A stretch of DNA of 24,000 nt, taken from contig DJFY01000086.1 in NCBI GenBank assembly GCA_002431545.1, positions 2,848 through 26,847 on the forward strand, given 5' to 3'. How positions within the stretch are numbered: the stretch's first letter is position 1; each line of letters starts with the position of its first letter. Made by a program: the position numbers and the translations under genes. Positions 1-24,000 of the stretch are shown here, piece after piece. The stretch is from Cellvibrionales bacterium UBA5860 (lineage in GTDB: Bacteria; Pseudomonadota; Gammaproteobacteria; Pseudomonadales; Porticoccaceae). The notes beneath the pieces were generated by a model. It ran no database searches, was not told where the DNA came from, and saw only the letters and a program-made list of their open reading frames with translations.

Positions 1-902
1 ATCTCGTAATACCGCTCGATAAACTGCACGCAATGGCTAAATGACCGGGCCACAAGAAGCAGTGGCACAACCATGATCAGCGGTTCAATCGGGTCTCCTA
101 ACCAGCCGACAAAACCAAAACCCCAAATCGCGGCGACCAGACTACTGACCACGGGCACGACAACGCCGACAATATTGCGCATGTACAGCACCAGCGACAA
201 CAACAAAGCTGTGCCGGTGATTGCAAAAATCGTTAGCATTTGTTTTTCGTAGTAGTACACCCAACCGGTGAGCATGGGCTGGCCCGCGACATAAATCTCA
301 TGAACATCGTCACGCTCAGCCTCTACAATATTTTCCTGAATAAAATTAAAAACCACGCCGTAATCCAGCAAACGCTCGATAAAAGTGGCCTGAATCAATG
401 TGGCGGTTTCATCCTGGGAAATAAGGAAAGTCTGACTACTGGGTGACTTTTTGACCCGCTCGATAAACTCGCGCATCTCCTCCGGCGTCTTGGGAGCCGA
501 ATCGCCCATTAACGGCTGACTATCGATTCCAAAGGGCGTGGCCTGCGCGTAGCGAGCTTTTTCCGTGCTGATGGAAAGTATCTGGTCGTGATCGACACCT
601 GGCGTGAGGTCGATATTGCGCGTCATATCCCAGACTTTCTGCAAAGTGTCCGGCTGATAGATCGATTTACCGTCAGTACGCTTGACCATGACGGTAACGG
701 TAAGAGGGTTGCCAAAATTCGGGTGATCCAGATAGGTTTCTACAAATGGATGACTCTTTGGCAGCAAGTCAGTAAATATGGTTTTTAATTCAACCTTGTA
801 TACACCGGCGGCGAAAAAGGCAGTAATAACGGTCATGATGAGCATTGACGCCCACCGGTGGTGCATGACCAATCTGGCTAGCCGATAACGAACGGTTTCC
901 AA
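1..902 (-). CDS. RND-superfamily (MMPL/HpnN-like) membrane transporter. About 300 N-terminal codons are present and the 3' end runs off the window.
   Basis: This ORF is absent from the supplied track because it is open at the window edge. Manual translation of the minus strand gives one uninterrupted frame from about 902 to 1: LETVRYRLARLVMHHRWASMLIMTVITAFFAAGVYKVELKTIFTDLLPKSHPFVETYLDHPNFGNPLTVTVMVKRTDGKSIYQPDTLQKVWDMTRNIDLTPGVDHDQ...YVAGQPMLTGWVYYYEKQMLTIFAITGTALLLSLVLYMRNIVGVVVPVVSSLVAAIWGFGFVGWLGDPIEPLIMVVPLLLVARSFSHCVQFIERYYE. The layout is TM1, a large periplasmic loop, then a TM2-4 block, as in MMPL/RND exporters and as in the 852-aa ORF at 10401. The start is TTG at 902 or ATG at 866, and an in-frame TAG lies at 926-924. 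The short + strand ORFs at 240-446 and 588-788 are antisense shadows of this gene. Confidence 0.7.
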   Translation of the reverse strand, partial: METVRYRLARLVMHHRWASMLIMTVITAFFAAGVYKVELKTIFTDLLPKSHPFVETYLDHPNFGNPLTVTVMVKRTDGKSIYQPDTLQKVWDMTRNIDLTPGVDHDQILSISTEKARYAQATPFGIDSQPLMGDSAPKTPEEMREFIERVKKSPSSQTFLISQDETATLIQATFIERLLDYGVVFNFIQENIVEAERDDVHEIYVAGQPMLTGWVYYYEKQMLTIFAITGTALLLSLVLYMRNIVGVVVPVVSSLVAAIWGFGFVGWLGDPIEPLIMVVPLLLVARSFSHCVQFIERYYE

Positions 903-1396
903 CGCGCTTTCCCCCTGGCAAGACTACAAGAAGTTTGTTATTAGTTCTTGATTCGGTCATGTGGTGCGAATCCAGCTGACCTAACCGGATTTTCCGCCAT
1001 CCCGAAAAGCGCCTGACTCTATCATGGCGATTCTGTGACGTCCACAATATAAATAAATATGACTGTAAAAAAGCCTCTATTTTCAGTAACTTTGTAAGGG
1101 TCCTTACGTAATATACGTCAGCACGCAGACATAAATAGAGTAAGCTTTAGTTATTCATGTAGGATCGTGCACTGGGATCTGACACCCATTCAATCTTTCG
1201 TGATATCTTCAAATAGAATCTATCTTCACTACGGCAACCGCGACTTTGTCGAACGATTATTTAGAAGATGGGGGGAAATACAGGAATAAAAAAGCTATCG
1301 CTTTTAAGAAGCACGGAAATGGAAGCTCGTTGTTCTCTTTACAGCGGTGCAACGAGGCGCTACACAACAGCCACACCCGCCGACAGGCAAAGCCAC

Positions 1397-2068
1397 CTAA
1401 CGCGAGATGCGTGCTTTCCAAACAACGACCAAACCGGCGGCAATCATCAGGCAAAACAAACCAGCACCCCAAAGCCAGCGCGGCATGGTTTCGTCCGCCC
1501 GCTCGAAAGTAGCACTGACTCCGGGAACACTCCAGAGGTCACCACTCCCGCGACCAACCACAAGCTGGGCCTTCATACCTTTTTCCATATGCTGAGCGAT
1601 GTCGCAATGTACAAGATAAGTCCTGTCATCGCTCGGCACAATAAAGGTGCCGCTTTGACGATGCCCTCCGGCAGCTTCCATATGAAACATGCCCTGGTCA
1701 TACAAGTATTTCGGCAATCCGTGCACCATCCACTGGTGGCGCACACGGTCTTGATTTATAAAGGTCACCGTTATTCGACTGCACGGCTCAACCTGCCATT
1801 GATGATCGCTAAAACCAAAAGTCGTGCCTGGGAAAGGTTTCGCATACTCAGTACCAGCAGTCACCTCGAACTGGTACTCCCGGCGTATTTCTGAACAATC
1901 CTCTGGCAACTTATCGGCATTCTCATTCATCACCATCCCTGTTTCGTCCATTTTCATGGCGTGATGATCGTTGTGGTGGTGATGCTCCATCTCTGGCTGC
2001 GCTTGGGTAATACCGGAGTAGAGCAGCAGCACACCGACGACAAAGTAACCGACGAACGAGCTAATCAT
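1397..2068 (-). CDS. Membrane-anchored type-1 cupredoxin (plastocyanin/azurin-like, CopI-like) with an N-terminal His/Met-rich tract. It is the last gene of the CuMMO operon.
   Basis: 223 aa. It has a signal peptide (MISSFVGYFVVGVLLLYSGITQA|QPE). A metal-binding tract follows at residues 27-47 (MEHHHHNDHHAMKMDETGMVM). Type-1 copper ligand pattern: RHQWMVHG (H111/H116), then VHCDIAQHMEKGM, which is C155-x4-H160-x4-M165. C-terminal hydrophobic helix WLWGAGLFCLMIAAGLVVVW. The start overlaps the upstream MCO stop by 8 nt. Confidence 0.8.
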   Translation of the reverse strand: MISSFVGYFVVGVLLLYSGITQAQPEMEHHHHNDHHAMKMDETGMVMNENADKLPEDCSEIRREYQFEVTAGTEYAKPFPGTTFGFSDHQWQVEPCSRITVTFINQDRVRHQWMVHGLPKYLYDQGMFHMEAAGGHRQSGTFIVPSDDRTYLVHCDIAQHMEKGMKAQLVVGRGSGDLWSVPGVSATFERADETMPRWLWGAGLFCLMIAAGLVVVWKARISR

Positions 2069-3767
2069 TGCGCTTCTTCACGAAGGTCCAGACCCACAAA
2101 AGACCCAGCAACAAGCCGATCACGATAGTCAAAGCCAAAATCCTAAGCGTTGAAATCGCGTACGGCTCGACGCTTTCGAGCAGGGACGTCGAACCATCCG
2201 CTGAATCTCTGCGATAAAACTCAGGTGCCAGAAAATTATTCCAGTCCAGACCAAAAGTCATCGGCCAACCATCATCCTGCAGGTATTTGTCGTAAACAAT
2301 TGCGCTGACATTCCCGCCCGGCCCCAGGCCGTTGGTGGTGACGCCTCGCTCCCGATGATCGTGCATCAACCAGACGCCAGGGCCATAGCTATGCAGACCA
2401 TCGTCCTTTGTCGACAAGTCCAGATCCACGCGCTGCGCCGACGCTATCCAAACCACATCGCGGGTAATACGGGCCGGCTCGGGATGCTCGACACCATCGT
2501 AGTGAGTGATAGTCACTTTATGTCCGTGCGTGTGGAGCGCCACTCCTTCGCTCCCGGCGTTTAACACGCGCAGCTTCACCCGCTCATCTGGGGCAGTCAC
2601 GATCAGTGAATCCCTGGCGGTATAGGGAAAAGAGCGTCCATTAAGCATGTAATATTCGAAATCCGCCTGGCTGATGTCGTATTGCCGGTGCACCCGCTGC
2701 GTGATAACACGTGGATCGTTACTCGACTGCACCGCTTCTCCGAGTTCTTTATCGAAGTCCTGATAATGAAGATCGTATTCTCGGTCGTAGCTTTCCTTGC
2801 TGGCCACGGAAGGGTGACGTACCAGCCCATCACCGATGTTAAAAGTCTGCAGCCAGTTGTTGGGCCGGTTCTCCTCGACTACGAACAAACCGTTTAAACC
2901 CATCAGGATGTGCGCCTGCACCTCTACGTGGCAGTGATAGAACATCGAGCCCGCCTGTCGCGGCTGCATCTCATAAGTGCGCTGCTTACCCGGCATCAAA
3001 GGCTTTTCGCTGGTGACGGGAACACCGTCATTACCTTCACCGTTCTCGTCCAGAAAGGGATGGTCTACCCCGTGAAAATGGATCGTATGCGGCATGTAAT
3101 GGGTATTCTCCAGCGTCACCTTGATCTGGTCGCCCTGCTCTACACGAATGGCCGGCGAAGGCATCCTTAACCCAGGCTGCGCAATCAGCGACTCAAAATT
3201 TTCCGTCGACATGCCAACCGACTTGGGGGCAAACACCCAAAACCCAGGTTTGATTCCGGGCGCGACTGAATACTGGACCACGGGTTCGTTGATATCTGGC
3301 GAGGCGCCGTTAAGTTCGAATACTTCCAAACGAATATGGATTTCGTCCGGGTCGCCATCCTGATCCAGGTCGCGACCCTTGACGACAGCGTCAGGAGACA
3401 GGCGGGCATTCATCAAGGTCATATGGCCGACGTTGTTCGTGCCTTTGACAAACGCCGCGATGGCGTGGGGATTATCTGCAAGGCAACCGGGTTCGGCCAG
3501 AATATCGATGCCGGCTACAGTCTGCGCCTTGCGCCAGCCCTTGAGATCAGGAGGACAGATATCGCCGATTTCATCGTAATCGGAATCTTGCAGCGGCCGG
3601 GCAGGAATAGTAGCAGGCGCTTCCCGATAGTCAGTAGCACCAAACTGCTTGTCATACCAGACGCGCCAGTCGCGCGGATACCATTGCCATGGTACTAACG
3701 CTACGATTAATAACGTCAGAACGACTAAGACAAGGGCTCGAACAAGGACTCTCAAAACTTCAGGCAA
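2061..3767 (-). CDS. Two-domain multicopper oxidase (NirK/2dMCO superfamily) with an N-terminal TM helix, a roughly 170-aa extension and a C-terminal TM helix.
   Basis: 568 aa. Four HxH pairs are present. H227-T-I-H230-F-H232-G is L3-type (HxxHxH). Y-H278-C279-H280-VEVQA-H286-IL-M289-GLNG is L4-type with the T1 Cys/His/Met. L-H412-T-H414-G-H is L1-type (HxHG). WLM-H469-D-H471 is L2-type. N-terminal TM is LVRALVLVVLTLLIVALV and C-terminal TM is LRILALTIVIGLLLGLLWVW. The start is TTG, 15 nt after the preceding stop. Confidence 0.85.
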   Translation of the reverse strand: MPEVLRVLVRALVLVVLTLLIVALVPWQWYPRDWRVWYDKQFGATDYREAPATIPARPLQDSDYDEIGDICPPDLKGWRKAQTVAGIDILAEPGCLADNPHAIAAFVKGTNNVGHMTLMNARLSPDAVVKGRDLDQDGDPDEIHIRLEVFELNGASPDINEPVVQYSVAPGIKPGFWVFAPKSVGMSTENFESLIAQPGLRMPSPAIRVEQGDQIKVTLENTHYMPHTIHFHGVDHPFLDENGEGNDGVPVTSEKPLMPGKQRTYEMQPRQAGSMFYHCHVEVQAHILMGLNGLFVVEENRPNNWLQTFNIGDGLVRHPSVASKESYDREYDLHYQDFDKELGEAVQSSNDPRVITQRVHRQYDISQADFEYYMLNGRSFPYTARDSLIVTAPDERVKLRVLNAGSEGVALHTHGHKVTITHYDGVEHPEPARITRDVVWIASAQRVDLDLSTKDDGLHSYGPGVWLMHDHRERGVTTNGLGPGGNVSAIVYDKYLQDDGWPMTFGLDWNNFLAPEFYRRDSADGSTSLLESVEPYAISTLRILALTIVIGLLLGLLWVWTFVKKRND

Positions 3768-3782
3768 TAAACTTGATCATTG

Positions 3783-4460
3783 TCATTTCGGCCGAAAAAT
3801 ATGGCTACGCCCGGCCCCATATATAAATATTGCACACAGCAAAAAAAGCAGCGCGAAATACTTTACATACTTTCCGTATTGCGGCGAGCCAACGGCGAAC
3901 GGAAATACAGACGTGTATTTCAACCCTGTTTCCAGGTGATGCGCATTGACAATGCCGATGTAGCCTCCCTCCTGGACGAAGTTGTAACGAACATTCATCA
4001 CGCCTTTCTGGAATTGCCGAGGCTCCTGATAATAAATAGTTGCCTTTTCTATCGCTTCGGGACCGCCTAAATCCGCATAGGTCGCGGTTACGCCGATGCT
4101 GTTAACATCGCGCACGATACGAAAATCAAGCTCCATGTTACGAAGTTCGTCGCTGATAAAATCAATCACAAATATACTTTCCGCGACCAACGGGATATCT
4201 TCGCAAAATTCCTGGGTCGCTCGCTGTTTTGGCAGGTAGCCTGTGAAATGCGCCTTGTAACGATCGATTTTTATAATACAGACGTCGTCTTCTACCGACA
4301 CTCCACCGTGCCCGAATACGGCGGGAGCAAATAGCGTGACGCTAACGAATAACGCCAACGCCGTTAAATAATGGGCAGGCCAGGAAAAAAAGTTCACAAA
4401 ATAGTCTTGATGCTTATGAAAACTGCCAGTGAGCGCACGGACCCATCCCATATGACTCAA
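3783..4460 (-). CDS. Bitopic periplasmic protein in the PmoD/AmoD position: signal/TM, a roughly 145-aa periplasmic domain, then a C-terminal TM. Homology to PmoD is unverified.
   Basis: 225 aa. The TTG start at 4460 overlaps the xmoB TGA stop (TTGA). An alternative ATG lies at 4451. Hydrophobic segment YLTALALFVSVTLFAPAVFG is followed by HGGVSVEDDVC, so the predicted mature N-terminus is His51. There are two Cys (C61, C86). C-terminal helix YFALLFLLCAIFIYGAG. The architecture matches what is described for PmoD, but I cannot confirm sequence homology by eye. Confidence 0.75.
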   Translation of the reverse strand: MSHMGWVRALTGSFHKHQDYFVNFFSWPAHYLTALALFVSVTLFAPAVFGHGGVSVEDDVCIIKIDRYKAHFTGYLPKQRATQEFCEDIPLVAESIFVIDFISDELRNMELDFRIVRDVNSIGVTATYADLGGPEAIEKATIYYQEPRQFQKGVMNVRYNFVQEGGYIGIVNAHHLETGLKYTSVFPFAVGSPQYGKYVKYFALLFLLCAIFIYGAGRSHIFRPK

Positions 4461-5713
4461 AAGAAAGTCGGCAGAATAGGGCCGCCAATTTCCTGATAAT
4501 AGCGCTTGCCGTCCTCGTCAAAGTAGAACAACAAACCAGCAAAGCGGCTGTCCGGGTCATTAATCAGCCCGGTCATACGGTACTGTTCCCATAATGCATC
4601 GGAGGCAACCATTTTCACCGGACGCGATGCTCCCGGCGGAATAACACTGTCACCGGTAACCGTGAGGCCATCAAAAGCTACCATTTCTTCTTCCGGATAA
4701 GTCGTCGGACCACTGATAGCAGAGTTGAGAAAACGAATGTTCGCCGTAAGGAACTCACCGATGCTATAGGCTTGATCGGAACGATTTGTCAACACCGCAT
4801 TGATCATCAAACTGCGCCCGGCCAATTCGTATCGCGCGCTCTCTACTTCGATATCAAGTTCACCCGTCGGCGGCGTTAGCCCGACCACATCCACCTTCCC
4901 TGTTTGCAACGGTATAGTAATTGGATATTTATTCTCCCCCCACAAATAGCCGCCCAAAATAACCGCCAGCGTTAGCGTGAAGAAGACACTGCTTACGACG
5001 AAATCTCGCTTGGTAAGAATTTCATCGGCTTTATCCTGCCCCATCTCTCTGACACGTATAAACCGCGGGATAAAAAGTTCACGCCGAGCCAGCCAATAAA
5101 CGATATAGGCAATCCCCAGGACGATCCAGACAACGTGCCAAACAAACACATCGCCCAAACCATAGGTCTCGAGATTCACAGTCTCACCGGTAAGCGTTGT
5201 GGCTTCATTCACAAAAGGTACCGGGCCGCCGGAATGATCTTCAACCTCCACCCACGTGCCCTTGCCGACCAAAGAACCCGCATCTTTTACGTTTAAAAGC
5301 GAGTGAACATGGTAGCGACCTGGAATTCGAGCCCGCATGATAATGCGGTATTCGTACACTTTGCCGAGCTCGAAAGCTGTCGAACGCACCATGGGCACTT
5401 CGTTTACAGATGCGTCGAGCTTGATAAAAGTAGGCCCGGGCACCCCGATATTGAGGTAAACAGTATCTTCAGGACTCGGCAACTGATTGGGCCATAGCTC
5501 AGAGGTATAAAACTTCCCGGTCACTGTGACGATATCGCCTACCTTGACCTTGAGTGGCGCAACATTTAAATCGAACCAGTGCACGGTCCGCATACGCATA
5601 CTCGCCAATTGGGCGCGCTCACCGTGAGCAACCACATCGCCTGCGAATAGAGACAGCAACAACACCAAGACGAGATTTACCGTTGCAGAACGCGCTGAAA
5701 AAACAACTTTCAT
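4457..5713 (-). CDS. pmoB: Copper membrane monooxygenase subunit B (PmoB/AmoB family).
   Basis: 418 aa. A signal peptide ends ...GDVVA|HGERAQLASMRMRTVHWFD (compare PmoB HGEKSQAAFMRMRTIHWYD). This gives an N-terminal His30 plus GRYH135VH137SLLNV, the His/HxH CuB ligand set. Two internal TM helices (VFVWHVVWIVLGIAYIVYWL, VVSSVFFTLTLAVILGGYLW) sit between two soluble domains, as in PmoB. Confidence 0.93.
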   Translation of the reverse strand: MKVVFSARSATVNLVLVLLLSLFAGDVVAHGERAQLASMRMRTVHWFDLNVAPLKVKVGDIVTVTGKFYTSELWPNQLPSPEDTVYLNIGVPGPTFIKLDASVNEVPMVRSTAFELGKVYEYRIIMRARIPGRYHVHSLLNVKDAGSLVGKGTWVEVEDHSGGPVPFVNEATTLTGETVNLETYGLGDVFVWHVVWIVLGIAYIVYWLARRELFIPRFIRVREMGQDKADEILTKRDFVVSSVFFTLTLAVILGGYLWGENKYPITIPLQTGKVDVVGLTPPTGELDIEVESARYELAGRSLMINAVLTNRSDQAYSIGEFLTANIRFLNSAISGPTTYPEEEMVAFDGLTVTGDSVIPPGASRPVKMVASDALWEQYRMTGLINDPDSRFAGLLFYFDEDGKRYYQEIGGPILPTFF

Positions 5714-5737
5714 ACTCTCTCCCCCTTCAAATCCCGC

Positions 5738-6538
5738 TTACGCGATGCGCTTGGCATACTTGTCCAGTCCATTAATCCACTTACCCAGCAGCAAAAACAA
5801 GGCATAAACGACTATGCCGACGAGGCCCGCAAAGACAGCAGTCAAGGGCGTCACCGAACCACCAAAAGTTCGCAACGTCGACTCTTCGATAATTCTTAGG
5901 TATTCGGGAGTCGTTGTCCGAATATATTGGAAGCCCATCAGGTCTGCCATTGACAAAAGCATGCCATTGAATTCCACCGGCACTTTGGAGGCCGCGAAGA
6001 TAGGCCAGTTAAGCGGCCACACCAGCGCTCCGAAAAGCCCACCGCCGATAATGCAGGAAATGATCAGGCTACGCGTCATAATCAAACTGCAATCGAGCAA
6101 AATACCCAAGCCAATGTATGTAGACGCGGGAACAAACGACATCGGGAAGTAGGTGAACTCGTAAAAATTCAGGTAGCGGCTCAGCCACGACGTCAGACAC
6201 AACAATGTCGTTACGGCCGTAGCGACTACGGGCAACCGCAAGCGGTACCAAAGCCCATAAGCAAGCGGCCCGATAAACATCAGCAGGGTCATTGGGGCTA
6301 CGACTGGCCACCAACGGCGATCCCGCCAGTCAATCCAGTAATCCCAGTCCCCGGCCGTTAGAGTAAACTGTATCTGAACACCCAGGGCCAAGAACGAAAA
6401 AAGCACCAAGATAAATATGCCATCAAACCGCCGGTAGAGCTTCATGGCTTTGGGATTGTCAAGGGACTTGACATCCAGCCTTCGCTGTCGAACCTCGTTT
6501 TCTGACATCAATTCTGTGGAAACAGACTGTTCACTCAT
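5738..6538 (-). CDS. pmoA: Copper membrane monooxygenase subunit A (PmoA/AmoA family).
   Basis: 266 aa. Hallmark motifs are LTAGDWDYWIDWRDRRWWP and MGFQYIRTTTPEYLRIIEESTLRTFGG (compare [25 protein letters not shown]). It is a polytopic membrane protein. SD GAGGTG precedes the ATG. Confidence 0.93.
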   Translation of the reverse strand: MSEQSVSTELMSENEVRQRRLDVKSLDNPKAMKLYRRFDGIFILVLFSFLALGVQIQFTLTAGDWDYWIDWRDRRWWPVVAPMTLLMFIGPLAYGLWYRLRLPVVATAVTTLLCLTSWLSRYLNFYEFTYFPMSFVPASTYIGLGILLDCSLIMTRSLIISCIIGGGLFGALVWPLNWPIFAASKVPVEFNGMLLSMADLMGFQYIRTTTPEYLRIIEESTLRTFGGSVTPLTAVFAGLVGIVVYALFLLLGKWINGLDKYAKRIA

Positions 6539-6590
6539 AGCAACACCTCATATACCCGCTGCGGGATATACCGGAAATTAGCGCTTTTTG

Positions 6591-6627
6591 GAAAAATTAT
6601 CCCCGCAACCAAAAGCTTGCGGGGATA
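6591..6627 (-). terminator. Intrinsic-terminator-like hairpin in the xmoC-xmoA intergenic spacer. It could be an attenuator or an RNA-processing/stability element.
   Basis: In the mRNA sense the sequence is UAUCCCCGCAA-GCUUUUGG-UUGCGGGGAUA, an 11-bp perfect stem with an 8-nt loop (6598-6627). It is followed immediately by AUUUUUC (6597-6591). It lies 50 nt after the xmoC stop and about 55 nt before the xmoA start. Confidence 0.55.
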
Positions 6628-6676
6628 AAGGTAGGGATTCACCGCTGCCCTCAAGGCAAAGGAATCAGGTCATAGC

Positions 6677-7486
6677 TCAGATAACCTGACGCTCCTCCGT
6701 AGATGCCGTACTTTCTGTCGCGGTGGTCTGAGCAATCAGGCGGCCCATGTTAGTAAAGATTTGCACACCCAGGGGCACCAGGAAAAACAGCGACCAGCCC
6801 AGGAAAACAAAACCCCAGTGCACGGGCGCGGCGAACAACTCTTCAGCATAGAAGAAAGTATGCCCCCACTCGTTGAAGCCGTAGTTGGGCATGATCATAA
6901 AGATACCGAGCACTACGCACAGGAAGGGGATCGATATTTTATTCATAAAAGCCGGAATTCTGGTATGAGCCCAAATGAAGGTTGGAATGAGAAACGCGGT
7001 AAGCGCGGGTAAAGCAAAGTAGAAGATAAAGATATGTGTTGGCGTGAAGTCCGTATCGCGGATCGTGACCTGATGCCAGGCAGCATCCGACTCGACCGCA
7101 TTGGTGGCAATTGCAGCCACCCAAATCCCAATTACCGTAAGAAAGCTCAGCAATTTCCAGTAACGGGAAAGCTCCAACTCAGGGGAGATTGCGCTAGCAT
7201 CCCGCTCCCGCGTCAGCCATACGTATACCGAGGTACAGACGGTAAACAATCCGAGAAAGAGCACTTCCCCGTAGAGCACGGGCATCCAGTACTTCTGAAA
7301 CTCTGGAGAGTAGAAGTCAGTGCCAACGGAGAAAGCCATAGTATTGAGGTATATGCGGTATGCGAGACCGATACCCAACAGTATTGAAGCTAAAATATAG
7401 ACAATTCGATTGCGCCTGAAATGGCCAGCCAGCTTGCTTTCCGCCCCGGAATCCAGCGCGACTGTTGCAGTATTAGTTTGTGCCAT
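6677..7486 (-). CDS. pmoC: Copper membrane monooxygenase subunit C (PmoC/AmoC family).
   Basis: 269 aa. Motifs are FYSPEFQKYW, ES-D134-AAW-H138-QVTIRDTDFTPT-H151 (D-x3-H-x12-H) and F-N205-EWG-H209-TFFYAEELFAAPV-H223-WGF (N-x3-H-x13-H). The spacings match the CuC (D156/H160/H173) and CuD (N227/H231/H245) ligand sets of Methylococcus capsulatus Bath PmoC as I recall them. Both sets show the same 22-residue offset. SD AGGGG precedes the ATG. Confidence 0.93.
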   Translation of the reverse strand: MAQTNTATVALDSGAESKLAGHFRRNRIVYILASILLGIGLAYRIYLNTMAFSVGTDFYSPEFQKYWMPVLYGEVLFLGLFTVCTSVYVWLTRERDASAISPELELSRYWKLLSFLTVIGIWVAAIATNAVESDAAWHQVTIRDTDFTPTHIFIFYFALPALTAFLIPTFIWAHTRIPAFMNKISIPFLCVVLGIFMIMPNYGFNEWGHTFFYAEELFAAPVHWGFVFLGWSLFFLVPLGVQIFTNMGRLIAQTTATESTASTEERQVI

Positions 7487-7579
7487 GATTGGATACCCCT
7501 GTTTTAACTTCGACGCTTATTTAATATTCGTCTGTTCGAATATGCCTTTTTCAGGACAGGCCGGTTTTGTTCTTCTCTA

Positions 7580-7617
7580 CTAGCCTTACAAAGCAATTCT
7601 AGCCTTGTAGAGCAATC
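7580..7617. repeat. Tandem direct repeat, 2 x 19 nt, 94-131 nt upstream of xmoC.
   Basis: CTAGCCTTACAAAGCAATT (7580-7598) is followed immediately by CTAGCCTTGTAGAGCAATC (7599-7617). Identity is 15/19. Confidence 0.8.
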
Positions 7618-7802
7618 GTCAAACCGGAGAGCCTGTTTGATGGCAACGAATATACGTGGCGCCCGTCACACTGCGTAGTGCCAATCTTGACAACAGTGTT
7701 GCAGAAAGTGACACAAAGCTCGAGGCAAGAACATGCCAATCATTCGTACTAGATATATCGCTACGACGTCTTGCCACCCTTCATAACCATGAAGCATATT
7801 GC

Positions 7803-7846
7803 CGAGTGCGTTTCTTATATTTATCGAGCGTGTTTCTTATATTAAT
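7803..7846. repeat. Tandem direct repeat, 2 x 22 nt, in the xmoC upstream region.
   Basis: CGAGTGCGTTTCTTATATTTAT (7803-7824) and CGAGCGTGTTTCTTATATTAAT (7825-7846) are 19/22 identical. They share a perfect 12-mer, GTTTCTTATATT, at 7810-7821 and 7832-7843. Confidence 0.8.
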
Positions 7847-7866
7847 TTATAGCCTTTCTGTGACAA
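7839..7866 (-). promoter_or_regulatory. Candidate sigma70-type promoter for the CuMMO operon, implying a 5' leader of roughly 340 nt.
   Basis: On the minus strand, TTGTCA (7866-7861) is followed by 16 nt and then TAATAT (7844-7839). Alternatively it is followed by 19 nt and then TATAAG. The -10-like elements lie inside the 22-nt repeat units. This is a by-eye match only, with no TSS data. Confidence 0.3.
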
Positions 7867-7915
7867 TTCGCCTTGTATCATACGGCTTGCCCTTCATGCC
7901 GCTCCCTGCTTGCCG

Positions 7916-8791
7916 CTATGCCACTCCCAGCAAGGAAACGATTGCTGCCACATCACCGCGGGATTCATCCGATATGGACTCAATATCTGAACCACCCAGA
8001 TCCAACCGACGAAACGTGGGAGTCGTTTCGTAGTTGATTCCCTGTATACCATCAAGTATGTCCTGGCTTACCAGGGAAGTCAGGTAATTCGCAACCAGAA
8101 CAACGTCGGCGATATCGGCAAACTCCGGATCCTCGCGTTGCAGGGCCTCAACCTCATCGGCAAATAACCGAACCGACGTCGCCAGCCCCCAGTTTCGCAA
8201 AATAGACAACCGAGCTCGCCCGTGCCAGTCCAGCATAATCTGTCGCAAACCGTCAATGTCGTCGCACAGATCGGGGAATTGGTCTTCAGCGCGCACCATG
8301 AGGTAAATTTTACCTACGTCATACATCAAACCTGCCAGCATGGCATCGTCCGCATTCAGATGGCGATAACGTTTGGCAACGCAATAAGAATAAGCGGCAA
8401 CATAGATCGTATGCCGCCACAATGTCTGAAAATGAGACCTCAACTTGCCGGCGGCCCTTTCCAACAAGACCTGGCGCAGAGCAATCGACAACACGATGGA
8501 TCCGGCCATCTTGAAGCCCATGCGCGCGATCGCGGTAGGTAAATTACTGATTTGCGCACCGGGCACGGCGCCCATCGCGACGGAGTTGGCAACTTTTAAC
8601 AGGGTTGCAGCAACGATGGGGTCGGCACCCGCCACCGCAGCCACTTGATCAGCTGAAGCTTCGGGATCATCCAATACACTCTTGATTCGAAACGGGATGT
8701 CGGGAAAAGATGGCAATTCGATTTCGCCATCTGCCAGCTCCTGGCCCAACAACTGGAGGAACTCAAATCCACGTTCGCTGAGATCAGCCAC
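7916..8791 (-). CDS. HDOD domain-containing signalling protein.
   Basis: 291 aa. The N-terminal half is typical of HDOD domains: LPSFPDIPFRIKSVLDDPEASADQVAAVAGADPIVAATLLKVANSVAMG...IARMGFKM...LWRHTIYVAAYS...AGLMYDVGK. Confidence 0.85.
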   Translation of the reverse strand: MADLSERGFEFLQLLGQELADGEIELPSFPDIPFRIKSVLDDPEASADQVAAVAGADPIVAATLLKVANSVAMGAVPGAQISNLPTAIARMGFKMAGSIVLSIALRQVLLERAAGKLRSHFQTLWRHTIYVAAYSYCVAKRYRHLNADDAMLAGLMYDVGKIYLMVRAEDQFPDLCDDIDGLRQIMLDWHGRARLSILRNWGLATSVRLFADEVEALQREDPEFADIADVVLVANYLTSLVSQDILDGIQGINYETTPTFRRLDLGGSDIESISDESRGDVAAIVSLLGVA

Positions 8792-8960
8792 ATGAATCTC
8801 GCTTTATTCTTTCCTTTTCGGCTATCTTATACCTATTAAGAAACCACCCCAAGGCCTTTTCTCTACCTGGCGCAACAATACGCCTGAAGACGTGTGCCGC
8901 GATTGGCCACCTCGAACCCTTAAATCTAGCTATTACGCAACAGCGCGATGATGGGGTTTA

Positions 8961-9914
8961 TTAAGCCTGATGCAACCAGTTCTGCAAGTTTACCGCCGCA
9001 ATCTCGACCAGCCGCTGCCGCGCCTCGCGCGCACCCCAGGCACAATGGGGCGTAATAATCAGGTTGGGGACCGCGCCGTCCAGAAGGATGTGGTCGGCCG
9101 GCGGCGGCTCCTGATCGAGCACATCCAGACCGGCTCCGCCGATCACGCCTTCCTTGAGCGCCCGCGCCAACGCTTGCGAATCGACAATCTCGCCACGGGC
9201 ACAATTAATCAGCAAAGCGTCGTCGCGCATCAGCGCGAACTCAGGCGCAGAAATCAATCGGCGCGTATTGTCCTGCAACGGGCAGTGAATGGTCACAATG
9301 TCAGACATGCGCAGAAAGTCGGCAAATAATTCGCGCTCGACATCCTTGGCCTGCGGCTGCCACCCCGGCAACTGGGCGACTACGACACGCATGCCAAAAG
9401 CGCGGGCAACTGCGGCCACAGCCTGCCCCAGGGTACCGTAGCCAATTATTCCCATTGTCAGGCCATCCAGCTCTCTCACCGGAAAACCAAGCAGGCAGAA
9501 ATCCTCGCTTGCCGACCACCCGCCGTCGTTCACTGCTGCGGCGTAAGCCGGGAGTTTCGTAGTCAACGCCAAAATCAACGCGAAGACGTGCTGCACAATT
9601 GCGGGAGTGCCATAATTGACGATACGGGTGACGACAATTTCCCGGCGCTTTGCCTCAGCCATGTCGATCACGTTGGTACCGGTAGCGAGCACACCGATAT
9701 AACGCAAACCTGTCGCCGCAGCCATTTGCTCAGCCATCACAGGGGCCTTGTTGGTCAATACCAGATCAGCATCGCGTATACGCGCTACGATATCTTCCGG
9801 CTTGGAACGCCCGTGAACACACCACTCTACTTGCGGATTATCCAGCAGGGGAGACAGGTCCAGGTCTTCAGGGTACAGAGTATCCAGGTCGAGAATTACG
9901 CCGTTAAGCATCAA
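8961..9914 (-). CDS. D-isomer-specific 2-hydroxyacid dehydrogenase (glycerate/hydroxypyruvate reductase-like), NAD-binding.
   Basis: 317 aa. Rossmann motif GIIGYGTLGQAVA. Catalytic-triad context INCARG...GLDVLDQEP...ITPHCAWG. Confidence 0.88.
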   Translation of the reverse strand: MMLNGVILDLDTLYPEDLDLSPLLDNPQVEWCVHGRSKPEDIVARIRDADLVLTNKAPVMAEQMAAATGLRYIGVLATGTNVIDMAEAKRREIVVTRIVNYGTPAIVQHVFALILALTTKLPAYAAAVNDGGWSASEDFCLLGFPVRELDGLTMGIIGYGTLGQAVAAVARAFGMRVVVAQLPGWQPQAKDVERELFADFLRMSDIVTIHCPLQDNTRRLISAPEFALMRDDALLINCARGEIVDSQALARALKEGVIGGAGLDVLDQEPPPADHILLDGAVPNLIITPHCAWGAREARQRLVEIAAVNLQNWLHQA

Positions 9915-10027
9915 ACACGAGCTCCAAAGCGATCACTGATATCAAACGGCAATGCATCGCCATCGGCTTGTAGTATGATCAACTCAAGCACCAGTAAAAA
10001 GAAAAATCTACCACTTGGAGATCCGCG

Positions 10028-10312
10028 TTGACACCCGCCAAGCCCCGCGTCGAGGTTCACTACTGCCCTGCTTGCCACTGGTTGCCACGCTCCACCTGGA
10101 TGGCTCAGGAAATACTTTACACATTTGGCGAAGAACTCGGCGAGGTGGCACTCGTGCCGGCCAGCGAAAGTGGCAGATTTACCATTCTATTGGACGGAGA
10201 GATCATCTGGGATCGTCGACAGGAGGGTGGCTTCCCCGATGTCAAGACGCTCAAACGCAAGTTGCGCGATGCTATCGCACCCGATCGCGCGCTCGGGCAT
10301 CTGGACAAGTAA
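10028..10312 (+). CDS. Rdx-family (SelW/SelT/SelH-like) small thioredoxin-fold protein, Cys-containing form.
   Basis: 94 aa with a TTG start. Family signature VHYCPACHWLPRSTWMAQEIL...GRFTILLDGEIIWDRRQEGGFPDVKTLKRKLRDAI, with a CxxC redox motif. Confidence 0.8.
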   Translation: MTPAKPRVEVHYCPACHWLPRSTWMAQEILYTFGEELGEVALVPASESGRFTILLDGEIIWDRRQEGGFPDVKTLKRKLRDAIAPDRALGHLDK

Positions 10313-10400
10313 ACCGACGGCTCCGCTGGCATAATGCCGCCGCGTTTTGTAAAGCTAAATCCACAACAGACACTGACCACAAAAAACAATAAGGAATGAC

Positions 10401-12959
10401 ATGACTGATCGCCTGATCGCGGTTTATGACCGCATCATTCTCGAACAGCCAAAACTCGCCCTTGCCCTGGTTTTACTGCTTGCAGCCGTACTGGCTATAG
10501 GCTTACCTAATTTCAAGCTCGATGCCTCGGCGGACTCGCTGACCCTCGAACACGACACTGACCTCGACTATTTCCGGGAAATCAACCAACGCTACGGCAG
10601 TGGCGATTTTCTGGTGGTGATGTATACGCCGCACAACGGCGATCTATTCTCCGATCAGGCTTTGCAAACACTGGATGCACTCGGCAAAGACCTGAAAAAA
10701 ATCGATGGCGTCACGAGTGTCAATTCGCTGGTCACCGTACCGTTGTTATACAGCCCGAAAGTGTCCGTCGAATCCCTGCAGGAAGAACAACGCACCCTGC
10801 TGACACCCGGTGTCGACCGCGAGGCCGCCAAGCGCGAATTCCATACCAGCCCAGTCTACCGAAACCTGATTCTGAGCCCGGACGGTAATACTACCGCCGT
10901 TTTAGCCACCATCGCCCAGGACCAGCGCTACATCGACCTGGTACGCCGGCGCGACGCTCTGCGTCTCAAACGCGACCAGGAAGGATTGAACGACAGCGAA
11001 AAGGCCGAACTTGAGCAAGTCAGCCAGACATTCCTCGACTATCGCACCGAGCGCGCCGCTATCGATCGGGCGCGGGTAGAGGCGGTTCGCCAGCTGATGG
11101 GCCGTTACCGCGATCGCGCGGAGGTCTTTCTTGGCGGCCCCAGCATGATTACCGCCGACATGATCGACTTCGTGCGCGGCGATCTGCAGATTTTCGGCGC
11201 CGGCATTACGCTGTTCATTATCCTGACGCTAAGCCTGATATTTCGCCAGCTCCTCTGGGTTGTCTTACCCCTGGCAACCTGCGGCCTGACCATCACCATC
11301 ATGCTGGGCTGGTTGAGCTGGATCGACTGGCGGCTGACCGTGATCTCTTCCAATTTTGTAGCGCTTCTCCTGGTACTGACGATGGCGGTAACCATCCATT
11401 TAATCGTTCGCTACAGAGAACTACACACTGCGCACCCCGAAGCGGACCAGCATCAACTGGTTCGCGATACCGTATACCTAATGGCCAGACCCTGCATTTA
11501 TACGGTACTGACAACGATGGTGGCCTTCGCCTCGCTGGTAGTCAGCGATATTCGTCCCGTCATCGATTTCGGCTGGATGATGACTATTGGCCTACTGGTC
11601 ACCCTGTGCCTTGTATTTGTCGTCATTCCCGCCGGTATGTTAATCGCCGGGAAAAGCGCCGGGAGTCAGACCAACCACACGACCCACTTGCCAGAATTTT
11701 TTTCCGATGTAACAGAGCGACGCGGCGGCCTGGTACTCATTCTCTCGGCGGTACTGGGCGGGCTGGCGATGTTTGGCATCGCCCGCCTGGAAGTCGACAA
11801 CCGGTTTATCGATTATTTCAAAACTGACACCGAGATCTATCAGGGGCTTTCCGTCATCGATCAGAAGCTCGGCGGTACGACACCCTTGGACATTGTCATT
11901 CAGGCTCCGGCCTTCGCACAGGATTTAGAAACAAGTGACAGCGAAGAGCCGGATCCATTTGCCGACGACCCACTTGAAGACGACCCTTTTGCAGAAGATC
12001 CATTTGCCGATAGTTTTGGCGACGATCCCTTTGCCGAACCCGACCCCAATAAAAAGATCAATAGCTACTGGTTTACCCGCGCCGGCCTTGAAGATCTGGA
12101 AAAAATTCAGCGTTTCCTGGACGATTTACCCGAAATCGGCCGGATAGACTCATTGGTCACCGCCTTTCATGTCGCTAACGATCTCACCGGGCGCCGGCTT
12201 AACGACTTCGAGCTGGCCTTCATGCGGCAAAGCCTATCGCCCGATCTAAACAACTTCCTGATCGCCCCATATCTCGACGACGAAAGTAACGAAACCCGCC
12301 TGACCATGCGGACAATCGAGACCGGTACCTCGCTCAATCGACAGGAACTACTAAACGAAATCGAAGGTTTTCTAATCGACGAAATGGGCATCGAGCCCGA
12401 GCGCTATCGGCTCAACGGTTTGCTCGTGCTTTACAACAATATGCTGCAAAGCCTATTTAGTTCGCAGATCATGACCCTGGGCGCGGTCTTCCTGGGCATC
12501 ATGCTGATGTTTTTGGTGTTGTTCCGCTCTCTGAGCCTGGCGCTCATCGCCATTGTGCCGAACTTGCTGGCTGCCTCCGTCGTGCTCGGCGTGATGGGTC
12601 TGGCCGGTATTCCCCTGGATATGATGACGATAACGATCGCATCGATCACGGTCGGCATCGGCGTCGACGATACCCTGCACTATATTTACCGTTTTCGCGA
12701 GGAATTCCCCCGGGATCGCAACTACATCGCCGCCATGCACCGCAGCCACGCGTCTATCGGCATTGCGATGTACTACACCTCTGTCGTTATCATCGTCGGT
12801 TTTGCCGTACTGATACTGTCGAACTTCATGCCCTCAGTCTATTTTGGTCTGCTGACCGGGCTAGCCATGCTGGTGGCCCTGGTGGCGGCACAGACCCTGC
12901 TGCCCAAATTACTGCTCATTTTCAAACCCCTCGGCACTGAAAACCAGCCCTCGATTTGA
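10401..12959 (+). CDS. RND-superfamily (MMPL/HpnN-like) exporter, 12-TM with two periplasmic loops. The second loop carries an acidic DPF-repeat insert.
   Basis: 852 aa. SD AAGGA precedes the ATG. There are two TM bundles (about residues 270-420 and 690-840) and large loops. The start of the second loop carries an acidic tract, SDSEEPDPFADDPLEDDPFAEDPFADSFGDDPFAEPDP. Confidence 0.9.
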   Translation: MTDRLIAVYDRIILEQPKLALALVLLLAAVLAIGLPNFKLDASADSLTLEHDTDLDYFREINQRYGSGDFLVVMYTPHNGDLFSDQALQTLDALGKDLKKIDGVTSVNSLVTVPLLYSPKVSVESLQEEQRTLLTPGVDREAAKREFHTSPVYRNLILSPDGNTTAVLATIAQDQRYIDLVRRRDALRLKRDQEGLNDSEKAELEQVSQTFLDYRTERAAIDRARVEAVRQLMGRYRDRAEVFLGGPSMITADMIDFVRGDLQIFGAGITLFIILTLSLIFRQLLWVVLPLATCGLTITIMLGWLSWIDWRLTVISSNFVALLLVLTMAVTIHLIVRYRELHTAHPEADQHQLVRDTVYLMARPCIYTVLTTMVAFASLVVSDIRPVIDFGWMMTIGLLVTLCLVFVVIPAGMLIAGKSAGSQTNHTTHLPEFFSDVTERRGGLVLILSAVLGGLAMFGIARLEVDNRFIDYFKTDTEIYQGLSVIDQKLGGTTPLDIVIQAPAFAQDLETSDSEEPDPFADDPLEDDPFAEDPFADSFGDDPFAEPDPNKKINSYWFTRAGLEDLEKIQRFLDDLPEIGRIDSLVTAFHVANDLTGRRLNDFELAFMRQSLSPDLNNFLIAPYLDDESNETRLTMRTIETGTSLNRQELLNEIEGFLIDEMGIEPERYRLNGLLVLYNNMLQSLFSSQIMTLGAVFLGIMLMFLVLFRSLSLALIAIVPNLLAASVVLGVMGLAGIPLDMMTITIASITVGIGVDDTLHYIYRFREEFPRDRNYIAAMHRSHASIGIAMYYTSVVIIVGFAVLILSNFMPSVYFGLLTGLAMLVALVAAQTLLPKLLLIFKPLGTENQPSI

Positions 12960-13155
12960 CAGCCCGCCAATCGCCATCTAGTTTTTATTTCAAACGGCAT
13001 TTGTTGCAGGCAGCAAGCGACGCAAAACATGGTGCTCTCTGAGACGGACGCCAGCAGCGCACCGCCGGGCGGAGCACCATTGACCGCAAAACCGAGGACC
13101 ATTCGCAGTAAAACAACCACTGACGCAGCACTGGACTGACAGGAGCACATACATC

Positions 13156-13362
13156 ATGGCGACCACAGACCTGGATGCCCGGATAAAAGAGCTCGGGCCC
13201 GAACAATCCCTGACCATTCCAAGGGACGAATTCCGCAGTATCTGTGACGAAGAAGACAAGGTCGTTTATCTGACGATCGCGCGGCGTATGGCAAAGGCCA
13301 ATAAACGCTGGGTCACAATCGAGGAAGATAACCTGATCTTTGGTCCGCCTCCTGAAAAATAA
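13156..13362 (+). CDS. Small hypothetical protein (68 aa).
   Basis: AGGAG lies 10 nt upstream of the ATG. The protein is hydrophilic and not low-complexity. A 10-bp hairpin lies about 48 nt downstream of the stop. I recognise no family. Confidence 0.5.
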   Translation: MATTDLDARIKELGPEQSLTIPRDEFRSICDEEDKVVYLTIARRMAKANKRWVTIEEDNLIFGPPPEK

Positions 13363-13409
13363 GCGATATTCTGGAATATAAAGCTACCCTACTCGGCTTC
13401 CAGCCAGCC

Positions 13410-13437
13410 TCTTTGGGCCTGTGTTAGGGCCCAAAGA
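13410..13437 (+). terminator. Stem-loop downstream of the 68-aa ORF. It may be a terminator but lacks a U-tract.
   Basis: TCTTTGGGCC-tgtgttag-GGCCCAAAGA is a 10-bp perfect stem. It is followed by ttccggg, which is not T-rich. Confidence 0.35.
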
Positions 13438-13616
13438 TTCCGGGCTCCACACCCTTTGCTGTAGAGTGATTGCCAGTGCCGGGACCTGGCACAAGCCCGG
13501 TCTCGACCCGCAACCCGGCCCGCCCGCAGCCAACCGTCTAGGTATCGTTACGGCTTTACCTTATAATCCAGCGCCTTTGTCATCCGTCATCACCTCACGC
13601 GCTGGTGTGTCTAGCT

Positions 13617-16076
13617 ATGCAGGAAGATTATCAGCCCCAAAATATCGAGCGCTCTGTTCAGCAGTACTGGCAGCAAGCGCAGTCATTCAAGGCCCGAGAG
13701 GATCACGCCAGGGAAAAATACTACTGTCTGGCAATGTTCCCCTACCCCAGTGGGCAACTGCACATGGGGCACGTGCGCAATTACACCATCGCCGATGTCG
13801 TCGCCCGCTACCAGCGCATGCTTGGCAAGAATGTGTTGCAGCCGATGGGCTGGGACGCGTTCGGATTGCCCGCGGAAAACGCCGCCATCAAGAATAAAAC
13901 CGCGCCAGCCAAATGGACTCGCGAAAATATCCGCTACATGAAAACCCAGTTGCAATCCCTCGGCTTCGCCTACGACTGGGACCGTGAACTCGCCACCTGC
14001 GATGCAGATTACTACCGCTGGGAGCAATGGTTCTTCACACGGCTCTACGAAAAAAACCTGGTCTACCGCAAGACCAGCGCCGTCAACTGGTGCCCGAACG
14101 ACCGAACGGTGCTAGCCAACGAGCAGGTGATCGACGGCTGTTGCTGGCGCTGCGACACGCCCGTCGAACGCAAGGAGATTCCCCAGTGGTTTATTCGCAT
14201 CACCGAGTACGCCGATGAATTACTCGCGGGACTGGACGCGCTGGACGACTGGCCCGAGCAAGTGCGCACCATGCAACGCAACTGGATCGGTAAAAGCCGG
14301 GGCATCACCATGCGCATCGCGCTGGAATATCCAGTCGCCGGAGCAGCGAACTTCGAGGTCTATACGACCCGCCCCGACACCGTCATGGGTATCACCTATT
14401 TCTGTCTCGCCGCCGAACACCCGATCTCCATCGAACTTGCCAAAAGCGATAAAGAACTGGGCGCCTTTCTCGAACGCTGCAAACGGCAATCCGTTGCCGA
14501 AGCCGATATGGCCACGATGGAAAAAGACGGTCGGGATACCGGACTGTTTGCCCGGCACCCGATCAGTGGCGAAAAACTACCCGTATGGGTGGCCAACTAT
14601 GTGCTGATGGACTACGGCTCGGGTGCTGTGATGGCGGTCCCGGCTCACGACCAGCGGGACTGGGAATTCGCGCAGAAATTCCGGCTGCCCATCAAACAGG
14701 TCATCGAACCGCTTGACAATACAGATTGCGACATCAGCTCGGCAGCCTTTATCGAAAAAGGCCGTTTGATTGCATCGGGTGATTTTGACGGTCTCGATTT
14801 CGACGGCGCTTTCACCGCTATAGCGCAAACACTGGCCGAAGACGATCGCGGCCGTGTCACCACCAATTACCGTCTGAAAGACTGGGGCGTGTCGCGCCAA
14901 CGCTACTGGGGCGCACCCATCCCCATGATCTACGACGACAAGGGTATGGAGATTCCGGTACCAGCGGACAAGCTGCCGGTGCTATTGCCGGAAGACGTGA
15001 CCATCGATGGCGTGCACTCGCCCCTCAAGACGGACGATAACTGGAACAAAGTCACTCACGACGGCAGCGTCCTGGCTCGGGAGACGGACACCTTCGATAC
15101 TTTCATGGAATCTTCCTGGTATTACGCCCGCTTCACCTGCCCCGATGCCGACACAGCGATGCTGGACCGGCAGCGCGCCGACTACTGGTTACCGGTCGAC
15201 CAATATATCGGCGGCATTGAACACGCCATCCTGCATTTACTGTATGCGCGCTTTTTTCACAAATTGATGCGCGACGAAGGCCTGGTTTCGTCCGACGAAC
15301 CTTTCACTAAACTGGTATGCCAGGGCATGGTGCTAAAGGACGGCAGCAAGATGTCCAAGTCCAAAGGCAACACCGTCGATCCGCAGAGCCTGATCGACCG
15401 TTACGGGGCCGACACCGTGCGCCTGTTTACCATGTTTGCCGCTCCGCCGGAGCAGTCCCTGGAGTGGTCAGACGAAGGCGTAGCCGGCGCCTCGCGTTTT
15501 CTGCGCAGATTGTGGAAGACGCTATATGAGCACTGCCGGGCGCCTACCCCCGGGACTCTCGACACCGACAAGCTAAGCGCCGCCGAGCGAGATGTCCGAC
15601 GCAAGACCCACGCCACCATCGCCAAGGTCAGCGACGATTTCGGGCGACGGCAAACCTTCAACACGGCCATAGCCGCCGTGATGGAATTACTTAACGAACT
15701 CAATAAACTCGATGCGGACTCGCCCCAGGCGGGTGCCATCGCTCAGGAAGCACTGGAAACAGCAGTGCTGCTGTTAGCGCCAATTACGCCACATCTCTGT
15801 CACGTCGCCTGGCATGCACTGGGGCACGAAGACCCTGTCATTGATGCGACCTGGCCACAGGTCGACGAGTCTGCGCTGGTGCAGGACCACATCAAGATGG
15901 CGGTTCAGGTCAACGGTAAAGTACGGGCGCAAATCGAAGTGGCGAACGGCACTCCGCAGGAAGAAATCGAACAAACCGCCATTGCCGACACCAACGTCCA
16001 ACGCTTTACCGACGGGAAAAGCATCCGTAAAGTTATCGTTGTCCCGGGCCGCCTGGTCAATATCGTAGCGGGCTGA
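13617..16076 (+). CDS. leuS: Leucine--tRNA ligase.
   Basis: The sequence matches LeuS throughout: [19 protein letters not shown]...[16 protein letters not shown] (HIGH motif) ...KMSKSKGN (KMSKS motif). The ATG at 13617 matches the canonical MQEQY-type N-terminus. The track ORF starts 4 codons earlier, at GTG 13605. Confidence 0.97.
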
Positions 16077-16117
16077 GGCAGGCTACAAGAGCTCTTTAAT
16101 CACACCGGAACCCCTTC

Positions 16118-16633
16118 ATGGTAAAAAACTGGCTCCTGTTTTGTGTCGTCGCACTCGCGCTCAACGCCTGCGGCTGGCAATTACGCGGCTCGAGTGGCGT
16201 CGTCACCTTTGACCGATTGCACATCAGCGCCAAAAACCCGGACAGCGGCGTCGTGCGCAACCTGGAGAGACAGCTGGAAGCCAGTGGCGTGACACTGGTT
16301 GACGAGGCCCGAGACGCCGACTACAGCCTGGTCATCGTCAACGAGCACAGCTCTAACCGAGCCGCCACTATTAGTTCCAGCGCGCGTATTTCCGAGCGTT
16401 CGCTAACCGAAAGTGTGGTATTTCAGGTGCTGGACGCGAGCGGCAAGCAAATCTATCCGCGAACCCGCGCGTCCGTTGAGCGCGTCTACGAATACGACGA
16501 AAACAATATCCTCGCCACTGATGACGAAGCACGTCTCCTCAAAAAGGAAATGCACGACGATCTCGCGCGACAAATCTACAATCGACTGCGGCAACTGAGA
16601 GGCCAGCCTCCGGTCAATGCGCCTGCGTCCTGA
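16118..16633 (+). CDS. lptE: LPS-assembly lipoprotein LptE.
   Basis: 171 aa. Lipobox and signature LALNACGWQLRG. It sits in the conserved position between leuS and holA. Confidence 0.9.
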   Translation: MVKNWLLFCVVALALNACGWQLRGSSGVVTFDRLHISAKNPDSGVVRNLERQLEASGVTLVDEARDADYSLVIVNEHSSNRAATISSSARISERSLTESVVFQVLDASGKQIYPRTRASVERVYEYDENNILATDDEARLLKKEMHDDLARQIYNRLRQLRGQPPVNAPAS

Positions 16634-17672
16634 GAAGCTCGCCAGTCATCTGGAGCAGACTCTTGCCCCTGTCTATATCGTGACAGGGGATGAAACACTG
16701 CTGGTTCAGGAAGCCTGCGACAGCGTGCGCAGCAGTGCCCGAAGACAAGGCTTCGAAGACAGGGAGGTTTTCGATATGGGCAAAGCGGCCGACTGGCAAC
16801 AAATAATGAACGAGGCAAACAGCCTCTCCCTGTTCGCACAGCAGCGCATCTTCGAAGTTCGGCTGACTTCAGCCAAACCGGGCAAGGAAGGCAGCCAGTT
16901 CTTCATCGACTACTGCCAGCAGATTAATCCCGACAACCTCCTGCTCGTTATCATGCCCAAACTGGATCGGTCGGCCCAGTCGAGCAAGTGGTTCCGCGCG
17001 CTCGACGAACACGGCGTCGTAATTCAGGTATGGCCGGTCGACACGGCACAACTGCCGGCCTGGATTCAACGGCGACTTCGCGCGCGGGGAATTGACGCCA
17101 GCCAGCAGGCTGTTGAAATTCTCGCTGACAGAGTCGAAGGCAATTTGCTGGCGGCCAGTCAGGAGATCGAAAAACTCGGCCTGCTCAGTGGCGACACCGC
17201 CATAGATGCAGACACCATGTCAGCGGTGGTTGCGGACAGCGCCCGCTACAACGTTTTCGACCTGACTGACCGCATTCTTGCCGGTGACCAGGCGGCGGCA
17301 GCTCGCACGTTGCGCGGATTGCGCGACGAAGGCACCGATGCCACGGTAATTCTCTGGGCCGTAGCACGTGAGCTGCGCGCACTGCTACGGGTCAGTGAAG
17401 CAGTAGCGACTGGCCGCCGAACTGACGATGCACTCGACGACGCCGGTGTCTGGGACAAACAAAAACCGCGCATGCGCGAAGCACTGAGGCGCCTGCGAAC
17501 GGGTCAGCTTATTGTATTACTGCGTCAAGCCGCCATGATCGACCGCATGATCAAGGGCCTTGCGCCGGGCTCGCCATGGTTGGAGCTGACCAATCTGACG
17601 CTGAGTTTGAGCGGCGCCAACCCGTTGCACCCGAGTAATATTCGCCTGACGTTGCGCGAACAAACAATCTAA
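16617..17672 (+). CDS. holA: DNA polymerase III subunit delta.
   Basis: 351 aa. The N-terminus LRPEKLASHLEQTLAPVYIVTGDETLL is typical of HolA. It overlaps lptE by 17 nt, and the leuS-lptE-holA synteny is conserved. Confidence 0.9.
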   Translation: MRLRPEKLASHLEQTLAPVYIVTGDETLLVQEACDSVRSSARRQGFEDREVFDMGKAADWQQIMNEANSLSLFAQQRIFEVRLTSAKPGKEGSQFFIDYCQQINPDNLLLVIMPKLDRSAQSSKWFRALDEHGVVIQVWPVDTAQLPAWIQRRLRARGIDASQQAVEILADRVEGNLLAASQEIEKLGLLSGDTAIDADTMSAVVADSARYNVFDLTDRILAGDQAAAARTLRGLRDEGTDATVILWAVARELRALLRVSEAVATGRRTDDALDDAGVWDKQKPRMREALRRLRTGQLIVLLRQAAMIDRMIKGLAPGSPWLELTNLTLSLSGANPLHPSNIRLTLREQTI

Positions 17673-17722
17673 CCCGAGTTTTTACTCCGAAAAATATCGA
17701 CCATAAAAGGACACCCATAACC

Positions 17723-18652
17723 TTGGGTAAGAGAAAAAAACCAAGTACCGATGGCCCGCTGGGCGCATATGCGCCACGCTTCTGGCTATCCTGGCTGATC
17801 GTTGGACTGTCCTGGCTGTTAGCGAAAATACCCGCACGCGCGCAAAGCCGAATCGCCCGGGGTCTGGCTAAGCTCTGCGCAAATACGGGTCTACTGCGAA
17901 GTCAAATCATTCGGCGCAATATCGAGCGCTGTTTCCCCGAACTGGAAGCCCGGGAGAAAGATGCTCTGGTCGAGGAAAACCTTTACTCCACTGTTCTGTG
18001 TCTATTTGACCTGCTCGTCATGGTCTGGGGGCAACGCGAAGACATACTCGAGCGCGGAGAGATCATCGGCGAGCAATATCTCAGAGACGCGCTGGCTCGC
18101 GATGAGCCGCTCATACTGGTCTCCGGGCACTCCACACCGTTCTTGCTGGGCCTGGCCAAGCTCACGGAAATCACCCCGTTTGCCGCAGTTTACCGACGCA
18201 TGGACAATCCTGTACTCGAGGCCCAGCTATATCAGCGCGCCGCGAAAAACTATCCGATCGAAACCATCCACCGCAAAGAAATCCCCCGCATGCTCAACCG
18301 TCTGGCAGACACAAGCATGGTAGCAATTCTGCCGGATCAGGACTTTGGCGTTAACCGCGGCACCTTTATTGACTTTTTCGGAATAAAAACCGCGACGATT
18401 ACCGCGATTCCCCAGTATGCCCGCTCGGCAAATGCCCGCGTAATATTAGGCATCACCCATCGAAAACCCAACGGCGGGTACGCTCTGGAATTAAAACCGG
18501 CGCTCGAAAACTATCCCTCCGGAGACGATGTCGCTGACACCGTAACCTGGAGCAACTGGCTTGAAGGTTTTATCCGCGAGCACCCGGCAGACTACTTCTG
18601 GATTCATAAACGCTTCAAAACCCGCCCCCCCGGAGAAGGCAAATTTTACTGA
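17723..18652 (+). CDS. lpxL: Lipid A biosynthesis (Kdo)2-lipid IVA acyltransferase, LpxL/HtrB family.
   Basis: 309 aa. Family-typical blocks are YRRMDNPVLEAQLYQRAAKN, ILPDQDFGVNRGTFIDFFG and ADYFWIHKRFKTRPPGE. The TTG start is uncertain. Confidence 0.75.
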   Translation: MGKRKKPSTDGPLGAYAPRFWLSWLIVGLSWLLAKIPARAQSRIARGLAKLCANTGLLRSQIIRRNIERCFPELEAREKDALVEENLYSTVLCLFDLLVMVWGQREDILERGEIIGEQYLRDALARDEPLILVSGHSTPFLLGLAKLTEITPFAAVYRRMDNPVLEAQLYQRAAKNYPIETIHRKEIPRMLNRLADTSMVAILPDQDFGVNRGTFIDFFGIKTATITAIPQYARSANARVILGITHRKPNGGYALELKPALENYPSGDDVADTVTWSNWLEGFIREHPADYFWIHKRFKTRPPGEGKFY

Positions 18653-18742
18653 TCGGGGAAGCACCCGCGCGATCGAAGAACCGATGGGCTGACACGGCAC
18701 CCGGTTAAACGCAGCGGGCCTGCTATTGTTAATCGAGCGTGA

Positions 18743-19519
18743 TTAACCGCCCCGGTATTGAACAAAGAATTGCCGTGCCGTACGGCCACTGCGCGAAGCG
18801 CGCGTCATGGCGAACTGTTTGGCTGCTCGATGTAGTGCTTGCCTGTCGATATCCTCGAACCCGGCAACTCGCTGGTCAAACAGTGCATCGACGATAGCCA
18901 GATACTGCGCCATCGTATTCGGATAGAAGGACAACCAGAGCCCAAAACGATCAGCCAGAGAAAGCTTCTCTTCGATTCGATCACCGTAGTGAAGTTCGCC
19001 ATCGACGATCTCCACCGCCTCATTGTCGGTGGCCTGTTCACTCACCAGGTGGCGGCGGTTAGAGGTCGCGCAGAGCAGAACATTACTGGGCGGCAGTTCG
19101 ATCGAACCCTCGAGCACGCTTTTCAGATGCTTGAACCCGGTTTCACCTTCATCAAATGACAGGTCGTCGCAAAACACCAGAAAGCGCTGTGGCAAGTCGC
19201 GCAGGTCGTCGACGATTTCAGTTAAGTCGGACAAATCATCCTTGTCCACTTCAACAATTCGTAGGCCGCACTCAGCGTAGGCGTTGAGGGCACATTTTAC
19301 GAGACTGGATTTCCCCGTACCGCGCGCACCCCATAGCAATACATTATTGGCGCGGCTGCCGGCGATAAACAGTTCCAGATTGTCGCGAAAAGCACTTTTT
19401 TGCGCGTCTATGCCAAGCAAATCGTCGAAGCCCACATCGTCCAATTGTCGCACCGGACGCAGCGCCTCGCGCCTGGGCCGCCACACAGCGGCGAGTGTTG
19501 TTAGCCAATCGATGGTCAC
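18743..19519 (-). CDS. P-loop ATPase, DUF815 family.
   Basis: Family-typical blocks are DWLTTLAAVWRP...DDLLGIDAQKSAFRDNLELFIAGSRANNVLLWGARGTGKSSLVK (Walker A) ...FLVFCDDLSF (Walker B). The ORF is open up to ATG 19636, but that start would overlap the upstream VanZ gene by 113 nt. GTG at 19519 lies 4 nt after the VanZ stop and is preceded by GGGGA, so I prefer it. Confidence 0.75.
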   Translation of the reverse strand: MTIDWLTTLAAVWRPRREALRPVRQLDDVGFDDLLGIDAQKSAFRDNLELFIAGSRANNVLLWGARGTGKSSLVKCALNAYAECGLRIVEVDKDDLSDLTEIVDDLRDLPQRFLVFCDDLSFDEGETGFKHLKSVLEGSIELPPSNVLLCATSNRRHLVSEQATDNEAVEIVDGELHYGDRIEEKLSLADRFGLWLSFYPNTMAQYLAIVDALFDQRVAGFEDIDRQALHRAAKQFAMTRASRSGRTARQFFVQYRGG

Positions 19520-19523
19520 GCTT

Positions 19524-19904
19524 TTATCCCCGGCGAGGATGCTGCGTCCATGAGCGAGGCAAGAGCGGAAAGCAGAATGAAAGCAGAAGATTGCCAAAAC
19601 CAGAGCCACCAGCATTGGCCAACATATCCACTCCATCCATAGACCGATCGCCGGTTTGTGACTGCAGAATCTCGATCAATCCGCCGAAAGTCAGCAAGGC
19701 GATATGTAGACGCCAACGCCAGACCCTTCCCGGAAAAGCCAGCCAAGCCAGGATATAAAGGGCAGCGTAGGTCACAAAATGGATGAGCTTGTCGGCACCA
19801 GCGAACAGTTCTATGCCCCCGGGAGACCGCAGGGAACCGTAGATCACTACAATCAGCGCAGTCGCCAACACCACGCGCCAAACCAACAGAGGCGGAGAAA
19901 ACAT
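19524..19904 (-). CDS. VanZ-like family membrane protein.
   Basis: VanZ-type pattern: ADKLIHFVTYAALYILAW...FGGLIEILQSQTGDRSMDGVDMLANAGG. ATG 19904 (MFSPPLLVWRVVL...) is the likely start, although the track ORF extends to 19982. Confidence 0.7.
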   Translation of the reverse strand: MFSPPLLVWRVVLATALIVVIYGSLRSPGGIELFAGADKLIHFVTYAALYILAWLAFPGRVWRWRLHIALLTFGGLIEILQSQTGDRSMDGVDMLANAGGSGFGNLLLSFCFPLLPRSWTQHPRRG

Positions 19905-20216
19905 AGCGACGTATCCACAACCTTTGAATTCGCATCGCATTATATGGAAAATCACCCCTGCTCGATACGCATTGCGCTCCAACGTGGTCGAGGAGCGAGC
20001 TGTGTGTCAAACCGGCGCCCTGCGACATTATGCCGCCACCGGTTGTCCAAATCCCCAGGGGGAAAGTACCAACCTGTTGCCATAATTGCTAGAATGCGCC
20101 GGTTAAATTTGGCTAACCCAAGTGATACTGCGGGGTGCACCCGCCTGATTTGGTTCCTGTAAAACGCAAACCATTATCAACGGGCATACTAAAACAATAG
20201 TTCAAGAGAGGTAGTT

Positions 20217-21755
20217 ATGGATCAAGGTCTGGGATACTGGCTGACCAAGCGAGAGCTTATTTCCGGCAATCGTCTCGCGGTGGTGAACCGGCACAAACGC
20301 TTTACCTACAAAGAAATGAACCGGCGTTGCAACCGCCTGGCCAATGCCTTGCGCGACAATGGTGTGCGCCCTGGCGACCGCGTTGCTTCGCTTTTGATGA
20401 ACGGCCACGAGCAGCTGGAGCTGATTTTCGCCGTAGCAAAACTGGGCGCGATCTTCCTGCCCATTAACTACCGTCTGACGGTACCGGAGATCGAGTACAT
20501 CATCGATGACTCCGGCTCCCGGACGCTGTTTTTCCACGACGAATTCCGCCATCTGGCCGAAGGCGTGAACGAACTGCGAAACTTCGATAACTTTATCTAC
20601 TGCGGTAACGCCCGCGCCTGTGACGACGACGCCGACTATGAAGCTTTCATCGCCAGCGGCGAAGACAGCGAAATCAACGCCGCGGTCAGCGCCGACGACG
20701 TTGCCCTGCTGATGTATACCTCCGGCACCACCGGCCGGCCCAAGGGCGCCATGCTGACTCACGCAGCCCATGCCGCCAACGTTTATCACACGACGCAGCG
20801 CCTGCCCATCCACGCCGACACCGTGTCTCTGGGTGTGGCGCCCATGTTTCACATCGGTGGCACCAGCGTTATCGTCCTGCCGACCCTGTTCCAGGGCGGC
20901 ACCGTGGTTACTCTGCCGGAATTCGACGCCGTTAAGGTGCTCGAAGCCACCGAGCAGGAAGGCATCACAGGCCTGTTCTGTGTTCCGTCAATGTGGCAAA
21001 TGATCGTCGAAGAGCTCGACAAAAAAGACTTCAACCTCAGTTCCATCGAATTCCTGATGACCGGCGCCGCACCAACGCCGCTGAAGATTCTCGCCTACTT
21101 CAAGGAGCGGGGCCTGGATATCTACGAAGGTTTCGGCATGACCGAGATGGCACCTCTGGTGACCATCCTCGACAAATGGGATTGTGAGCGTAAAAACGGC
21201 TCGGTGGGCTATCCGGCGTTTTTCGTCGATGTCCGCACCATCGATGAGGAAGGCAAGGACGTGGGGCCCAACAATGTGGGTGAAGTGATCTGTCGCGGCC
21301 CCAACATGCTCAAAGGCTACTGGAACAAACCCGAGGCCACAGCCGAGGCCCTGCGCGGGGGCTGGTATCACTCAGGGGATCTGGGCTACCTGGACGACGA
21401 AGGCTTCCTCTACATCGTCGACCGCAAGAAAGACATGATTATTTCCGGCGGCGAAAACGTCTACCCCGCAGAACTGGAACAAACCATGTACCAGAACGAA
21501 GCCATCGCCGAAGTCGCCGTCATCGGTGTACCCCATGAAAAATGGCAGGAAGTTCCCGCTGCCTGCGTGGTCCTCAAGGAAGGCGCTTCTCTTACGGAAA
21601 ACGAACTCATCGAGTTCTGTAATGAGCGCCTGGCCCGCTTTAAAGTGCCCAAGGCCGTTTACTTCCTCGACGAGCTGCCCAAATCCGGCGCCGGCAAGAT
21701 CCTCAAGACCGAGCTGCGCAAATCCCACGGTGGCATCACGGTCGCCGCTAAATAG
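20217..21755 (+). CDS. AMP-dependent acyl-CoA synthetase/ligase (fatty-acid--CoA ligase family).
   Basis: 512 aa. AMP-binding signature LMYTSGTTGRPKGAML. Later motifs are GYGMTE-like (EGFGMTE), YHSGDLGYLDDEGFLYIVDRKKDMIISGGENVYP and GKILK. SD GAGAGG precedes the ATG. Confidence 0.92.
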   Translation: MDQGLGYWLTKRELISGNRLAVVNRHKRFTYKEMNRRCNRLANALRDNGVRPGDRVASLLMNGHEQLELIFAVAKLGAIFLPINYRLTVPEIEYIIDDSGSRTLFFHDEFRHLAEGVNELRNFDNFIYCGNARACDDDADYEAFIASGEDSEINAAVSADDVALLMYTSGTTGRPKGAMLTHAAHAANVYHTTQRLPIHADTVSLGVAPMFHIGGTSVIVLPTLFQGGTVVTLPEFDAVKVLEATEQEGITGLFCVPSMWQMIVEELDKKDFNLSSIEFLMTGAAPTPLKILAYFKERGLDIYEGFGMTEMAPLVTILDKWDCERKNGSVGYPAFFVDVRTIDEEGKDVGPNNVGEVICRGPNMLKGYWNKPEATAEALRGGWYHSGDLGYLDDEGFLYIVDRKKDMIISGGENVYPAELEQTMYQNEAIAEVAVIGVPHEKWQEVPAACVVLKEGASLTENELIEFCNERLARFKVPKAVYFLDELPKSGAGKILKTELRKSHGGITVAAK

Positions 21756-21778
21756 CGCGAAAACAAAAAGCGCGAATT

Positions 21779-21830
21779 AAAGCCACCTTGCTGAGTGATA
21801 ACCTGCTCGGCAAGGTGGCTTTAATTATTG
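21779..21830. terminator. Rho-independent, probably bidirectional, terminator between the convergent acyl-CoA ligase and aminotransferase genes.
   Basis: AGCCACCTTGCTGAG (21781-21795) pairs with CTCGGCAAGGTGGCT (21806-21820). This is a 15-bp stem with one G-U pair and a 10-nt loop. It is flanked by AA on the 5' side and TTTAATTATT on the 3' side. Confidence 0.8.
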
Positions 21831-21986
21831 GGATAACGACCGCCGTCCCGGCGACCCTGAATGCAAGTTTATTGCGATGACTCGAGGCCAGATTCGCCCG
21901 CTTCGGCTCTTTTTGGGGCGGGCGGGGCTGCCCTTGTTTAAAACCAGCCTGGATGTTCGTCGAGCCCGAACGTCGCGCCCTTATAG

Positions 21987-23180
21987 CTAGCGGGTTACCG
22001 CCGCGATTGCAGTAGCCAGATAGTCGACGTTGTCGCGGTTGATCCCGGCGATATTGATACGACTGGAGTCCACCATATAAATACTGTATTGCTGGCGCAA
22101 TAACTGGACCTGCTCTTTTGTCAGCCCTAAAAACGAAAACATGCCGAATTGCCTGGCGATAAAGGCATAGTCGCCGCTGGCCCCGGCCTGAGCAAGTTTC
22201 TCGACGAGCAGCTCGCGCAGCGTGTTGATACGTTCGCGCATGCCCCCCAACTCATCAACCCAGGACTGGCGCAGCGCCTCATCGCCGAGAATCAAGCCAA
22301 CTATTGCCCCACCATGCGAAGGCGGCATGGAGTACATGCCCCGAACCACGTTATTGACATGGGTGATCGCTGCCTGGCTCTGCTCCGCTCGCGCGGACAC
22401 TACAGACAAACTACCAGTGCGCTCGCGATAGAGACCAAAATTTTTGGAACAGGAACTGGCCACCAGAAGCTCTGGCAGGCGTTCCGCCATCAAGCGCACA
22501 CCAAAGGCATCTTCTTCGAGCCCCCGACCCAGGCCCTGATACGCCAGGTCAATGAACGGCAGAAATCCGTTTCGTTCAGCCAGATCGGTTATTTCCCGCC
22601 ATTGGGGTTCGCTCAGGTCAGCACCACAAGGGTTGTGACAACAGCCGTGTAAGAGTACGACATCGCCCTGGCCCGCCGCCTGCAAAGCAGACATCATTTC
22701 GTCAAACAGAACCTCGCCTGAACCAGGCCGATAGTATGGATACGTCGCCAGGTCAACACCGGCATTACCCAACAGGGGCACGTGGTTAGGCCAGGTGGGA
22801 TCACTCACCCATACCTTCACGGCTTTCGCGCAACGCAGGAGAAACTCCGCACCGACACGCAGCGCGCCACAGCCCCCGGGCGTTAGCACAGTATGGGCCC
22901 GTCTGTCCGCCAGCGCCGAATGACTCGCGCCGAAAATCTCACGGCGAATACCTTCGTTAAACTCGGGAACGCCTGCCGGACCGATGTAGGCCTTGGTCTG
23001 CTCCGCGTGATGCCAACGCAACTCCGCTTCCTTAACGGCCTGCATGATGGGTGTATCGCTGCGCTCATTGCGATAAACGCCAACGCCCAGGTCGACCTTG
23101 TCGGGGTTGGCATCGGCATGAAAATCCGCGATCAGACCCAGGATAGGATCGGCAGGTAAGGGCTGAATATGCGCAAACAT
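21987..23180 (-). CDS. Class-I PLP aminotransferase, AspC/TyrB family (aspartate/aromatic amino acid aminotransferase).
   Basis: 397 aa. N-terminus MFAHIQPLPADPILGL...DLGVGVYRNE and PLP-lysine motif SCSKNFGLYRERTG are typical of AspC/TyrB. Confidence 0.92.
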   Translation of the reverse strand: MFAHIQPLPADPILGLIADFHADANPDKVDLGVGVYRNERSDTPIMQAVKEAELRWHHAEQTKAYIGPAGVPEFNEGIRREIFGASHSALADRRAHTVLTPGGCGALRVGAEFLLRCAKAVKVWVSDPTWPNHVPLLGNAGVDLATYPYYRPGSGEVLFDEMMSALQAAGQGDVVLLHGCCHNPCGADLSEPQWREITDLAERNGFLPFIDLAYQGLGRGLEEDAFGVRLMAERLPELLVASSCSKNFGLYRERTGSLSVVSARAEQSQAAITHVNNVVRGMYSMPPSHGGAIVGLILGDEALRQSWVDELGGMRERINTLRELLVEKLAQAGASGDYAFIARQFGMFSFLGLTKEQVQLLRQQYSIYMVDSSRINIAGINRDNVDYLATAIAAVTR

Positions 23181-23304
23181 GGGAACCTCAAGATAATGCG
23201 CTTGCAGGGATATGTTCAGCTGACAAGCATCAGATATAAAAGCGGCCTATTGTAGCGTTATTCGTACGGTGCTTCCTGCGTTAAATAAACGGACCCACTC
23301 TGGA

Positions 23305-23976
23305 TCAGACATTATTTAGGGCCCGCAAACGCGCCATTGTCCCAACATCAGACCAGGAACCCCGATAAATCTCACCACTGATCCTGGCCGACTCGATTGC
23401 GGGACCAAGAATTTCGCGCAGCGGGAAGGTGTGGGCCGCCACGGGAAACTGGGAAAACAGCGCGGGATCGACTACAGACAGCCCACTGTAAGTAAACCCC
23501 TGGCTGGCCTCGGGCCGGGGACGCACCAGGCCGGATTCACCGAGGCAATAATCGCCACTGGCATGGTGCTCGGGATTCGCGACCAGGATTAGGTGCGCCA
23601 GCACCTCGTTCAACTTATATTTTGCCAGCACTTCGAACGGAAAGTCGGTCCAGATATCGCCACTGATGAGGACAAACGGCGTGTCGCCAAGCAGCGGCAG
23701 CGCACGCTTTATACCGCCACCGGTTTCCAGTGGCGTAGCCTCGCGCGACCACAAAATATTGACCCCGAATCGCGAACCATCTCCCAGTGAGTTTTCGATT
23801 TCTTTTCCCAGCCAGGCGGTATTGATGACCACATCGTTAATGCCGGCCTCGGCCAGGCGCTCCAGGTGATAGACAATCAGGGGTTTACCTCGAACCGGCA
23901 CCAGGACCTTCGGAACGCGCTCAGTCAGCGGCCGCAGGCGCTTACCGTAGCCTGCCGCGAGAATCATTGCTCTCAC
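23305..23976 (-). CDS. murU: N-acetylmuramate alpha-1-phosphate uridylyltransferase (MurU-type nucleotidyltransferase).
   Basis: 223 aa. The N-terminus MRAMILAAGYGKRLRPLTERVPKVLVPV and the size match MurU of Pseudomonas-type peptidoglycan recycling. The start is GTG at 23976, and an ATG alternative lies at 23967. Confidence 0.8.
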   Translation of the reverse strand: MRAMILAAGYGKRLRPLTERVPKVLVPVRGKPLIVYHLERLAEAGINDVVINTAWLGKEIENSLGDGSRFGVNILWSREATPLETGGGIKRALPLLGDTPFVLISGDIWTDFPFEVLAKYKLNEVLAHLILVANPEHHASGDYCLGESGLVRPRPEASQGFTYSGLSVVDPALFSQFPVAAHTFPLREILGPAIESARISGEIYRGSWSDVGTMARLRALNNV

Positions 23977-24000
23977 AGATCACCCGCCGTCTGCCAGTTC

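Follow-up and report, generated by a model that had tools for sequence, protein, structure and literature searches.

What do three genes for copper proteins do directly downstream of the genes for a CuMMO? A first-pass annotation of the 24,000-nt stretch of Cellvibrionales bacterium UBA5860 DNA analyzed here (the window) described a six-gene operon in which xmoCAB are followed by three membrane-tethered periplasmic proteins, and suggested that the trio is a dedicated electron- or copper-delivery module.

Layout of the xmoCAB gene cluster

Six co-directional ORFs occupy the minus strand from 7486 to 1397 (Table 1). Their coordinates and their junctions of, in order, +138, +24, −4, +15 and −8 nt agree with the first-pass annotation. 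The xmoB and orf4 genes overlap in TTGA, and the MCO and cupredoxin genes share 8 nt (ATGATTAG). The start of orf4 is ambiguous, as a public 222-aa call (P0001) uses an ATG located 9 nt downstream of the TTG; with that start the xmoB/orf4 junction becomes a +5 nt gap instead of a −4 nt overlap. The two TTG starts earlier assigned to the trio are those of the MCO and of orf4 as called, the latter being uncertain.

Table 1. Features of the window (all on the minus strand).
Feature	Coordinates	Strand	Description
xmoC (CuMMO subunit C)	6677..7486	-	269 aa, ATG start; Pfam AmoC 6e-62
xmoA (CuMMO subunit A)	5738..6538	-	266 aa; Pfam AMO 2.5e-73
xmoB (CuMMO subunit B)	4457..5713	-	418 aa; Pfam Monooxygenase_B 2e-123
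orf4, PmoD/AmoD-family protein	3783..4460	-	225 aa from TTG, or 222 aa from ATG at 4451
MCO, two-domain, membrane-tethered	2061..3767	-	568 aa, TTG start; Pfam Cu-oxidase_3 + Cu-oxidase_2
Type-1 cupredoxin, single-domain	1397..2068	-	223 aa, ATG start; His/Met-rich tract, signal/TM segment, C-terminal TM helix
Terminator-like hairpin	6597..6628	-	12-bp stem + T-run, in the 138-nt xmoC-xmoA spacer
MMPL/RND-type transporter gene, 5′ part	1..902	-	TTG start at 902; rest beyond the window edge
Sigma-70-like promoter match	7839..7866	-	In the 429-nt gap upstream of xmoC; consensus scan only, 9/12 matches, weak evidence

The first three ORFs match the AmoC, AMO and Monooxygenase_B families in CAB order, and their Pfam E-values confirm the earlier assignment to the PmoC/A/B family. 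XmoC and XmoA score below the NCBIfam equivalog cutoffs, which points to a divergent CuMMO clade. Compared with Methylococcus capsulatus PmoB (3RGB, E 2.5e-106), XmoB keeps the AHGE (His33 equivalent) and HVH (His137/139 equivalents) motifs. XmoC keeps both the CuC ligands D-x3-H-x12-H (Asp156/His160/His173) and the CuD ligands N-x3-H-x13-H (Asn227/His231/His245) of PmoC (3RFR), so that all pMMO copper ligands are intact in the predicted xmoCAB products. XmoA is identical to HBD13431.1 from a Porticoccaceae MAG; the window itself comes from a Porticoccaceae MAG, and the host is a marine hydrocarbon degrader. The one indication of the predicted substrate is the clade shared with the pHMO of Porticoccaceae, an enzyme linked to the use of methylcycloalkanes (bioRxiv 10.1101/2022.11.07.515388).

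The stem in the xmoC-xmoA spacer recurs with compensatory changes in 10 related Porticoccaceae-type loci, and two further loci (L048 and L050) carry an unrelated hairpin and T-run at the equivalent spot after xmoC. A conserved terminator-like hairpin 3′ of xmoC makes a single six-gene transcript doubtful and argues against taking co-transcription as given; the order and strand of the proposed six-gene operon hold. At the other end of the cluster, an SD sequence precedes the TTG start of the MMPL gene, and its 5′ part is 80-84% identical over 300 aa (tblastn) to the MMPL gene that follows the cupredoxin gene in 15 related loci. MMPL is a conserved seventh gene of the Porticoccaceae-type cluster. 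The window thus contains a conserved cluster composed of a Porticoccaceae-type particulate hydrocarbon monooxygenase (xmoC, then xmoA-xmoB), a three-gene cassette and an MMPL transporter gene.

Three predicted periplasm-facing copper proteins

By hydropathy (19-residue scan), the accessory proteins orf4, MCO and cupredoxin each have a single hydrophobic segment at the N terminus and another at the C terminus, in agreement with the signal or TM segment and C-terminal TM helix described at first. The cassette products are three predicted single-pass, periplasm-facing copper proteins. Copper motifs had been noted in two of them; both are confirmed, and orf4 carries one as well.

The 225-aa orf4 product is not novel, and belongs to a family, PmoD, that the first-pass annotation itself listed among the canonical pmoCAB followers. 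The orf4 family profile matches PmoD (PDB 6CPD, E 3.3e-19), and the AF2 model (pLDDT 82) matches the same structure by Foldseek (E 1e-12, TM 0.87). A signal peptide precedes the cupredoxin-like domain, which is followed by a C-terminal TM helix (hydrophobic segments at residues 30-54 and 195-222), and H51 comes directly after the likely signal-peptidase site (VFG/HGGV). Its motif is C61-x9-H71...C86, in which C61 and C86 are invariant among homologues. We rejected assignment to the CuA-forming, in-operon subclass Cx7MxHxnC, as K69 occupies the position of the CuA Met (Met49); orf4 is a PmoD/AmoD homologue of the non-CuA Cx9HxnC class. Members of this class were found to bind copper and not to form CuA (Fisher et al. 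2018, PMC6189053).

The MCO consists of an N-terminal TM segment, a conserved extension of about 100 aa, two cupredoxin domains and a C-terminal TM segment. Its best PDB matches, 2ZWN and 3G5W, are both two-domain MCOs (E about 1e-36). All four HxH motifs (H230xH232, H278-C279-H280, H412xH414 and H469xH471) align with 2ZWN, domain 1 holds the type-1 HCH..H..M set with H286 and M289, and these ligand motifs are invariant in 20 homologues. By these motifs the protein is a predicted two-domain type C MCO with the full type-1 and trinuclear-cluster ligand set (eight trinuclear His). Profiles for CopA/PcoA (TIGR01480, 50.7 bits vs cutoff 479), CueO (NF008205, 36.5 bits vs cutoff 525) and the copper nitrite reductase NirK (TIGR02376, 44.3 bits vs cutoff 296) were all rejected. 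The MCO N-terminus has no twin-arginine motif, and there are two domains, not three. Given the scores far under the CopA/CueO/PcoA cutoffs and the missing twin-arginine signal, the MCO is not a canonical cuprous oxidase.

The cupredoxin carries C155-x4-H160-x4-M165 and an HHHHNDHH tract. Its invariant residues are M38, G44, V46, M47, C58, C96, H111, M114, H116, H129, H154-C155-D156, H160 and M165. Sequence searches gave no significant match in the PDB and no Pfam or NCBIfam family at or above cutoff. The AF2 model (pLDDT 78) matches auracyanin (2AAN, 6e-7) and also domains of two-domain laccases by Foldseek. We classify it as an orphan, MCO-derived, predicted type-1 protein with a conserved Met/His-rich N-terminal tail. 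It may possibly hold a NirK-like pair of type-1 and interface type-2 copper sites (H111-x2-M-x-H116 ... H154-C155), which, if true, would make it a living single-domain relative of the proposed MCO/NirK ancestor.

Distribution and evolution of the cassette

Wherever the contig is long enough, the PmoD-like, MCO and cupredoxin genes are adjacent (80/80 genome loci). In 28 of these loci xmoCAB lies immediately upstream of the cassette, in 13 the neighbor is an alternative aa3-type cox operon, 14 show neither, and 25 are too short for a call. Nine close relatives among the CuMMO-seeded metagenome loci have 4 kb or more of downstream sequence, and 7 of these carry the full trio. Three CuMMO loci of the metagenome survey keep pmoD and have no MCO or cupredoxin gene, so the trio is not indispensable. 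The six-gene order is found across phyla, in 28 species-representative genomes and 14 metagenome contigs, a recurrence far beyond chance that bears out the earlier view of the trio as a real, conserved companion of the CuMMO. Dedication of the trio to CuMMOs, as first proposed, does not hold, since 27 of the 55 loci with enough flank, from many families, lack a CuMMO within about 9 kb (13 cox, 14 neither). PmoD has been reported solely from CuMMO-encoding genomes (Fisher et al. 2018, PMC6189053); the window fits this restriction, and the 27 loci bear on it as far as their flanks extend.

A neighbor-joining tree of the MCO shows one split, separating 28 CuMMO-linked sequences from 27 others in 100/100 bootstraps. 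Pairwise identities of the accessory proteins follow those of XmoB (Spearman 0.86-0.93), and the copper ligands of all three families are invariant in every genomic context. The linked CuMMOs come from Gammaproteobacteria, Alphaproteobacteria and Binatia, with identities between 90% and about 25%, a divergence that marks the linkage as old and not due to chance. The cassette is an ancient autonomous unit with a CuMMO-fused clade, always downstream, and a sister clade beside an alternative aa3-type cox operon or alone. As the trio also occurs next to cox or by itself, it appears to assist membrane copper enzymes in general and not CuMMOs alone. We conclude that it is very probably a conserved, functionally linked accessory unit.

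This distribution bears on two alternatives. Occurrence of the cassette in at least 27 loci from many families without a CuMMO would suit a generic copper-resistance cassette that lies beside xmoCAB by chance, with no functional tie to the monooxygenase, and the pco/cop logic likewise joins an MCO to small copper-binding proteins. The first-pass annotation had taken such occurrence as the mark of a chance resistance cassette; the occurrence was in part found, but the chance placement is contradicted by the separate CuMMO-linked clade and its co-divergence with XmoB. Direct adjacency across phyla, tight or overlapping spacers, CopA and CueO scores far under cutoff, the lack of CopB/CopD/CusRS-type resistance genes within the 24,000-nt window and a search that found no plasmid-borne relatives also weigh against this alternative, which we regard as highly improbable.

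Alternatively, the MCO might oxidize a compound such as hydroxylamine/NO, Mn(II)/Fe(II) or a phenolic or quinol product, either as a by-product or as an alternative substrate, with the cupredoxin and PmoD as redox partners and the cassette traveling with whichever respiratory or oxygenase operon benefits. Its nearest solved homologue (3G5W) is a two-domain MCO of the ammonia oxidizer Nitrosomonas europaea, NH2OH is oxidized by an archaeal MCO (PMC13058606), one homologue is labeled a putative 'manganese oxidase' by its source, and the cassette stands alone in 14 loci. However, the CuMMO-linked clade covers very different CuMMOs, probably with different substrates, which is hard to reconcile with one by-product, and no substrate-binding features were identified in the MCO. 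We consider a small-molecule oxidase improbable.

Proposed role and comparison with known systems

In our preferred explanation, the cassette would act as a module at the membrane surface, handling copper redox chemistry and supplying membrane cuproenzymes with the metal. Through its Met/His tail the cupredoxin would take up periplasmic Cu(I), and the MCO, possibly through the cupredoxin type-1 center, would set the Cu(I)/Cu(II) state using O2, a step likened to PcoA/CopA acting with PcoC/CopC. The PmoD-like protein would then hand copper to periplasm-facing CuMMO sites or, in the sister clade, to CuA/CuB of the oxidase. As a whole, periplasmic copper redox handling and delivery included, this explanation falls just short of probable, and the copper-handling mechanism specifically a little further short.

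Like the cuprous oxidases CueO and PcoA, a complete O2-reducing MCO acts as an electron sink, which favors copper handling over pure electron delivery. CuMMO and haem-copper oxidase contexts share a need for copper insertion on the periplasmic side, not a substrate or electron donor, which points the same way, as does the copper-dependent growth defect that follows deletion of PmoD (PMC6189053). The 8-nt MCO/cupredoxin overlap favors the explanation as a whole; the three CuMMO loci with pmoD and no MCO or cupredoxin, and the conserved hairpin 3′ of xmoC, count against it. The low CopA/CueO/PcoA scores, the missing twin-arginine signal and the classical role of type-1 cupredoxins as electron carriers all speak against copper handling. 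The copper-delivery reading is weakened by the 14 loci with neither CuMMO nor cox nearby and by a cox-linked locus (L084) whose first cox operon already has the canonical chaperones CtaG and SURF1.

In the main rival explanation, electron delivery, the type-1 cupredoxin and/or PmoD would carry electrons to the CuMMO active site, with cytochrome c or a periplasmic PQQ alcohol dehydrogenase as a possible donor, and these carriers would serve the alternative cytochrome oxidase where the cassette belongs to the sister clade. The type-1 ligands of the cupredoxin are invariant, it shares the fold of the membrane-anchored electron carrier auracyanin, and PQQ dehydrogenase genes lie near several CuMMO-linked loci. 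The cox-linked sister clade recalls systems that pair a cupredoxin with an oxidase, such as AcoP/rusticyanin with cox in Acidithiobacillus. PmoD has itself been proposed as an electron-transfer partner (PMC6189053, PMC13058606), but orf4 lacks the CuA Met ligand, and its class reportedly does not form CuA. With its trinuclear cluster complete, the MCO would send electrons to O2, in competition with the CuMMO and Cox, and the conserved Met/His-rich tail is atypical for a pure electron carrier. We judge electron delivery rather unlikely; of the two functions first suggested for the trio, copper handling is favored, and pure electron delivery is disfavored by the complete O2-reducing MCO.

More broadly, PmoD-MCO-cupredoxin might be an unrecognized, widespread periplasmic-face machine that sets the copper oxidation state and inserts copper into CuMMOs or an alternative A-type haem-copper oxidase, a proposal that we regard as doubtful. 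If true, PmoD would gain defined partners and a defined job, and PmoD-family proteins would not be confined to CuMMO-encoding organisms.

The first-pass annotation did not recognize the architecture as described, and we likewise found no prior description of the full six-gene layout in the literature searched. Known followers are pmoCAB-pmoD-copC-copD-(pCuAC) in alpha-methanotrophs, amoCABED in beta-AOB and amoCABD in Nitrosococcus (Fisher et al. 2018, PMC6189053). As in these extended operons, CAB is followed by a PmoD-family gene, whose product has the same plan (signal peptide, cupredoxin-like domain, C-terminal TM helix), and the next genes encode further periplasmic copper proteins. Here these are an MCO and a type-1 cupredoxin in place of CopC/CopD/PCuAC, PmoD has Cx9HxnC in place of the in-operon CuA-forming Cx7MxHxnC or Cx8MH, and the host degrades hydrocarbons rather than oxidizing methane or ammonia. 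A PmoD-MCO neighborhood has been noted before (Fisher et al. 2018), but with another motif class, in methanotroph genomes and outside their pmo operons, and that description includes neither a cupredoxin partner nor linkage to cox nor a fixed set of three genes.

The MCO resembles the type C enzymes mgLAC (2ZWN) and the N. europaea blue copper oxidase (3G5W) in its two domains, type-1 first domain and four HxH motifs, and is predicted to form the homotrimer with interface trinuclear clusters expected of this type. Those enzymes are soluble, whereas the MCO here has TM helices at both ends and its conserved extension contains two Cys and a DxDxDGDPDE motif; the N. europaea gene is part of an ncgABC-nirK cluster and is not an amo neighbor. 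The periplasmic resistance systems PcoA/CopA with PcoC/CopC, and CueO, similarly combine an MCO with small beta-sandwich copper binders and Met/His-rich Cu(I)-binding sequences, but those MCOs are three-domain, Tat-exported and soluble, unlike the two-domain, membrane-tethered protein here, and neither CopB/CopD nor regulator genes lie in the window. Among archaea that encode a CuMMO (Diamond et al. 2022, PMC9038741), one- and two-domain cupredoxins adjoin both the CuMMO (amo/pmo) and terminal oxidase (coxAB) loci, but they are of different families, with no PmoD and no fixed three-gene cassette. The work on the Porticoccaceae pHMO clade (bioRxiv 10.1101/2022.11.07.515388) covers pmoCAB phylogeny and substrate only, with no mention of an operon, pmoD, a multicopper oxidase or a cupredoxin. 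That clade ('Ca. Reddybacter'/B045) is the CuMMO clade of the window, and a Ca. Reddybacter MAG (L015) has the identical six-gene order.

Six-gene cluster and its candidate transcription-unit signals

The first-pass annotation described six co-directional ORFs with junctions of +138, +24, −4, +15 and −8 nt, and we confirm this arrangement, with all six genes on the minus strand. The −4 junction reads TTGA and the MCO and cupredoxin genes overlap in ATGATTAG. TTG starts had been proposed for two of the three accessory genes; they stand as called for orf4 and the MCO, with that of orf4 uncertain. An ATG 9 nt downstream of the orf4 TTG is the start in the identical public protein (P0001, 222 aa).

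Features of the six-gene cluster and its flanks in the window
Feature	Position	Strand	Details
xmoC (AmoC)	7486..6677	minus	269 aa
xmoC-xmoA spacer hairpin	6628..6597	minus	12-bp GC-rich stem, then TTTTT
xmoA (AMO)	6538..5738	minus	266 aa
xmoB (Monooxygenase_B)	5713..4457	minus	418 aa
orf4 (PmoD-like)	4460..3783	minus	225 aa, TTG start
MCO	3767..2061	minus	568 aa, TTG start
cupredoxin	2068..1397	minus	223 aa
MMPL/RND-type transporter gene	1-902	minus	first 300 codons; runs off window edge
HDOD-domain gene	7916-8791
2-hydroxyacid dehydrogenase gene	8961-9914
second MMPL-family gene	10401-12959	plus	852 aa

The products of the first three genes match AmoC, AMO and Monooxygenase_B, in agreement with their initial assignment to the PmoC/A/B families, and the CuB, CuC and CuD ligands known from pMMO structures are conserved in them. 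NCBIfam scores of the A and C subunits fall below the equivalog cutoffs, which marks this copper membrane monooxygenase (CuMMO) as divergent. Its clade was described as a particulate hydrocarbon monooxygenase of 'Ca. Reddybacter'/B045 and linked to methylcycloalkane use in a paper that makes no mention of the downstream genes (bioRxiv 10.1101/2022.11.07.515388). Exact-sequence matches to the window are HBD13431.1 and HBD13430.1 (Porticoccaceae MAG). Elsewhere the window carries typical chromosomal genes, among them leuS, lptE, holA and one for a lipid A acyltransferase; scanning it for Rfam families and tRNAs gave no hits.

The spacer between xmoC and xmoA contains a strong terminator-like hairpin (TTATCCCCGCAAGC...GCGGGGATAA) that may attenuate transcription or stabilise xmoC mRNA. 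The stem is conserved, with compensatory changes, in ten related loci, and two distant loci (L048, L050) have a different hairpin and T-run at the equivalent position. No comparable terminator-like signal was found between xmoB and the accessory genes. In five loci, xmoA-xmoB-pmoD-MCO-cupredoxin lacks an xmoC immediately before it (L102, L107, L115, L118 and L002, where a PQQ dehydrogenase and a hydrolase gene precede xmoA). Together, the hairpin and the loci without xmoC suggest that the core unit runs from xmoA to the cupredoxin gene, with xmoC attenuated or separate.

Downstream, 494 nt separate the cupredoxin gene from an MMPL/RND-type transporter gene (TTG at 902, AGGGGGA SD), whose start is 80-84% identical to the post-cupredoxin gene of 15 Porticoccaceae-type loci, where the gene after it is BNR/Ycf48-like. 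About 3 kb upstream of the operon, beyond the HDOD-domain and 2-hydroxyacid dehydrogenase genes, the other strand encodes the second MMPL-family gene. This upstream flank is unlike that of related loci, which carry acyl-CoA dehydrogenase, MoxR AAA, VWA and AraC genes.

Three accessory copper proteins

All three accessory proteins have a hydrophobic segment at the N terminus and another at the C terminus. The 225-aa orf4 product, left unassigned in the first-pass annotation, has no match in Pfam or NCBIfam and was identified through structure prediction and a PDB search with a family profile. A profile of 21 homologues matched PmoD (PDB 6CPD, E 3.3e-19), and the AlphaFold model (pLDDT 82) superposes on the same structure (TM 0.87). 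From the profile match and predicted fold, orf4 is assigned to the PmoD/AmoD family, a known follower of pmoCAB.

The orf4 product carries the motif C61-x9-H71...C86, with a Lys at the position of the CuA Met ligand. Members of the Cx9HxnC PmoD class are reported to bind copper, to form no CuA and to be usually encoded outside pmo operons; the same study found PmoDs solely in CuMMO genomes, and MCO genes near another PmoD class, Cx8MxnC (Fisher et al. 2018, PMC6189053). As late as 2026, a review of AMO described the role of PmoD/AmoD as open (PMC13058606). An AxA-type cleavage site (AxA followed by HGGV) directly precedes His51 in nearly all cassette PmoD-like proteins, in any genomic context; cleavage at this predicted signal-peptidase site would probably leave His as the N-terminal residue. 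Foldseek ranked AA10 LPMOs next after PmoD, with weak scores. The N-terminal His and these weak matches hint at a possible histidine-brace-like copper site. Three Binatia loci (L068:5364-5936, L071:5272-5880, L073:5273-5881) have, besides the post-xmoB copy, another PmoD-like gene located upstream of xmoC.

The closest solved relatives of the 568-aa protein are mgLAC (2ZWN) and an oxidase from Nitrosomonas europaea (3G5W), both with E about 1e-36, and its sequence identifies it as a two-domain MCO. The four HxH pairs and T1 Cys noted initially align with these relatives: the four HxH motifs and the type-1 HCH..H..M set in the first domain are invariant among homologues. Membership of CopA/CueO and of NirK was rejected, with scores far below the cutoffs. 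A conserved N-terminal extension (residues about 36-140) with no family match contains invariant C71 and C95 and an acidic D-x-D-x-D-G-D-P-D-E motif. When plasmids were searched for the MCO, nothing but haloarchaeal MCOs, about 30% identical, came back, so there is no sign that it is plasmid-borne.

The 223-aa protein has only sub-threshold matches in Pfam and NCBIfam, and its family profile found nothing significant among PDB sequences. Structure-based comparison revealed a cupredoxin fold, with matches to auracyanin (6e-7) and also to laccase domains. H111, C155, H160 and M165 are invariant; they make up a type-1 set spaced as in MCOs, which includes the C-x4-H-x4-M motif recognised from the outset. 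Also invariant are M114-x-H116, H129, H154, D156, a pair of Cys and an N-terminal motif rich in Met. The spacing H-x2-M-x-H ... H-C appears to mirror the type-1 plus type-2 half-site of NirK. We considered and rejected the cupredoxin as a split-off third domain completing the MCO, which already has eight trinuclear His and a type-1 site.

Distribution of the cassette

Scanning one genome for each GTDB species with an MCO profile identified 299 relatives, and the best 80 of the 299 loci were fetched. By tblastn, the PmoD-like, MCO and cupredoxin genes are adjacent and in the same order in every one of these 80 with enough contig. The trio lies immediately downstream of xmoCAB in 28 (L001, for example, has the six genes of the window plus MMPL) and adjoins an alternative cox operon (CoxB with cytochrome c domains, CoxA, two CoxC, CoxD, CtaB) in 13; neither CuMMO nor cox genes occur for at least 4.5 kb to either side in 14 (as in L085, with the trio alone), and the contig was too short for a context call in 25. 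The trio had been suggested to be dedicated to the CuMMO; 27 of the 55 copies with enough flank are instead cox-linked or solitary. In a Thiotrichaceae MAG (L084:1935-18357), the trio lies between a canonical cox operon (CtaG, SURF1, CtaA) and a second one (CoxB-cyt c, CoxA, 2x CoxC, CoxD, CtaB) followed by msrB and msrA.

A single split in the MCO tree separates the 28 CuMMO-linked copies from the 27 cox-linked or solitary ones (NJ, 100/100 bootstraps). On the CuMMO-linked side are Porticoccaceae, other Gammaproteobacteria, one alphaproteobacterium and Binatia, with XmoB 25-77% identical to that of the window, and the pairwise identities of all three cassette proteins follow those of XmoB (Spearman 0.86-0.93). 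Both the clade split and this co-divergence count against a copper-resistance cassette placed beside the CuMMO by coincidence, a reading we disfavour.

In the reverse direction, we analysed 44 XmoB-seeded metagenome loci with at least 4 kb downstream. The full trio follows in 14, including 7 of the 9 close relatives (XmoB ≥57% identity); 3 have pmoD only, 2 have MCO and cupredoxin genes upstream of xmoC, and 25 have none of the trio (20 more distant CuMMOs with XmoB ≤44% identity, and 5 in the 43-48% group). This uneven occurrence ties the cassette to certain CuMMO clades rather than to CuMMOs as a whole. The pmoD-only loci (L095, L096, L110) have xmoCAB-pmoD and lack MCO and cupredoxin genes within at least 4.3 kb downstream, and L095 and L096 encode XmoB with 60% identity; the trio is thus not obligatory even in fairly close relatives. 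The upstream MCO/cupredoxin pairs (L137:3785-6029, L155:3787-5956) accompany more distant CuMMOs on metagenome contigs, where the PmoD-like match is weak and on the opposite strand.

Proposed role and known systems

The identity, topology and ligand conservation of the three proteins and their deep co-inheritance with CuMMOs are directly observed. For their function, we favour copper redox handling and delivery. The CuMMO and cox contexts both require copper insertion on the periplasmic side and have neither a substrate nor a donor in common, which favours copper delivery. Two rivals are electron delivery via the type-1 cupredoxin and oxidation of a small molecule by the MCO. Copper handling is also favoured by the complete O2-reducing MCO, an electron sink, by the conserved Met/His tail of the cupredoxin, and by a PmoD class that binds copper without CuA, PmoD loss giving a copper-dependent defect (PMC6189053). 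Of the electron- or copper-delivery module first proposed, the conserved companionship with CuMMOs stands and the copper reading is preferred; exclusivity does not, as the cassette also occurs beside cox genes or alone. The cox-linked sister clade hints at a module that serves membrane copper enzymes more broadly, and questions PmoD as specific to methane and ammonia oxidisers.

To our knowledge, PmoD is the sole accessory protein of CuMMOs (pMMO, AMO, hydrocarbon MMOs) shown genetically to matter. The fixed PmoD-MCO-cupredoxin partnership, co-inherited with CuMMOs across phyla, offers concrete candidate partners and candidate reactions for the supply of copper and electrons to these enzymes (Cu(I) oxidation, copper hand-off, cupredoxin-to-enzyme electron transfer). 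PmoD thereby gains defined partners, and the copper-versus-electron question becomes directly testable. With abundant marine hydrocarbon degraders (Porticoccaceae) and sediment Gammaproteobacteria as its hosts, the module may be relevant to copper cycling and the degradation of oil.

The cassette joins known protein families in an apparently undescribed, widely distributed three-gene arrangement, and in the window it forms an extended CuMMO operon variant. Our literature search, of incomplete coverage, for CuMMO or pmoCAB with a multicopper oxidase or cupredoxin returned no description of the cassette or of the six-gene architecture, consistent with the first-pass annotation, which did not recognise that architecture as described; the Binatota paper notes pmoD and nothing more of the trio. 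Among known systems, the MCO fits the same cuprous-oxidase logic as PcoA/CopA with PcoC/CopC, and the blue copper proteins encoded next to amo and cox loci in archaeal CuMMO lineages offer a conceptual parallel to the trio (PMC9038741).

Follow-up and report, generated by a model that had tools for sequence, protein, structure and literature searches.

The gene at 2061-3767 of the window (the whole 24,000-nucleotide stretch of DNA that was analyzed) encodes a genuine type-C two-domain multicopper oxidase with a complete ligand set, in a membrane-anchored form that is new here and that carries a new N-terminal segment. From its sequence and its AF2 model, the protein is very probably tethered to the membrane at both ends. 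It is the middle member of a three-gene cassette of fixed order (a PmoD-like gene, the oxidase and a membrane-anchored T1 cupredoxin), and these three genes make up the distal half of an operon of six genes with a hydrocarbon-type copper membrane monooxygenase (CuMMO; gene order CAB) at its head. We propose, with about even confidence, that a trimeric, periplasm-tethered, O2-reducing oxidase and its two copper partners make up a CuMMO accessory module, most likely one for copper redox handling. The genes of the operon are as follows:

6677-7486, minus strand: divergent CuMMO gene C (Pfam AmoC), directly upstream of the cassette with genes A and B
5738-6538, minus strand: divergent CuMMO gene A (Pfam AMO)
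4457-5713, minus strand: divergent CuMMO gene B (Pfam Monooxygenase_B)
3783-4460, minus strand: PmoD/AmoD-like copper protein, cassette gene 1 (225 aa, signal peptide, C-terminal TM helix)
2061-3767, minus strand: two-domain (type-C) multicopper oxidase (TTG start, 568 aa; from the ORF list, Pfam and PDB)
1397-2068, minus strand: single-domain membrane-anchored cupredoxin, cassette gene 3 (223 aa, signal peptide, C-terminal TM helix)

The oxidase reading frame has identical gene-caller boundaries on four independent metagenome contigs. Its product scores 85.8 bits against Pfam Cu-oxidase_3 (cut-off 21) and 64.3 bits against Cu-oxidase_2 (cut-off 20.4), and because both scores lie far over their cut-offs a chance match is excluded. 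The top PDB sequence matches are 3G5W (1.2e-31) and 2ZWN (5.8e-31), and the same two structures are the top Foldseek matches of the AF2 model (pLDDT 89.4, pTM 0.86), with a target-normalised TM-score of ~0.8. In this model and its comparison with 2ZWN and 3G5W, the catalytic core consists of exactly two cupredoxin domains. The ligand motifs, read directly from the sequence, occur in the order L3, L4, L1, L2. The type-C two-domain call of the first-pass annotation is thus borne out by the sequence and fold matches to 3G5W and 2ZWN and by the motif order. The protein is laid out as follows:

3693-3761, minus strand: hydrophobic helix at the N-terminus (aa 3-25), probably retained uncleaved as a signal anchor, with the aromatic-rich PWQWYPRDWRVWY after it
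3345-3689, minus strand: N-terminal extension specific to the family (aa 27-141), small and alpha/beta, with invariant Cys71 and Cys95
3342-3371, minus strand: acidic loop DLDQDGDPDE (aa 133-142), DxDxDG-type, directly before the first cupredoxin strand
2868-3344, minus strand: cupredoxin domain 1 (aa 142-300), which holds the T1 site and one half of the ligands of the trinuclear cluster
3072-3089, minus strand: L3, H227-T-I-H230-F-H232, invariant and pairing with PHTIHWHG of 3G5W
2901-2936, minus strand: L4, H278-C279-H280-x5-H286-x2-M289, invariant, with the T1 Cys, His and Met and two trinuclear His
2664-2867, minus strand: inter-domain linker with a helical insert (aa 301-368; AF2 helices 321-326, 340-347 and 352-362)
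2283-2663, minus strand: cupredoxin domain 2 (aa 369-495), carrying L1 and L2
2520-2534, minus strand: L1, H412-T-H414-G415-H416, in domain 2
2355-2363, minus strand: L2, H469-D-H471, in domain 2
2073-2159, minus strand: transmembrane helix at the C-terminus (aa 537-565); the tail KKRND beyond it is probably cytoplasmic

All 12 copper ligands, eight of which are the histidines of the trinuclear cluster, are invariant in 95 homologues. HMMER matches the motifs residue for residue with those of 3G5W (BCO/McoN of Nitrosomonas europaea), and the L4 spacing is identical to HCHVNVNEHVTM of that protein. The HxH pairs, on whose correspondence to known multicopper oxidase ligands the original assignment depended, align with the 3G5W motifs. 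Three further residues, H223, D235 and H236, are also invariant in the 95 homologues and lie near the T1 ligand His227 in the sequence.

The layout of 3G5W recurs in the oxidase: of the two cupredoxin domains, the first carries the T1 site together with L3/L4 and the second carries L1/L2, the H-C-H-x5-H-x2-M spacing is unchanged, and the target TM-score is 0.80. In domain 1, strands begin at E142 in the AF2 model and the Cu-oxidase_3 match spans residues 202-300, aligned to residues 30-128 of 3G5W. In contrast to the oxidase described here, 3G5W is only 318 aa in length, shares ~24% identity, lacks membrane helices and the extension, and has a linker about half as long (query 302-369 versus 128-163 of 3G5W in the HMMER alignment). 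N. europaea BCO is encoded with cytochromes c and nirK and is not known to have PmoD-like and cupredoxin partners. The metagenome two-domain laccase mgLAC (2ZWN) shows the same type-C arrangement (top Foldseek match, E-value: 4.7e-26; target TM-score 0.79-0.80), but is a soluble protein of 339 aa with no anchors, extension or known partner cassette. Membership of the CopA/PcoA/CueO cuprous oxidases was considered and rejected: the scores are 50.7 against 478.95 for TIGR01480 and 36.5 against 525 for NF008205, the core is two-domain, and a Tat-like motif occurs in only 4 of the 95 homologues.

The Pfam matches start at residue ~200, leaving ~170 aa before them without a Pfam assignment, and the first-pass annotation had taken all of this stretch as a novel extension. 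An extra segment without a Pfam family is indeed present, but its size was overestimated: because the first cupredoxin strand begins at residue 142 in the model, the truly additional part is ~27-141 (~115 aa). Residues 70-150 have a pLDDT >90 in the full oxidase model. Neither a Pfam family (Pfam search) nor a fold match (Foldseek against the PDB) was found for the extension. When it was searched against 1.84 billion representative proteins, 66 matches were returned; the significant ones all lie near the N-terminus, and every long one checked by Pfam was an oxidase of the same type. Based on these results, the extension is found only at the N-terminus of this oxidase family. Cys71 and Cys95 probably form a disulfide. 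The DLDQDGDPDE motif reported earlier was located at residues 133-142, and its DxDxD-G-D-P-D positions (D133, D135, D137, G138, D139, P140 and D141) are invariant in the 95 sequences. Judged by this pattern the loop probably binds calcium; a Pfam search returned no significant match for it.

The hydrophobic segments at the two ends, which had been proposed as transmembrane helices, were recovered both by hydropathy and in the AF2 model. Kyte-Doolittle analysis places them at residues 4-28 (maximum 3.1) and 538-563, and AF2 predicts helices at 3-24 and 537-565. Both are kept in ~90 of the 95 homologues, the remainder being gene calls truncated at the N-terminus, apart from one protein whose C-terminal tail is long. 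Median 17-residue hydropathy in this set is 2.16 at the N-terminus and 2.45 at the C-terminus, compared with an interior maximum of 1.47. Each helix has basic residues at its presumed cytoplasmic end, namely R6 and R10 for the N-terminal one and KKR for the C-terminal one. In the homologue alignment there are no conserved small residues at positions -1/-3 of the N-terminal helix, which argues against cleavage without proving its absence. The C-terminal helix is not a read-through artefact, as the oxidase stop codon overlaps the start of the next gene. The oxidase would sit on the periplasmic face of the inner membrane with an N-in/C-in topology, and the lack of a Tat signal implies that copper is loaded in the periplasm.

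This architecture is not rare, although it had been described as unusual: at least 569 species genomes encode members of a family that is defined by the extension together with the two anchors. The cassette is highly constant. The PmoD-like gene lies upstream of the oxidase in 79 of 80 loci (the single miss is at a contig end) and the cupredoxin gene lies downstream in 76 of 80 (the misses are again at contig ends). Natural fusions join the oxidase to the cupredoxin in four cases (P0290, P0268, P0276 and L041) and the PmoD-like protein to the oxidase in one (P0275).

The upstream neighbour belongs with PmoD/AmoD based on its similarity to these proteins (E-value to PmoD, PDB 6CPD: 7e-12), its Cys pair, its signal peptide and its C-terminal TM helix. 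Like 6CPD, it has a cupredoxin-like periplasmic domain and is encoded directly after pmoB. Its mature N-terminus is probably HGG, and residues C61, H71 and C86 of its C61-x9-H71...C86 motif are invariant in 70 homologues. Assignment to the CuA-forming PmoD subclass was rejected, since the Cx7MxHxnC motif of that subclass (PMC6189053) is absent and the Met is missing from the required position. Thus this partner differs from CuA-forming PmoD (Cx7MxH) in its C-x9-H spacing and in always being paired with the oxidase and cupredoxin. According to Fisher et al., PmoD was confined to genomes that encode a CuMMO; many of the loci here, in contrast, have no CuMMO nearby. The downstream protein has the T1-type ligands H111, C155, H160 and M165, all invariant, in an L4-like H154-C-D-x3-H-x4-M arrangement, and a His/Met-rich tail with a conserved TGMVMN motif. 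It has weak Pfam matches to Cu-oxidase_2 and SoxE, and its alignment with a laccase L4 motif is marginal.

In the window, pmoB shares 4 nt with the PmoD-like gene, a gap of 15 nt separates the latter from the oxidase gene, and the oxidase gene shares 8 nt with the cupredoxin gene. No terminator-like site was found in the gaps from pmoB to the cupredoxin gene. CuMMO A and C fall under the NCBIfam cut-offs for AmoA/PmoA and AmoC/PmoC, and the closest relatives of this CuMMO are the Porticoccaceae CuMMOs of hydrocarbon type (bioRxiv 10.1101/2022.11.07.515388). CuMMO genes precede the cassette in ~1/3 of loci. The oxidases from these loci fall on one side of a tree split with bootstrap 100/100, from Porticoccaceae to Binatia, and within this clade oxidase and PmoB distances correlate (rho 0.87). 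This subfamily of the trio has travelled with CuMMOs whose identity is as low as 25%. The operon overlaps and this clade split support the genetic part of the earlier suggestion that the oxidase works next to the CuMMO. The remaining ~2/3 of family members have no adjacent CuMMO; their cassettes adjoin aa3-type cytochrome oxidase operons, PQQ alcohol dehydrogenases or unrelated genes. The sister clade adjoins COX1/2/3/4 and the assembly genes CtaB, CtaG and SURF1, while at 12 loci the cassette lies beside a PQQ alcohol dehydrogenase, in some cases with a cytochrome c. Across the family neighbourhoods there was no enrichment of classical copper-resistance genes and nothing pointing to Fe/Mn metabolism or aromatic catabolism. 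The obligatory PmoD-like and cupredoxin partners and the ~2/3 of loci without a CuMMO had both been absent from the first reading of this DNA.

By analogy with its solved relatives, the oxidase would be a homotrimer whose trinuclear clusters sit at the subunit contacts, each between domain 1 of one chain and domain 2 of its neighbour. Electrons would enter at the T1 copper of domain 1, most likely from the cupredoxin, and would reduce O2 to water. In the copper-handling scheme that we favour, the partners would capture Cu(I) and the oxidase would oxidise it with O2 at the membrane surface, supplying or protecting those CuMMO copper sites that face the periplasm; aa3-type oxidases would be served by the same chemistry in the sister clade. 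Copper-binding PmoD, whose loss in a methanotroph causes a copper-dependent growth defect, and the genes copC, copD and pCuAC, which occupy the same position in other CuMMO operons (PMC6189053), both point to this scheme, as do the COX assembly genes, the His/Met-rich cupredoxin tail and the absence of a Tat signal. Four observations count against it. First, the oxidase lacks a Met-rich insert like that of CueO, CopA and PcoA and scores far under the NCBIfam cut-offs for these proteins. Second, copper-resistance genes are not enriched near the cassette. Third, the cupredoxin has a full T1 ligand set, as is typical of electron carriers and not of chaperones. Fourth, an electron-transport role in the periplasm fits the 12 loci beside PQQ alcohol dehydrogenases at least as well.

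There are precedents for oxidases that act on a metal ion at the membrane or in the periplasm, among them Fet3p, hephaestin, CueO and CopA/PcoA. Fet3p and hephaestin have a C-terminal TM helix and pass the oxidised metal to a membrane partner. The eukaryotic ferroxidases and CueO/CopA/PcoA have three or six domains, however, and their architecture is not homologous to that of the oxidase described here; CueO, CopA and PcoA also carry Met-rich inserts and Tat signals, both of which are missing from it.

The oxidase might be a periplasmic terminal-oxidase branch, a non-pumping electron sink that balances the redox chain around the CuMMO, PQQ alcohol dehydrogenase and aa3 oxidase and has no part in copper trafficking, with the cupredoxin (and perhaps the PmoD-like protein) gathering electrons from periplasmic dehydrogenases or cytochrome c. 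The full T1 set of a cupredoxin that is sometimes fused to the oxidase fits such a sink, as do the resemblance of these fusions to the tethered donors of three-domain NirKs and archaeal 9CCK, the neighbouring alcohol dehydrogenase, cytochrome c and cytochrome oxidase genes, and the lack of copper-resistance genes. We nevertheless consider it unlikely, as it leaves the constancy of the PmoD-like protein, the His/Met-rich tail and the clean split of the CuMMO subfamily unexplained, and a sink that wastes reductant would be odd in an operon whose enzyme needs it.

Oxidation of hydroquinones or phenols, Fe(II) or Mn(II) at the membrane surface, unrelated to copper supply, is quite unlikely. Laccase-type activity is known from type-C relatives (2ZWN bears the name laccase), a JGI record calls the homologue P0036 a manganese oxidase, and the invariant H223, D235 and H236 could form a substrate site. 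However, the P0036 name is an automatic annotation, the neighbourhoods carry no Fe, Mn or aromatic-catabolism signal, and neither the fixed protein partners nor the CuMMO-specific clade would be explained.

It is distinctly improbable that the PmoD-like protein and cupredoxin carry electrons to the CuMMO copper site, while the oxidase serves as a safety valve or regulator. A role for PmoD as a partner in electron transfer has been put forward (PMC13058606), and the cassette shares an operon and is co-inherited with very divergent CuMMOs; yet ~2/3 of cassettes have no adjacent CuMMO, the PmoD-like protein lacks the Cx7MxH motif needed for a CuA site, and an O2-reducing oxidase would compete with delivery.

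A NirK-like nitrite reductase, raised in the first-pass annotation, or another nitrogen-oxide enzyme, including one that oxidises hydroxylamine like archaeal Nmar_1354, is very improbable. The two-cupredoxin trimer fold is common to NirK, whose three-domain forms, in which a cupredoxin or cytochrome c is tethered, set a precedent for the oxidase-cupredoxin fusions, but the oxidase keeps all eight invariant trinuclear His in place of the three-His T2 site of NirK, and it scores 44.3 bits against a TIGR02376 cut-off of 296.3. Nmar_1354-type oxidases (9CCK) likewise combine a two-domain oxidase with an extra cupredoxin in a CuMMO-dependent organism, and oxidation of NH2OH has been reported for the archaeal enzyme (PMC13058606); these proteins are, however, archaeal and permanently fused, and their sequence similarity to the oxidase here is low and limited to domain 1 (E-value: ~1e-10). 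Hydroxylamine is also not an expected product, since the linked CuMMO is of hydrocarbon type and under the AmoA/AmoC cut-offs. Finally, an annotation artefact, in which signal-peptide cleavage and a misplaced stop or start make an ordinary soluble two-domain oxidase look anchored, is barely credible: the short h-region with Ala23 might in theory give this single sequence a signal-peptidase site, but the -1/-3 residues are not conserved whereas both segments are, the C-terminal helix lies inside a reading frame that ends in KKR with its stop overlapping the next start, independent gene calls give the identical frame, and the topology of the fusion proteins agrees with the helices.

The copper and electron supply of CuMMOs is a long-standing question, and to our knowledge PmoD is the only CuMMO accessory protein with a genetic phenotype. 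The locus described here shows that a membrane-tethered two-domain oxidase and a blue-copper protein invariably accompany a PmoD-family protein. Copper redox handling by these three expressible proteins is a hypothesis that predicts that electrons pass from the cupredoxin to the oxidase, that there is cuprous oxidase activity and that phenotypes depend on copper. The oxidase is also of interest because two-domain multicopper oxidases are evolutionary intermediates between cupredoxins, NirK and laccases. We suggest more tentatively, as a somewhat doubtful possibility, that the cassette is an unrecognised, widespread system that loads copper into, or feeds electrons to, copper-dependent O2-activating membrane enzymes, with one subfamily serving CuMMOs across phyla and another serving aa3-type oxidases. 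If so, PmoD would have its missing functional partners in the oxidase and the cupredoxin, and the PmoD family, whose members appear to function beside cytochrome oxidases outside methane and ammonia oxidisers, would not be confined to organisms that oxidise methane, ammonia or alkanes.

The two-domain oxidase is encoded by the fifth gene of a tightly packed row in the ORF list (TTG start), in which the genes for copper membrane monooxygenase (CuMMO) subunits C, A and B are followed by a cassette encoding a PmoD-like protein, the oxidase and a membrane-anchored cupredoxin:

Genes of the CuMMO and cassette row
6677-7486, minus strand: CuMMO subunit C (269 aa)
5738-6538, minus strand: CuMMO subunit A (266 aa)
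4457-5713, minus strand: CuMMO subunit B (418 aa)
3783-4460, minus strand: PmoD-like ORF (225 aa)
2061-3767, minus strand: two-domain oxidase (568 aa)
1397-2068, minus strand: cupredoxin ORF (223 aa)

From C to the cupredoxin gene, the spacings are 138, 24, -4, 15 and -8 nt, and a terminator scan identified no terminator-like sites in the gaps from CuMMO B to the cupredoxin gene. Gene callers assigned the oxidase ORF identical boundaries in each of four independent contigs from metagenomes. The 138 nt separating C from A contain a strong GC-rich hairpin with a 12-bp stem, followed by a T-run (6597-6628, minus strand); located inside the operon, it could act as an attenuator or mRNA-stabilising element. 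As the remainder of the window carries housekeeping genes (leuS, lptE and holA), this is chromosomal DNA. No RNA family was found across the window with Rfam. Approximately 470 nt without an ORF (924-1396) separate the cupredoxin gene from an MMPL/RND-type transporter gene that starts near 923 on the minus strand and runs past the window edge (1-923), which is why it is missing from the ORF list. In the Porticoccaceae loci, this transporter gene likewise comes after the cassette, along with Ycf48-like, DUF1329 and DUF1302-like genes. A second MMPL gene is found at 10401-12959 (plus strand).

All of the T1 and trinuclear copper ligands expected of a multicopper oxidase are present: H227-x2-H230-x-H232, H278-C279-H280-x5-H286-x2-M289, H412-x-H414-G-H416 and H469-x-H471. 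Cu-oxidase_3 and Cu-oxidase_2 are far over threshold in Pfam, and the PDB sequences matching best are those of the blue copper oxidase from Nitrosomonas europaea (3G5W, E-value: 1.2e-31) and of a two-domain laccase of metagenomic origin (2ZWN, E-value: 5.8e-31). All four motif blocks align position by position, down to the unusual H-C-H-x5-H-x2-M spacing. With 95 homologues as input, AlphaFold2 gave a confident model (pLDDT 89.4, pTM 0.86), for which Foldseek ranks 2ZWN and 3G5W highest (target TM-score ~0.8) and NirK structures next. Based on these sequence and fold criteria, the oxidase core belongs to the type-C two-domain multicopper oxidases, with its motifs in the order L3, L4, L1, L2, as the first-pass annotation had proposed, and its molecular identity is near certain. 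That annotation had also raised a NirK-like function. Although NirK structures rank next in Foldseek, the eight trinuclear histidines are invariant and the protein scores 44 bits on the NirK model, against a cut-off of 296; NirK-like function is thus rejected, and a NirK-like or hydroxylamine enzyme is highly improbable. A classical copper-resistance CopA was likewise rejected based on scores, domain number and neighbourhoods. The oxidase differs from both NirK and the CopA/CueO-type enzymes and belongs to neither group. Compared with characterised two-domain members, its new features are a probable double membrane tether, a family-specific N-terminal segment, a doubled inter-domain linker and obligatory PmoD-like and cupredoxin partners.

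The predicted helices at both termini were borne out by three lines of evidence. First, hydropathy analysis identified hydrophobic segments at residues 4-28 and 538-563. Second, the AlphaFold2 model places terminal helices at residues 3-24 and 537-565. Third, these segments are conserved: when the 17-residue hydropathy maximum is taken for each of 95 homologues, the median reaches 2.16 for the N-terminal end and 2.45 for the C-terminal end, while the interior never exceeds 1.47, and the few low terminal values come from N-truncated gene calls or a single protein whose C-terminal tail is long. Basic residues flank both helices on their outer sides (Arg6 and Arg10 before the first, KKR after the last), which fits a topology with both ends cytoplasmic and the bulk of the protein periplasmic. 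The first helix is predicted to be an uncleaved signal anchor because a loose twin-arginine pattern occurs in only 4 of the 95 homologues and small residues are not conserved at the end of the helix; directly after it is a conserved aromatic stretch (P-W-Q-W-Y-P...W..W-Y). The C-terminal helix is not a stop codon artefact, as it is conserved and the oxidase stop codon overlaps the start of the next gene. An incorrect start or stop is therefore rejected as the source of the anchors, and an annotation artefact in general is scarcely credible. The C-terminal helix (aa 537-565; 2073-2159, minus strand) contains a small-x3-small motif, G552-L-L-L-G556, and a similar G/A/S-x3-G/A/S pattern recurs in many homologues. 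This motif might be involved in helix packing within a trimer or with the C-terminal helices of the partner proteins.

The novel N-terminal extension described in the first-pass annotation is real and family-specific, but is approximately 115 aa rather than 170 aa in length. Pfam coverage begins near residue 200, but in the AlphaFold2 model the first cupredoxin strand (142-152) directly follows an acidic loop, so the extension comprises residues 27-141. It is modelled with high confidence in the full protein as a pair of helices, then a hairpin and a further helix pair. A Cys71/Cys95 pair and the loop D133-x-D135-x-D137-G138-D139-P140-D141 are invariant. When residues 27-141 were used as a query, only 66 matches were found among 1.84 billion representative proteins. 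The significant matches were all near the N-terminus of their target proteins, and every long match tested with Pfam was an oxidase of the same architecture. Pfam contains no family for this segment (a relaxed search gave only a non-significant TSP_3 match at another acidic stretch), and the extension folded alone (pLDDT 83) had no Foldseek match in the PDB. The DxDxDG-type loop corresponds to EF-hand-like loops at positions 1, 3, 5, 6 and 9, making calcium binding plausible.

This architecture is not confined to a single protein. A protein search with the oxidase retrieved 2,904 clusters at E ≤ 1e-5 among 8,000 candidates scored; the best 120 of these are 532-597 aa in length, with 55-100% identity and 86-100% query coverage. 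In a scan of one genome per species, at least 569 genomes carried a relative, including members of the Porticoccaceae, Arenicellaceae, Woeseiaceae, Halieaceae, Pseudohongiellaceae and Binatia. The PmoD-like gene is upstream of the oxidase gene in 79 of 80 retrieved loci and the cupredoxin gene is downstream in 76, with all misses at contig ends. Oxidase-cupredoxin fusions were identified in three protein clusters (P0290, 933 aa; P0268, 838 aa; P0276, 712 aa) and at locus L041, while cluster P0275 is a PmoD-like-oxidase fusion. The fusions and invariant gene order argue for joint action of the three proteins on one side of the membrane. No account of this cassette turned up in the searchable literature on PmoD/CuMMO and multicopper oxidases, Porticoccaceae CuMMO, Binatota pmoD or transmembrane two-domain oxidases.

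Similarity to PDB 6CPD (E-value: 7e-12) identifies the 225-aa protein as a PmoD/AmoD homologue; it has a signal peptide, a C-terminal helix and invariant C61, H71 and C86. It carries C-x9-H and lacks the Cx7MxH motif required for the CuA site (Fisher et al., PMC6189053). Most homologues have A-x-A|H-G-G at the end of the signal peptide; in a subgroup of Woeseiaceae type, Gly replaces the mature N-terminal His. Judging from these residues, a mature protein starting with His and containing the invariant H71 could possibly form a histidine-brace copper site. Fisher et al. noted that some PmoD genes of another motif class are near multicopper oxidase genes and that the homologues known in 2018 were all from CuMMO-encoding genomes (PMC6189053). 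That restriction may not hold, because many cassettes have no CuMMO adjacent at the locus.

The 223-aa cupredoxin has a signal peptide, a His/Met-rich tail (HHHHNDHHAMKMDETGMVMN), a C-terminal helix and an invariant Cys58/Cys96 pair. Its T1-type ligands (H111, C155, H160 and M165) are located within an L4-like H154-C-D-x3-H-x4-M arrangement. As a PDB profile search with the family produced only a marginal match, to a laccase L4 motif, the fold assignment is based on these motifs and weak Pfam matches. The invariant H154-C155-D156-x3-H160-x4-M165 is an L4 pattern in which the second His is replaced by Asp, and H111-x4-H116 is also invariant; by its sequence, the protein looks to be derived from a multicopper oxidase domain. 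The H-x4-H and H-C arrangement resembles the T1 and incomplete T2 ligand set in domain 1 of NirK. Because of this resemblance, the cupredoxin might hold an extra copper site at an interface instead of being a simple electron carrier.

The proposed placement of the oxidase next to a CuMMO is seen both in the window, where they share one row, and at some of the homologous loci. Among 61 loci with enough upstream sequence, CuMMO genes are immediately upstream of the cassette in 26. In fifteen others, the cassette adjoins an operon for an aa3-type cytochrome c oxidase, which includes COX2 (carrying two cytochrome c domains), COX1, COX3 in two copies, COX4 and UbiA/CtaB; SURF1 and CtaG are nearby. 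A PQQ alcohol dehydrogenase gene adjoins the cassette in twelve loci, five of which are Binatia loci that also have CuMMO. The remaining loci are heterogeneous, and copper-resistance genes are not enriched. In four Binatia loci (L063, L064, L067 and L080), CuMMO-C is preceded by another PmoD-like gene, a small ORF of 117 aa separates A from B, and a PQQ alcohol dehydrogenase gene comes directly after the cupredoxin gene.

In a neighbour-joining tree, a single split (100/100 bootstrap replicates) separates the CuMMO-linked oxidases, from Porticoccaceae, other Gammaproteobacteria, one bin labelled Alphaproteobacteria and Binatia, from all others. Across the CuMMO-linked side, oxidases are at least 53% identical while PmoB identity falls to ~25%, and oxidase and PmoB distances are correlated (Spearman rho 0.87). 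Based on the split and this correlation, the window oxidase belongs to a CuMMO-dedicated subfamily that was inherited or transferred with the monooxygenase. No clade-diagnostic residues at least 85% conserved in both CuMMO-linked and unlinked oxidases were identified.

The window CuMMO is divergent, with its closest relatives among Porticoccaceae hydrocarbon-type enzymes. Its A and C subunits score below both the ammonia- and methane-monooxygenase cut-offs of NCBIfam (A: 252.6 vs 290 and 244.4 vs 318; C: 225.3 vs 319 and 201.6 vs 281), which fits a hydrocarbon-type enzyme over AMO or pMMO. Such Porticoccaceae CuMMOs are discussed in bioRxiv 10.1101/2022.11.07.515388, which makes no mention of the genes downstream of CuMMO. 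By tblastn, the closest CuMMO is that of L042, a Porticoccaceae MAG locus (C 91%, A 89%, B 79%), but the oxidase there shares only 69% identity and the PmoD-like protein 64%. The closest oxidase (~78%) is found in loci L001-L012, where CuMMO is only 66-77% identical. That the closest CuMMO and closest oxidase fall in different loci suggests a mosaic operon, with recombination between its CuMMO and cassette halves.

By analogy with its solved relatives, the oxidase would form a homotrimer with trinuclear clusters between subunits, in which electrons enter at T1 and O2 is reduced to water. The fusions, together with NirKs that have tethered donors, suggest that the cupredoxin would feed electrons to T1. 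Cu(I) bound by the PmoD-like protein and by the His/Met-rich tail would be oxidised at the membrane surface, to the benefit of the CuMMO copper sites that face the periplasm or, in the sister clade, of those in aa3 oxidases. We give this explanation as a whole, from identity through mechanism to copper redox handling, an even chance.

Copper redox handling is our favoured reading of the physiological role, although we hold this part at less than even odds. It is supported by the copper binding and copper-dependent phenotype of PmoD and by the presence of copC, copD and pCuAC at this position in other CuMMO operons (PMC6189053). The cox-linked loci also carry assembly genes, and the oxidase has no Tat signal and would thus be loaded with copper in the periplasm. 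Against this, the oxidase lacks a Met-rich insert, copper-resistance genes are absent nearby, and the neighbouring genes for PQQ dehydrogenase and cytochrome c are about equally compatible with pure electron transport. These same neighbours suit a periplasmic terminal-oxidase branch, which we consider unlikely. A small-molecule or Fe/Mn oxidase is quite unlikely, and an electron-delivery system for CuMMO very unlikely. With this cassette, the question of PmoD and CuMMO accessory functions gains three concrete, testable proteins.

Follow-up and report, generated by a model that had tools for sequence, protein, structure and literature searches.

A pmoCAB operon of the putative Porticoccaceae hydrocarbon monooxygenase clade with neighbouring genes for a PmoD homologue, a multicopper oxidase and a cupredoxin

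The window, by which the whole analysed stretch of 24,000 nucleotides is meant, carries a CuMMO operon near its start. Its features are given here in the direction of transcription:

7487..7915, minus strand: non-coding leader 5' of pmoC, 429 nt without an ORF
6677..7486, minus strand: pmoC, CuMMO C subunit, 269 aa (Pfam AmoC, 6.3e-62)
6597..6628, minus strand: terminator-like hairpin (consensus scan) within the 138-nt pmoC-pmoA spacer
5738..6538, minus strand: pmoA, CuMMO A subunit, 266 aa (Pfam AMO, 2.5e-73)
4457..5713, minus strand: pmoB, CuMMO B subunit, 418 aa (Pfam Monooxygenase_B, 2.4e-123)
3783..4451, minus strand: PmoD homologue, 222 aa (profile match to PmoD 6cpd)
2061..3755, minus strand: two-domain multicopper oxidase, 564 aa (Pfam Cu-oxidase_3 and Cu-oxidase_2)
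1397..2068, minus strand: membrane-anchored type-1 cupredoxin, 223 aa (AlphaFold2 model and Foldseek)
1..845, minus strand: 5' part of an RND/MMPL transporter gene, 787 aa when complete (Pfam)

The three CuMMO ORFs stand in the order C-A-B on the minus strand, which confirmed the pmoCAB assignment at 4457-7486 made in the preliminary description. The genes are tightly packed from pmoCAB through the PmoD homologue and the oxidase to the cupredoxin (5 nt, 27 nt and an 8-nt overlap), all six operon ORFs are intact, and a gap of 551 nt separates the cupredoxin gene from the RND/BNR/DUF1329 set. That description had overlooked four further genes downstream on this strand, namely the PmoD homologue, the multicopper oxidase, the cupredoxin and the start of the RND gene. 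The leader is presumably the promoter region of pmoC; a sigma-70-like scan of it returned one weak match (7866..7839), which was not above chance expectation. The hairpin between pmoC and pmoA consists of a 12-bp stem followed by a U-run and was present 3' of pmoC in nearly all loci of the clade treated below. RNAalifold analysis of 22 sequences placed 13 pairs in it, nine with compensatory double changes, and the structure may set the ratio of pmoC to pmoAB transcripts.

Every metal ligand and sequence block previously named for PmoB, PmoC and PmoA was found at its position by computation and alignment to solved structures. The CuB ligands of PmoB (H30, H135, H137) are invariant across 77 relatives, H30 being the first residue past the predicted signal-peptide cut between VVA and HGE. 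Likewise, in PmoC the residues D134/H138/H151 of CuC and N205/H209/H223 of CuD are invariant across 71 relatives, and PmoA displays the blocks GDWDYW at 63-68, TPEY at 210 and TLRTFG at 221. The best solved-structure match of PmoC was Methylocystis PmoC (3rfr_C, 2e-53), and PmoB matched 3rgb_A (2.5e-106) as well as the AMO structure 9leg_B (1.1e-94). The pMMOs of Methylococcus capsulatus Bath (3rgb/1yew) and Methylotuvimicrobium alcaliphilum 20Z (6cxh) share the three-subunit architecture with identical CuB, CuC and CuD ligand sets and spacings. However, His72 of the bis-His site in Bath PmoB is replaced by Tyr69 in the window, and His38, His40 and Met42 of Bath PmoA by Gln55, Gln57 and Thr59.

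Overall identity to solved pMMO amounts to 41-42% for PmoA, 42% for PmoB and 42% for PmoC, and to solved AMO to 38% for PmoA and 39% for PmoB, so that the earlier reading, a CuMMO that is divergent but retains every metal ligand, holds. The bacterial AMOs (9cl6, 9leg, 9pxf) belong to the same fold family and possess the same ligands. The scores of subunits A and C are far short of the NCBIfam equivalog cut-offs for pMMO and AMO, whereas PmoB lies slightly under TIGR03079 (392.8 vs 394.9) and exceeds AmoB_BACT (468.8 vs 336), and hence the sequence thresholds are not unanimous.

All three subunits grouped inside a clade of Porticoccaceae-type MAGs (100% bootstrap, 56-91% identity), whose members include Ca. 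Reddybacter and Deepwater Horizon plume MAGs. In the PmoA tree the window paired with the sand MAG L001 at 100%, and the clade L001-L037 as well as its union with a sister clade (Nevskiales, Macondimonas, Polaromonas, Rhodoferax) each received 100%, with pMMO and AMO outside; the PmoB and PmoC trees recovered the same Porticoccaceae-type clade with 100% support. These were neighbour-joining trees with few labelled references and without name-identified Haliea, Cycloclasticus, actinobacterial or pxm sequences, and in them no subunit fell within the canonical pMMO or AMO clades; phylogenetic placement was a check that the preliminary description had proposed. PmoA is 89-91% identical to that of L001, the closest species representative, and 76-77% to that of the Ca. 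Reddybacter MAG L015 of the same clade (PmoB 68%, PmoC 70%), from which the window is separated as a species-level lineage of its own. The order pmoCAB-pmoD-oxidase-cupredoxin-RND is shared with L015, which differs in that DUF1329 precedes BNR.

The sister clade comprises CuMMOs of Polaromonas, Rhodoferax, Hydrogenophaga and Nevskiales (Solimonas, Sinimarinibacterium), and it joins the Porticoccaceae-type clade at 100% bootstrap; the PmoA tree leaves pMMO and AMO outside this union, and the PmoB tree its three pMMO/AMO references. It resembles the window in CAB-D order, in the ligands and in residues F212/Y213/A214 of PmoC, but its PmoA is only 42-48% identical and 42 of its 43 loci lack the RND/BNR/DUF1329 neighbours. 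The betaproteobacterial set of these enzymes (Polaromonas, Rhodoferax, Hydrogenophaga) was reportedly described by Rochman et al. in ISME J in 2020. The function of the sister-clade CuMMOs is still listed as unknown (PMC8630023).

The operon is real, but its enzyme clade is already published, since Arrington et al. (bioRxiv 10.1101/2022.11.07.515388; Environ Microbiol 2023) described it as a novel pmoCAB lineage and an identical PmoA exists in public records, i.e. in beach-sand metagenome contigs (record names under PRJNA260285) and two NCBI MAGs. The preliminary description was unaware of this publication. Identity between the window and these contigs is 99.8-99.96%, and near-identical copies recur in several independent metagenomes. 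Relatives were recovered as MAGs from a DWH plume simulation, Douglas Channel, Guaymas, North Pond and a sand metagenome, and it is by the names of relatives, rather than by the contig itself, that the host is attributed to the Porticoccaceae. Within the Porticoccaceae, pmoCAB is limited to the genera B045 (Ca. Reddybacter), HB2-32-21 and FW300_53; bacteria of the clade bloom on methylcyclohexane and methylcyclopentane, B045 dominates these blooms, and a B045 MAG possesses the full downstream ring-oxidation pathway (bioRxiv 10.1101/2022.11.07.515388). The link to cycloalkanes is correlative, and a cytochrome P450 was left by the authors as an alternative first oxygenase (bioRxiv 10.1101/2022.11.07.515388). 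Petroleum-exposed habitats are common to the pmoCAB of these three genera and the window.

Taken together, we assign a probability of about 0.7 to the reading that a complete and probably functional pmoCAB, belonging to the 'particulate hydrocarbon monooxygenase' clade of Porticoccaceae, is encoded here in the core chromosome of a marine gammaproteobacterium associated with oil. At its PmoC copper site the enzyme would hydroxylate a hydrophobic hydrocarbon from petroleum, consuming O2 and two electrons, and the alcohol product would enter a heterotrophic metabolism of the beta-oxidation type. Methylated cycloalkanes (methylcyclohexane, methylcyclopentane) or short alkanes are candidate substrates, and methane and ammonia would be side substrates at most. 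A short-chain hydrocarbon monooxygenase in a heterotrophic host had been suggested before; the host part stands, as the relatives are MAGs of oil-associated, hydrocarbon-degrading heterotrophs, but no evidence backed the specific guess of a Haliea-type enzyme for C2-C4 compounds, and the sole substrate association within the clade is the correlative blooming on C6-C7 methylated cycloalkanes.

It is conceivable, though in our estimation rather unlikely, that the physiological substrate is a different small molecule, volatile or polar, such as ethylene, acetone or some other non-alkane, which would make the enzyme comparable to the ethylene enzyme of Haliea or the verrucomicrobial acetone enzyme PMO3. 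CuMMOs are promiscuous, new natural substrates are still turning up, and nothing in the sequence fixes the substrate. Moreover, in the PmoC helix between the CuD ligands W, F and M of Methylocystis PmoC are changed to F212, Y213 and A214, respectively, and the surroundings of the CuD site thus differ from those in Methylocystis. However, these residues are common to the entire sister clade and therefore not lineage-specific, and the clade was repeatedly recovered from petroleum-exposed samples and cycloalkane blooms.

That the enzyme is a true particulate methane monooxygenase and its host an unrecognised methanotroph appears very improbable. The intact copper ligands, the pMMOs among solved structures as top-scoring matches and the near-threshold TIGR03079 score of PmoB would agree with it, but the low identity to pMMO, the separate clade with 100% bootstrap and the A and C subunits far under the cut-offs argue against it, and the published genomes of the clade are described as hydrocarbon-degrading heterotrophs. 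As had been noted before, genes for methanol dehydrogenase, hydroxylamine dehydrogenase or other C1/N-oxidation functions were absent from the window, here by Pfam on 20 ORFs including all of at least 170 aa; neither did about 14 kb of extra flanks reveal a C1 or N-oxidation gene, and the resulting context of about 38 kb is devoid of methanol dehydrogenase and C1-assimilation genes.

The three genes following pmoB, which are not mentioned by Arrington et al. (bioRxiv 10.1101/2022.11.07.515388), may deliver copper or electrons to the CuMMO. The PmoD homologue, whose start codon was adopted from the gene call on near-identical contigs, shows a signal peptide, after which the mature protein is predicted to start with HGGVS, as well as the motif C61-x9-H71...C86 and a C-terminal membrane helix; a profile from 22 homologues matched PmoD 6cpd at 8.6e-21, and in 71 of 80 loci pmoB is followed by such a gene. 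Methylocystis sp. Rockwell likewise has its pmoD gene immediately 3' of pmoB, and the PmoD encoded there (6cpd; Fisher et al. 2018, PMC6189053) shares the signal peptide, a cupredoxin-like periplasmic domain containing two invariant cysteines, and the C-terminal membrane helix, whereas the window protein is distinguished by the motif Cx9HxnC, Lys69 in place of Met49 and an invariant predicted N-terminal His in HGGVS. The Cx9HxnC class of PmoD binds copper without a CuA site (Fisher et al. 2018, PMC6189053). The oxidase is closest among solved structures to 3g5w (1.2e-31) and 2zwn (6e-31), with which it shares the T1 site and four HxH motifs; these motifs and an HCH...H..M motif are invariant in 31 homologues. 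It differs in an additional N-terminal region, conserved and about 200 residues long, and in hydrophobic stretches at both termini. The cupredoxin has an N-terminal stretch rich in His and Met and a helix at the C-terminus. It carries the motif C155-x4-H160-x4-M165, and H116, C155, H160 and M165 belong to its invariant residues; its AlphaFold2 model (mean pLDDT 85) matched T1 cupredoxin domains of small laccases and auracyanin A in Foldseek with probability 1.00.

An ammonia monooxygenase, or a heterotrophic nitrification in which the adjacent oxidase and cupredoxin handle nitrogen intermediates, could be read from the AmoB_BACT score of PmoB and from 3g5w, which we take to be the two-domain oxidase of Nitrosomonas europaea, as nearest solved relative of the oxidase. 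Nevertheless, we hold this to be highly improbable: the sequences lie outside the AMO branch at only 38-39% identity, and no hao or cytochrome c554/cM552 genes were detected near the operon by Pfam on the window ORFs. Furthermore, the triad of PmoD homologue, oxidase and cupredoxin also adjoins cytochrome c oxidase operons on six contigs that lack a CuMMO gene within 8 kb and is therefore not nitrification-specific.

Beyond the window start, the near-identical contigs L081-L084 continue from the RND gene into BNR/Ycf48-like and DUF1329 genes (Pfam). The RND gene occurs at the same position, 75-87% identical, in 23 loci of the clade and in only one of the sister clade; this set is specific to the Porticoccaceae-type clade, which fits a handling of hydrophobic compounds. 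Upstream flanks vary among clade members: the window encodes an HDOD protein there, L015 an acyl-CoA dehydrogenase and L001 an AraC regulator. Together with a G+C content of 0.48-0.52 at window positions 1-8000 against 0.55-0.58 elsewhere in the window, this variation might point to a decaying or non-functional relic of horizontal transfer, which is scarcely credible given the intact ORFs, the ligands invariant in about 70-77 relatives, the conserved gene order and structured spacer with its compensatory changes, and the near-identical copies in independent metagenomes.

Copper membrane monooxygenases (CuMMOs) control the first step in the oxidation of methane, ammonia and short alkanes, and with every new lineage one must ask anew how wide their substrate range is. 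In the window three such genes are arranged on one strand in the order C-A-B, with spacers of 138 nt between pmoC and pmoA and of 24 nt between pmoA and pmoB:

7486..6677, minus strand: pmoC, 269 aa, Pfam AmoC (6.3e-62)
6538..5738, minus strand: pmoA, 266 aa, Pfam AMO (2.5e-73)
5713..4457, minus strand: pmoB, 418 aa, Pfam Monooxygenase_B (2.4e-123)

All three proteins scored well over the Pfam gathering scores. Position counting, together with alignments against chains from solved pMMO and AMO structures, located the CuB ligands of PmoB at H30, H135 and H137, with H30 as the first residue past the predicted signal-peptide cut between VVA and HGE. PmoC carries the CuC ligands D134/H138/H151 and the CuD ligands N205/H209/H223, all aligned with the ligand columns of solved pMMO, and PmoA displays the blocks GDWDYW (63-68), TPEY (at 210) and TLRTFG (at 221). 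The CuB, CuC and CuD columns were invariant in about 70-77 relatives from public genomes. The ORFs and every ligand or motif residue listed in the preliminary description were correct, and the divergent CuMMO with a full ligand set described there is real. By their families, the C-A-B order and the complete CuB, CuC and CuD ligands, the three genes are assigned on sequence grounds to the CuMMO superfamily, with O2-dependent hydroxylation as the predicted activity.

Several positions differ from well-studied enzymes. Two sites that have been proposed in Methylococcus capsulatus Bath lack their residues here: His72 of the bis-His site in its PmoB is replaced by Tyr69 in the window, and His38, His40 and Met42 of its PmoA by Gln55, Gln57 and Thr59. 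Between its CuD ligands PmoC has a helix with the sequence HTFWFMEELFVAPLH in Methylocystis and HTFFYAEELFAAPVH in the window (PmoC residues 209-223). Three changes in it (W to F212, F to Y213, M to A214) are common to the entire Porticoccaceae-type clade, to which the window belongs, and to its sister clade.

The Porticoccaceae have been surveyed before: among 176 genomes pmoCAB was present only in the genera B045, HB2-32-21 and FW300_53, and these genes together with environmental relatives formed a monophyletic CuMMO clade that was described as novel (Arrington et al., bioRxiv 10.1101/2022.11.07.515388; the peer-reviewed version is given in PMC13390413 as Environ Microbiol 25:2958, 2023). 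In the same study blooms on methylcyclohexane and methylcyclopentane were dominated by B045, either a CuMMO or a cytochrome P450 was proposed as first oxygenase, oxidation of both compounds by the clade was a correlative hypothesis, and one of the genomes listed under the genus HB2-32-21 stems from sediment of the coast at Pensacola, Florida (Arrington et al., bioRxiv 10.1101/2022.11.07.515388). The pmoCAB finding itself is hence already known, and the window adds one more member to the clade rather than a discovery. The interpretation in the preliminary description was broadly right but adds nothing to this published work.

In a collection of 5.8 billion proteins, the closest PmoA proteins were named Porticoccaceae (MAGs, 70-89% identity), followed at about 45-54% by Solimonas, Nevskia, Sinimarinibacterium, Hydrogenophaga and similar taxa. 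Scanning GTDB, with a single genome standing for each species, retrieved 80 loci. Thirty-seven of them (L001-L037; 58-89% PmoA identity) stem from Porticoccaceae-type MAGs, including Ca. Reddybacter sp. MCH_2_108 (L015), North Pond NORP45 (L018), a Guaymas MAG (L008), several sand MAGs and, from a simulated Deepwater Horizon plume, three 'T64' MAGs (L012, L013, L023). The others (L038-L080) matched in full length at 44-50%, with two partial-coverage hits up to 60%, and belong to Nevskiales, Ca. Macondimonas, Polaromonas, Rhodoferax, Hydrogenophaga and others. For this Polaromonas sister clade a link to alkanes has reportedly been drawn by Rochman et al. in 2020, to judge from the title and a secondary citation.

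Neighbour-joining trees (numpy, Kimura protein distance, 200 bootstraps) were computed with PmoA, PmoB and PmoC references from solved-structure alignments and with full-length representatives from a library clustered at 50% identity, the PmoC tree containing one reference. Bootstrap values of 100% were obtained in all three trees for the window with L001, the closest species representative, and likewise for the Porticoccaceae-type clade; the union of this clade with its sister clade, leaving pMMO and AMO outside, reached 100% for PmoA and PmoB. In the PmoA tree the window further shared a sub-clade (92%) with NORP45, Reddybacter and the T64 MAGs. The library cluster of the window (representative P0016, 76% identity) shared at most 41% identity with all other full-length representatives, which are nameless, so that Haliea, Cycloclasticus, pxm and actinobacterial branches are unlabelled in this comparison.

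Table. Identity of the three subunits in trimmed alignments.
PmoA: within the clade 58-91%, sister clade 42-48%, solved pMMO 41-42%, solved AMO 38%
PmoB: within the clade 58-79%, sister clade 42-48%, solved pMMO 42%, solved AMO 39%
PmoC: within the clade 56-89%, sister clade 39-47%, solved pMMO 42%

Judged by trees and identities, PmoA, PmoB and PmoC of the window are members of the Porticoccaceae pHMO clade of Arrington et al. The exact window PmoA was found on 16 public contigs, including 'beach.sand.metagenome' records under PRJNA260285 and the NCBI MAGs GCA_003497255.1 and GCA_052031305.1; window and identical-PmoA contigs agreed at 99.84-99.96% over up to 16.5 kb. We take PRJNA260285 to be the Pensacola Beach oil-spill sand study, and if so, the window population may belong to the genus HB2-32-21.

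Four further genes follow pmoB on the same strand:

4451..3783, minus strand: PmoD homologue (profile search), start 5 nt after pmoB
3755..2061, minus strand: two-domain multicopper oxidase, start 27 nt after the PmoD homologue
2068..1397, minus strand: cupredoxin, 223 aa, overlapping the oxidase gene by 8 nt
845..1, minus strand: 5' part of an RND/MMPL transporter, after a 551-nt gap, continuing off-window

The operon comprises six tightly packed genes, of which the oxidase and cupredoxin genes are the last. Solved PmoD was matched by a profile built from 22 homologues of the first ORF listed above (6cpd, 8.6e-21). Past its signal peptide this protein is predicted to begin, when mature, with HGGVS, which is invariant, as are C61, H71 and C86; a hydrophobic helix lies at the C-terminus. 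By the signal peptide, the two cysteines, the helix and the homology to 6cpd it is assigned to the PmoD/AmoD family. The CuA-forming subclass (Cx7MxHxnC) could be set aside, as the motif C61-x9-H71 is of the Cx9HxnC class, with Lys69 at the Met49 position. Members of that class bind copper and do not form the CuA site (Fisher et al., PMC6189053).

The oxidase is closest among solved structures to 3g5w (1.2e-31) and 2zwn; four HxH motifs and an HCH...H..M motif were invariant in 31 homologues, and an N-terminal region of about 200 residues is conserved. The last protein has a His/Met-rich stretch, invariant H116 and C155-x4-H160-x4-M165, and a C-terminal helix. Its AlphaFold2 model (mean pLDDT 85) matched auracyanin A and small laccases in their type-1 cupredoxin domains (Foldseek probability 1.00), which identifies it, as modelled, as a type-1 cupredoxin with H116, C155, H160 and M165 as predicted copper ligands. 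A PmoD homologue follows pmoB in 71 of the 80 loci, and both clades are represented among those with the oxidase (33/80) and the cupredoxin (27/80). Seven Ca. Macondimonas-type loci (L066, L067, L069, L072, L074, L076, L079) display pmoA-pmoB-pmoD, usually with oxidase and cupredoxin, and no PmoC match upstream of pmoA; their pmoC may sit elsewhere in the genome or be too divergent to detect.

Beyond the window start, the RND/MMPL gene is followed by a BNR/Ycf48-like and then a DUF1329/LolA-like gene (the three are located at 1-845 of the window and 15697-20583 of L081, a near-identical contig). RND, BNR and DUF1329 genes occur in 23, 13 and 14 Porticoccaceae-type loci, respectively, and in one locus only of the sister clade; RND proteins of the Porticoccaceae-type clade share 75-87% identity. 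These proteins may handle hydrophobic compounds.

With a probability of about 0.7 we regard the enzyme as a hydrocarbon monooxygenase that prefers some substrate other than methane or ammonia. As candidate substrates, petroleum hydrocarbons are favoured over both because of the habitat pattern, the association with cycloalkane blooms and the clade-specific RND, BNR and DUF1329 neighbours. By analogy with pMMO and the actinobacterial hydrocarbon monooxygenases, a hydrophobic substrate would be hydroxylated with O2 at the PmoC copper site, and the heterotrophic host would oxidise the resulting alcohol. The C2-C4, Haliea-type substrate suggested in the preliminary description found no support.

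Another small organic substrate appears rather improbable. Much less probable still is a true pMMO: the B subunit came close to the pMMO equivalog cut-off of NCBIfam (TIGR03079, 392.8 vs 394.9), whereas A and C fell clearly short (TIGR03080, 244.4 vs 318.15; TIGR03078, 201.6 vs 280.6), and canonical methanotroph enzymes share 41-42% identity and form a separate clade. The odds are equally slight for a bacterial AMO (38-39% identity), of which AmoB_BACT was the sole equivalog reached (468.8 vs 336), AmoA_BACT (252.6 vs 290) and AmoC_BACT (225.3 vs 319) being missed. Trees, identities and all equivalog scores but that of AmoB_BACT therefore place the subunits outside the canonical pmo and amo clades, and the close grouping within these clades that would have refuted the preliminary description was not observed. 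In line with that description, Pfam searches of 20 window ORFs, among them all those of at least 170 aa, detected neither a methanol nor a hydroxylamine dehydrogenase, nor any other gene of C1/N oxidation; in the window plus about 14 kb of extra flanks there were none for methanol or formaldehyde oxidation or C1 assimilation. A dead relic, with all copper ligands in place, is very unlikely.

If the clade hydroxylates C6-C7 cycloalkanes, an idea already in the literature, the range of CuMMOs would extend well beyond C1-C4, and what becomes of an abundant and toxic oil fraction could be tied to a named enzyme. What is added here is context that eases the design of experiments, namely the six-gene operon, the RND/BNR/DUF1329 neighbours and an RNA hairpin between pmoC and pmoAB. 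The oxidase and cupredoxin at the operon end could be missing copper or electron partners.

The triad of PmoD-like protein, oxidase and membrane-anchored cupredoxin also occurs elsewhere. A cupredoxin search yielded 3,619 protein clusters (E <= 1e-5), and neighbourhoods were inspected for six marine hits of 53-62% identity on contigs of at least about 20 kb (L090-L095). In all six a homologous oxidase (54-65% identity) precedes the cupredoxin and a COX2-COX1-COX3-COX3-COX4_pro cytochrome c oxidase operon adjoins the triad genes; five carry a PmoD-like gene with HGGV...C-x9-H...C, and the sixth has oxidase and cupredoxin only. Two of these PmoD-like proteins gave hhalign E-values of 2e-52 and 5e-59, and one Cycloclasticus MAG was among the carriers of oxidase-linked PmoD-like genes. 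PmoA, PmoB and PmoC were absent within about 8 kb of the triad genes in all six contigs.

In a 2018 survey all PmoDs sat in CuMMO-encoding genomes (Fisher et al., PMC6189053). Contrary to it, our six contigs with flanks of about 8 kb suggest that PmoD-type proteins may not be CuMMO-specific. It can safely be stated that the triad is a module travelling with membrane cuproenzyme operons; that it is a portable three-gene copper module which joins such operons and was here recruited to pmoCAB is a tentative proposal, doubtful as yet, which if true would extend PmoD-type proteins beyond CuMMO biology, against the survey. For the CuMMO the triad would serve in copper supply or electron transfer, and functional coupling would provide the monooxygenase with a chain of its own for copper loading or electron delivery.

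The right-hand flank of the operon holds genes for an HDOD protein, a 2-hydroxyacid dehydrogenase, a lipid A acyltransferase, a DUF815 ATPase, a fatty-acid-CoA-type ligase, an aminotransferase, a nucleotidyltransferase, leuS-lptE-holA and the following two:

10028-10312, plus strand: small ORF of the Rdx family (selenoprotein W-like), directly upstream of the next gene
10401-12959, plus strand: second RND transporter, HAE3/MMPL-type

At about 27% identity, this transporter is distantly paralogous to RND/MMPL genes that related loci carry downstream of their pmo operon. Past the window end lptD-surA-pdxA-rsmA-apaG-apaH follow. The surroundings on this side are core gammaproteobacterial chromosome. 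The closest relatives are named Porticoccaceae, a family to which the host may belong. Since the flanking genes are core chromosomal, a prophage or plasmid island was set aside. G+C amounts to 0.48-0.52 over the operon region (1-8000) as against 0.55-0.58 in the housekeeping part (8000-24000). Genes upstream of pmoC vary among clade members, with an acyl-CoA dehydrogenase and MoxR/VWA genes in the Ca. Reddybacter MAG and an AraC regulator in L001; these upstream flanks are unconserved and yielded no substrate clue from catabolic genes beside pmoC. Lower G+C and varying upstream genes would both fit an operon that was gained horizontally as one unit.

Regarding regulation, a promoter scan of the pmoC leader gave chance-level matches only, and Rfam and tRNA scans of the window gave no matches. 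The spacer between pmoC and pmoA contains one structured element:

6628..6597, minus strand: hairpin with a 12-bp G+C-rich stem, followed by a U-run

Along with the six-gene operon and the triad shared with cytochrome oxidase operons, this covarying hairpin is possibly worth separate follow-up. It is kept in nearly all members of the Porticoccaceae-type clade, shows compensatory double changes in 9 of 13 pairs (n=22), and looks like a partial terminator or 3'-end stabiliser between pmoC and pmoAB.
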